Source of the DNA: Edaphobacter aggregans
GTDB taxonomy: Bacteria > Acidobacteriota > Terriglobia > Terriglobales > Acidobacteriaceae
Length of the DNA: 32,000 nucleotides
Assembly: GCF_003945235.1 (NCBI RefSeq)
Contig: NZ_RSDW01000001.1
Span: forward strand, 3,480,001-3,512,000
Direction of reading: 5' to 3'
Program-made: the position numbers and the translations under genes
In this document: positions 1-32,000 of the stretch, piece by piece
How positions within the stretch are numbered: the first letter of the stretch is position 1
How the letters are laid out: each line of letters begins with the position of its first letter
Notes under the pieces: model-generated
Told to the model about the DNA's origin: nothing
The model's input: only the letters and a program-made list of their open reading frames with translations
Databases searched by the model: none

Positions 1-78
1 GTCGCAGCTCGCTTGAGAGGCTGCTTGTTTTTGAAAGGTATTCTCTTCGCTATCACGTTTGTGCGTGTGTGAGATTTT

Positions 79-1479
79 ATGACAATGCAGCAAGGTAAAT
101 GGGCATCGCTTTGGAACGCGCTTAGCGCCGCGGGAGATTTGTCTGGCCGCTTTGTATTTGGCGCGGAAGCAAGTATCGCTTTGAGCGACCTACTTGCCGG
201 GTCTGCTCTTTATGGTAGAGGTGATGAACTGGGTGGTCGATCCGTTCTTGTTACGACAACGAACCAGTTCACCACGGCCTCGGCACTCATAGAACTGGAC
301 GGCATCGCGCGCCGTATGGTTCTTTGTCCACCAGATTTACCGGTTGAACATCTACCGTACGTCATCGAATCGGCAAATGTCGATGCAATCGTATCCGACC
401 GTACGATACTTGGATTGGATATTCACCGCCCCCTATGCTTCTGTCCGTGCACTCGGAAGATTGTGCCCGAAAATTGTAGTCGGAGCGCACAATACCAAAC
501 GGAATGGATTCTTCTCACCTCTGGTACGACTGGGCTACCGAAACTTGTTGTCCACACATTATCTAGCTTGTCCGGCGCCATTAAGGCCGGCAGTGGTTCA
601 GCAGAACCGACCGTTTGGAGCACGTTCTACGACATTCGCCGTTACGGCGGTCTCCAGATATTCCTTCGCGCTTTCCTTACTGGGACGTCCTTAGTTCTTT
701 CGAGTGCGGAGGAGTCAACGGCAGATTTTCTTGCTCGAGCCGGCTCGCACGGAGTCACCCACATTTCCGGAACACCATGCCAGTGGCGCCGGGCGTTGAT
801 GAGTCCGTCAGCTAATCTTATCCAGCCCAAATATATTCGTTTGTCAGGAGAGATCGCGGATCAGGCAATCCTCAACCATCTGCGATCCTTTTATCCGCAA
901 GCTCGAATCGCGCACGCTTTCGCCTCAACAGAGGCCGGCGTGGCGTTTGAGGTGAACGATGGTATCGCGGGCTTTCCTGCAAGTGCGATAGAGGACACCC
1001 CCGATGTCGAAATGAAAGTTGAGGATCGTTCGTTGTGGATACGTTCAAATCGCACTGCAAGCCGCTATCTTGGCGACCAACCTCCTATCTTGAAAAACGC
1101 GGATGGATTTGTAGACACCCGCGACCTGATTGAATTGCGAGATGATAGATACTACTTCGTCGGTCGGCAGGATGGAGCGATTAACGTCGGAGGTTTGAAA
1201 GTGTACCCCGAAGAAGTGGAGGCGGTTATCAATCGTCATCCAGAGGTTCAGATGTCGTTAGTACGGACGAAAAGGAATCCGATTACGGGTGCGCTCGTCG
1301 TCGCCGACGTAGTTCTGACGGAACAACAATCTGCCAGTCGTGATATGCGTGCACTCCAGGGTGACATCCTACTGCTCTGCCGCGAAACTCTTTCTTCCCA
1401 TAAAGTTCCGGTCGCAATTAACTTTATTCCCGCGTTGGCGGTCACTGAATCTGGGAAACTCGTGCGCCGCAATGCGTAA
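79..1479 (+). CDS. AMP-dependent synthetase/ligase (adenylate-forming acyl-activating enzyme), short 466-aa form
   Basis: ATG-initiated ORF. Motifs: LLTSGTTGLPK (P-loop/A3), AFASTEAG (A5-like), FVDTRDL plus GRQDGAINVGGLKVYPEEVE (A7/A8), C-terminal SGKLVRR (A10 Lys). Stop TAA 1477-1479 overlaps the next ATG at 1472. Confidence 0.85.
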   Translation: MTMQQGKWASLWNALSAAGDLSGRFVFGAEASIALSDLLAGSALYGRGDELGGRSVLVTTTNQFTTASALIELDGIARRMVLCPPDLPVEHLPYVIESANVDAIVSDRTILGLDIHRPLCFCPCTRKIVPENCSRSAQYQTEWILLTSGTTGLPKLVVHTLSSLSGAIKAGSGSAEPTVWSTFYDIRRYGGLQIFLRAFLTGTSLVLSSAEESTADFLARAGSHGVTHISGTPCQWRRALMSPSANLIQPKYIRLSGEIADQAILNHLRSFYPQARIAHAFASTEAGVAFEVNDGIAGFPASAIEDTPDVEMKVEDRSLWIRSNRTASRYLGDQPPILKNADGFVDTRDLIELRDDRYYFVGRQDGAINVGGLKVYPEEVEAVINRHPEVQMSLVRTKRNPITGALVVADVVLTEQQSASRDMRALQGDILLLCRETLSSHKVPVAINFIPALAVTESGKLVRRNA

Positions 1480-2206
1480 TGTAATTGTGACAGGCGGAAG
1501 CCGAGGGTTGGGTCTGGGTATTGCCCGTAAATTGACGGAAACTGGATATCGTGTCATTGCAGTTGCGCGCAAACAAAATGATGAACTCGCGGTGGCAATG
1601 CAGGAAGCCGAAAAAGCGAATCCCGGATCGTTTCACTTCGCGCCCTTTGATCTCGCCGAGATCGAAGGCATTCCTGATTTGATCAAGACCTTGCGGAAAG
1701 ACTTCGGTCCGATCTATGGACTGGTTAATAACGCCGGTTTGAGTTTTGATGGAACTCTTGCCCTTATGCCTGTGTCCCAGATTGAACAACTTCTGCGTGT
1801 AAATACGCTGTCGCCAATTGTGTTCACCAAATATATGGTGCGCTCGATGATGGCTGATGGAGGCGGTCGCATCGTCAATATGGCGTCTATCACCGCCTTC
1901 ACAGGCTATAGTGGCCTCTCGGTGTACGGGGCAACAAAGGCATCGATCATTGGTTTTTCCCGATCTATAGCGCGAGAGGTCGGACGCATGGGAGTAAATG
2001 TGAATTCGGTCGCTCCTGGCTTCATCGAGACCGACATGACTCAGGGCATCAAAGACGAGCAGCGTCAGCAGATTGAGCGCCGCAGCGCCCTGAAACGCCT
2101 TGCGGACATCGATGATGTGGCAAATGCCGTCGAATTTCTTCTCAGCGATCGAGCGAAGAACATTACAGGAACGGTACTTACCGTCGATGCGGGTAATACG
2201 GCATGA
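1472..2206 (+). CDS. Short-chain dehydrogenase/reductase, FabG-like (3-oxoacyl reductase family)
   Basis: MRNVIVTGGSRGLGLGIARKL (TGxxxGxG Rossmann), NNAGL, YGATKAS (YxxxK), C-terminal ITGTVLTVDAGNT. The ORF-track start 1340 lies inside the upstream gene; ATG 1472 gives an 8-nt overlap (ATGCGTAA). Confidence 0.85.
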   Translation: MRNVIVTGGSRGLGLGIARKLTETGYRVIAVARKQNDELAVAMQEAEKANPGSFHFAPFDLAEIEGIPDLIKTLRKDFGPIYGLVNNAGLSFDGTLALMPVSQIEQLLRVNTLSPIVFTKYMVRSMMADGGGRIVNMASITAFTGYSGLSVYGATKASIIGFSRSIAREVGRMGVNVNSVAPGFIETDMTQGIKDEQRQQIERRSALKRLADIDDVANAVEFLLSDRAKNITGTVLTVDAGNTA

Positions 2207-4011
2207 CAGAGGTTCAAACAAATGCTCCAGTCAATGCGAATGGCTCTGCTGCCAAGGCCTGGTTGCGTGCGCTGGAACTGACCGCGCCGATCGCTCGTAA
2301 CCCTAATCGCGTTATGTCCACGGTGATGGAGGACCTGGCTGCGCGCTCGAGCGATGCGCCTGCTTTGCTATCCGACCGAGAGTGTCTGACATATCGAGAG
2401 CTTGCCGAACGTTCAAACCGATATGCCCGCTGGGCACTTAAGCAGGGTCTTGCTAAAGGCGAGGTCGTCTGCCTGTTGATGACGAATCGACCGGAATATT
2501 TTGTCATTTGGCTTGGTATAACAAGTGTCGGCGGTGTGGTTGCGCTGCTCAACACCAATCTTGTTGGTTCTTCGCTGGCACATTGCATCAATATAGTTTC
2601 GCCTAAACATCTGATTGTAGATGGAGAGTTCGTCGATGCGCTGACTACTGCGTTGCCGAGTCTCAGCGTGTCACCCGAGATCTGGGCACACGGCGTCGAA
2701 TGCGCCTCATACCAGCGTATCGATCTCGACATCGAGTACATATCGGGTGACACGTTGAGTCGGGAAGAGCGAAGGCCGTTAACCATCGAAGATCGGGCAC
2801 TTTACATCTTTACCTCTGGTACAACTGGACTACCTAAGGCTGCCAACATCAGCCATGCACGCGTCTTGCAATGGAGCCATTGGTTTGCCGGAATGATGGG
2901 AGCTCAGCAAACAGATCGGATGTACAACTGCTTGCCGATGTATCACAGCATTGGTGGTGTGCTGGTACCTGGTGCCGCTCTCGTTGGTGGCGGTTCCGTG
3001 GTCATTCGCGAAAAGTTTTCGGCTAGCCAGTTCTGGGCCGATGTCATTCGTTGGGACTGCACGATGTTTCAATACATCGGCGAGCTTTGCCGTTACTTAT
3101 TACACGCTGCACCGTCCTCAAATGAGAGAAGCCATCGAATCAGAATGGCTTGCGGCAATGGGTTGGCATCCGAAGTGTGGGAAGACTTTAAGGAACGGTT
3201 TCAAATCCCCCAAATCCTCGAATTCTACGCATCCACAGAAGGTGGCGTTTCTTTATTCAATGTTCAAGGAAAGCCCGGTGCGATCGGACATATTCCGACG
3301 TACCTAGCGCATCGATTTTCGCCACCGCTGGTAGTGTTCGACGTCGAGAAAGGCAAGCCGGTCCGAAATGACGAGGGATTCTGTATTCGCTGTGCTCCCA
3401 ACGAAATCGGCGAGGCGATCGGTAAGGTTGTGAACGATCTATCGAACATAGGCGGTCGGTTTGAGGGTTACACTGACAAGCGAGCATCGAACGAAAAAAT
3501 CCTTCGTGATGTTTTTGAGCTGGGAGATGCCTGGGTTCGCACCGGCGACCTTATGCGGAAAGACGAGAAGGGCTTTTTTTATTTTGTCGATCGTATAGGC
3601 GATACGTTTCGATGGAAGGGCGAGAACGTTGCGACCTCTGAAGTCTCAGAAGCGATTTGTACATTTCCAGGAGTCAAACACGCTAATGTCTACGGGGTGG
3701 CCATTCCAGGGACCGAAGGTCGCGGTGGCATGGCAGCGCTCGTTACCGAACATGAGATGGATCTACCGGCGTTTCGGAGGCATCTGATGAGCCGTCTTCC
3801 AGCCTACGCGCGTCCTTTGTTTCTGCGAATTCGAGATGATATTGAAGTAACTGGAACTTTCAAATATTCGAAAACTGATCTAGTACGTCAAGGATATGAT
3901 CCTGTTGCTATCACAGATGTCGTCTATTTTGACAGTCCCGAGTCGGAGGCGTTTGTTCAGCTCGACAAAGTATTGTACGACCGTATCCAAGACGGCCAGA
4001 TCCGTTTATAA
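2203..4011 (+). CDS. Long-chain/very-long-chain acyl-CoA synthetase, FATP/FadD6-like
   Basis: 602 aa. Motifs: YIFTSGTTGLPKAANISH, EFYASTEG, VRTGDLMRKDEKGFFYFVDRIGDTFRWKGENVATSEV, TGTFKYSK. This architecture is typical of fatty-acid-transport-protein type ligases. ATGA overlap with the SDR stop (2203-2206). Confidence 0.85.
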   Translation: MTEVQTNAPVNANGSAAKAWLRALELTAPIARNPNRVMSTVMEDLAARSSDAPALLSDRECLTYRELAERSNRYARWALKQGLAKGEVVCLLMTNRPEYFVIWLGITSVGGVVALLNTNLVGSSLAHCINIVSPKHLIVDGEFVDALTTALPSLSVSPEIWAHGVECASYQRIDLDIEYISGDTLSREERRPLTIEDRALYIFTSGTTGLPKAANISHARVLQWSHWFAGMMGAQQTDRMYNCLPMYHSIGGVLVPGAALVGGGSVVIREKFSASQFWADVIRWDCTMFQYIGELCRYLLHAAPSSNERSHRIRMACGNGLASEVWEDFKERFQIPQILEFYASTEGGVSLFNVQGKPGAIGHIPTYLAHRFSPPLVVFDVEKGKPVRNDEGFCIRCAPNEIGEAIGKVVNDLSNIGGRFEGYTDKRASNEKILRDVFELGDAWVRTGDLMRKDEKGFFYFVDRIGDTFRWKGENVATSEVSEAICTFPGVKHANVYGVAIPGTEGRGGMAALVTEHEMDLPAFRRHLMSRLPAYARPLFLRIRDDIEVTGTFKYSKTDLVRQGYDPVAITDVVYFDSPESEAFVQLDKVLYDRIQDGQIRL

Positions 4012-4135
4012 ACTTCTGGACTAGTCGATTTGGATCGACGTTTACACGACTAGTAAACAAGAGTGGACTATCTATTTCATAGCAAACAGTTCCTTTGTTC
4101 TAAGCTTCGTTAGCGCCACGGAAGTAGGATGCGAA

Positions 4136-5665
4136 ATGGTCATCGATGAATTCAGGAGCGATTTCGCAAAGATTGAGTCTGAGATAGCGATGGGCCCCAT
4201 CGTGCCCAGTGTGACACCCGAAGAGATTCGGGATCATCTCACGTCTCGCTATAACTTCAAGAAGGCGATGACTCTTGAGGAAGTCATCGTCGATGTAGAA
4301 CAGATGTTAAGAACGTGGCAGGTCCAGGTCACCCATCCACGTTATTTCGGCCTCTTCAACCCGAGCGTGACGCTCGCATCTGTCGTTGCGGAGACCTTGG
4401 TAGCCATGTATAACCCTCAGTTGGCGAATTGGCGAACCTCGCCTGCGGGGAATGAGATCGAAAGGCATACTCTTAGTTGGCTCGCCGCAAAATTTGGCCT
4501 CCCAGCAAATGCCAGTTCAACATTCACGAGTGGTGGGTCGGAAGCCAATCTCTCAGCGGTCGTTGTCGCCTTAACGCGTGCTTTCCCCGACTATGGCGAA
4601 AATGGACTTCGAGATCTTACCGCGTTGCCCACGATCTACGTGACAGCGGAGGCGCATCATTCGTTCAACAAGATCGCGCATATAACCGGACTTGGAAGAA
4701 GGGCTTTGCGCACAGTAGCGACCGACTCATATTTGAAGCTTGATGTTGAAGATCTCAGAAGACGTGTAATAGAGGATCGAAAAATCGGATTAGCCCCCTT
4801 CATGGTGGTCGGCGCCGGCGGGACCACTGCAGCTGGCGTAATCGATCCCTTGACGGATATCGGACGCTTTTGCCAAGAGGAGAATCTTTGGTTTCACGTC
4901 GATGCCGCATGGGGGGGGGCCGCAATACTAGCTGAAAGCCTCAAGCACTATTTCGCCGGAATTGATACTGCAGATTCAATCACGTGTGATGCGCATAAAT
5001 GGTTCTCCGTGCCAATGGGAGCCGGGATGTTCTTCTGCCGTCATCCTGACGCCGTCGCGGAAGCCTTTCGAGCTGAAGTCTCCTATATGCCGAAGAAGAC
5101 GGATGGGTTTGTGGAGGATCCCTACACTACCTCAGTGCAATGGTCCCGCCGTTTTATCGGTTTGAAACTCTTCCTCGCGTTGGCGCAGCAGGGGGAATTG
5201 GGGTATGTCGAGATGATCGAGCACCAGACTCAGATGGGACAGGTGCTGCGCGAATCTCTTGAGTCCTCTGGGTGGCGAATCGTTAATACGACGCCGCTGC
5301 CACTCGTTTGTTTTACGCGGGAAGGACTCGATACCAGTAGGTTCCTCTCAGTTCTGCGAGAACGCCAGATTGTATGGATGTCAGAGGCGCAGCTCGATGG
5401 TACTCCTGTCTTACGCGCGTGTATCACCAGTTTCAAGACTACTGAAACGGATATTCACTGGGTGGTGGATGAGATGAATCGTCTCATCTGTCAAGGTGCC
5501 GGTCAAACCAGTACGAGGCCGGAGTCGGTCTCACCAGCACAGCCCAGACAGGGATGGAAACATGAAACGGGACACGATTGCTATTCACGGCGGCTACAAT
5601 GTAGATCCGACGACCAAGGCTGTAGCTGTGCCAATTTATCAGACGGTTTCTTACGCGTTCGATAG
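4136..5665 (+). CDS. Pyridoxal-phosphate-dependent decarboxylase, group II (fold type I)
   Basis: 509-aa ORF. SGGSEANL, HVDAAWGG and SITCDAHKWFSVPMGAGMFFCR (PLP-lysine motif S-x-x-x-x-HK) fit PF00282-type amino-acid decarboxylases. The last ~55 aa (QGAGQTSTRPESV...FLRVR) are Arg/Ser/Cys-rich, and the final 104 nt of this tail overlap the metY start, so they may not be native C-terminus. Confidence 0.8.
   Translation: MVIDEFRSDFAKIESEIAMGPIVPSVTPEEIRDHLTSRYNFKKAMTLEEVIVDVEQMLRTWQVQVTHPRYFGLFNPSVTLASVVAETLVAMYNPQLANWRTSPAGNEIERHTLSWLAAKFGLPANASSTFTSGGSEANLSAVVVALTRAFPDYGENGLRDLTALPTIYVTAEAHHSFNKIAHITGLGRRALRTVATDSYLKLDVEDLRRRVIEDRKIGLAPFMVVGAGGTTAAGVIDPLTDIGRFCQEENLWFHVDAAWGGAAILAESLKHYFAGIDTADSITCDAHKWFSVPMGAGMFFCRHPDAVAEAFRAEVSYMPKKTDGFVEDPYTTSVQWSRRFIGLKLFLALAQQGELGYVEMIEHQTQMGQVLRESLESSGWRIVNTTPLPLVCFTREGLDTSRFLSVLRERQIVWMSEAQLDGTPVLRACITSFKTTETDIHWVVDEMNRLICQGAGQTSTRPESVSPAQPRQGWKHETGHDCYSRRLQCRSDDQGCSCANLSDGFLRVR
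4911..4919 (+). repeat. G9 homopolymer inside the decarboxylase CDS
   Basis: Sequence gcat-ggggggggg-ccgc encodes W-G-G-A of HVDAAWGGAAIL. It is the longest homopolymer I saw in the window. Confidence 0.9.
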
Positions 5666-6839
5666 CGCCGACCATGCCTCGGCATTGTTCAATCTCGAGG
5701 CTGAAGGATTTCGCTATACCCGTATCGGGAACCCGACTACTGCAGTGTTGGAGCGGCGGGTCGCGGCGCTAGAAGGAGGGCTGGAAGCCCTGTGCGTCAG
5801 TAGCGGACAAGCGGCAGTTAACTATGCGGTTCTCAATGTTTCTCAGTTGGGAAGCAATATTGTTTCGGTTCCGCAACTCTATGGAACTACGCACACCCTA
5901 TTTGCGCACATTCTGCCAAGCCAGGGAGTCATTGTCCGATTCGCGGAGTCGGATCATCCGGAGGCGCTCAAAAAACTAATCGATGACAACACCCGTGCGA
6001 TCTTCTGTGAAAGTGTTGGTAATCCGGCAGGAAATATCTGCGATATCGAGTCGCTTGCTCGAATGGCTCACGAACACGGAGTGCCGCTGATCGTCGATAA
6101 TACGGTTGCCTCACCTATCCTTCTGCAGCCGATTGAATACGGCGCTGACATAGTTTTGCACTCTCTCACAAAGTTCCTGGGTGGACACGGCAATTCGCTC
6201 GGCGGAGCCATCGTCGACAGCGGCAATTTTCCGTGGGGAGACCACGCCTCAAGATTTCCGATGTTCAGCCAACCCGATGCCTCCTATCATGGGCTCGTCT
6301 ACACGGATCACTTCGGGAGAGGCGCCTATTTAGGACGGTGCCGCAGCTTCTACCAGCGAACCACCGGGGCTGTCTTGTCGCCACTGAACGCTTTCCTACT
6401 GCTGCAGGGAATCGAGACGGTCGCGCTACGAGTCGAGCGACACGTTGAGAATGGCAAAAAAGTAGCAGAATTTTTGAGCAATGACCCCAGAGTTAAGTGG
6501 GTTAATTATGCTGGATTTGCCGAGAGCCCTTATTATGCGTTGGCACAAAAATATATGTCCGGCCGCGCCTGCTCACTGATGACCGTTGGAATCATGGGGG
6601 GCTATGAAGCCGCGATTAAATTTCATGATGCATTGAAACTGGTGACCCGCCTCGTCAATCTGGGTGATGCCAAATCGTTGGCCTGCCATCCGGCCTCGAC
6701 GACGCATCGGCAAATGTCGGACGAAGCGAAACGCAGTGCTGGAGTCATGCCGGAGATGATTCGACTCAGCATCGGGATCGAGCACATCGACGACATCATC
6801 GAAGACCTGAATCAGGCACTCAGCGCAACAACATGCTGA
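5562..6839 (+). CDS. metY: O-acetylhomoserine sulfhydrylase / aminocarboxypropyltransferase (Cys/Met-metabolism PLP enzyme)
   Basis: MKRDTIAIHGGY...PIYQTVSYAF...YTRIGNPTT...HSLTKFLGGHGN (PLP Lys)...LGDAKSLACHPASTTHRQ...IRLSIGIEHIDDIIEDL is a classic MetY/MetZ-family signature. ATG 5562 was chosen because homology starts there; the ORF-track GTG 5496 adds a non-homologous leader. Confidence 0.9.
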   Translation: MKRDTIAIHGGYNVDPTTKAVAVPIYQTVSYAFDSADHASALFNLEAEGFRYTRIGNPTTAVLERRVAALEGGLEALCVSSGQAAVNYAVLNVSQLGSNIVSVPQLYGTTHTLFAHILPSQGVIVRFAESDHPEALKKLIDDNTRAIFCESVGNPAGNICDIESLARMAHEHGVPLIVDNTVASPILLQPIEYGADIVLHSLTKFLGGHGNSLGGAIVDSGNFPWGDHASRFPMFSQPDASYHGLVYTDHFGRGAYLGRCRSFYQRTTGAVLSPLNAFLLLQGIETVALRVERHVENGKKVAEFLSNDPRVKWVNYAGFAESPYYALAQKYMSGRACSLMTVGIMGGYEAAIKFHDALKLVTRLVNLGDAKSLACHPASTTHRQMSDEAKRSAGVMPEMIRLSIGIEHIDDIIEDLNQALSATTC

Positions 6840-6932
6840 TCGGTTCCCAATAATTCACGCCAATCTGACAATTTGATCGACCTCTACCCAAGGATCAATG
6901 GCAGATCAAGCAGAGCTTCGCCTGTGGCGCAC

Positions 6933-6961
6933 TTTACATGCGCGGAACATCACACTATAGC
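6933..6961 (+). promoter_or_regulatory. Candidate sigma70-type promoter for the rml-like operon (TTTACA-17 nt-TATAGC)
   Basis: TTTACA at 6933-6938, a 17-nt spacer, TATAGC at 6956-6961, 46 nt upstream of ATG 7008. A GGAGAG Shine-Dalgarno sits at 6995-7000. Pattern match only. Confidence 0.25.
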
Positions 6962-7007
6962 TATCTTCCGGTCTCGATAGTCCCTTTCGCTAACGGAGAG
7001 TACATCT

Positions 7008-7610
7008 ATGCCCTTGGAGTTGGATAGTTCACATCTTGGTGGGGAAGTTGTGGTTATTAAGCCTACAGTTTTGGGCGACGACCGTGGCTTTTTCATGGAA
7101 ACCTACCGCTACGACAACTTCCGAGACATGGGGTTGCCGACCGAATGGGTACAGGACAATCACTCACGTTCATCGAAGGGAGTTCTACGCGGTCTCCATT
7201 TTCAGTGGGATCCTCCAATGAGCAAATTGATGCGGGTGACTCGTGGTGCGGCCTTCCTTGTCGCAGTGGACATCCGAAAAGGATCGCCCACATTAGGCGA
7301 GTGGTTCGGCCTTGAAGTTACAGCAGACAACAAGAAGCAGATATATGCTCCGTACGGATTTGCGCGCGGCTTCTGTGCTCTTACTGATGAGTGTGAAGTG
7401 CAATACAAGTGCACGGGAATTTATAACTCCGGTGCAGAATCGGGAATTTACTACAAGGATCCCGAGATTGGCATTGAGTGGCCAATCACAGATGTCATTG
7501 TATCCACTAAGGATGCTAAGGCACAGTCCCTGAATCAATGGCTTGCCTCGTCACTGTCTGACAACATCGTCTATCAATCTAAATCCGAGTTTGCTGGAGG
7601 GGTGAAGTAA
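7008..7610 (+). CDS. rfbC: dTDP-4-dehydrorhamnose 3,5-epimerase family (RmlC-like cupin)
   Basis: GDDRGFFMETYR, SRSSKGVLRGLHFQ, RGFCALTDECEVQYKCTGIY and the ~200-aa length are typical of RmlC. A good SD precedes the start. Confidence 0.85.
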   Translation: MPLELDSSHLGGEVVVIKPTVLGDDRGFFMETYRYDNFRDMGLPTEWVQDNHSRSSKGVLRGLHFQWDPPMSKLMRVTRGAAFLVAVDIRKGSPTLGEWFGLEVTADNKKQIYAPYGFARGFCALTDECEVQYKCTGIYNSGAESGIYYKDPEIGIEWPITDVIVSTKDAKAQSLNQWLASSLSDNIVYQSKSEFAGGVK

Positions 7611-8618
7611 ATGCGTATTCTTATCGCTGGTGGTGCAGGTTACGTCGGTTCTGCATTGATTCCGCATCTCCTGGATCGGGGTTATACGATCGACGTCGTC
7701 GATTTGTTCTGGTTCGGCAACGACTTGCCGCACTATGTTGGCGTCATTGAAAAAAATATCTTCGACCTGCAAGCGTCCGACTTATCCGGCTATGACCAGG
7801 TTATATTTCTAGCTGGTCTCTCGAACGACCCGATGGCCGATTTTTCACCCGCCAAAAACTTCATCTTCAATGCATCGGCTCCAGCATATCTCGCATACAT
7901 CGCCAAGAAGGCCAAGGTAAGGCGATACATTTATGCGAGCTCTTGCTCGGTGTACGGATACACGGAAAACGAGCTCTTCGATGAGAACTGCCCCGTCAAT
8001 TCGTCCAACCCGTACGGTATCTCCAAGCTACAAGGGGAACGTGCCGTCATGCAGATGGTCGATTCCGAATTCTCTGTCATCGCTCTGAGGAAGGGCACCG
8101 TCTCCGGATACAGCCCACGTATGCGTTATGATTTGCTCGTCAACACAATGTTTAAGTGTGCCATGAAAGAGGGTATGATTCACGTCAACGACCCGGCGAT
8201 ATGGCGTCCTTTTCTCAGCATTGAAGACGCTGTCATGGCCTACACACGCGCCATCGAAGCTAATGAGTCCATCAACGGCATATATAACATCGCCTCCGGC
8301 AATCACACTGTAGGCGAAGTTGCCGATCTCGTTAAATTTGCGGTCGAAGAAGAGTTCGGCCAAAAGATCGCGCTAGACATTAAGCACATCAGAGACGCCC
8401 GGAACTACAAGGTTTCAATCGAGCGGGCCAAAACGATCCTAAGTTTTCATCCACATCATAGTGTCAAGTCCATCGTACGCAGTCTGATCAGCAATATGGA
8501 TAAGTGCGGCGATTGGGACAACCCCAAGTACTACAACATCCATGTTTTCAAGGCTCTTGAGAACCTGACACCGACTGGTACCTATGCGTTTTCCCAGGTC
8601 GCTGGGGGCACTAGGTGA
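7611..8618 (+). CDS. NAD-dependent epimerase/dehydratase (extended SDR), sugar-nucleotide modifying
   Basis: MRILIAGGAGYVGSAL (GxxGxxG), YASSCSVYG, PYGISKLQGE (YxxxK). The ATG directly abuts the rfbC stop (TAA|ATG at 7608-7613). Substrate and reaction cannot be assigned from sequence. Confidence 0.8.
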   Translation: MRILIAGGAGYVGSALIPHLLDRGYTIDVVDLFWFGNDLPHYVGVIEKNIFDLQASDLSGYDQVIFLAGLSNDPMADFSPAKNFIFNASAPAYLAYIAKKAKVRRYIYASSCSVYGYTENELFDENCPVNSSNPYGISKLQGERAVMQMVDSEFSVIALRKGTVSGYSPRMRYDLLVNTMFKCAMKEGMIHVNDPAIWRPFLSIEDAVMAYTRAIEANESINGIYNIASGNHTVGEVADLVKFAVEEEFGQKIALDIKHIRDARNYKVSIERAKTILSFHPHHSVKSIVRSLISNMDKCGDWDNPKYYNIHVFKALENLTPTGTYAFSQVAGGTR

Positions 8619-9475
8619 AAGTTGCCGTGCTGGGATCTAATGGACAACTTGGGAGCGATGTGTGTGCAGCCTTTCTACGGAATGGAGATCAAGTTATTGG
8701 TCTCACTCACTCGGATTTTGAGGTGACTTCGGCTTCCTGCGTCGATGCAGTGCTTTCCGCTTCCATGCCGGAGTTCATCGTCAATACGGCAGCGATGCAC
8801 CATGTAGAGAAATGCGAGGCTGATCCCATTGGCGCATTTCACAGCAATGCAATTGGTGCGAAGTTCGTGGCCGAATGGGCGAAACAGGCCGGCGCAACGG
8901 TAGCATACGTGAGCACTGATTATGTCTTCGATGGCAAGAAAGATGCTCCGTACTTGGAAATCGACTCTGCTGTCCCGCTCTCTGCTTACGGAATTACCAA
9001 GCTGGCGGGAGAACACTTTACTGCCGCAATCGCTGCGAAGTACTTCGTGCTTCGCGTTTCTGCCATTTATGGCCATCACCCATGCCGAGCAAAGGGTGGT
9101 CTCAACTTCGTCGAGTTGATGCTAAAGTTATCTCGCGAGCGAGACGAATTGCGCGTTGTTGATGATGAATTTGTCACACCGACTTCCACTGTACAGATCG
9201 CAGAGCAACTAATTGTGCTCAGTCGCTCGCGGCACTACGGCCTCTATCACGGAACCGCCGAAGGAAGCTGCTCGTGGTATGAGTTTGCTCGTGAGATCTT
9301 CCGTGCCACAGGCACCAGAATTCGCTTAGAGAAGGCGCGTCCCGGAGAGTTTCCGACAAAGGTTCCGCGCCCTAAATTCTCCGTTCTTGAGAATCAGGCA
9401 CTGAAAGCTGCTCATTTGAACGTGTTTACCGACTGGCGGGATGGATTGGATAGTTATCTCCGTACCCGCGCTTAG
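8615..9475 (+). CDS. rfbD: dTDP-4-dehydrorhamnose reductase family (RmlD-like)
   Basis: MKVAVLGSNGQLGSDV, NTAAMHHVEKCEADP, VSTDYVFDG, YGITKLAGE. GTG start overlaps the upstream stop (GTGA, 8615-8618). Confidence 0.85.
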   Translation: MKVAVLGSNGQLGSDVCAAFLRNGDQVIGLTHSDFEVTSASCVDAVLSASMPEFIVNTAAMHHVEKCEADPIGAFHSNAIGAKFVAEWAKQAGATVAYVSTDYVFDGKKDAPYLEIDSAVPLSAYGITKLAGEHFTAAIAAKYFVLRVSAIYGHHPCRAKGGLNFVELMLKLSRERDELRVVDDEFVTPTSTVQIAEQLIVLSRSRHYGLYHGTAEGSCSWYEFAREIFRATGTRIRLEKARPGEFPTKVPRPKFSVLENQALKAAHLNVFTDWRDGLDSYLRTRA

Positions 9476-9519
9476 TTCCAGTTAGCACGCGTAACAGGGT
9501 GGAAGGGGTTGTTGGCAGC

Positions 9520-10809
9520 ATGAGCGACAAATATTGCGATGTTGCCATTATTGGAGCCGGTATCATTGGGCTCGCGGTTGGTTTGCAACTCATTCGCAAG
9601 GATCCGAACCTGAAGATCATTGTTCTCGATAAGGAAAATGAAGTAGCTTCTCATCAGACGGGACATAATAGTGGTGTGCTGCATTCTGGCTTGTATTACA
9701 AGCCAGGTTCGCTCAAGGCGCGGCTCTGTGTTGAGGGCAGGGCGGCCATGATTCAGTTTTGCGAGGAGCACGCGATACCGTACGAGATCTGCGGCAAGAT
9801 CATCGTTGCAACCGAAGAACACGAGATACCTAGTCTCAATGAACTGTTGCGCCGCGGACGGACGAATGGCGTATCTGGCCTACGGGAGCTGGACGCGCAG
9901 CAGATTCATGAGATCGAGCCTCACGCATCGGGCCTACGCGGTATCCATATACCGACTACTGGTATCACTGACTTCAGAATGGTCTCGGCCAAGTATGCGG
10001 AGCTTATCAAGCAAGGTGGAGGCGAGGTTCTTACTAACTCTGGTGTCTCGCGCATTTTGTCTGAGGTTGGTGGGATCGTTCTTGAGACTTCTTTCGATGT
10101 CATACACGCGCGTTTCGCCGTCAACTGCGCAGGTTTGCAGAGCGACCGCATCGCTAGCATGGCTGGCGCCAGTCTTGGTCTTCGCATTATACCGTTCCGG
10201 GGCGAATACTTTGAGCTCGTGCCTGCGAAGCACCATCTCATCAAAGGCCTAGTGTATCCGGTTGCCGATCCCCGCTTTCCATTCTTGGGAGTTCATTTCA
10301 CCAAGCGAATTCACGGAGGTGTCGAAGCGGGTCCGAATGCGGTGCTCTCGTTCAAACGCGAGGGATATGCCCGAACGTCATTCAACCTCTCAGACACGCT
10401 CTCGACGGCTTTGTTCCTGGGTTTTTGGAAGATGGCCTCTCAGAACTGGGAATATGGGATGGAAGAAATCTACCGTTCTTGGAATCGGCAGGCGTTTACG
10501 CGCGCGCTGCAGAAGCTGTTGCCGAGTTTGACGGAGCAAGACATTCAGCCTGGAGGCTCGGGTGTACGTGCTCAGGCGTTGGATCATGACGGAAATCTAT
10601 TGGATGATTTTCATTTTATCTATCAGGATCGAATTCTCCACGTTTGCAACGTGCCTTCTCCGGCAGCCACAGCCTCTTTGTCGATCGGTAGGGAGATTGC
10701 TTCAATGCTCCATGGGCATGCTGCACTCAAAAAAGTGGAGCTTGTTGTTAAACAGGAGATAACATCGGCAAAAAACCTGGCTTCGTTGGCATGTCCCGAG
10801 AGCACTTAG
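9520..10809 (+). CDS. lhgO: L-2-hydroxyglutarate oxidase/dehydrogenase (FAD-dependent, LhgO/YgaF family)
   Basis: DVAIIGAGIIGLAVG (FAD GxGxxG), HQTGHNSGVLHSGLYYKPGSLKA, PFRGEYFEL, DPRFPFLGVHFTKRIHGGVEAGPNAVLSFKREGY and GVRAQALDHDGNLLDDF...CNVPSPAATASLSIG match my recollection of E. coli LhgO along the whole length. ATG 9520 is preferred over GTG 9499. Confidence 0.85.
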   Translation: MSDKYCDVAIIGAGIIGLAVGLQLIRKDPNLKIIVLDKENEVASHQTGHNSGVLHSGLYYKPGSLKARLCVEGRAAMIQFCEEHAIPYEICGKIIVATEEHEIPSLNELLRRGRTNGVSGLRELDAQQIHEIEPHASGLRGIHIPTTGITDFRMVSAKYAELIKQGGGEVLTNSGVSRILSEVGGIVLETSFDVIHARFAVNCAGLQSDRIASMAGASLGLRIIPFRGEYFELVPAKHHLIKGLVYPVADPRFPFLGVHFTKRIHGGVEAGPNAVLSFKREGYARTSFNLSDTLSTALFLGFWKMASQNWEYGMEEIYRSWNRQAFTRALQKLLPSLTEQDIQPGGSGVRAQALDHDGNLLDDFHFIYQDRILHVCNVPSPAATASLSIGREIASMLHGHAALKKVELVVKQEITSAKNLASLACPEST

Positions 10810-11358
10810 ATATGAAGGCGTGAGTGGCTTACCGGTGAAACTCCTCTTTCCCAAAAGTTCCAGCCGTAAATCAACTTGAGTCCTCTGCAACTAAATCGGC
10901 ATCATTTTTTACCTGTGTCGCCGGTGCTACCCGCCGATAACATATGCACTTTATTGTTAGGTCGAATGCAAAGACCTGCAACCTAGAATCACGCACGAAA
11001 GACTGCGCAAGTAGCCAAGCGATAATTTTCGCGAAATCAGAAATGAAATACCTTGATCATGTTTAGGAATGCCGCCATTACTATGGCCATCATCGTGCAA
11101 GCTAAGCGTATGTAGATCGACATTCGAAGTCAGCGCGGCCGAGTAAGGAATGTAGCCCACAGGGCAAAGCTATGTCTACTTGGACTGAATGTTGGATCAG
11201 GAAGAGCACAGCCAGTAACTATAGGTGGGTAAAGCGCCTATTGCTGAACTTTATAGGCCCAGCAATAAAGTACGTCTTTGCCCAGACTCCAATCACCGTG
11301 GCGCCCGATTGCAAATTTCTGGTGTCGAATCCCTAACCATTGAAAGAAAGGTGAAATT

Positions 11359-12033
11359 ATGAACACGACGCTACTCATGCCGCAGCAGCCGCAGAACCAT
11401 GTGCTCGACGCCTCCATCCAACAGCAGATCAATGCCATGATTGATGGCCTTATGGCTTCGTTGCCTGAAATGAGTCAACTGACCAAAGCTGAGCGGCGAG
11501 GGATAATTGCGCGATATACCGCAGTTCTGGAAGGAAATTTCATCTATTGGATGACGGCCACCCTTCTTGCCGTGCAGTCAGAAGATGCGCGCCCAATCCT
11601 CCTTGATAATCTCAACGAAGAAGTGCGCGATTCCCATCCGGTCATGCTGCGCAATTTCGCGGTTGCCGCCCAGGCTTTCCCGACAGACTCCGATGCGTTA
11701 GCCGTGAATGAAGAGTTAAATAGCGTCCGTCGCTTTCTGGGTCGGCTTTCCGCCGTGCAGTCGCTTCTGACAATGGCTTTCTTCGAAGGGTTCATACAAC
11801 GGTTTATGGCTTATTTGGCGGATCTTGCCAAAGCACAAGGCTCAGTTGATATGGAATACACAGATGTGCACGGTGTCTGCGATATTGCGCATACTGACGG
11901 TCTCTTCCGTGCACTTTCTATTGAGATGACTCTCAACCCGCTTGAACCGGAGAAAGATCTCTTCGAAGGCGTCTATCTCCTTCGCACCCTCATCGAGACC
12001 GTCGTCTTCAACCGGGACACACCCTCTGCCTGA
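11359..12033 (+). CDS. Heme-oxygenase-like diiron oxidase/oxygenase (HDO) candidate; iron-containing redox enzyme family
   Basis: 224 aa. Putative ligands: E87/E88...H93 (LNEEVRDSHPVML), E143 (MAFFEGF), H171-x3-D175-x2-H178 (DVHGVCDIAHTD). AAAGGTGA Shine-Dalgarno lies before ATG 11359. Assignment is by motif pattern only. Confidence 0.65.
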   Translation: MNTTLLMPQQPQNHVLDASIQQQINAMIDGLMASLPEMSQLTKAERRGIIARYTAVLEGNFIYWMTATLLAVQSEDARPILLDNLNEEVRDSHPVMLRNFAVAAQAFPTDSDALAVNEELNSVRRFLGRLSAVQSLLTMAFFEGFIQRFMAYLADLAKAQGSVDMEYTDVHGVCDIAHTDGLFRALSIEMTLNPLEPEKDLFEGVYLLRTLIETVVFNRDTPSA

Positions 12034-12057
12034 TCATTTCTACCGGGGGCATCTCAA

Positions 12058-12873
12058 GTGCAGACCCAACTTCATCAAGAGATCAGCTTGCCAGAGCAGG
12101 CCGGATACTTCACGGTCCCCGGTGCGGAGCTTTACGCAGTCCTGCATCAGGTTCCGGATCCGGTGGCGCGCGTTCTCCTCGTTGGACCATTCGCCTCCGG
12201 GCGGCATTTTTCATATCACCCATGGGTTCGCTGGGCCCGATATCTGGCCGCGAGGCGGATCGAAGTCCTTCGCTATGATTATCGCGGTATTGGCGAGAGC
12301 ACGGGTGTTTTCGAAGAAATGAGTTTTGAGAACTGGAGCGAAGACGTCCAACTTCTTGCCGATTGGGTCATACGCCGGTCGCCCAGCGTCCCGCTTGTGC
12401 TCCATGGGCTCGAACTAGGAGCCATACTCGCCGCCAGATGTTTCCATAAGGGCACAGGCGATGCATTGCTACTGTGGTCTCCGCCTGCTAATGCGAACCA
12501 GGCACTCCGTTCGAGCCTCTTGTACTGGGCGGGGTTGGGACAATTAAACGAGTCTCCCGAGAACCGGAAGACAGTCTCGGAATATATCCGGCAATTAGAA
12601 GAGGGTTCTTTTATCGAAGTACAGGGATATCAATGGTCGAGTCGTCTGTGGCGCGACTCTTTTCACTTTGACTTGCCCGCGACCATGAGAGATGAAAGCT
12701 CTTGCGAATCATACAAAAAGCCAATCAAGGTAATTAAGCTTGGAAAAGAGGCTGCTCCTCTGGTGAAGTCGCATTTTGGGAATGGCGAAGCTAGGGACTT
12801 CAGCTGCCTATACTCCAGTAATTACGACTGGATTGCCGGAGCCTTAGCCCTCTCGCACAGGGGGATGCAATGA
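12058..12873 (+). CDS. Alpha/beta-hydrolase-fold protein with atypical nucleophile elbow G-L-E-L-G (resembles exosortase-A-associated hydrolase 2, from memory)
   Basis: GTG start, with no in-frame ATG until residue 88. VLLVGPFASGRH...RYDYRGIGESTG...PLVLHGLELGAILAA shows alpha/beta-hydrolase topology, but Glu119 (nt 12412-12414) occupies the position where the GxSxG serine is expected. Confidence 0.65.
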   Translation: MQTQLHQEISLPEQAGYFTVPGAELYAVLHQVPDPVARVLLVGPFASGRHFSYHPWVRWARYLAARRIEVLRYDYRGIGESTGVFEEMSFENWSEDVQLLADWVIRRSPSVPLVLHGLELGAILAARCFHKGTGDALLLWSPPANANQALRSSLLYWAGLGQLNESPENRKTVSEYIRQLEEGSFIEVQGYQWSSRLWRDSFHFDLPATMRDESSCESYKKPIKVIKLGKEAAPLVKSHFGNGEARDFSCLYSSNYDWIAGALALSHRGMQ

Positions 12874-13766
12874 AAGAAACGATTGAAACACGTGAGTTGA
12901 TCGTGCTGGATGGTCTCGACGTCACTATCCGAGGCACCTATCATAAGACCTACGATGACAACCTAGCCGCACAGTCAAACCCGGTCGCGCAACCCCGCAT
13001 CGGGGTTTTGTTCCTGAATTCTATTTCGCCGACGAGAGCTGCGCATGGCGATGCGGCGGTTTATTGGGCCGACTCGTTTGCGGAGTGTGGCTATCCGTCC
13101 TTTCGACTTGATCTGCCAGGATTCGGAGACTCCGAAGGAGATCTTCCAGAAGATTTGGCTGGCTTTATCAACCAAGGGGGGTATGCATCCATTGTCTCCG
13201 CTAAGGTCAGAGAGCTTGTGGCTCGATTCAACCTATCGGGAGTAGTCATAGTGGGTCAATGCGCAAGCGGTGTCTCGGCACTTTATACGGCCGCCGCCTC
13301 GCCAAAGTGCAAAGGCCTTGTTTTGATGGACCCATACTTCTACTTGCCACAAGCAAAACGGCCAGTGATTCGACGGGAATGGGGTACTTGGTTTTTACAT
13401 AGTCGTCGCCAGTTTTCGAGTATTGTTTATGATCGTCTGAAAAGGATTGGCTGTTTTCTCCGCGGGGGAGACCTGCCGAAGAATGCCAATTATCTACTTC
13501 TTAGTTCCTGGAAGAAACTGACGCCCAAAGGATTGCCGGTTCTTATCCTAAAGGGGCCCGACTGTAGAACTCTCAACATGAAACCGAGGGCTGGTGAGTT
13601 CGACTACTTAGAGTATCTTCTGAAAGTTGCAGGTCGCGGAAGTAAGGTCGTCGTAAAAGTGACGAATAGCGCCAATAAGGCTTTCGTGAACCATCAGGGC
13701 CGAGTTGCGGTTCGGCAGCATACTGAACAGTGGCTAAATGCCTATTTCCCATTGGTAAAGCCTTGA
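12870..13766 (+). CDS. Alpha/beta-hydrolase-fold protein with Cys at the nucleophile position (resembles exosortase-A-associated hydrolase 1, from memory)
   Basis: IGVLFLNS...RLDLPGFGDSEG...VVIVGQCASGVSALYTAA...GLVLMDPYF...LPVLILKG...VTNSANKAF...QHTEQWL. Cys131 (nt 13260-13262) sits at the elbow. Lys270 (nt 13677-13679) sits where the family His (G-A-D-H-x-F) is expected. ATGA overlap with the upstream stop. Confidence 0.65.
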   Translation: MKETIETRELIVLDGLDVTIRGTYHKTYDDNLAAQSNPVAQPRIGVLFLNSISPTRAAHGDAAVYWADSFAECGYPSFRLDLPGFGDSEGDLPEDLAGFINQGGYASIVSAKVRELVARFNLSGVVIVGQCASGVSALYTAAASPKCKGLVLMDPYFYLPQAKRPVIRREWGTWFLHSRRQFSSIVYDRLKRIGCFLRGGDLPKNANYLLLSSWKKLTPKGLPVLILKGPDCRTLNMKPRAGEFDYLEYLLKVAGRGSKVVVKVTNSANKAFVNHQGRVAVRQHTEQWLNAYFPLVKP

Positions 13767-13841
13767 GACCACCTTGCATACCGGCACGACAAATATTAGA
13801 AGGCACAACGAACTTCGTTCTATACCTTTTGTGTTGGAGTT

Positions 13842-14259
13842 GTAGCCGATTGCAATACGGATCGACATAGTTTTGTGCTTAGCCATCGTCGATAGTGGCA
13901 ATTATTCCGTAAAAGACGACGGCAGAATTTTGAGCAATGATTCCAAGTTAAGTGGGTCGATTATGTTGGGTTCGTCGAAAGTCCTTATCATGCATCGGCA
14001 CAAATATATGGTGGCTACTCGCTAATGGCTGTAGGGATCACGGGGCTACGAAGCCAGCAGTTAAATTTCATTTTGCGTTGAAGCTGGTGGCACGGTTTGT
14101 CAATCTGGTGACACCAAATCGTTGGTCTGCCTCTGCCTCGACGACGCATCGACGAATGTCGGATGAAGCGAAACGCAGCGCCGAAGTCATGGCTCGGGAT
14201 CGAACACTGCGACGATATTATCGCCTGATCTGAATCTGGCGCTCAACGCAACCGTGTAA
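13842..14259 (+). pseudogene. Decayed duplicate of the 3' half of metY (internal deletions, frameshifts)
   Basis: Hand alignment to metY 6128-6839 in the same orientation. gccgattgcaatacggatcgacatagttttg matches gccgattgaatacggcgctgacatagttttg. agccatcgtcgatagtggcaatt (13881-13903) matches agccatcgtcgacagcggcaatt (6206-6228). gcagaattttgagcaatga matches gcagaatttttgagcaatga (6464-). cctcgacgacgcatcgacgaatgtcggatgaagcgaaacgcag matches cctcgacgacgcatcggcaaatgtcggacgaagcgaaacgcag. Equivalents of ~6161-6205 and ~6247-6463 are missing. The 93-aa ORF 13952-14233 retains ...STTHRRMSDEAKRSAEVM (metY: STTHRQMSDEAKRSAGVM). Confidence 0.8.
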
Positions 14260-14310
14260 ATAAATGATCGTTACAGAATACCCTGATGCCGATTTTCCGA
14301 GGGTACACTT

Positions 14311-15375
14311 ATGCCTATTTGTTCGAGTTCTAGTCGTTTCGTTCATGACCGGCGGTCAGGCAGCAACACGCCTGCGGAATGCCGGGAACGGTCGAGTAAG
14401 TGCGTCACAATCGGATTGATCAATAACATGGCGGACGGGGCTCTCGATGCAACAGAGCGCCAGTTTATTTCGCTTCTCGATTCGGTTTCCGATGACATAC
14501 AAATTAGACTATCGTTTCATGCGTTACCTAACGTTCCCAGGAGTGAGCTAGGTACAAACCATATCAAAAATTTCTATTCGAGTGTCGAGAGTCTTTGGGA
14601 TAAGAGCCTTGACGGACTCATAGTGACCGGCAGAGAGCCTCTCGCATCGAATCTGAAGGATGAACCTTACTGGGATAGTTTTACAGAAGTCCTTGAGTGG
14701 GCTAAGGAAAACACTTACTCGACCATCTGGTCTTGCCTGGCCGCGCACGCTGCGCTATTGCACATAGATGGGATCGATCGTGTCAGGAGCAACGATAAAT
14801 TCTGCGGTATCTTCGAGTGTGCCCGGCTGTCAGATCACCCCCTGACGACAGATGCGCCGTCGCGCTTCAACCTTCCACACTCCCGGTGGAACGGCATACC
14901 TGAAGACGCTTTGACAAGTTGTGGATATAGCATACTCACGCGAGCGGCGGATGCCGGCGTTGATACGTTCGTAGGGCGGCACAAAAGCCTCTTCGTCTTT
15001 TTTCAGGGTCACCCAGAGTACGAATCCAATACGTTGCTGCTTGAATACCGCAGGGATGTTGGGCGTTACCTCCGTGGAGAGACAAATATCTATCCACTGA
15101 TGCCGCGAAGCTACTTCGATCACAGGACTGTGATTGCATTGAAGGCGCTTCAAAACGAAGCTACGTCCCGCCCACGCGTAGACTTACTCGCGGACGTCTC
15201 TGCTGCATTAGGAAAGTCAAAAATCGAAAACACCTGGTACTCAACAGCTGTATGCATTTACCGAAACTGGCTGGAGTATATATGTGCGCAGAAGCAGCTA
15301 CGATTGAAAGACAGATCTCTATCCTGTCAACGCCCGCGAAATCTGGTATGGCCGCACCAGCGACTAAGCTTCTGA
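14311..15375 (+). CDS. metA: Homoserine O-acyltransferase (MetA/HTS family; succinyl versus acetyl specificity not decidable)
   Basis: [56 protein letters not shown] (active-site Cys context), [27 protein letters not shown]. The C-terminal ~25 aa ([25 protein letters not shown]) overlap the next gene. Confidence 0.85.
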
Positions 15376-16790
15376 TCAATAATCGCTGGGTTGCAAGTGA
15401 ATCCGGCGACACCTTCGCGACGGTAAATCCCGCCACCGGCGAGGAAATCTGCCAAGTTGCTGCGGCTAATGCCATCGATGTGGAGAAGGCCGTTTTTGCA
15501 GCGCGGACGGCTTTTGAAACAGGTCCTTGGCGGAAGATGCACGCATCAGAGCGGGGGCGCCTGCTCTACATTCTTGCCGATCTGATCGAAAATAATGCTG
15601 ACGAACTCGCCCAGCTCGAATCTCTCGATAACGGTAAACCAGTTTCAGTGGCGAAGAGAGTGGATGTTGCCAAGACAGTTGCTTGCTATCGATATTTCGC
15701 GGGATGGGCGGACAAGATTCAGGGCAAAACCATTCCCATTGACGGCGATTTTTTTTGCTACACCCGGCATGAACCCATCGGCGTAGTCGGACAAATCATC
15801 CCTTGGAATTATCCCATGCTGATGCAGGCGTGGAAGCTTGCCCCGGCGTTGGCCACAGGAAATACCGTCGTTATGAAGCCGGCCGAGCAAACCCCTCTCT
15901 CCTCGCTACGCATCGGGGAATTGGTTGTTGAAGCGGGTTTTCCGGAAGGCGTCGTCAATATATTGTCGGGATTCGGTCCCACAGCAGGTGCGGCGATCGC
16001 GCGTCACATGGACGTGGACAAGGTGGCATTCACCGGATCCACCGAAATTGGGCGTCTAATCTTGGAAGCCGCAGCAAAGTCCAATCTGAAGCGAGTCACT
16101 CTTGAACTCGGCGGAAAAAGCCCGAATATCGTATTCGAGGATACGGATCTCGACGAAGCGGTAGAAGGCGCGCACTTGGGACTCTTTTCCAACCAGGGTC
16201 AAATTTGTTGTGCCGGTTCAAGAGTGTTCGTCGAAGAGAAGATCTATGATCAGTTCGTAGAAAAAAGTGCGACTCGTGCCCACAAACGTGTAGTCGGAGA
16301 CCCGTTCGATCCTAAGACAGAACAAGGTCCGCAGGTAGATCAGGCGCAGTTCGACAAAGTGATGGGCTATATCGAATCAGGACAAAGTGAAGGTGCTACG
16401 CTTGTCTGCGGTGGCAAGCGCGTCGGACATCGTGGCTACTTCATCGAGCCCACCGTGTTCGCCGACGTTCAGGACGACATGAAGGTTGCCCGCGAAGAAA
16501 TCTTCGGACCGGTGATGAGTGTCATCCCGTTTAAGAATCTCGATGAAGTAATCACTCGGGCAAACCGAACGGATTACGGATTGGCAGCAGGGGTGTGGAC
16601 ACGAGACATCAAAAAGGCGCACGCGATTGCAAATGGAGTGCGCGCTGGTACGGTATGGGTGAATTGCTACAACATTTTGGATACTCGGGCTCCCTTCGGT
16701 GGATTCAAACAGTCAGGAACGGGACGTGAACTAGGCGAGTACGGACTGCAGCAGTATTCGGAAGTTAAAACCATCATTGTCAGGCTTTGA
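15282..16790 (+). CDS. NAD(P)-dependent aldehyde dehydrogenase (ALDH1/2-like)
   Basis: [60 protein letters not shown] (catalytic Glu), [13 protein letters not shown] (catalytic Cys), EEIFGPV. Start is uncertain: ATG 15282 has GGAG 5 nt upstream, whereas ATG 15348 (MAAPATK...) would give a shorter 28-nt overlap with metA. Confidence 0.9.
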
Positions 16791-16912
16791 CAAAAGATCT
16801 CGCAATCAAGAAGTGGCCGCGAATGACTTGTTGACATGATCCTTTGAGATCAAGATTTTTACTCGCAATTAGGCCACCATCGTCGAAAACCGTGTCGTTG
16901 TATCTCCCCTAA

Positions 16913-16941
16913 GCTGCCTCTTCGGAGGCGGCTTTTTCTTT
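16913..16941 (+). terminator. Rho-independent terminator after the aldehyde dehydrogenase gene
   Basis: gctgcctc-ttcg-gaggcggc forms an 8-bp stem (one G-U pair) with a tetraloop, followed by tttttcttt. Confidence 0.7.
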
Positions 16942-17174
16942 GTTCGGGGCTGAACGACAGCTTAACCGCAGATCTATCACGTTCCTAGTGAGGTGTACGA
17001 TGTGAAAAATGTCTGAAACGACTTAAAGGTGCTTAGTGAGGTTATGAGGTGTTTCCAATGTGGTCTATCAGCCACGTGTACGATGGAATTGTCTTTCCGG
17101 GGAAGCCGCCAGCCTCGTAGACGAAGGTATAGTTGCAGTCAGTATATGAAGAAGCAACCCCAGTTTCTGGGGGG

Positions 17175-18644
17175 ATGAAGTCGAGTTCCATCGTGAATAG
17201 TTTATACAAATCGCGCTCTTCATCTAAAACCAGCAAAAGCAGGACCGACCGACGTCTGCATAGTGTTTTGGCAGTTATCACGGGACTAATGACTCTGTCG
17301 TTCCCGGCGGTTGCGCAACAAGCTTCTCCGCAACGCTCAGACGAAGTTATAGTATGGGGCGCCGTGAATAGTTCAGATGGCAAGCCGGTTAACGACGCGG
17401 TGGTACGACTTGAACATGAAGGTGTCCCGGGCACCGTCGAGACGAAGACCAACGCAGCTGGCGACTTCGTGTTCTTGGCTCTCCGAACTGGTAGCTATCT
17501 ACTCAACGCAGAGAAGGCAGGATTACGTAGCCGCAGCGCTGCTGTCGTTGTGCCATCACAGAGGGATCAAGAGAAAATCTATCTGGTCCTCGAAGATTCC
17601 GGATCAACTCATTCAGATTTTAGTACCTCCTCATTGTCTACCATTCAAACCATGACATTCGCGGATAAACCGAGCTTCTCCATCGCAGGAGTCACGGATT
17701 GGACCGCCGTGGGTGGGCATGGATCGGATTCCAGCTTGCGAACCAGCGAAGCTCTCGCCAGTGAAACTCTCACGCTTAAATCGACGAGCCCGGAACATAG
17801 CGCGGCAAGTGTCACCGGCGATACCAATGAAGCGAATCGACATCGACTGGTGGGTGAGCTTGACGAAAAATCAGGTGACCCTCTGGGCGCCGTTCACGAA
17901 TATGAGCAGGCAGTGCATCTGGATCCCAGTGAGCAGAATTATTTCGAGTGGGGTTCTGAGTTGTTGCTCCACCGAGCTATATTGCAGGCTCAGGAGGTCT
18001 TTCATAAAGGCGTAGAGACGTACCCGAGATCGGTTAAAATGCTGACTGGATTGGGTGCAGCTCTCTTTGCCGGTGCTCGCTATGATGAGGCGGCGCTTCG
18101 TCTGTGCAATGCTTCCGATTTGAATCCGACAGACCCCGAACCCTACATCTTTATGGGGAAGATTGAGATAGCGGCTCCAAATACCTTGGCGTGCATCGAG
18201 CAAAAGCTGGCACGGTTTGTGCAGGAGCAGCCGGAAAATTCTCTCGCCAATTATTTTTATGCGATGGCGTTGCTGAAGAGGCAGCAACAACCTCCAAACA
18301 GGCAGGTCACGCAGGAGGCTGAAAGCTTATTTACAAAAGCCGCAACAATTGATGACAAATGCGGCGATGCTTATCTTCAATTAGGGATTCTTTCTGCATC
18401 GGCACGCGATTTCGAGAAGGCGATTGGTTTCTACATGAAGGCAGTCGAAGCAGACCCGCAGCTGGGCGAGGCCCACTACAGGCTAGGTATGGTTTATGAC
18501 CGGATGGGTGAGTCGGCAAAGGCTAAACGGGAGTTCCAGCTTCACGACGAAATCAAAAAGCAACAGGCAGAAACAATTGAACGCCAACGCCGAGAGGTGA
18601 AGCAGTTCCTGGTTGTTCTACCTGAGCATCCGCCGACACCGTAA
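17175..18644 (+). CDS. Secreted carboxypeptidase-regulatory-like domain + TPR repeat protein
   Basis: Signal-like LHSVLAVITGLMTLSFPAVAQQ. GAVNSSDGKPVNDAVVRLE...TNAAGDFVFLALRTGSYLLNAEKAGL is a CarboxypepD_reg-type beta-sandwich. The C-terminal half carries TPR-like helices (AYLQLGILSASARDFEKAIGFYMKAVEADPQLGEAHYRLGMVY). 17175 is the first in-frame ATG; the ORF-track start 17133 is TTG. Confidence 0.8.
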   Translation: MKSSSIVNSLYKSRSSSKTSKSRTDRRLHSVLAVITGLMTLSFPAVAQQASPQRSDEVIVWGAVNSSDGKPVNDAVVRLEHEGVPGTVETKTNAAGDFVFLALRTGSYLLNAEKAGLRSRSAAVVVPSQRDQEKIYLVLEDSGSTHSDFSTSSLSTIQTMTFADKPSFSIAGVTDWTAVGGHGSDSSLRTSEALASETLTLKSTSPEHSAASVTGDTNEANRHRLVGELDEKSGDPLGAVHEYEQAVHLDPSEQNYFEWGSELLLHRAILQAQEVFHKGVETYPRSVKMLTGLGAALFAGARYDEAALRLCNASDLNPTDPEPYIFMGKIEIAAPNTLACIEQKLARFVQEQPENSLANYFYAMALLKRQQQPPNRQVTQEAESLFTKAATIDDKCGDAYLQLGILSASARDFEKAIGFYMKAVEADPQLGEAHYRLGMVYDRMGESAKAKREFQLHDEIKKQQAETIERQRREVKQFLVVLPEHPPTP

Positions 18645-18652
18645 AAACATCT

Positions 18653-20434
18653 CTACTTCGGTTGCGGCTTGAACGTTGCAACTATTCCGTCGCCTTCTCG
18701 AATTGTGAGTATCTGATTCGTTTTGATCTGCGTGAATCGTTCGACTTTCTGTGTCGTCGGCCACTTTACTTCGATGATGTCCACAGTCTCGACTTTGCCA
18801 AGACCGAAGTGAAGGCGCAGGTCGCTTTGTGACATTACGCTTGTGCCACTGTGAACTTCATCCATCTGAGCATGTTTGCCGGTGACAACTCGCACGCGGG
18901 CTCCTATGGCCGTGCGATTGCACTTGGTTCCCAGCAGCTTGATCTTAATCCAGTTCTGTTTGTTGCCTCCATCGTTGCGAAGAAGCGATGGGAGATCATT
19001 CAGGTTTAAGACCAAAACATCCATGTTGCCGTTGTTGTTGTAGTCTCCAAATGCGGCGCCACGACTGGAAAAGCGCTCGCTGATGCCGGATCCCATCTGC
19101 GTCGAGACATCTTTGAAGTTGCCGTTGCCGAGATTCTTGTACACCAGCCGTGGGTTTTTGAAGGTCTCGCCGAAGTCATAGTGGTCGACCTCAGGATAGA
19201 CGTGTCCATTGACCTGAACGATGTCGGGCCAGCCATCATTGTCATAGTCGATAAAACCGCAGCCCCAAGCCACATAGCGATTGTTAACTCCGATGCCGGA
19301 TGGAAAGGTTACATCGGTGAAGGTTCCATCGCCATTATTGTGGTACAGGTTGCAGGTATCATCGACGAAGTTAGTCTTGAAGATGTCGAACCAACCGTCG
19401 CAGTCGTAGTCGGCCACTGCGACGCCCATTCCAGCCTGCTCATGCCCGTCGTCATTGTAGGCGCAACCGGCCATGACGGCGATATCGGTGAACGTGCCGT
19501 CGTGGTTGTTCTTGAAGAGAATGCTTGGTTCTGAATCCACCGCGATATAAATGTCCGGCCATCCGTCGTTATCGAAATCGTAAGAAACGGGGGTAATGGA
19601 GTATCGTGGACCAGGCTTGAGAATGCCTGACTTCTCGGAGACGTCGGTAAACGTGCCGTCGCCATTGTTGTGGTAGAGGAGGTTGGTGTCGCCTGGAAGG
19701 CCGCGCGGCCCGCACATAATGGGAACGCCTTTCCACTGGCAGTAGTTTGTTGCGCTTGCGGAGGGGATCTTATCCGGATCGATCTTGATGTAATTGCAGA
19801 CGAAGAGATCAAGATGACCGTCTCGATCGTAGTCGAGAAAAGTACAGCCTGCGCCCCAACGGCCTTGTTCCCGATAGAGGCCGGCCTTGTGGGTAACGTC
19901 AGTAAACGTGCCGTTTCCGTTATTGCGAAAAAGACGGTTATGCCCAAGGAAACAGCAAAAAAGATCGTCCCATCCGTCGTTATCGTAATCACCTACGCAG
20001 ACGCCGGTCTGCCAGCCGGCAATCCCTAGTCCTGACTTATCTGTGACATCGGTAAACGTGCCGTCGCGATTGTTCCTGTACAAATGTGAGGTCGGCGTCT
20101 TTCCCTGAGGCCAATTCGCGTCGAGCCGGTTTCCATTTGTAAGGTAGATATCTAGCCATCCATCGTTGTCGTAGTCGAAGAAGGCCAGTCCGCTTCCCTT
20201 GGTCTCAATAATGGACCGTTTGTGGTCGATACCACCCCATACATTGGGGATGTTCAGTCCGGCTTGCTGCGCCACGTCGACGAACTGGACCCCGGACGGC
20301 GTGGGATTCGATACTGCAGCTTCAACGACGAGCGAACTTTTCCATTTCCAGAGTGGAGTCGTAAGTGCATCCGTCAGCGCACTACCCAACACGAAGAGAG
20401 AGGACCCAAGGAAGCGCCGTCGCGGGAAGATCAT
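18653..20434 (-). CDS. CRTAC1-family protein: FG-GAP/VCBS repeats + ASPIC/UnbV C-terminal domain, Tat-like signal
   Basis: Repeated GDYDNDGW-DL/I and NNGDGTFTDVT units. The C-terminal CNRTAIGARVRV...HSGTSVMSQSDLRLHFGLG is UnbV_ASPIC-like. N-terminus is MIFPRRRFLGSSLFVLGSA. ATG 20434 is preferred over the ORF-track TTG 20443. Confidence 0.85.
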   Translation of the reverse strand: MIFPRRRFLGSSLFVLGSALTDALTTPLWKWKSSLVVEAAVSNPTPSGVQFVDVAQQAGLNIPNVWGGIDHKRSIIETKGSGLAFFDYDNDGWLDIYLTNGNRLDANWPQGKTPTSHLYRNNRDGTFTDVTDKSGLGIAGWQTGVCVGDYDNDGWDDLFCCFLGHNRLFRNNGNGTFTDVTHKAGLYREQGRWGAGCTFLDYDRDGHLDLFVCNYIKIDPDKIPSASATNYCQWKGVPIMCGPRGLPGDTNLLYHNNGDGTFTDVSEKSGILKPGPRYSITPVSYDFDNDGWPDIYIAVDSEPSILFKNNHDGTFTDIAVMAGCAYNDDGHEQAGMGVAVADYDCDGWFDIFKTNFVDDTCNLYHNNGDGTFTDVTFPSGIGVNNRYVAWGCGFIDYDNDGWPDIVQVNGHVYPEVDHYDFGETFKNPRLVYKNLGNGNFKDVSTQMGSGISERFSSRGAAFGDYNNNGNMDVLVLNLNDLPSLLRNDGGNKQNWIKIKLLGTKCNRTAIGARVRVVTGKHAQMDEVHSGTSVMSQSDLRLHFGLGKVETVDIIEVKWPTTQKVERFTQIKTNQILTIREGDGIVATFKPQPK

Positions 20435-20516
20435 AGATGGCAATGATTATAGCGAGCGATTTTCCTTTCAGCTCTCTGCGCATATTCAGATATCGGAGAA
20501 AACAATCTACTTCGCT

Positions 20517-23057
20517 TCATAGGGTTTTGTCTGCGAGGAAGAGCGCAAGTTGAAGCAATTGCTTTCTGCTGGCCATCGGCATGGGTGCATCGCCGGTCGG
20601 GGTGATCGCCGGAGCCTGCGCCAGGACCTGTTCAATGCGGTTTACGTCAAGGCCACCGCTTACCTTGCTGTTCTTGAAACGGTCCAGAACTTCTTTGGCT
20701 TTGGCGATCTGTCCCGTTTGAAAGTAGAAGGCACCAAGGGTTGAATAGCTTCCGGGCCATTCTGGAAGTAATTCCACTGCGTGCTCGAACCGCTCCGCTG
20801 CCTCTGCAGTATTTCCTTCGAGAGCTGAGGCGAGTCCCAATCCCCAAAGAATTTTCCCGGAGCCGGGAATGTGAGCTTGTCCCTTCAGCAATGTCTGTTT
20901 CGCATCTGCAATGTTGTTCTCGCGAAGCTGGAGCAGTGAAAGCGAGAGATAGTCCTGATCGTTATCTGGATTGCGATTGATGGCGCTTCGGAAGATCTCT
21001 GTGGCGTGGCTTGTGTCACCCATGTGCGCGTAGATATCTCCGAGCAAGGCAAGGTAGGAGTCGTCCCTACTTCCTTCCGGTGCAACCTGCAAGGCCGTAT
21101 TAAGCGCCTCGGAATAACGGCCCTCGCGAAAATATGCATTTGCTAAATCGAAATTTACTTCGTTCGAGCTTGGATTCGCCTGCAGTGCTGCCTGGAACTG
21201 TTGGATAGCATCGTCATACAGATGGTAACGCGCCAGTAAGACACCAGCACCAGCCAAGGTTCGGGAATCGCCCGGACTTACCTTGTCGAGCTGCGCGATG
21301 GTGTTCCTAGCCTCATCCATTTTTCCGGATTTCAGATAAGCCTCAGCCAGAGGATAAAGAACGTCAGGTTGATCCGGGCGCTTCTTGATCTGCTCGATAA
21401 GCTGAGCCAGGTCCTGCAGGTTTCGGGCACCGGGGTCAAGTTTTGAGCGATTATCGAGGTAATCGAAGAGATTCTCATAGGGATAAGCATTAATGGAAAC
21501 ATTTTTAGAGAGAGTCTGAAATTGGGCGAGGTCCCGGTCGGCTGCTGTCGTCTCGTGCAATTTTCTCTCCACCATCGCGAGCTTGTAGTATCCAGTCGCC
21601 GAATTAGGGCTGACTCGAACATATTTTCTGAGCAGATTCTCTGCCTCGGGAAATCTTTTGGCTTCGATTCGAAGATTGGCCAACTCTATAAGCGCATCAG
21701 GAAAATTCGGATCTGAGCCGAGTACTTTCTGGAATATCGCGTCCGCTGTTGCAGTATCTCCCTGCAGATTTGCTATGTGGCCCAACTGGAACAAGCAGAA
21801 GCTGTTGCGAGGATCCAGCTTGAGTCCGTTTTGAAAATCTTGTTTCGCTTCGTCGAACCGTCCGAGATGCGTGTATGAAAGACCTAAGAAGGCGTATGTT
21901 CGCACTGAAGGTTCGGCCGCGATCGACTTATTGAACTCTTCGATAGCTTTGTCGATCTTGCCCGACACGAAATAACTTTCGCCCAGAACGGAACGGATAT
22001 CCGATCGCTGTGGTGTGATCTGTAGAGCTTTTTCCAGCAATGGGATCGCATCCTCGAAATACTTCTGGGAGATGCTGATGTCGGCCATTAGGAGGAGGAT
22101 GTCCGGATTCCTGGGCGTTATCTTGTTTGCGCGGATTAGTAGATCGAGGGCGTCGAGAGATCGCGACTCATTCGTATAAACCTGTGCCAGCAAGTAAAGA
22201 GCTTCGGGGGACTCGGGCCGCAATTTGAGTGCACGAGTCAAGATGAGCTCTGCATTGGGATAGTTGCCGTTCAGAAGAAAGGTTTGTCCGAGGTTATAAA
22301 GAATCTCGAAGGTCTCGGGCTGTAGAGCATCGGCCTTTTCAAATTCCAACTGTGCAAGCTTGTACTGCTTTTCGGACGCCAGCAATATTCCAAGAGAGAA
22401 ATGCAGCTGGACCTCATTCTTATTCTCTGCAGAGAGTTCAATCGCCATCCGAAGGGCCTCCGCAGTGCGTTTGCTCTGCAAGTAAGCGCGGATCAGGTTG
22501 AGGCGTGTCTCGATATTTTTCGGACGTACACGTTCAAAGTAAGGAATGGCTTCCGTTGGCGACCCCCTAGCCATCTCGAGTAGCCCAAAGTTGTAGTTCC
22601 CATCCCGGTTTCCTGGCTCAAGACGCAGAGCAGTTCGGAATTCCTTCTCAGCCATATCGAACTGCTTTTGGGCGAGGTAGACATTTCCCAGATTGTTGTG
22701 CGTTTTGGTGGCGTTGGGGGCAAGCTGCAAGGCTTTCTGAAATGCAGCGAGAGCGTTTGGGTAGTCCTGCTGTTCGCTCTCGATAATTCCAAGCAGGTTG
22801 TAGCCCTCAGCGCTAGAAGGATTTTGCTTGAGCTCTTCCAATATTTTGGTCTTGGCTTCATCAAGATGGCCTTGTTGAACCAGAACTTCAATTGGCTGGA
22901 GCCTTGCTGATATCTTTGAAGATTGTTGCTCGGCCGTACCCATGGCGCAAGCAAACAAAATCGCAACTAGGGTAGAAATACTACCCGCACGCGACCGCGC
23001 TATGACGATTCCGATCCTATGCCTAAATGAGGTGCGAATGCCCATCTCCCACACCAT
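20517..23057 (-). CDS. Large TPR repeat protein (~846 aa), secreted or lipid-anchored
   Basis: TPR units run from end to end (for example AEGYNLLGIIESEQQDYPNALAAFQKALQLAPN). The N-terminus has hydrophobic ISTLVAILFACAMG, a possible lipobox L-F-A-C. The ORF-track start 23231 (TTG) would overlap the upstream gene by 152 nt; ATG 23057 (or 23045) lies just after the upstream stop at 23080. Confidence 0.8.
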   Translation of the reverse strand: MVWEMGIRTSFRHRIGIVIARSRAGSISTLVAILFACAMGTAEQQSSKISARLQPIEVLVQQGHLDEAKTKILEELKQNPSSAEGYNLLGIIESEQQDYPNALAAFQKALQLAPNATKTHNNLGNVYLAQKQFDMAEKEFRTALRLEPGNRDGNYNFGLLEMARGSPTEAIPYFERVRPKNIETRLNLIRAYLQSKRTAEALRMAIELSAENKNEVQLHFSLGILLASEKQYKLAQLEFEKADALQPETFEILYNLGQTFLLNGNYPNAELILTRALKLRPESPEALYLLAQVYTNESRSLDALDLLIRANKITPRNPDILLLMADISISQKYFEDAIPLLEKALQITPQRSDIRSVLGESYFVSGKIDKAIEEFNKSIAAEPSVRTYAFLGLSYTHLGRFDEAKQDFQNGLKLDPRNSFCLFQLGHIANLQGDTATADAIFQKVLGSDPNFPDALIELANLRIEAKRFPEAENLLRKYVRVSPNSATGYYKLAMVERKLHETTAADRDLAQFQTLSKNVSINAYPYENLFDYLDNRSKLDPGARNLQDLAQLIEQIKKRPDQPDVLYPLAEAYLKSGKMDEARNTIAQLDKVSPGDSRTLAGAGVLLARYHLYDDAIQQFQAALQANPSSNEVNFDLANAYFREGRYSEALNTALQVAPEGSRDDSYLALLGDIYAHMGDTSHATEIFRSAINRNPDNDQDYLSLSLLQLRENNIADAKQTLLKGQAHIPGSGKILWGLGLASALEGNTAEAAERFEHAVELLPEWPGSYSTLGAFYFQTGQIAKAKEVLDRFKNSKVSGGLDVNRIEQVLAQAPAITPTGDAPMPMASRKQLLQLALFLADKTL

Positions 23058-23079
23058 TCCAACTTGCTCATTAGCGCGG

Positions 23080-26000
23080 TCAGTGTAGCATCTCAAGGAT
23101 TTGCGTGGCGCCTGGATTCTGTGGCTGCATGCGTAGCAGGTCCTGCAACACGTCTCTCGCTTTTTCCTTTTCATTTCGCATTGCGTAGAGACGGGCAAGA
23201 TTGAGATAAGACTGATCGAAGTTTGGGGCAACGCGGATGCAAGTCTTGAATTGCTCTTCCGCTTTTGAGTAATCCTGCATCTGGACGAAAAGAATGCCCA
23301 GGTTGTTTAGAGCCTCGGGATAGTCTGGACGCAAGTCGATCGCCTTCTGCAAATAGTCTGACGCGCGCTGCATCTGATTTTTCTGGGCGAAGAGCATTCC
23401 TAGGCTGTAGTTGACCTCAGGATCGTCAGGCTGAATTTCGAGCGCGTGATCGAGGTATTCCTCTGCTTTCTCAAAGACCTTTTGCCGCCGATAGACGTTC
23501 CCCAGGTTCAAGAGCGCAATGACGTAGGTTGGCCTGAGGAATAATGACTGCTGAAAGTTTCTAACGGCTTCTTCCGGGTGGCCTTCTTGTGCCGCTATCA
23601 TGCCGAGATTATTCCAAGCCTCCGGATAATTCGGACGCAGCTTCACGGTCTGTTCAAGGTAGTGGCGCGCCTGCTGAAAGTTGTTTCTTCGGAGATTGAG
23701 AGTTCCAAGGTTGTAATAGCCTTCCGGGTCGTCGGGTTTGGCGGCGATGACCTGCTCAAACGATTCTGTTGCTTGGTCCAGGTAGCCATGTTGGAACAGC
23801 GCAACGCCATAGGTAAAGTCGTTGCGCCGAAACGCGTCCTGATAGAGCTCGCCTTTTAATGGCAGCGCCTTCTTCATCCTATCGGCTGCAGTAGTTGGAA
23901 TAGACTTTACATCTTCCAGCAGACGCTGTGGATTTATTGGGCCCTGATAGACCTTGACGATTATGCCCTCTCTGTCCAGCAGGAAGGATGTCGGAATTGC
24001 GAGATCCCTGCGACGATCGAACAAGTATCGATAGATGATGTTGTAGACACCAGCCACGTCTTCCGTTGCAAAAAGGACCGGAAAGGAAAGCCCTTCCCGC
24101 GCCACTAATGATCGTGCGGCTGAAGCATTGCTTGCATCATCCACGTTCACAGCTAAAATGTCCAGATGGCTCGTGGTGAACGTTGAGCGGTGCTGATGGA
24201 GAAGTCTCAGTTGGTCATGGCAGATTGGCGCGGTTGTCGCCCAGAAATTGAGAAGCACGAAGCTGCCCTGTGATTGCTTGAGTTCCCGTGTATTGCCTGC
24301 GAGGTCAGGCAGAGAGAATTCTGGCGCCTTTAAGGGATCAAGGAGCCAAGTGTTTATCTGGGAAGGCAATGGTTCCAAAGTTGGCGGTGGTCCTGGCTTT
24401 GCGTAGGCTAAGGGCGACTCCGCAAAGGGTTTAGCCTGGAACGAACTCACGCCTTCCTCAATTTCGATACGGTGGTTGATCGGTAAATGTTCGAACTGTT
24501 GCGAGAGCCCACTTGGCCAACGGACAGTAGCCCGGATGGTTCCTTCCGGCTTCCCAACTCCAAAGAACAATTCCTTCGAGTGTTGAGCGAGAAATCCAGA
24601 GCCCGCCTGCAAATACTTTGTCTGGCGAAACGTGCCGGTTTCGACTTTGATTGCCGCTCCGATTGCATCGCGATTGCTTTTATGCCCTCGTAAACGGAAC
24701 GAGATCGAGCCCCCGAGGTCCTTCATTACGTTGTGCAGTATCCGCAATTGAGGAGCGTTCCGGTTTTTGAGGATAACCTCCAAACGTCCGTCATGGTCGA
24801 GATCGGCGAGAGCAAAGGAGCGGCTGTCCTCAAGAAAATCCAATCCCAGCATGCCGGAAACCTCGGAAAACGTGCCGTCGCGGTTGTTCGCGAACATGAC
24901 ATTTCTCTCGTAGGCGTTCCAGGAACTGTCCGACCGAATCAGTTCATTGATGGCATTCCATCCATGTTCGTAAGCCAACGATGGGGTAGCATCTTCGGGA
25001 GATTTTGCAACTATTTGTCGCCAGAAGAAACTTGCCAGATCGTTCCGATCCAGCGCGGAGATGTATCCGTTGGTTACATAGAGGTCAGAGTAACCGTCGT
25101 GATCGAAGTCCCATAGATCGGCGGACCAGGACCAGCGGCCCATCGCAACTCCGGCCTGCTGCGCGATGTTTTTAAACTTGCCGTCTCCTTGATTTCGGTA
25201 CAGCGCATTGCCCCGCGCGTGCCGTTGATAGAGGGCGCGAATATCCTCTGGGGCAGTTGAGTGAAATCGCGCTTGTTCTGAGACTCTTTGGCCGGCGGCT
25301 GCCCACATGCTGGTGGTGTAAATGTCCTCATGTCCGTCGTTATCGAAATCAGACCAGCATGCGCTCATTCCAGCGCCGACGTCTTCGATGTGGGACTCGC
25401 TTGAAGCAACGCCGAAGGTTCCGTCGCCGTTGTTGCGATAAAGCTGAGATCTGCCGAAGTCATTCGCCACGCAGAGATCAGGCAGGCCGTTGGAGTTCGA
25501 GTCGCCCCATGCACAGGCGAAACTGTACCGGTCATTGTCTTTGTTCAATCCTACCTGTTCGGTTCTATCTACAAATGTTGCGTTTCCCTCGTTGTGTAGG
25601 AGGTAGTTTGGTGGACCATTCCGGGCGTCGAAGTAGGGAACAGGATAGTGATACTGGTCGAGCCCGAGGTAGTACATGTACGTGCAGAAATAGATATCGA
25701 GATGGCCGTCTCGATCGTAGTCTGCTACAGCCGCATGCGTGAATGTTCCTTGAGGAGGACGCGCAAATTTGAAGGCATCACGCTTGAGCGAGAAGGTCCC
25801 GTTCCCTTGATTCAGGAAAAGGAGAGGACCGCTGCCGCAGACAACAAGAAGGTCCTGGAGTCCTTTGTTCTCAAAATCCGCAAAGAGTGCGCACGCAGTG
25901 TTGTCGAGTACGCCGACCCCTGCCTTCTCCGTTACGTCTTCAAAGGTGCCATCGCCTCGGTTGCGGTAGAGGCGGTTTGGTAAGCCAGATGGCTGGCATA

Positions 26001-26913
26001 CATAGAAATCATCGAATCCGTCATTATCAAAGTCGCCTGTGGCCACACCATTGTTTCCATAGACGTCGATGCCGCATGCGCCATCGAGAACTGTACGCCA
26101 GTGATCGACGCCACGAAGCATCTGGCTTGCGTATGATTCCGCGCCTCCTAAAGCCTGGAATGTAACATCGATGAATGCAGGTTCGTGCAAGACGCTAAGA
26201 GTCTCTTCACTGGCCTCCCACTTTCTTACCTTCCAAGCTTGCGATTCATCGTGCGACCACTCCATTCGCCAGGATCCGACCCTTTCCGCACGCTGCTCAT
26301 CGTTTCGGTTGGTGACGATGTCATATCGGACTTCGAGTCGAACTGCTATTGGTGTGTCTGAGATCGTTTCGATACCGTAAATTTCAAATTCAGCAGTTTC
26401 TACTCGTGAGACGTCGCCCAGCCACCCATGAATCTCTTTGAGAAATCGCTCTCGTCCCGGAACCACGTCAGCGCCAAATTGTCTCCTCACGATGTCGATT
26501 CCGTAACCGGAACGCAGTGAGGAGACCTTGGCGGGAATCAGCGATGAGGCCTCAATCGAGGAGGACAGCAACTCCCTCAGGGTAGAAAGATCGCGAGCCG
26601 ATGTCTTGAGGGTTTGGCTCCATTGTTTGAGGAGCGAATCGATTTCAAAGGCATACTTCTCGGTCACGTAGTCGTCCGAACCCGGAGTGACAAGGCGAAG
26701 AATATCTGCCAAGGGAGATTTGGACGGATAGTGAGGAGTCAGGCGGACATCGCTAAAAGTAAAGGCGGGATCTGGAGTCGGGAGGACCTTGGGTGAGCTG
26801 AAGAGAAGCGAAACCCCATAGAAAGGCGCCGGGCGGAGGAGCAGGGGTGTCAACCCCATGCTTTTGAGCAGCGCTCGTCGGGAAAGGGGCTTTTCATTTT
26901 CGTGAAGCGACAT
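23080..26913 (-). CDS. 1277-aa multidomain protein: Tat-like signal, unknown ~280-aa N-domain, FG-GAP/VCBS repeats + ASPIC/UnbV, TlpA/redoxin-like domain, C-terminal TPR repeats
   Basis: MSLHENEKPLSRRALLKSMG. Several GDFDNDGFDDFYV / DYDRDGHLDIYF / DFDNDGHEDIY repeats. SNRDAIGAAIKV...GSGFLAQHSKELFFGVG is UnbV_ASPIC-like. PEFSLPDLAGNTREL...FVLLNFWATTAPICHDQL...LSFPVLF...PTSFLLDREGIIV is a thioredoxin-fold redoxin domain. It is followed by ~6 TPRs (AWNNLGMIAAQEGHPEEAVRNFQQSL...). Confidence 0.85.
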   Translation of the reverse strand: MSLHENEKPLSRRALLKSMGLTPLLLRPAPFYGVSLLFSSPKVLPTPDPAFTFSDVRLTPHYPSKSPLADILRLVTPGSDDYVTEKYAFEIDSLLKQWSQTLKTSARDLSTLRELLSSSIEASSLIPAKVSSLRSGYGIDIVRRQFGADVVPGRERFLKEIHGWLGDVSRVETAEFEIYGIETISDTPIAVRLEVRYDIVTNRNDEQRAERVGSWRMEWSHDESQAWKVRKWEASEETLSVLHEPAFIDVTFQALGGAESYASQMLRGVDHWRTVLDGACGIDVYGNNGVATGDFDNDGFDDFYVCQPSGLPNRLYRNRGDGTFEDVTEKAGVGVLDNTACALFADFENKGLQDLLVVCGSGPLLFLNQGNGTFSLKRDAFKFARPPQGTFTHAAVADYDRDGHLDIYFCTYMYYLGLDQYHYPVPYFDARNGPPNYLLHNEGNATFVDRTEQVGLNKDNDRYSFACAWGDSNSNGLPDLCVANDFGRSQLYRNNGDGTFGVASSESHIEDVGAGMSACWSDFDNDGHEDIYTTSMWAAAGQRVSEQARFHSTAPEDIRALYQRHARGNALYRNQGDGKFKNIAQQAGVAMGRWSWSADLWDFDHDGYSDLYVTNGYISALDRNDLASFFWRQIVAKSPEDATPSLAYEHGWNAINELIRSDSSWNAYERNVMFANNRDGTFSEVSGMLGLDFLEDSRSFALADLDHDGRLEVILKNRNAPQLRILHNVMKDLGGSISFRLRGHKSNRDAIGAAIKVETGTFRQTKYLQAGSGFLAQHSKELFFGVGKPEGTIRATVRWPSGLSQQFEHLPINHRIEIEEGVSSFQAKPFAESPLAYAKPGPPPTLEPLPSQINTWLLDPLKAPEFSLPDLAGNTRELKQSQGSFVLLNFWATTAPICHDQLRLLHQHRSTFTTSHLDILAVNVDDASNASAARSLVAREGLSFPVLFATEDVAGVYNIIYRYLFDRRRDLAIPTSFLLDREGIIVKVYQGPINPQRLLEDVKSIPTTAADRMKKALPLKGELYQDAFRRNDFTYGVALFQHGYLDQATESFEQVIAAKPDDPEGYYNLGTLNLRRNNFQQARHYLEQTVKLRPNYPEAWNNLGMIAAQEGHPEEAVRNFQQSLFLRPTYVIALLNLGNVYRRQKVFEKAEEYLDHALEIQPDDPEVNYSLGMLFAQKNQMQRASDYLQKAIDLRPDYPEALNNLGILFVQMQDYSKAEEQFKTCIRVAPNFDQSYLNLARLYAMRNEKEKARDVLQDLLRMQPQNPGATQILEMLH

Positions 26914-27059
26914 GATTATCAGAGGACCCGTGAAACCGACAAAGGTGTCCGAAGGATAGCACCATGGCCAAAGCAGCCCAAATTAGGTCAGTCCCGCCCG
27001 ACTTTTTCGAAGAGGCTTTTGGCTAGGTCCAATGAAGAATGCCGATCTCAAACTTTTGG

Positions 27060-27089
27060 TTGACACATGTTCTGCGGTTGCACTAGTAT
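27060..27089 (+). promoter_or_regulatory. Candidate sigma70-type promoter of the TonB-dependent receptor gene (TTGACA-18 nt-TAGTAT)
   Basis: Perfect -35 hexamer TTGACA at 27060-27065, an 18-nt spacer, TAGTAT at 27084-27089. It lies ~120 nt upstream of ATG 27211. Pattern match only. Confidence 0.4.
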
Positions 27090-27102
27090 TTGCCTCGCCT
27101 AA

Positions 27103-27120
27103 GTTGTAACCGGTTACAAC
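27103..27120. promoter_or_regulatory. Perfect 18-bp palindrome GTTGTAACCGGTTACAAC; LacI/GalR-type operator candidate
   Basis: The reverse complement, checked by hand, equals the forward sequence. The core TGTAAC-CG-GTTACA fits the TGnAAnCGnTTnCA operator shape. It sits 14 nt downstream of the candidate -10 element. Confidence 0.5.
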
Positions 27121-27210
27121 ATGCAGTAAGCGTTTCCGGGTTCTCCTCTCGGCAAAGACCCATGGGATAAGAAAACAGAAGAACGTAGGAAAAATTGGAG
27201 GGTATTTCGG

Positions 27211-30200
27211 ATGGCTCTTGATCGCAATCGCGGCACTCGGCTTAGGAAATTTGCCTGCATTGTTCTCGCATGCTTGTGTTTTTTCCTGGTATCAACTTTG
27301 CACGTATTCGGCCAGGTAGATGAAGGATCTATTACGGGAACTGTCCAAGATACAAGCGGTGCGGTTGTCCCCAATGCACAAGTGTCTCTCTTAAATACCG
27401 ACCAAGGTATAACTTTGGATGTCACAACAAACAGCGGCGGCGACTTTACCTTTTCGCCGGTCAGGATCGGGCACTACTCTCTGTCCGTTACTGCTAAAGG
27501 TTTTGCCAAGACGACCCAGCAGAATCTGACGGTAAACGTCGGCAGCCACCTGCAGGTCAATGTTCAACTTAAGCTGGGTTCTTCGACTGAAACCGTTGAG
27601 GTGAGTGCTGCCCCGCCACAACTGCAGACCGAGGAAGCATCGGTCGGCCAGGTGATGACCGAAAAGAGCGTGAATTCGCTGCCGCTCAATGGGCGCAACT
27701 TTACCTTCCTTGCCCAGCTTGGTGCAGGTACGCAGACACCCCAGGCCGACACGCGAGGCAATGCTGCCTCCGGAGCTTTTTCCGCAAATGGCCTGCGGCC
27801 AGCGCAAAATAACTACTTGCTCGATGGCATTGACAACAATTCCAACGCCGTTGACTTCCTGAACGGAACAAACTTCATCGTGCTCCCTCCGGTGGACGCA
27901 GTTTCGGAGTTCAAGGTTCAAACCGCCAATTTCAGTGCCGAACTCGGCCGTTCCGCGGGCGCCGTTCTCAACGCTACGATCAAGTCCGGAACCAATAGCA
28001 TCCATGGTGCGGCCTGGGAATTTTTCCGCAACGATGTTCTCGATGCCGCCGATTGGTTTGAGAACAACGGTGGAGTCAAAAAGGGAAAGTTACGGCTGAA
28101 TCAATTCGGGGTCGCGGTAGGCGGCCCGATCATTAAAGACAAGATATTCTTCTTCGGCGATTATGAAGGTCTGCGTCGCGTGCAGGGTACGGTTCAAACC
28201 GGTTCCGTGCCGACCGCAGGAGAAGTCAGCAGTGGTTTCACCAATCTCTCCGACTTGGTCACTGGGAATGCCCAGACCGATAACCTGGGCCGAAGCATAG
28301 CGCTCGGTGCTGTCCTGGATCCCGCGACAACGCGGTTAGTTACAGCGGGCACGGTTGATCCTGTGTCAGGCCTCAGTGCGTCGAGTACCGGCTATGTTCG
28401 AGATCCGTTCGGTTGCTCAGCGTCCACTGTGAACGTTACGATCGCCAACTGCCCCAACCTGAATCATATTCCCGCGAGCCGGTTGGATCCAGTTGCCCTC
28501 AAGCTGATGGGCCTCTACCCGGCGGCGCAGAGGGGAGGGTTAACTTCGAACTACACGGTGAGCCCAAGCCTGTTTGAGCATAGAAACGCATTTGATGTTC
28601 GGGCCGACGTTAATCCTACCCAAAAGGACCAGGTATTCTTTCGTTTCAGCTATGTGGACGACCCCCAATTTATTCCGGGCATCTTCGGAGGCGTAGCAGA
28701 CGGCGGCGGATTTCAGCAGGGCGATCAGTCTGCAACATCGAGTCAGTCTGTTTTGGGGTATACCCATGTGTTCACGCCAGCGATGATCAACGTGCTGCAC
28801 GTAGGATTTAACCACCTTCATACCACGCGCTTTGGGCCGGTAGGCGGTACGAGCGGTATTCCGGCACAGTTCGGAATTCAAGGCATCCCACAGGTTCCTG
28901 AAAATGGCGGTCTTCCCTCACTCGCTATTGGTGGATTGCAGACCCTGGGCAGCAACGCCTTCCTACCCTCTGACGAAATCAGCCAAACTCTCCAAATCAC
29001 CGACGACTTTACGAAGGTTTGGAAGACGCACAGCTTCAAGGCGGGCATTGAATCCCAACAAGTAAAATTTTCGACACTGCAGCCAGCGTATTCACGCGGT
29101 AATTTCGACTATGACGGTCGATACACTGATGTACCTACCAAAAACAATGGAGGCACAGGACGCGCGCAATTTCTGCTAACTCCTCAAGCAGCGACCGTTG
29201 CAAATGGAGTCAACTACTCGGGAGGTGCCGACGGAGTCAATGCATCCAACATCAATAAAACCTACAATTACAGGACCTACTTGGCGTTCTACTTCCAGGA
29301 CGACTGGAAGGTAACTCCGAAATTGACGCTTAATCTCGGTCTGCGATACGACTACTTTAGTCCGATTCGGGAGACCAATGGCGGTCAGGCTAACTTCGTT
29401 CAAAGCGGTCCTCCAAACGGGACCCCGACGTATCTCATTCCCGCGAGCGGTAAGGATGACAGAAGCTTGTCTACCAGCTTTACCACCTTGTTGGCGAGAG
29501 ATGGGATTGCGCTCCAGCTGACCGATAAATTCGGACAAGGGCTGACGCAAGTGCAAAAGACTAATTTCGCACCACGCATAGGACTCGCTTACCAAGTCAA
29601 TCCGAAAACGGTCGTACGCGGCGCATTTGGTTACTTCTACAATTCATTTGAGAACCAGGGATATGGACCGAATATTGGCGAAAATTATCCCTTTGTGTAC
29701 AACTTCTCGTATTCGTCTCAAGTACCCGCCGGCAGTCCTACCGGATTGCAGGCGGTCTCGCCAATCAGCTACAACTCTCCGTGGGCTGGCTGTCCGACGG
29801 CAGGCCCGGGTGGAACCGCAACCACTGGTGCCGGTCTCTCGTGCATTGCATTTACGCCTACCGCTGTAAATGCACAGGGTCTGGGCCTGCAGGGGCTTCA
29901 GTTCAACTACATAACCCCCCGTACGCTCGCCGTGAACACATCAGTCCAATACTCGATAACACGGGCTTTGTCGGCACAGGTCGCGTATGTGTTTACTCAG
30001 GGCAAGAATCTTCAGCAGGGTGTTGGCAACAACAATGTGACTGCAATCTTGCCGTCTGGTACAAGCACAACCAATCTAGCGAGTCCAGGCGCTGGAGGGA
30101 CGATTCCATTCCCCGATTTCGCGTCGAATGGTAGTTTCCAGGCCACGGTAGGAGCCAGTAATTACAATGGATTGCAGACCAAGCTGGAACAGCAATTTTC

Positions 30201-30987
30201 GAACGGCTTGAATCTCCTTTTCGCCTACACTTATTCCAAGACGCTCTCGGATGCAGGCGACTTGTTGAATGGTGGTAGCTTGGCTGGGCTCCGCGCGCCT
30301 GCTGTACCGGGTCTTGGTCCCTCATTTGATTGGGGGCCAGCCAATTTCGATATCCGTCACGTATTTCACTTGAGTGGCGGGTATGAACTGCCAGTTGGCC
30401 GGAATAAGCGCTTCATGGCGAACTCCGGTAGAGCAGCTGACGCTGTACTTGGGGGATGGTCTGTAAACTGGATTTTGGTACTTCAAGGTGGCCAGCCCAT
30501 AACCCTCAGTTGCCCGACTTCCACGACAGCGGGAACAAACTGCTACGATGTGAGGGTTGCGGGACAAAGTCAGAAACTTGGGCGGTTCATGAAGAACGGG
30601 AAGCCATTTTGGTATGGGAACCCCGCTGCCTTCCAGCAACCCTGTCCGCTGGGGGTCACACCCACCGCAGGCTGCATCCCATACACTGGCAGTGCCGTTC
30701 TGGGTTTTCGCCCGGGGACGACCACAGGACCAGGATTTAATCGGTTTGATTTCTCGGCGTTCAAGGCTTTTCGCCTGAGCGATCGGTTCTCCCTGCAGTT
30801 CCGGTCCGAGTTCTTCAACATACTCAACCATCCGAATTTCAATGCTCCTAATTTCGGCGGAAACGGTGTCGTCGCAATTAGCAACTCTGGCAACTTCACC
30901 AGCGCCAACTTTGGGCAAATTGGATCGACTCGCGATGCTCCCTACGATCCGCGGCAGATTCAATTTGCTTTGAAGCTGCTTTTCTAA
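27211..30987 (+). CDS. TonB-dependent outer-membrane receptor with N-terminal carboxypeptidase-regulatory-like domain
   Basis: Signal peptide (FACIVLACLCFFLVSTLHVFGQ). GSITGTVQDTSGAVVPNAQVSLLN...GDFTFSPVRIGHYSLSVTAKGF is CarboxypepD_reg-like. Plug-like region VGQVMTEKSVNSLPLNGRNFTFLAQLGAG, followed by a long beta-barrel region. C-terminal ...RQIQFALKLLF ends in Phe. GGAGGG SD lies 9 nt before the ATG. Confidence 0.9.
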   Translation: MALDRNRGTRLRKFACIVLACLCFFLVSTLHVFGQVDEGSITGTVQDTSGAVVPNAQVSLLNTDQGITLDVTTNSGGDFTFSPVRIGHYSLSVTAKGFAKTTQQNLTVNVGSHLQVNVQLKLGSSTETVEVSAAPPQLQTEEASVGQVMTEKSVNSLPLNGRNFTFLAQLGAGTQTPQADTRGNAASGAFSANGLRPAQNNYLLDGIDNNSNAVDFLNGTNFIVLPPVDAVSEFKVQTANFSAELGRSAGAVLNATIKSGTNSIHGAAWEFFRNDVLDAADWFENNGGVKKGKLRLNQFGVAVGGPIIKDKIFFFGDYEGLRRVQGTVQTGSVPTAGEVSSGFTNLSDLVTGNAQTDNLGRSIALGAVLDPATTRLVTAGTVDPVSGLSASSTGYVRDPFGCSASTVNVTIANCPNLNHIPASRLDPVALKLMGLYPAAQRGGLTSNYTVSPSLFEHRNAFDVRADVNPTQKDQVFFRFSYVDDPQFIPGIFGGVADGGGFQQGDQSATSSQSVLGYTHVFTPAMINVLHVGFNHLHTTRFGPVGGTSGIPAQFGIQGIPQVPENGGLPSLAIGGLQTLGSNAFLPSDEISQTLQITDDFTKVWKTHSFKAGIESQQVKFSTLQPAYSRGNFDYDGRYTDVPTKNNGGTGRAQFLLTPQAATVANGVNYSGGADGVNASNINKTYNYRTYLAFYFQDDWKVTPKLTLNLGLRYDYFSPIRETNGGQANFVQSGPPNGTPTYLIPASGKDDRSLSTSFTTLLARDGIALQLTDKFGQGLTQVQKTNFAPRIGLAYQVNPKTVVRGAFGYFYNSFENQGYGPNIGENYPFVYNFSYSSQVPAGSPTGLQAVSPISYNSPWAGCPTAGPGGTATTGAGLSCIAFTPTAVNAQGLGLQGLQFNYITPRTLAVNTSVQYSITRALSAQVAYVFTQGKNLQQGVGNNNVTAILPSGTSTTNLASPGAGGTIPFPDFASNGSFQATVGASNYNGLQTKLEQQFSNGLNLLFAYTYSKTLSDAGDLLNGGSLAGLRAPAVPGLGPSFDWGPANFDIRHVFHLSGGYELPVGRNKRFMANSGRAADAVLGGWSVNWILVLQGGQPITLSCPTSTTAGTNCYDVRVAGQSQKLGRFMKNGKPFWYGNPAAFQQPCPLGVTPTAGCIPYTGSAVLGFRPGTTTGPGFNRFDFSAFKAFRLSDRFSLQFRSEFFNILNHPNFNAPNFGGNGVVAISNSGNFTSANFGQIGSTRDAPYDPRQIQFALKLLF

Positions 30988-31002
30988 GCTAAGATAAAAA
31001 CG

Positions 31003-31049
31003 CCCCGGAAAGGTACGCCTACTGGGCGCCTTTCCGGGGTTTTTCTTTT
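31003..31049 (+). terminator. Strong rho-independent terminator after the receptor gene
   Basis: ccccggaaagg (31003-31013) pairs with cctttccgggg (31029-31039), with inner cgcc/ggcg pairs, followed by tttttctttt. An A-run (30996-31000) upstream could make it bidirectional. Confidence 0.85.
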
Positions 31050-31089
31050 GCGAAGCGCTTTGCTTTCGCGGCGATCATGGAGGTAGACG

Positions 31090-32000
31090 GTGAGCAGGAT
31101 GCCGCGGTTTCGGCTTGGGATTCTTTGCTCTCTTATGGTTTGCGCGACCTTTGCCGCAGCCGATGGCGACCAGAAGCAAAAGCTGGATCGCCAATTTCAG
31201 TCGGCGGTGGCGCAATATGACGCCGGGCGATTCGCAGAAGCAGCAGCCCAACTAGAAGACCTTTTACCTCAGGCACCAAATAACTTTGAGGTCGAAGAAC
31301 TTTTGGGGATGACCTACTCCGCGCTGTCGCAGGATACGAAGGCAATAAAACACCTTGATGCTGCGGTTCGATTGAAGCCGAACTCGGCTGCTGCGAGGAC
31401 CAATCTGGCGGCGAGTCTCTCGCGTTCAGGAAAGGCCGAATTGGCTGGCGAACAGTTCCAAAAGGCGCTCGAATTGGAGCCTAGGGACTATACCGCCAAC
31501 CACAACCTGGGTGAATTTTATATTCAGTCCGGAAAGATCGCGGAAGCGCACCCTTTTCTCGAACGGGCGCAACGAATTAATCCTGCCTCCTACGATAACG
31601 GCTACGATCTGGCGATGGCCGATCTCCTCACTGGACGGCTTGACGAGGCACGGCAACTTGTCCAAAGCATGATCCAAAGCAAGAACACCGCGGAGTTGCA
31701 CAACCTGCTAGCCCAGATTGAAGAGAAAGACGGAAAATTCGTAGCGGCGGCAAATGAGTTCGGGACTGCTGCTCATATGGATCCGAGTGAGGACAATTTG
31801 TTTGATTGGGGGAGCGAACTTCTTATCCACAGGACCTACGAGCCGGCCATAGATGTCTTTCGCCAAGCTACCCGGCTTTATCCGAATTCCCCCAGACTTC
31901 AGATCGGGCTGGGCATGACGCTATACTCGCGAGGTCTTTACGAAGAGGCAGTCAAGTCCCTTCTTGTGGCGGCTGATCTAAATCCTTCCGATGCTCGGTG
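31090..32000 (+). CDS. Secreted TPR repeat protein, 3'-partial (runs off the window)
   Basis: Own translation: (V)SRMPRFRLGILCSLMVCATFAAADGDQKQKLDRQFQSAVAQYDAGRFAEAAAQLEDLL...ARTNLAASLSRSGKAELAGEQFQKALELEPRDYTANHNLGEFYIQSGK...HMDPSEDNLFDWGSELLIHRTYEPAIDVFRQATRLYPNSPRLQIGLGMTLYSRGLYEEAVKSLLVAADLNPSDAR. GGAGG at 31079-31083 lies 6 nt before GTG 31090; in-frame ATG 31099 is the alternative. It is absent from the ORF track because no stop falls in the window. Confidence 0.8.
   Translation, partial: MSRMPRFRLGILCSLMVCATFAAADGDQKQKLDRQFQSAVAQYDAGRFAEAAAQLEDLLPQAPNNFEVEELLGMTYSALSQDTKAIKHLDAAVRLKPNSAAARTNLAASLSRSGKAELAGEQFQKALELEPRDYTANHNLGEFYIQSGKIAEAHPFLERAQRINPASYDNGYDLAMADLLTGRLDEARQLVQSMIQSKNTAELHNLLAQIEEKDGKFVAAANEFGTAAHMDPSEDNLFDWGSELLIHRTYEPAIDVFRQATRLYPNSPRLQIGLGMTLYSRGLYEEAVKSLLVAADLNPSDAR

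Follow-up and report, generated by a model that had tools for sequence, protein, structure and literature searches.

Which genes in this locus of Edaphobacter aggregans belong together, and do they form a cassette of the exosortase-A-associated type or something else? The window, by which we mean the whole 32,000-nucleotide stretch of DNA that was analysed, contains the following features.

1..98, + strand: relic 3' end of the cassette ACP gene, in frame 3, overlapping the L1 start as at canonical loci
79..1479, + strand: L1, divergent stand-alone adenylate-forming enzyme, 466 aa (PF00501 and PF13193)
1472..2206, + strand: FabG-like classical SDR, 244 aa (PF13561, E 3e-54)
2203..4011, + strand: L2, FATP/FadD6-type long-chain acyl-CoA synthetase, 602 aa (NF006134 PRK08279)
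4136..5665, + strand: group II PLP-dependent amino-acid decarboxylase (PF00282, E 4e-67)
5562..6839, + strand: MetY, O-acetylhomoserine sulfhydrylase (TIGR01326)
7008..9475, + strand: rmlC, a 335-aa extended SDR and rmlD, deoxysugar genes (TIGR01221, TIGR01214)
9499..10809, + strand: lhgO, L-2-hydroxyglutarate oxidase (NF008726)
11359..12033, + strand: HDO, predicted heme-oxygenase-like dimetal oxidase, 224 aa (ligand set, CADD-like fold)
12058..12873, + strand: hydA, alpha/beta-fold protein with Glu at the nucleophile position (top family TIGR03101)
12870..13766, + strand: hydB, alpha/beta hydrolase with a Cys nucleophile (top family TIGR03100)
13841..14252, + strand: metY pseudogene relic (blastn to metY)
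14311..15375, + strand: MetA, homoserine O-acyltransferase (NF003776)

All open reading frames of the original prediction were verified at their coordinates on the + strand, and its five junction strings are exact (ATGCGTAA at 1472-1479, ATGA at 2203-2206, TAA|ATG at 7608-7613, GTGA at 8615-8618 and ATGA at 12870-12873). The translational couplings that it read from them are more than chance because the same overlaps are conserved in related loci. The start of MetY most likely lies at 5562, where the profile alignment begins (TIGR01326 begins at residue 23 of the long MetY ORF), so that the decarboxylase ORF would overlap MetY by 104 nt. The window decarboxylase has a C-terminal read-through of ~36 aa into metY; the L003 ortholog is 473 aa long. 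A non-coding gap of 550 nt (10810-11358) separates lhgO from the HDO gene.

We compared 79 related loci, all from Acidobacteriaceae, and took a gene census on 66 of them. The proposal of a co-conserved, unannotated gene set proved genuine, and the set persists through rearrangement. A previously undescribed ten-gene cassette with the ancestral order HDO–hydA–hydB–ACP–L1–SDR–L2–decarboxylase–MetY–MetA occurs throughout this soil family, and its genes are kept together across three gene orders, namely the canonical, the Tunturiibacter and the window type. The HDO and an 81-aa carrier protein (ACP) occur together in 66/66 loci, followed by L1 (59), SDR (58), decarboxylase and MetA (56 each), L2 (55), MetY (53) and the pair hydA and hydB (49). 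The ancestral unit is organised as three translationally coupled modules. The L1/SDR overlap of 8 nt is present in 97% of the 65 loci scored and the SDR/L2 overlap of 4 nt in 98% of 61; hydA and hydB overlap in 98% of 56 loci, with the HDO gene 22 nt ahead of hydA. The ACP stop overlaps the start of L1 in canonical loci, and the median distance from the decarboxylase to MetY is -4 nt (55 loci). Spacers of 86 nt and 52 nt lie between L2 and the decarboxylase and between MetY and MetA, respectively, and some loci have insertions at the L2/decarboxylase boundary. P450 (4 loci) and acyltransferase-3 genes are also inserted within the cassette at some loci, as accessory genes for tailoring.

The window holds a scrambled, rearranged copy of this cassette with signs of erosion. 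The block from L1 to MetY stands 5' of the rmlC–SDR–rmlD–lhgO group, and HDO–hydA–hydB stands 3' of it. A frameshifted metY relic at 13922-14252, matching metY nt 904-1268 with 74% identity (E 6e-61, blastn), together with smaller pieces at 13841-13875 and 13881-13910, precedes metA and is closest to the metY of the same lineage. In the window lineage, the ACP-L1-SDR-L2-decarboxylase-MetY block moved together and left the metY relic behind. The boundaries originally drawn for the set did not survive this comparison. LhgO passes its family cut-off (NF008726, 545 bits against 299), and lhgO was linked to the cassette in 0/66 loci; it is an interloper outside the cassette core. Linkage of the rml trio (RmlC, TIGR01221, 212 against 156; RmlD, TIGR01214, 265 against 224) was limited to 6-7 of the 66 loci; these are of the Tunturiibacter type and have the trio 3' of metA. 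The trio is therefore not core and probably belongs to an adjoining polysaccharide locus. MetA lies beyond the coordinates originally considered, yet it is co-conserved in 56/66 loci and is the ancestral 3' end of the cassette, directly 3' of MetY in the canonical order.

The statement that no ACP is visible turned out wrong for the system. The ACP carries an LLDSGLDSL motif, with a PF00550 score at the threshold, and its 81-aa ORF is situated between hydB and L1 in 41 loci; window nt 1-98 align with the 3' end of this ORF. Frames 1 and 3 were correctly described as open at nt 1; the open stretch in frame 3 belongs to the 3' end of this carrier-protein gene relic and reads ...RFYDNAAR* where the ACP consensus has ...FYENA. 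Immediately 5' of L1 on sister contig L085, there is a 71% match to ACP residues 39-52; ~860 nt further upstream, this contig encodes an intact ACP. The advice to look upstream of the window was well founded, as a carrier protein and an exopolysaccharide (EPS) locus were found there. L1 always follows the ACP immediately on its 3' side and is the probable loader of the carrier protein. L1 has the motifs TSGTTGLPK at 147, GRQD at 362 and SGK at 460, and reached no NCBIfam family (best menE, 103 bits, far under the cut-off). Profile searches bore out the two adenylate-forming enzymes, L2 scoring 764 bits against a cut-off of 625, as well as the FabG-like SDR, which has 207 bits to TIGR01830, under the cut-off of 298.

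The HDO assignment was borne out. The PF14518 match is weak (27.3 bits, just under the cut-off of 28.9); the ligands E88, H93, E143, H171, D175 and H178 are conserved and make up a complete 3-His/3-carboxylate site. CADD was the best match in a profile search against the PDB (E 4e-8), and a Foldseek search with the AF2 model (pLDDT 90.6) gave CtCADD as best (TM 0.65-0.71), pointing to a CADD-like fold. The 3-His/3-carboxylate pattern, with its H-x3-D-x2-H helix, and the predicted HO-like helical fold are shared with CADD / CT610 (4-aminobenzoate synthase) and with the other heme-oxygenase-like dimetal oxidases UndA, BesC, HrmI and SznF. Sequence identity to CADD is merely 14-16%, CADD Lys152 aligns to a non-conserved position in the HDO family, and the alignment starts at CADD residue 33 and hence excludes Tyr27. 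Characterised HDOs use free fatty acids or amino acids according to the review PMC13108848, which mentions no carrier-protein-dependent HDO; the cassette HDO differs from these in its constant company of an ACP.

The decarboxylase was rightly placed in group II (PF00282), with the PLP lysine motif DAHKW at residues 284-288, and its fold differs from that of the exosortase-A type. Its best NCBIfam matches, DABA decarboxylase and PanP, are both far under the cut-off, and among solved structures its closest relatives decarboxylate aromatic, acidic and diamino acids. The assignments of MetY, RmlC, RmlD, the 335-aa extended SDR and LhgO were also sustained, by NCBIfam cut-offs for all but the SDR. 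No gene of the set is more conserved than MetY (TIGR01326, 598 bits against 495), at 74-91% identity. MetY and MetA (NF003776, 385 against 358) pass housekeeping equivalog cut-offs and may be merely co-located or co-transcribed with the cassette.

The non-Ser nucleophile positions of the two hydrolases are real (H-G-L-E119-L-G in hydA, G-Q-C131-A-S-G in hydB). Glu119 is found in 49/53 hydA orthologs, which share no conserved C-terminal His; hydA is probably a non-catalytic partner of hydB. In hydB orthologs, C131 (52/52) and D245 (51/52) are nearly invariant; at least 90% of them have His at position 270, whereas the window protein has Lys there, L005 has Arg, and L009 and L017 have Asn. The AF2 model of hydB has an alpha/beta-hydrolase fold. 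TIGR03101 was the top NCBIfam family in 34/34 hydA orthologs and TIGR03100 in 30/30 hydB orthologs, so the pair is specifically related to the exosortase-A-associated pair, hydA and hydrolase 2 being reciprocal best matches, as are hydB and hydrolase 1. The wording "resembles but does not match" was accurate, since the hydrolase scores are all 3-4 fold under the curated cut-offs (65.6 bits against 203 for window hydA, 40.4 against 168 for window hydB). Judged by these profiles, hydA and hydB are consistent, sub-threshold, distant homologs of the two families.

Might the locus, then, be a bona fide member of the exosortase-A (XrtA/PEP-CTERM) cassette of ligase, decarboxylase, hydrolase 1 and hydrolase 2? 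Both sets (the latter TIGR03098-TIGR03101) have an adjacent alpha/beta hydrolase pair, an AMP-forming ligase and a PLP decarboxylase, and each lies within or adjoining an exopolysaccharide locus; XrtA-system families are among the best matches of the upstream Wza-like and chain-length proteins, and a window TPR protein has 264 bits to PrsT. Against this, all scores are 3-8 fold under the curated cut-offs, the PrsT score falls short of 312, TIGR03098 gives the ligases 67 and 119 bits where its cut-off demands 592, and the decarboxylase, of fold-type I group II rather than the Orn/DAP type, has no TIGR03099 match at E<=0.01. Neither the ligases nor the decarboxylase are related to their exosortase-A counterparts. 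The HDO, the FabG-like SDR, the second, FATP-type ligase and MetY/MetA are additional; as originally reported, the ORFs of the window include no exosortase, nor do those nearest upstream, and no PEP-CTERM protein was seen. Membership is highly improbable, being already contradicted by the threshold tests. To our knowledge, the product of the exosortase-A-associated cassette is not known, and literature searches turned up no description of it.

The EPS locus that adjoins the cassette is of the Wzx/Wzy type and is variable. In 61/69 loci, one or more recurrent EPS gene families were found within 10 kb upstream, among them UpxY antiterminator, priming phosphotransferase, Wzx, Wza-like and Wzc-like proteins, and such genes are also present in the window's own lineage. 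We see about an even chance that the cassette is a carrier-protein-dependent acyl-tailoring and transfer module tied to a cell-surface polysaccharide, of which the window holds a rearranged copy. Such a cassette would most likely build and attach an oxidised acyl decoration, by a mechanism of which we infer every step. L1 would adenylate a carboxylic or amino acid and load the 81-aa carrier protein, the SDR would perform a keto reduction on the chain while it is tethered or bound to CoA, and L2 would supply long-chain acyl-CoA. With O2, the dimetal HDO would hydroxylate, desaturate or oxidatively cleave the tethered group. HydB, with the pseudo-hydrolase hydA, would accept the acyl group as a thioester on its Cys and then off-load it. 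The off-loading may fall to a hexapeptide acyltransferase in some genomes; its gene is present in 7/16 loci without hydA/hydB and is a possible replacement for the pair. The decarboxylase, coupled to metY, would provide the amine partner by acting on an amino acid that contains sulfur or belongs to the aspartate family. As the product, the surface polysaccharide or its lipid anchor would bear an acyl or N-acyl-amine decoration. The N-acyl amine or glycolipid first put forward would likewise be a putative product.

Several findings count against this reading. In the window lineage, hydB lacks the catalytic His, the ACP beside L1 is a relic and the modules are apart; the fold search with hydB yielded generic esterases and thioesterases only; and distant HDO homologs exist in another bacterium and an archaeon entirely without the cassette. 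The EPS link could be positional, because EPS genes are divergently transcribed from the cassette in some loci. Since all 79 loci share one family, part of the synteny may be inherited and not selected. Rather unlikely, in our estimate, is a free small molecule or membrane lipid as the product (an N-acyl amine, an oxidised fatty-acid derivative or a signalling compound), next to a recombination-prone EPS locus that is a mere neighbour. The cassette is constant while the upstream EPS gene content is highly variable and points away from it in several loci, a long-chain acyl-CoA synthetase at equivalog level and, in places, a P450 lie within it, and characterised HDOs act on free substrates. The neighbourhood is, however, retained in 61/69 loci and under each of the three gene orders, acyltransferases of polysaccharide type (WbbJ/WcaF-like hexapeptide and acyltransferase-3) lie within the cassette or directly adjoin it, and the only curated relatives of the hydrolase pair, the exosortase-A-associated hydrolases, are named by NCBIfam as an EPS-system component.

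Less probable still is that no single pathway exists and that independent operons with housekeeping roles in fatty-acid activation, the synthesis of methionine and of rhamnose, and 2-hydroxyglutarate oxidation form a mosaic whose shared strand and order were inherited vertically within one family. All loci do come from one family; MetY, MetA, RmlC, RmlD, LhgO and L2 reach curated equivalog cut-offs, lhgO and the rml trio are not co-conserved with the remaining genes, and the two spacers and the boundary insertions suggest separable units. Such a mosaic is difficult to reconcile with the invariable HDO and ACP, with modules staying together through at least 3 independent rearrangements, with the block that moved as one unit, and with conserved overlaps of 4-8 nt tying together genes of unassigned function.

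The carrier-protein-dependent tailoring module would have analogues in known systems. The JamABC/TtuABC triads of ligase, O2-dependent diiron enzyme and ACP, which make terminal-alkyne starter units, also have a stand-alone adenylating enzyme that places a fatty acid on a dedicated small ACP for modification by a diiron oxidase. Their oxidase is a membrane desaturase and not an HDO, and they feed PKS/NRPS lines, which are absent from the cassette; the likeness is one of logic. In the NCBIfam scan, L1 had no specific similarity to DltA or AlmE. The transferases of DltABCD and AlmEFG differ in fold from those of the cassette, and its oxidase, reductase, second ligase and decarboxylase are without counterpart there. 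These systems, which act in D-alanylation of teichoic acids and in the addition of glycine to lipid A, respectively, likewise use a stand-alone adenylating enzyme, a carrier protein of ~80 aa and a dedicated transferase to place an (amino)acyl group on a cell-surface polymer.

Every item on the parts list of the original prediction was recovered in its place by the ORF map and the Pfam and NCBIfam scans, and the five start/stop junction strings quoted there were exact. MetY, MetA, L2, RmlC, RmlD, and LhgO all reach the curated NCBIfam cut-offs. L1 keeps its adenylation motifs and reaches no curated NCBIfam family, and the PLP decarboxylase is placed between the aromatic, acidic, and diamino-acid decarboxylases. 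Database labels for the cassette proteins are generic ("alpha/beta fold hydrolase", "iron-containing redox enzyme").

Genes considered in the window, with family evidence, and their presence among the related loci of the census
1-98: divergent relic of the ACP (carrier protein) gene, frame 3; ACP in 66/66 loci
79-1479: L1, divergent AMP-binding enzyme, 466 aa (Pfam/NCBIfam); 59/66
1472-2206: FabG-like SDR (Pfam/NCBIfam); 58/66
2203-4011: L2, FATP/FadD6-type long-chain acyl-CoA synthetase (PRK08279, 764 bits vs cut-off 625); 55/66
4136-5665: group II PLP decarboxylase (DAHKW at residues 284-288); 56/66
5562-6839: intact metY, MetY (NCBIfam 598 vs cut-off 495); 53/66
11359-12033: HDO, candidate diiron oxidase, 224 aa (PF14518 match under threshold)
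12058-12873: hydA, alpha/beta hydrolase; hydA + hydB in 49/66
12870-13766: hydB, alpha/beta hydrolase
MetA (NCBIfam 385 vs cut-off 358); 56/66
RmlC (NCBIfam 212 vs cut-off 156); rmlC in 6/66
RmlD (NCBIfam 265 vs cut-off 224)
335-aa SDR beside RmlC/RmlD, no family given; 7/66
LhgO (NCBIfam 545 vs cut-off 299); 0/66
15252-16790: aldehyde dehydrogenase; 1/66
Hexapeptide (LbH) acyltransferase, counted across the loci; 17/66

An alignment of HDO homologs was used to retrieve at least 79 loci from species-representative genomes, all of them from Acidobacteriaceae and with HDO identities to the window of 63-82%. Gene presence was scored by searching these loci with every window protein in tblastn, and the census covers the 66 of them in which 10 kb or more is available 3' of HDO. 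The commonest order, HDO–hydA–hydB–ACP–L1–SDR–L2–decarboxylase–MetY–MetA, occurs in its exact form in 22 loci, the remaining ones being mostly truncations or minor variants of it. The orphan gene set originally proposed at 79-13766 is therefore real and co-conserved, but its boundaries were misplaced: according to this census, lhgO and the rml trio (6-7/66) do not belong to the core, whereas metA and a carrier protein do. In L043:10001-20253, the hydrolase/oxidase module has been amplified locally, with three hydA–hydB pairs in tandem and two flanking HDO copies 5' of ACP–L1–SDR; two HDO copies were also seen in L019.

The carrier protein had been reported as not visible in the window; it is found in every locus of the census. 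It was recognized because the "spacer" that separates hydB from L1, 256 nt and conserved in length, shows conservation with third-position periodicity, a pattern on which a regulatory region was rejected. The interval encodes an 81-aa protein with the conserved phosphopantetheine-site motif LLDSGLDSL, and its stop codon overlaps the L1 start. With PF00550 scores of 16.9-21.7 bits, around the cut-off of 20.8, it is a predicted carrier. The original prediction had recommended inspecting the sequence upstream of the window, and this proved fruitful in the two sister contigs (L085/L086), where glycosyltransferases, a methyltransferase, a Wzx flippase, a WbbJ/WcaF-like hexapeptide acyltransferase, and an intact ACP follow one another 5' of L1, with a gap of ~860 nt between ACP and L1.

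Junction statistics across the loci define three tight modules. HDO and hydA are spaced by +22 nt and hydA and hydB overlap by 4-15 nt; in the module of ACP, L1, SDR, and L2, the L1/SDR and SDR/L2 overlaps are 8 nt and 4 nt, respectively; in the third, the median spacing from the decarboxylase to MetY is -4 nt, with MetA at +52 nt from MetY. The L2-decarboxylase boundary (+86 nt) is the insertion site of accessory genes, namely a cytochrome P450 (PF00067, E 1e-76) and an acyltransferase-3 (PF01757). No riboswitch or leader for metY/metA or for the cassette was found at Rfam gathering thresholds in the window and seven canonical loci, and the sole conserved element upstream of HDO is the Shine-Dalgarno sequence AGAAAGG. 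In the window, this element is likewise the only conserved one in the lhgO-HDO gap (10810-11358), 550 nt of non-coding sequence with no Rfam match.

The window copy is rearranged. Tunturiibacter has the order LbH–hydA–hydB–ACP–HDO–L1–SDR–L2–decarboxylase–MetY–MetA–rmlC–SDR–rmlD; in the window, the block from L1 to MetY is followed by the rml trio and lhgO, then by HDO–hydA–hydB, a metY fragment, and metA. The fragment (13841-14252), directly 5' of metA, is a pseudogene with frameshifts and internal deletions (74% identity to intact metY, E 6e-61), and it shows where MetY and MetA were ancestrally joined. It includes the 93-aa ORF at 13952-14233, which we had compared with the 81-aa ORF of L003 as a possible homolog; the two have no similarity, and the ORF is part of the metY relic. 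At least two reshuffles have affected the cassette. The window lineage also bears signs of erosion, namely the ACP relic beside L1, the replacement of the conserved catalytic His of hydB, and the fall of hydB identity to the next database relative from 100% to 71%. In addition, the window decarboxylase seems to have lost its ancestral stop codon: its ORF extends 104 nt into metY (5562-5665), giving a C-terminal read-through of ~36 aa over the metY start, whereas its orthologs are ~36 codons shorter at this end, with an overlap of the ATGA type.

The 224-aa protein of the window is, by its ligands and predicted fold, a heme-oxygenase-like dimetal oxidase, for which binding of two metal ions and O2 activation are predicted. 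This superfamily, with only about a dozen characterized members, is defined by the 3-His/3-carboxylate motif (PMC13108848). The corresponding set E88, H93, E143, H171, D175, and H178 is invariant or at least 90% conserved among 53 sequences with identities down to 25%. The window protein scores 27.3 bits for PF14518 against a cut-off of 28.9, most of its homologs have a precomputed PF14518 match, and the entry identical to it over 224 residues is named "heme oxygenase-like protein". Its AF2 model is all-helical (pLDDT 90.6, pTM 0.86), with CADD, HrmI, UndA, and BesC as top Foldseek matches, each at a probability of 1.00. CtCADD comes closest (TM 0.65-0.71), followed by HrmI, UndA, and BesC, and CADD is also the best match of the PDB profile search (E 4e-8). 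A CADD-type pABA synthase was nevertheless rejected, as Lys152 of CADD aligns to a non-conserved position (consensus FIPYLA). The alignment starts at CADD residue 33, so that Tyr27 has nothing to align with; the HDO family is poorly conserved in its N-terminal segment. More than 5,000 HDO homologs are present in the protein collection. The family is small, with 352 clusters at 50% identity, and the profile search for distant HDOs was dominated by Acidobacteriaceae sequences. Two distant homologs, one bacterial and one archaeal, lie in unrelated contexts; no cassette was found around distant homologs in the three contexts checked (a short contig, the bacterial one, and the archaeal one).

Neither hydrolase shows the canonical Ser-His-Asp combination of a G-x-S-x-G elbow with a catalytic His. 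The nucleophile position of hydA is Glu in 49 of 53 orthologs (Glu119 in the window), and the protein has no conserved His. In hydB, Cys131 is present in 52/52 and Asp245 in 51/52 orthologs, and His270 (motif DHSFANR) in at least 90%. Residue 270 is Lys in the window; among the four loci closest to it by HDO identity, L005 has Arg, L009 and L017 have Asn, and L004 retains His. Judged from these substitutions, hydB may be inactive or re-purposed in the window sublineage, with its Cys nucleophile kept. The hydB model has a generic alpha/beta-hydrolase fold, and PDB sequence searches with L1, hydA, and hydB gave weak, generic matches only. We also considered hydB as PHA-synthase-like, since the elbow of the ortholog consensus, GHCAG, matches a G-x-C-x-G box (the window reads GQCAS); the fold search returned generic esterases, lipases, and thioesterases, the top 50 included no PhaC, and the likeness is an analogy only.

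Polysaccharide genes are common upstream of the cassette. Clustering of the ORFs in the 10-kb stretch 5' of HDO in 69 loci gave 13 recurrent polysaccharide gene families, at least one of which is present in 61/69 loci and two or more in 43/69. They include, by NCBIfam/Pfam, an EPS priming phosphotransferase (TIGR03025, 360 bits vs 296), Wzx flippases, glycosyltransferases, and an UpxY-family antiterminator (110.9 bits vs 100). The UpxY family is known from Bacteroides capsule operons, and here its members are placed at the edge of Acidobacteriaceae EPS loci. Such NusG-like antiterminators (NF033644) lie directly 5' of HDO in L043:8627-9244 and in 9 other loci.

The closest known system is the exosortase-A-associated cassette of ligase, decarboxylase, and hydrolases 1 and 2, which the original prediction had named as similar to the gene set, the hydrolase pair above all, but not matching it. 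TIGR03101 is the top NCBIfam family in 34/34 hydA orthologs (best E-value 9e-24) and TIGR03100 in 30/30 hydB orthologs (best E-value 9.6e-18), with scores in the window far under the cut-offs (65.6 bits vs 202.75 for hydA, 40.4 vs 168.45 for hydB). The hydrolase pair is homologous, and location in an EPS locus, seen in 61/69 loci and in the sister contigs of the window, is common to both systems. Wza-like and chain-length/tyrosine-kinase proteins upstream also have XrtA-system families among their best matches, under cut-off. For the ligase and the decarboxylase, by contrast, the likeness is one of analogy. L1 and L2 score 66.7 and 118.5 bits against the TIGR03098 cut-off of 592.35, and the decarboxylase, a PF00282 group II enzyme with the DAHKW motif, has no TIGR03099 match at E<=0.01, which bears out the distinction from the Orn/DAP type drawn earlier. 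Every threshold test for this cassette failed, and no exosortase XrtA/PEP-CTERM gene was found among the window ORFs or the closest two ORFs on the upstream side in 63 loci. We regard genuine membership of the XrtA cassette as hardly credible. No description of the chemistry of the exosortase-A cassette, or of this gene set, was found in the literature searched.

The gene logic might be that of a carrier-protein-dependent tailoring line, a general model to which we give about an even chance, any specific chemistry being much less likely. L1 would load ACP, SDR and HDO would modify the ACP-tethered group, L2 would bring a long-chain acyl-CoA, and the metY-coupled decarboxylase would supply an amine; the product would be off-loaded by hydB through a Cys thioester, with hydA as its partner. 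The presence of the hexapeptide acyltransferase in 7 of the 16 loci without the hydrolase pair hints that a sugar receives the acyl group on off-loading. As a rival, a free lipid or small-molecule product, conceivable with an L2 of the long-chain acyl-CoA synthetase type and set against the EPS surroundings, is unlikely. A mosaic of unrelated operons we consider rather improbable; the modules remain within a few kb of each other despite at least two reshuffles, which argues for selection on their linkage.

A specific version of the tailoring line, in which a pathway widespread in soil Acidobacteriaceae installs a new oxidized acyl or N-acyl-amine decoration on exopolysaccharide, is unlikely as it stands. 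If true, it would provide a tractable model for the unexplained chemistry of the exosortase-A hydrolase, ligase, and decarboxylase cassette. Acidobacteriaceae rank among the most abundant bacteria in soil, where their exopolysaccharides are important for soil aggregation and for survival. Were the tailoring model correct, the HDO superfamily would gain a carrier-protein-dependent member, a new surface-polymer modification would be defined, and the chemistry of the exosortase-A hydrolase pair would become accessible in culturable Edaphobacter, Tunturiibacter, and Acidipila.

Two further regions of the window were noted. On the - strand, a 1277-aa fusion (23080-26913) combines FG-GAP repeats, ASPIC/UnbV, an AhpC/TSA thioredoxin-like domain, and C-terminal TPRs; next to it are a 596-aa FG-GAP/ASPIC protein (18653-20443, likewise - strand) and a 904-aa TPR protein, which scores 264 bits to the XrtA-system PrsT against a cut-off of 312. 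The promoter/terminator scan gave nothing above shuffled expectation, barring a strong terminator at 16911-16934 after the aldehyde dehydrogenase; the first 17 kb have no other strong hairpin of the intrinsic-terminator type. The aldehyde dehydrogenase gene lies 3' of metA; its long ORF, from 15252, overlaps metA, and translation probably begins near 15348.

Follow-up and report, generated by a model that had tools for sequence, protein, structure and literature searches.

A cysteine-elbow alpha/beta hydrolase and its nucleophile-less partner in Edaphobacter aggregans: a candidate carrier-dependent acyltransferase related to the exosortase-A-associated hydrolases

Cysteine takes the nucleophile position of the G-x-Nu-x-G elbow in dienelactone hydrolase and in the Cys thioesterase domains of the obafluorin and sulfazecin synthetases, and in these thioesterase domains a phosphopantetheine carrier supplies the acyl group. 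The class III and class IV PHA synthases pair such a nucleophile with a second subunit: PhaC has the alpha/beta fold, a Cys-Asp-His triad and an acyl-S-Cys intermediate, and works with the non-catalytic subunit PhaE or PhaR. In Dlt-dependent D-alanylation, the DltA ligase loads the DltC carrier, and the acyl group is passed to teichoic acid via an MBOAT protein and DltD. The closest described relatives of the locus analysed here are the exosortase-A-associated hydrolases 1 (TIGR03100) and 2 (TIGR03101), both of which NCBI classes as 'hypothetical equivalog' families whose function is experimentally uncharacterised. The original PEP-CTERM paper makes no mention of the two hydrolase families (PMC1569441), and a literature search for TIGR03100 and TIGR03101 returned nothing functional, the sole mention being in Burkholderia cenocepacia, where Bcam1334, part of a polysaccharide cluster, carries the annotation (PMC3584217).

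We analysed a window of 32,000 nucleotides from Edaphobacter aggregans (contig NZ_RSDW01000001.1, positions 3,480,001 to 3,512,000), in which all features named below lie on the forward (+) strand. Two adjacent ORFs, A (12058-12873; GTG start, 271 residues) and B (12870-13766; ATG start, 298 residues), encode proteins with an alpha/beta-hydrolase fold. The sequence itself shows that A ends and B begins within a shared ATGA (12870-12873), an overlap that allows translational coupling of the two genes. A first-pass annotation, made from the letters of this DNA, had reported these ORFs, their overlap and the codon positions of several unusual residues, and every one of its coordinates was right when the sequence was read again. 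Protein A, which is 100% identical to an Edaphobacter aggregans protein, matched the Pfam families Hydrolase_4 (38.2 bits) and Abhydrolase_6 (27.6 bits), and protein B matched Abhydrolase_1 (32.3 bits) and Abhydrolase_6 (26.9 bits). These matches, all above threshold, place both proteins in the alpha/beta-hydrolase superfamily, and for B an AlphaFold model (pLDDT 82, pTM 0.81) and Foldseek agree. The nearest solved folds to B are the feruloyl esterases 7wwh and 7z2x, the TTL lipase (7q4h, 9h0z) and PET46 (8b4u), at a Foldseek E of ~1e-11, a TM of ~0.6 and an identity of only ~15%. Esterases and lipases of the Hydrolase_4 type share the core and the DxRGxGxS and G-x-D/N-H-x-F motifs with the pair, but they are canonical Ser-Asp-His monomers or homodimers whose elbows hold neither Cys nor Glu. 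Judged by eye, a signal peptide is not apparent at the N-terminus of either A or B, which would fit cytoplasmic, carrier-dependent chemistry.

Within NCBIfam, the best match was TIGR03101 for A and TIGR03100 for B. The two proteins had been read in the first-pass annotation as a divergent version of the exosortase-A pair, and alignment to relatives of the two families upheld the homology. When compared by hhalign with 65 bona fide hydrolase 2-hydrolase 1 fusions, A aligned to the hydrolase-2 half with a probability of 99.5% (E 3.5e-22, 184 columns) and B to the hydrolase-1 half with a probability of 98.95% (E 1e-17), and the genes stand side by side as expected of a TIGR03101/TIGR03100 pair. 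Membership in the exosortase-A families did not hold: A scored 65.6 bits against TIGR03101 (curated cut-off 202.75) and B 40.4 bits against TIGR03100 (curated cut-off 168.45), and no exosortase or PEP-CTERM family passed its threshold among the ORFs of the window. Orthologues from Alloacidobacterium reached 70.2 bits (A, TIGR03101) and 57.6 bits (B, TIGR03100). Since both scores fall far under the curated cut-offs, A and B are, to judge from their sequences, sister families of TIGR03101 and TIGR03100 and not members of them. The elbow motifs that had been given for the described pair were essentially correct, as the fusions read WGLRxGA and WGLCDGA at their elbows and ADHTF at the His. In the hhalign alignments, Glu119 of A stands opposite the invariant elbow Arg111 of the 65 fusions, Cys131 of B opposite their invariant Cys402, and the Lys270 column of B opposite their invariant His553. 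B therefore has the Cys elbow of hydrolase 1, with Lys270 in place of the His of A-D-H-T-F, and A has Glu119, with Glu, Gly or Ala in its orthologues, in place of the Arg elbow of hydrolase 2.

Glu119 of A (codon GAA, 12412-12414) lies in the motif HGLELGA. The claim that a Glu occupies the nucleophile elbow was borne out, as this residue aligns on the catalytic Ser of the GLSLG/GLSMG motifs in the solved lipases 9h0z and 7q4h. Orthologue elbows were counted over 80 loci of different species, which hold 92 copies of A and 93 of B. The elbow residue of A is Glu in 77 copies, Gly in 12, Ala in 3 and Ser in none, and in remoter relatives it is Arg, Gly or Gln, never Ser where the position could be aligned. 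In B it is Cys in 91 of the 93 copies, the remaining two being unaligned. The elbow residues of A and B are thus family traits. Because orthologues carry Gly or Ala at this position and the exosortase type carries Arg, Glu119 is predicted not to be a Glu nucleophile. No conserved His or Asp was seen in the C-terminal half of A across the aligned homologues, and A is presumed to be the non-catalytic partner.

Cys131 of B (codon TGC, 13260-13262) lies in VGQCASG and is shared by 95 of 97 homologues. In the model it separates strand 124-130 from helix 133-143, the topology of a nucleophile elbow, so that the earlier placement of a Cys at this elbow stands on both the model and the counts in genome copies. 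We presume B to be the acyl-enzyme subunit. Lys270 (codon AAG, 13677-13679; in NSANKAFVNHQGR) falls in the loop that joins the last strand (260-264) to the last helix (275-292) of the model, which is the catalytic-His loop, and the B-family motif dGadHsF aligns on the catalytic-His motifs GGDHTF and GANHTF of 9pjb and 7wwh. The first-pass annotation, which had Lys270 replacing an expected His, was right about the position, but the replacement is specific to this genome and is no family trait: the column is His in 84 of 93 genome copies and, among the 97 homologues, His in 70, Asn in 20, Arg in 5, and Lys and Gln in 1 each. The second His that it had pointed to five residues on (His275) is there but unconserved, its column being Arg in 73 of the 97 homologues. 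As triad acid, conservation singles out Asp245 (13602-13604) as a candidate, this column being Asp in 97/97 homologues and 90/93 genome copies. In the model Asp245 lies just ahead of helix 246-253, behind a poorly modelled loop; hhalign favours the canonical post-strand position instead, placing the fusions' acid Asp518 opposite Lys238 of B and not opposite Asp245. Of the 93 B copies, 83 show Cys, Asp245 and His together. A search of both proteins for an ordinary Ser-Asp-His triad found none: A has Glu at its elbow and is without a conserved C-terminal His or Asp, and B combines a Cys elbow with Lys in place of the His.

Since true exosortase-A-type pairs occur as single fusion proteins, we consider A and B to be a single working unit. 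Two fusions passed the curated cut-offs of both families, TIGR03101 over the N-terminal half and TIGR03100 over the C-terminal half, so that their domain order is that of A then B. Among the best 120 of 479 relatives of one fusion, all were of fusion length and many were named as hydrolase 1/hydrolase 2 fusions. A natural fusion of 595 residues, used as a proxy for the A-B complex, was modelled with a pLDDT of 90.8 and a pTM of 0.90, which means that it is predicted to form a confidently packed two-domain unit; no solved structure matched the whole two-domain fusion (query TM-score at most 0.33). A pattern scan of species-representative genomes found the A-B family in 136 stretches. In 91 of 92 cases the gene after A is B, with an overlap of mostly 1-17 nt, an approximate estimate from B's first match to the family profile, and in six loci A-B is tandemly duplicated as a unit. 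The shared order of the fusions, the packing of the modelled fusion, the near-constant pairing and the tandem duplications all favour the earlier proposal of a heteromer with a non-catalytic subunit, from which we infer the physical association itself. A and B are probably one functional unit, a heterodimer.

The pair belongs to a conserved ten-gene cluster of the Acidobacteriaceae, whose gene order in the window is permuted relative to the canonical one. The gene immediately ahead of A in most related loci, the first of a conserved three-gene unit, encodes a heme-oxygenase-like putative di-iron enzyme of 224 residues (11359-12033), which scored 27.3 bits against Haem_oxygenas_2 (cut-off 28.9). 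Nine residues of this protein (Glu58, Glu87, Glu88, His93, Glu143, Asp169, His171, Asp175, His178) each reach a conservation of at least 97% in 77 sequences; no close relative of known structure was found. Around the three-gene unit, a scan for promoters and terminators gave nothing above shuffled controls. At the start of the window lie the genes for a cluster-conserved adenylate-forming enzyme of 466 residues (79-1479; Pfam AMP-binding), a FabG-like short-chain dehydrogenase (1472-2206; Pfam adh_short, TIGR01830 206 bits, with the ATG at 1472 opening MRNVIVTGG) and a second adenylate-forming enzyme of the long-chain acyl-CoA synthetase type (2203-4011; NF006134 764 bits, cut-off 625). These are followed by a group II PLP-dependent decarboxylase (4136-5665; Pfam Pyridoxal_deC 227 bits) and an O-acetylhomoserine sulfhydrylase-like PLP enzyme (5496-6839; TIGR01326 598 bits, cut-off 495). 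The last conserved gene of the cluster encodes a MetA-type homoserine O-succinyltransferase (14311-15375; NF003776 385 bits, cut-off 358).

The cluster also encodes a carrier protein of 81 residues, the gene for which lies within 400 nt after B in 70 of 84 copies. All 18 sequences of this carrier family matched PF00550, the GLDSL motif is invariant and the family profile matches solved carrier proteins; it is a true PP-binding protein. Downstream of B in the window no carrier-protein gene is present. The only trace of one is a 3' end truncated by the window start (nt 3-98), recognised by hand translation and tblastn, whose terminus ...VRFYDNAAR* matches, over this short length, the ...FYENAAR* end of carrier proteins in related loci. 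It overlaps the gene for the first adenylate-forming enzyme by 20 nt, as in a related locus, and the two are translationally coupled. B in the window is thus without an adjacent carrier-protein gene, and that gene lies ~12 kb upstream.

The exosortase-A loci share much of this arrangement. Their pair has the same order, hydrolase-2-like then hydrolase-1-like, with a Cys elbow in hydrolase 1 and no nucleophile in hydrolase 2, and it is accompanied by an adjacent carrier of ~81 residues, an AMP-ligase and a PLP decarboxylase in a polysaccharide setting. In the four exosortase-type loci inspected, each fusion is immediately preceded by a gene of 81-88 residues, PP-binding in three of the four, with an AMP-ligase and a decarboxylase nearby. 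The carrier-protein gene therefore stands ahead of the pair in the exosortase-A type, whereas it follows B in the acidobacterial clusters. The decarboxylase differs as well, being of the Orn/DAP/Arg type in the former and of the group II fold in the latter. The acidobacterial cluster has in addition the heme-oxygenase-like enzyme, the second ligase, the reductase, the sulfhydrylase-like enzyme and MetA, and it lacks the DegT aminotransferase, FemAB-like acyltransferase and Asn-synthase genes of the exosortase-A loci.

In about 30 related loci the cluster directly follows a block encoding WecG/STAS, GT2, Poly_export and chain-length-kinase proteins, and one locus with A and B only lies beside a PIG-L deacetylase and sugar-nucleotide enzymes. 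A-like domains also occur in fusion with GT2 glycosyltransferases and with Wzx-type flippases. The natural fusions, together with these glycosyltransferase and flippase domain fusions, tie the pair to polysaccharide assembly.

Our best reading of these data, to which we give an even chance, is that Cys131 of B passes on a carrier-derived acyl group, with A as a non-catalytic partner. B would be the catalytic subunit, an alpha/beta hydrolase with Cys131 as its nucleophile instead of Ser, and its ancestral triad would have been Cys, an acid and a His, the last replaced by Lys270 in this genome. A, a paralogue without a triad and with Glu119 at its elbow, would be non-catalytic and may shape or dock B. 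The adjacent adenylating enzyme would load the 81-residue phosphopantetheine carrier protein; the acyl or aminoacyl group could then leave the carrier thiol to form a thioester with Cys131, and an amine or hydroxyl group, most likely that of a cytoplasmic polysaccharide precursor, would finally accept it. Beyond heteromerisation, we infer three points here: that a thioester forms on Cys131, that the carrier is the acyl donor, and what the acceptor is. The obafluorin and sulfazecin domains and other Cys-nucleophile hydrolases resemble B in having Cys in place of Ser at the elbow, but they are single domains or subunits with no paralogous dead partner, and no specific similarity to the pair was found. 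The Dlt pathway is a functional analogy only: it also joins a ligase, a small carrier and a cell-envelope polymer, and its transfer proteins are unrelated.

The strongest competitor, although we think it unlikely, is that B is a Cys-dependent thioesterase that frees or proof-reads a product on the carrier without transferring it, A still being its partner. The fold, the Cys-acid-His pattern and the adjacent carrier serve this explanation equally, and a hydrolysing enzyme would look identical; stand-alone alpha/beta-hydrolase thioesterases often adjoin carrier proteins, and dienelactone hydrolase is a Cys-His-Asp alpha/beta hydrolase able to hydrolyse. Type II thioesterases, however, use Ser, and where this fold carries Cys, the reaction is typically transfer, cyclisation or polymerisation, as in PHA synthase and the Cys thioesterase domains. 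A conserved dead partner that is fused to glycosyltransferases and flippases is hard to square with simple hydrolysis, and loss of the His in the Asn270 and Lys270 variants would cripple the activation of water.

A rather improbable alternative concerns the window's own copy, and holds that this pair has decayed or been repurposed and that both proteins are perhaps non-catalytic binding or scaffold proteins. Residue 48 of A, Glu throughout the superfamily, corresponds to Glu41, which is invariant in the exosortase-type fusions. Of 87 A-B pairs, 84 have Glu here and a single one, that of the window, has Gly (Gly48, 12199-12201); it is also the only pair of the 87 that combines Gly48 in A with Lys270 in B. 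In B, Ser267, Lys270 and Val273 are each unique among the 97 homologues, and the locus is both permuted and detached from the carrier gene. Yet both ORFs are intact and of full length, and B keeps Cys131 and all 18 family-invariant residues. The B/A divergence ratio of 1.32, only about 1 sd over the mean of 1.25 (sd 0.06), indicates no general acceleration, and we rejected accelerated evolution of B. In the 20 homologues with Asn270 the loop is otherwise preserved, and the three Asn270 loci inspected retain the cluster, so that a His-less form seems viable. A correlated decay, with Gly48 in A accompanying the loss of His in B, was ruled out, as the Asn270 clade keeps Glu48. Given Lys270, the unique loop, an A without Glu48 and the distant carrier gene, this genome's copy may nevertheless work differently or poorly.

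It is very improbable that A and B are independent enzymes, with the Glu119 carboxylate acting as nucleophile or base in the manner of the Asp of dehalogenases and epoxide hydrolases. Asp nucleophiles do exist in this fold and Glu119 is invariant in 76 close homologues, but Glu gives way to Gly or Ala in 15 of 92 copies and to an Arg that is invariant in the 65 fusions, A has no conserved C-terminal His or acid, and its pairing and fusion with B are obligate. Equally far-fetched is a PHA-synthase-like polymerase that makes an oligo- or polyester from hydroxyacyl thioesters of the FabG-like reductase: B does have a Cys nucleophile, an Asp/His pattern and a need for a second subunit, and the cluster has acyl-activating enzymes and a reductase resembling acetoacetyl-CoA reductase (TIGR01829, 182 bits), but neither protein matched PhaC or PhaE in Pfam or NCBIfam (E up to 1), feruloyl esterases and lipases head the fold matches, with no PhaC among the top 50, and the exosortase-type clusters have no reductase. 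Kinship with the PHA synthases was rejected on the family signature missing from these searches. The pair differs from them further in that A is itself a dead alpha/beta hydrolase and that the donor, CoA in PHA synthases, is probably a carrier protein.

A broader proposal, which we regard as conceivable but lean against, is that the split or Burkholderiales-fused pair forms an unrecognised class of carrier-dependent acyltransferases that decorate exopolysaccharide precursors via acyl-S-Cys, with the dead subunit as an adaptor to glycosyltransferases and flippases and, in acidobacteria, a group built by the heme-oxygenase-like, PLP and ligase enzymes of the cluster. The exosortase-A hydrolase 1 and 2 families have long stood in the catalogues with no function, mechanism or literature attached. 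Their widespread sister family in soil Acidobacteriaceae is now recognised, as is a logic common to both families: a Cys subunit, a nucleophile-less subunit and an adjacent carrier protein. A vague annotation thereby becomes a concrete, testable hypothesis. If true, it would provide a route for acyl decoration of exopolysaccharides in soil and activated-sludge bacteria, and a heteromeric, pseudoenzyme-assisted Cys acyltransferase would join the alpha/beta-hydrolase repertoire.

Protein A is encoded by an open reading frame of 271 residues with a GTG start (12058–12873, + strand) and protein B by one of 298 residues with an ATG start (12870–13766, + strand), the two overlapping by the four bases ATGA. 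Pfam assigns both to the alpha/beta hydrolases. On the same strand, Glu119 of A is encoded by GAA at 12412–12414 (within HGLELGA), Cys131 of B by TGC at 13260–13262 (within VGQCASG) and Lys270 of B by AAG at 13677–13679, read directly from the sequence. Alignment of A to solved structures placed Glu119 opposite the catalytic serine in the GLSLG/GLSMG motifs of lipases 9h0z and 7q4h. In an AlphaFold model of B with 97 homologues as input (pLDDT 82.1, pTM 0.81), Cys131 forms the nucleophile elbow between strand 124–130 and helix 133–143, and Lys270 lies in the loop joining the last core strand (260–264) to the last helix (275–292), the position of the catalytic histidine in this fold. The dGadHsF motif of the B-family profile aligns with the catalytic-histidine motifs GGDHTF and GANHTF of 9pjb and 7wwh. 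Since codon readings, structure alignments, the B model and the profile alignment agree, the coordinates and residues reported in the first-pass annotation, including the ATGA overlap, are all correct.

A is 100% identical to an Edaphobacter aggregans protein, and its position 119 is Glu in all 76 close homologues; among 92 copies drawn from 80 species-level loci, 77 have Glu, 12 Gly and 3 Ala. Position 131 of B is Cys in 95 of 97 close homologues (Tyr in the other two) and in 91 of 93 copies from the same loci, two being unaligned. These alignments show the elbow cysteine of B and the absent nucleophile of A to be family traits. A candidate triad acid of B, Asp245, lies just ahead of helix 246–253 and is invariant in the close homologues (97/97; 90/93 copies). 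The lysine that the first-pass annotation read in place of the catalytic histidine is present in this B but does not characterize the family: position 270 is His in 70 close homologues, Asn in 20, Arg in 5 and Gln in one, with Lys in the window's protein only, and the copies from the 80 loci have His 84 times, Asn three times and Arg once. Lys270 is thus an idiosyncrasy of this genome.

The best NCBIfam match of A is TIGR03101 (hydrolase 2, exosortase A system-associated; 65.6 bits against a curated cut-off of 202.75), and that of B is TIGR03100 (hydrolase 1; 40.4 bits against 168.45). Searching exhaustively with the A-family profile yielded 7759 relatives at E values up to 0.001, and approximately 16 of the matches are natural two-domain proteins of 546–657 residues, in which the N-terminal half resembles A (GLRxGA) and the C-terminal half resembles B (GLCGGA or GLCDGA, together with xNHxF or DHTF). 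Among these fusions, P0380 and P0386 score above both curated cut-offs (N-terminal halves, 272 and 309 bits against TIGR03101; C-terminal halves, 324 and 342 bits against TIGR03100). Using P0386 as the query we obtained 479 relatives, the best 120 of which are all of fusion length, derive mainly from Burkholderiales (e.g. Massilia, Ideonella, Rubrivivax, Chitinivorax) and in many cases bear the name 'exosortase A-associated hydrolase 1/hydrolase 2'. Elbow residues Arg111 and Cys402, together with Asp518 and His553 (ADHTF), are invariant in 65 fusions. In profile-profile comparison the A family matched the hydrolase-2 half at 99.5% probability (E = 3.5e-22), pairing Glu119 with Arg111, and the B family matched the hydrolase-1 half at 98.95% probability (E = 1e-17), pairing Cys131 with Cys402 and the Lys270 column with His553. 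The shared Glu-Phe was also paired by hhalign (Glu243-Phe244 of B with Glu523-Phe524), which set Asp518 opposite Lys238 of B and so not on Asp245. Because these matches are strong and the family scores fall far under the curated cut-offs, the A–B pair is a divergent sister to the exosortase-A pair, as had been proposed, with the two components in matching order; by curated thresholds it is not a member.

B directly follows A in 91 of 92 cases, mostly with an overlap of 1–17 nt, a spacing that is approximate as it was estimated from where the family-profile match of B starts. In several genomes the A–B unit occurs in tandem, in two or three copies, and at locus L071 the duplicated unit also includes the carrier protein, an 81-residue protein of the same cluster. 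Tandem units (L045, L065, L068, L069, L084 at about 10000–15000, and L071; some Acidobacteriaceae) have Gly at the elbow of the first A copy and Glu in later ones, with Cys and His kept in all B copies. Fusion of two proteins elsewhere is classical evidence for physical association, and the abundance of hydrolase2-hydrolase1 fusions therefore argues that A and B associate. The Massilia oculi fusion, modelled from 65 sequences, reached a pLDDT of 90.8 and a pTM of 0.90 over 595 residues; a pTM this high requires defined packing of the two domains against each other. No solved structure covers both fusion domains at once (query TM-score at most 0.33).

In related Acidobacteriaceae the pair belongs to a conserved array of ten genes, encoding in order a heme-oxygenase-like enzyme, A, B, the 81-residue protein, AMP-binding enzyme 1, a FabG-like reductase, AMP-binding enzyme 2 (long-chain acyl-CoA synthetase type), a group II PLP decarboxylase, an O-acetylhomoserine-sulfhydrylase-like enzyme and a MetA-type homoserine O-succinyltransferase, often with an aldehyde dehydrogenase next. 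The complete set is found in 34 of 60 full-length loci. Reduced forms consist of the heme-oxygenase-like gene, A, B, carrier protein and MetA only (L015, L016, L026, L036), or of A, B and carrier protein only (L059, L066, L073); their retention of A, B and the carrier protein suggests that these constitute the core module. All 18 scanned 81-residue proteins match PF00550 with an invariant GLDSL, and their profile matches MacpD (E = 3.5e-6) and an aflatoxin PKS carrier domain, identifying the family as a phosphopantetheine carrier protein. Its gene lies within 400 nt after B in 70 of 84 copies.

The window carries the array genes (1–16790) in an order permuted relative to L001 and L007–L086. 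It starts inside the carrier-protein gene, whose 3' end (3–98, + strand) terminates in VRFYDNAAR and a stop codon, matches the C-terminus of the 81-residue proteins of related loci and, as in those loci, shares 20 nt with the gene that follows. AMP-binding enzyme 1, the reductase, AMP-binding enzyme 2, the decarboxylase and the sulfhydrylase-like gene follow, then an inserted block (7008–10809; rmlC, an epimerase, rmlD and an L-2-hydroxyglutarate-oxidase-like gene), then the heme-oxygenase-like gene, A, B, MetA and the aldehyde dehydrogenase. The heme-oxygenase-like/A/B block, normally before the carrier-protein gene, thus lies between the sulfhydrylase-like gene and MetA. As mechanically listed, the decarboxylase and sulfhydrylase-like frames overlap by up to 170 nt (5496–5665) and those of MetA and the aldehyde dehydrogenase by 124 nt (15252–15375); the real starts are probably further downstream, and the former pair of called genes overlaps by 29–40 nt in related loci. 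The heme-oxygenase-like protein (224 residues; 11359–12033, + strand; Pfam Haem_oxygenas_2, just below threshold) is encoded directly 5' of A in most related loci. Across 77 sequences, conservation is 97% or higher at each of Glu58, Glu87, Glu88, His93, Glu143, Asp169, His171, Asp175 and His178, which together look like a di-iron ligand set; neither a solved relative nor an NCBIfam model exists for the protein. Beyond the array, 17133–30987 encodes large TPR, FG-GAP and ASPIC/UnbV proteins, a 1277-residue protein with an embedded AhpC/TSA redoxin domain (23080–26913, – strand) and a 1258-residue outer-membrane beta-barrel protein with a CarboxypepD_reg domain, content typical of Acidobacteria in which we saw no link to the pair.

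At approximately 30 related loci, WecG/STAS, GT2, Poly_export and chain-length-kinase genes form a block immediately upstream of the array, and at L047 A and B alone adjoin a PIG-L deacetylase and sugar-nucleotide enzymes. All four exosortase-type loci examined, which encode the fusions, are surrounded by glycosyltransferase, flippase and regulator genes and have a gene of 81–88 residues immediately upstream of the fusion (PP-binding by Pfam in three). Each also has an AMP-ligase together with a decarboxylase of the Orn/DAP/Arg type; three have DegT and genes for FemAB-like acyltransferases, and two have an Asn synthase. Unlike the acidobacterial cluster, they lack the heme-oxygenase-like gene. 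A-like domains are also fused to GT2 glycosyltransferases (P0263, P0297) and Wzx-type flippases (P0251, P0275); in these four proteins the domain is nucleophile-less, hydrolase-2-like and joined at the partner's C-terminus.

In the alpha/beta-hydrolase fold a cysteine nucleophile is characteristic of transfer, cyclisation or polymerisation rather than plain hydrolysis, examples being PHA synthase and Cys thioesterase domains. Kinship of the pair with PHA synthases was considered and rejected, as neither sequence nor fold supports it. What the analysis establishes are the residues and where they sit in the fold, the homology, the pairing, the fusions and the linkage of the genes. The most economical reading is transfer from carrier to Cys131 to acceptor by B, with A as its partner. 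We infer a heterodimer with B as the catalytic subunit: the coupled adenylating enzyme would load the adjacent carrier protein, an acyl or aminoacyl group would pass from the phosphopantetheine thiol to Cys131 as a thioester, and B would deliver it to an acceptor amine or hydroxyl, a cytoplasmic polysaccharide precursor being the likeliest candidate. A would be a paralogue without a triad and an obligate, catalytically inactive partner; it might dock B to either the carrier protein or the glycosyltransferase and flippase machinery. Judged by sequence, it is also possible that B is a hydrolysing thioesterase.

The window's own copy may be altered or weakened, because B has lost the His, A has lost Glu48 and the carrier-protein gene is separated. 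Position 48 of A (codon 12199–12201) is Glu in 84 of 87 paired copies and Gly only here; this Glu is the counterpart of Glu41, invariant in all 65 exosortase-type fusions. Within the set of 97 homologues, Ser267 and Val273 in the His loop occur only in this B. Decay of the pair in this genome, or a purely scaffolding role, is possible but disfavoured, as both frames are intact and divergence is ordinary: the B/A ratio is 1.32 (mean 1.25, sd 0.06), indicating that the B branch is not grossly long, and B retains 18 of 18 family-invariant residues as well as Cys131. Also disfavoured is A as a Glu-nucleophile enzyme, since relatives have Gly, Ala or Arg at the elbow (where alignable among the 7759, the residue is Glu, Gly, Arg, Gln or Ala, most commonly Arg as GLRLGALL, and never Ser) and no conserved His or acid was found in A.

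TIGR03100 and TIGR03101 exist solely as 'hypothetical equivalog' models, and we found no functional study of either family in the open literature. All that turned up was an annotation of Bcam1334, in a Burkholderia polysaccharide cluster, which was guessed to be a polysaccharide-trimming hydrolase (PMC3584217). That role fits poorly with linkage to a carrier protein and would do so with a cytoplasmic location of A and B as well, to which their N-termini, judged by eye, point. No curated model covers the acidobacterial pair or its cluster of ten genes, and the pair is a variant of an already known, functionally uncharacterised kind. For a widespread gene pair that has long been without explanation, the finding provides a mechanism that is concrete and can be tested.

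Follow-up and report, generated by a model that had tools for sequence, protein, structure and literature searches.

The homoserine O-succinyltransferase family gene metA of Edaphobacter aggregans is directly preceded by a decayed piece of the O-acetylhomoserine sulfhydrylase gene metY, and the intact metY gene of the same genome lies 7.5 kb away from metA. How did one locus come to hold a functional and a dead copy of metY on the two sides of a block of seven genes, and was this block brought in from elsewhere or does it belong to the locus? The question was addressed by computational analysis of a 32,000-nt stretch of the E. aggregans genome, referred to here as the window, together with the corresponding loci of related Acidobacteriaceae. 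The features of the window that are relevant to the question are collected in Table 1.

Table 1. Features of the metY-metA region, in window coordinates
Feature	Position	Strand	Basis or remark
Spacer upstream of amp1; its first ~28 nt are the end of the duplicated ACP 3′ fragment	1..78	+	
amp1 (AMP-binding), sdr, amp2 (AMP-binding), PLP-dependent decarboxylase	79..5665	+	Pfam; order same in all relatives
Intact metY (O-acetylhomoserine sulfhydrylase)	5562..6839	+	TIGR01326, PF01053
metY direct repeat, left arm, inside the intact gene	6124..6839	+	blastn
metY-rmlC join region	6840..7007	.	6939-7007 is conserved rmlC-upstream sequence of relatives
rmlC, NAD-epimerase, rmlD, lhgO	7008..10809	+	Pfam, NCBIfam; breakpoint near 10775
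X2, conserved non-coding element upstream of hdo	10921..11206	+	Decayed direct repeat of X1
hdo (haem-oxygenase-like), hyd1, hyd2 (alpha/beta hydrolases)	11359..13766	+	Canonical hdo-hyd1-hyd2 spacing
hyd2-remnant spacer	13767..13840	.	Presumed left deletion edge, from gene order
metY 3′ pseudogene remnant, right repeat arm	13841..14259	+	blastn, blastx, alignment, tree
Native metY-metA spacer, 51 nt	14260..14310	+	Alignment and spacing in relatives
metA (homoserine O-succinyltransferase family) and aldh, canonical overlapping junction	14311..16790	+	Pfam, NCBIfam

A decayed metY copy beside metA

Both genes of interest are assigned with scores above the model cut-offs: the intact metY reaches 598 bits against TIGR01326 (cut-off 495), and metA (14311-15375) reaches 385 bits against NF003776 (cut-off 358). 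The start of metY is uncertain and may lie at 5496, 5562 or 5628. The longest reading frame, which begins at 5496, overlaps the decarboxylase gene by 170 nt, and the gene calls of conspecific contigs place the start at window position 5628 (403 aa). Within the block between the two metY copies, a gap of 550 nt separates lhgO from hdo.

Comparison of 13767-14310 with 5400-6950 by blastn aligned a main block, 13922-14252, with metY positions 6465-6829 (271 of 367 identities, or 74%, with 38 gap columns; E = 3e-62). Two short blocks, collinear with the main block and upstream of it, match metY 6124-6158 (13841-13875, 86%) and metY 6206-6234 (13881-13910, 90%), each with E = 5e-5. The computed alignment confirms what a preliminary description of the window had claimed from an alignment made by hand, namely, that 13842-14259 is a collinear, decayed copy of the 3′ part of metY, and the two aligned arms bear out its further statement that direct repeats of metY flank 6840-13840. 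The copy, hereafter the stump, lacks the first ~560 nt of metY and, internally, the equivalents of ~6159-6205 and ~6235-6464; these are the gaps that had been placed at ~6161-6205 and ~6247-6463.

In blastx, the homology of the stump is spread over three reading frames with in-frame stops, and the copy is therefore non-functional, as had been supposed. Significant homology to the metY family (PF01053/TIGR01326) combined with disabling lesions, i.e., 5′ truncation, internal deletions, frameshifts and stops, makes it a pseudogene of that family. The stump ends at 14259 with GTG TAA, in alignment with the metY stop position of the related loci L002 and L004. In the 3′ flank of the intact metY, homology to the native spacer is gone within ~30 nt, as judged by eye. 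The stump of metY beside metA is, in short, a real feature of the genome.

Gene order in related Acidobacteriaceae

Loci of relatives were obtained by a genome scan and a metagenome scan with metA, complemented by exact-protein look-ups, which together gave 40 contig segments (L001-L044, four of which are repeats of contigs already present). Conspecifics aside, the sampled relatives are no closer than about 82-91% amino-acid identity. The look-ups with the decarboxylase and sdr proteins returned conspecific metagenome contigs only, and those with the amp1 and epimerase proteins returned zero matches.

In every locus of other Acidobacteriaceae that holds both genes (27/27), metY is directly followed by metA after 18-70 nt, which supports the earlier suggestion that the remnant abuts metA as its native partner; the 7-kb block is absent from between metY and metA in these relatives. 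The stop of the stump is separated from the metA start (14311) by 51 nt, a distance inside the range of relatives, and the end of the stump and the spacer align with the end of metY and the spacer of relatives. Therefore, it is the remnant together with metA that represents the original junction.

The order seen in relatives is hdo-hyd1-hyd2-ACP-amp1-sdr-amp2-decarboxylase-metY-metA (e.g., L002, L015, L018, L038 and L040), with aldh next after metA wherever the contig extends that far. ACP denotes an 81-aa carrier-protein gene with an LDSL motif, which abuts amp1 in all relatives carrying it. Some relatives (L001, L004, L012 and L039) have rmlC-epimerase-rmlD-lhgO downstream of metA. All genes of the E. 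aggregans block (rmlC, epimerase, rmlD, lhgO, hdo, hyd1 and hyd2) are found in the same neighbourhood of relatives, in a different order and with 51-92% amino-acid identity to their counterparts, and in E. aggregans neither hdo-hyd1-hyd2 nor the rml block occupies its usual place. Six contigs of the same species, with 97-100% amino-acid identity, share the order of the window. Among the loci obtained, this order is restricted to conspecifics, and all of these loci are already fully reduced. The locus L040 has an upstream flank in common with E. aggregans (GT2, methyltransferase, flippase and hexapeptide acetyltransferase genes; 67-78% amino-acid identity), and the closest hdo, hyd1 and hyd2 are also those of L040 (83, 82 and 71%, respectively).

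Another order, ACP-X-hdo-amp1, in which X is the conserved non-coding element described below, is present in L039 (Tunturiibacter lichenicola) and L001. In the latter, a 3′ fragment of ACP precedes amp1. This order, together with the fragment, suggests an earlier round of duplication and loss in that clade. In L001, ACP is reduced to two fragments, one 5′ and one 3′ (1107-1205 and 3094-3198), with X and hdo between them, and neither hydrolase gene is present; decay of the cluster seems to be under way in this genome.

It should be noted that several of the genes concerned belong to a set conserved in Acidobacteriaceae, which comprises a haem-oxygenase-like protein, two alpha/beta hydrolases, the 81-aa carrier, an AMP-ligase, an SDR, a second AMP-ligase and a group II PLP decarboxylase. 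The set is always located beside metY-metA and downstream of polysaccharide genes (window 79-5665 and 11359-13766; L040 9526-18245; L038 10001-19361). Its hydrolases match the models of 'exosortase A system-associated' hydrolases weakly, with 66 and 40 bits (cut-offs 203 and 168). The set may constitute a putative polysaccharide or lipid modification pathway. Directly upstream of hdo, L040 encodes an 89-aa PP-binding protein (9526-9795) with no sequence relationship to the 81-aa ACP, so that the cluster includes two carrier proteins in some of its versions.

Origin of the rearranged order

We consider it likely that the stump is the leftover of a tandem duplication of the organism's own cluster, which was followed by complementary losses from each copy. 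The ancestral order would have been hexapeptide acetyltransferase-ACP-X-hdo-hyd1-hyd2-ACP-amp1-sdr-amp2-decarboxylase-metY-metA-aldh, and the segment from X to the end of metY would have been duplicated in tandem in the E. aggregans lineage. Copy 1 would then have lost hdo-hyd1-hyd2 and the 5′ part of ACP, leaving X1, the ACP 3′ fragment and the genes from amp1 to metY. Copy 2 would have lost ACP, the genes from amp1 to the decarboxylase, and the first ~560 nt of metY; it would have kept X2, hdo-hyd1-hyd2, the metY stump and the untouched metA-aldh, and 13767-13840 would hold the left edge of its deletion. From the moment that each copy was the only holder of certain genes, collapse of the duplication would have been impossible, and the rearranged order would thereby have become fixed. 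The rmlC-lhgO block at the join of the two copies would be the product of an extra event, and the stump would afterwards have decayed neutrally.

The observed arrangement corresponds closely to this scheme. The order in the species is ACP, X1, ACP fragment, amp1 to metY, rml-lhgO, X2, hdo-hyd1-hyd2, stump and metA-aldh, so that the genes assigned to copy 1 (ACP, amp1 to metY) are followed by those assigned to copy 2 (hdo, hyd1, hyd2, metA and aldh), and the order of the window is exactly one duplication-and-loss shuffle of the order of relatives. Leftovers are found at the predicted places: the stump between hyd2 and metA, X1 and X2 before each half, and the ACP 3′ fragment before amp1. The junctions of copy 2 are canonical (24 nt between hdo and hyd1, 51 nt between the stump and metA, and an overlap between metA and aldh). 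Such junctions could not be regenerated by chance, and therefore the parts of copy 2 were never separated. The spacer between hyd2 and the remnant, 13767-13840, yielded no homologue.

The region upstream of window position 1 was read from 98%-identical conspecific contigs, not from the genome of the window itself; a window position equals the position in the conspecific contig L035 minus 5865. Upstream of amp1, L035 carries the hexapeptide gene, an intact ACP, ~340 nt, X1 (5418-5697, or approximately -447 to -168 in window terms), ~140 nt, and the ACP 3′ fragment (~5833-5893), of which 5851-5893 (window -14 to 28) is 86% identical to the 3′ end of ACP in L040. Remains of hdo, hyd1 or hyd2 were sought in the 860 nt that precede amp1 in L035, with no significant match. 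X1 and X2 are decayed direct repeats with 61% identity over 296 nt (E = 3e-8); the motifs of X2 include TGGCCATCATCGTGCA (11084-11099) and GTAGCCCACAGGGCAAAGCTATGTC (11152-11176). The element also lies upstream of hdo in L001 (1788-2021) and L039 (9571-9809), and its core motif alone is present in L005 (732-756). X is confined to these three loci and E. aggregans and does not occur upstream of hdo in canonical loci.

Three motifs of X are nearly invariant: TGTGCAAGACCCTGCAA, TGGCCATCATCGTGCT and GTAGCCCACAGGGCGAAGCTATGTC. The second of them, TGGCCATCATCGTGCT, fits a predicted sigma-54 -24/-12 promoter. A loose pattern of the sigma-54 type has 7 matches in the window vs 2.4 expected, and the pattern alone is therefore not specific. 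X was also considered as a structured RNA, a candidate rejected on finding no Rfam family and no covariation. The X1, X2, L001 and L039 versions are about equally distant from one another (53-59% identity), with star-like quartets (6:9:10); therefore, X does not confirm duplication within the E. aggregans lineage.

The position and age of the stump were assessed with a neighbour-joining tree, i.e., by a distance method only, from 420 aligned columns of 18 sequences. In this tree, the stump and the intact metY of E. aggregans (window and L035) form a group with 98% bootstrap support, which is nested in a 97% clade with L001, L010, L039 and L038. The stump is thus sister to the genome's own functional metY, as expected of a paralogue born within the lineage. 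A 2-nt indel at the stop, common to the intact metY and L001 and absent from the stump, is in mild conflict with the tree.

Identity between the stump and the window metY is 0.82, 0.81 and 0.70 at codon positions 1, 2 and 3, respectively; the corresponding values are 0.79, 0.82 and 0.61 for the stump and L001 metY and 0.94, 0.94 and 0.68 for the window metY and L001 metY. The decay of the stump is nearly equal at all codon positions. Three-taxon Jukes-Cantor estimates give the stump branch ~0.19 substitutions per site at positions 1+2 and ~0.26 at position 3, vs ~0.03 and ~0.13 for the intact branch. These branch lengths indicate that the stump was inactivated soon after the duplication and has drifted neutrally since. 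As a rough estimate, the age of the duplication is ~60% of that of the split from the L001 lineage.

The stump is still decaying and shrinking within the species. Thus, 112 nt of the window (13841-13952) are absent from six conspecific metagenome contigs, and 7 nt (ATGCCCG) at ~14007 are kept in the six conspecific contigs and lost in the window strain. Within-species substitutions amount to 2.3% in the stump; in the neighbouring genes of the locus, they amount to 0.55% at codon positions 1+2 and 4.4% at four-fold sites. At sites polymorphic within the species, no signal of gene conversion between the stump and the intact metY was found, the stump agreeing with the window allele at 7 sites and with the L035 allele at 11. 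Divergence between the window and L035 varies along the locus: 1251-5750 contains 2 differences in 4.5 kb, with sdr, amp2 and the decarboxylase gene identical, and 5751-13840 diverges by ~4%, with 11% at the four-fold sites of metY. This pattern indicates that a tract bordered near 5750 has recently recombined.

The rml-lhgO block has a history of its own. In L012, L004, L014, L001 and L039, rmlC-epimerase-rmlD-lhgO interrupts aldh, of which a 5′ fragment (~aa 1-28) is left between metA and rmlC and decayed pieces are left after lhgO (in L012, the pieces around the block lie at 10100-10420 and 14450-14940). In E. aggregans aldh is intact; therefore, the block reached the join by a separate event. 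On the rmlC side, 6939-7007 matches L012, L004 and L014 (74-81%, E = 1e-6), and 6840-6938 has no detectable homologue; in a search of the latter for remains of metA, the aldh 5′ end and the metA-rmlC spacer, scores were no better than those of shuffles. On the other side, the last codons of lhgO (10773-10809) are replaced by ~11 codons (KNLASLACPEST) for which L001 and L012 offer no equivalent, which indicates that the native stop was replaced at a rearrangement breakpoint near 10775. The same four-gene block occupies different sites in different lineages.

Several observations count against the tandem duplication. The rml-lhgO block at the join needs the extra event just described, and the stop-codon indel groups the intact metY with L001 and not with the stump. 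None of the loci shows the proposed ancestral arrangement, in which X-hdo-hyd1-hyd2 is flanked by ACP on either side: in L040 the upstream ACP place is taken by an unrelated carrier-protein gene, and L039 and L001 have ACP-X-hdo, but with the hydrolases at a different position. No intermediate with two fuller copies is present among the 40 contig segments. Other explanations therefore have to be weighed.

The preliminary description had regarded the HDO and hydrolase genes as accessory and acquired, either by Campbell-type integration of a circle carrying a metY fragment and cargo or by the landing of an island with its own metY in the resident gene. The geometry of a single crossover (intact gene, block, 5′-truncated copy, metA) does fit a foreign element integrated at the resident metY, and the block is absent from this site in relatives. 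However, the supposed cargo consists of conserved members of the neighbourhood in relatives that are gone from their usual place here. All seven block genes are thus native to the neighbourhood, and hdo and the hydrolase genes belong to the core of a cluster conserved in Acidobacteriaceae and are not accessory. The composition of 6840-13840, whose comparison with the flanks had been proposed, is typical of the window as well: the tetranucleotide distance of 0.0112 falls within the range of all 7-kb windows (0.0093-0.0134), GC is flat, and GC3 is similar to that of the rest of the window. Searches of all window ORFs of at least 150 aa with Pfam and NCBIfam revealed no integrase, recombinase or transposase, and the window has no tRNA and no Rfam match. 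Moreover, the length of the repeats and their identity of only 74% set them apart from att sites, and the stump is sister to the resident metY. Self-comparison of a conspecific contig revealed no metY 5′ fragment within ~11 kb upstream of the intact metY, which argues against the landing of an island. A foreign origin is accordingly very unlikely in our opinion, and is largely refuted by these data. Since tandem duplication and Campbell reintegration of a circle from the same locus give the same local picture, the first of the two earlier models was right in its geometry and wrong on the origin of the cargo.

A less distant source deserves more weight. The second copy may have come from a closely related strain or species with a different arrangement of the same locus, one end having been joined by homology (in metA/aldh or further downstream) and the other illegitimately near the end of lhgO, with the same complementary deletions afterwards. 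Such a merger would explain an intact copy-2 aldh beside the rml block that breaks aldh in relatives, it predicts the truncation and extension of lhgO at ~10775, and it agrees with the stop-codon indel that sets the stump apart from the intact copy and L001. The locus is, furthermore, a mosaic: hdo, hyd1, hyd2 and the upstream polysaccharide genes resemble those of L040 far more than those of L039, and amp1 to metY are about equally close to both. Within the species, recombination is active here (1251-5750 is nearly identical and its flanks are ~4% different). The mosaic identities together with the patchy divergence indicate that recombination with relatives is frequent at this locus. Nevertheless, the 98% grouping of the stump with the organism's own metY would require the donor to be an unsampled, very close relative, or else an early gene conversion, and neither metA nor the aldh 5′ end could be recognised in 6840-6938; we therefore judge a merger unlikely. 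An L002-like donor was entertained because hdo is 82% identical to that of L002 vs 74% to that of L001, and was given up when the hdo support proved weak with more taxa and the stump grouped with the resident metY. Far less probable still are two or more independent local transpositions without duplication of the whole cluster, e.g., of hdo-hyd1-hyd2 and the rml block, each into the metY-metA spacer, with a metY patch copied by repair synthesis. Mobility of this kind could be read from the different sites of the rml-lhgO block in different lineages and from the shifted position of hdo in L039 and L001, but it leaves unexplained why the stump starts mid-gene directly after hyd2, why X precedes both halves and why an ACP 3′ fragment precedes amp1, and it takes more events than one duplication with deletions.

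Tandem duplication and complementary loss would also bear on the expression of the cluster. Somewhat doubtfully, we suggest that the locus is a legible end state of this process in a free-living bacterium, that the process here split one operon in two, that X carries the predicted promoter of the cluster, and that the presence of X before each half is what permitted the complementary losses. In that event X1 would drive amp1 to metY to lhgO, X2 would drive hdo-hyd1-hyd2-metA-aldh, and the transcriptional partner of metA would have changed from metY to the hdo and hydrolase genes.

Comparison with known systems

Integrative elements that duplicate the 3′ end of their target in the Campbell manner likewise produce an intact gene and a truncated 3′ copy as direct repeats around a block. 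Their repeats are short and exact, whereas those of E. aggregans were originally >700 nt long and are now 74% identical. Unlike such elements, the E. aggregans block has no integrase, its cargo is native to the locus in relatives, and its composition is native; a block flanked by repeats of a gene is thus not necessarily an island. Homology-facilitated illegitimate recombination, with one homologous and one illegitimate junction, could likewise set a diverged second copy beside a resident one. Contrary to what that process leads one to expect, the stump is sister to the resident metY, and no donor lineage was identified.

With regard to direct sulfhydrylation, metY and metA of E. aggregans exceed the cut-offs of TIGR01326 and NF003776, as expected of this pair. 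The two genes are adjacent in all relatives examined, and in E. aggregans metA now follows hdo-hyd1-hyd2 and a dead stump.

Bacterial gene order changes fast, and the route of a change is rarely visible because the intermediate steps are erased. A tandem-duplication/random-loss model has been used for mitochondrial genomes. Analogously, in the SNAP model, duplication and losses from different copies lead to a rearranged order, and its authors mentioned, as a trace that may be left behind, pseudogenes whose active counterpart is still present (Brandis and Hughes 2020, PMC7055797). The E. aggregans locus is like both in that complementary loss locks the duplication and leaves all genes single-copy and in a new order. 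Some differences should be noted. SNAP invokes positive selection, for which the E. aggregans locus gives no evidence. The unit is small compared with SNAP, ~10 kb before the rml block and inside one gene cluster; unlike the SNAP scheme, the locus has a further block where the two copies meet; and the event lies far back in time, the stump having accumulated ~0.2 substitutions per site. The mechanism is of a known kind, and its scars are unusually well preserved. Three kinds of leftover occur in one locus and the old order persists in many relatives; therefore, the locus can be used as a worked natural example of duplication and complementary loss, of which there is still a need according to the authors of SNAP (PMC7055797).
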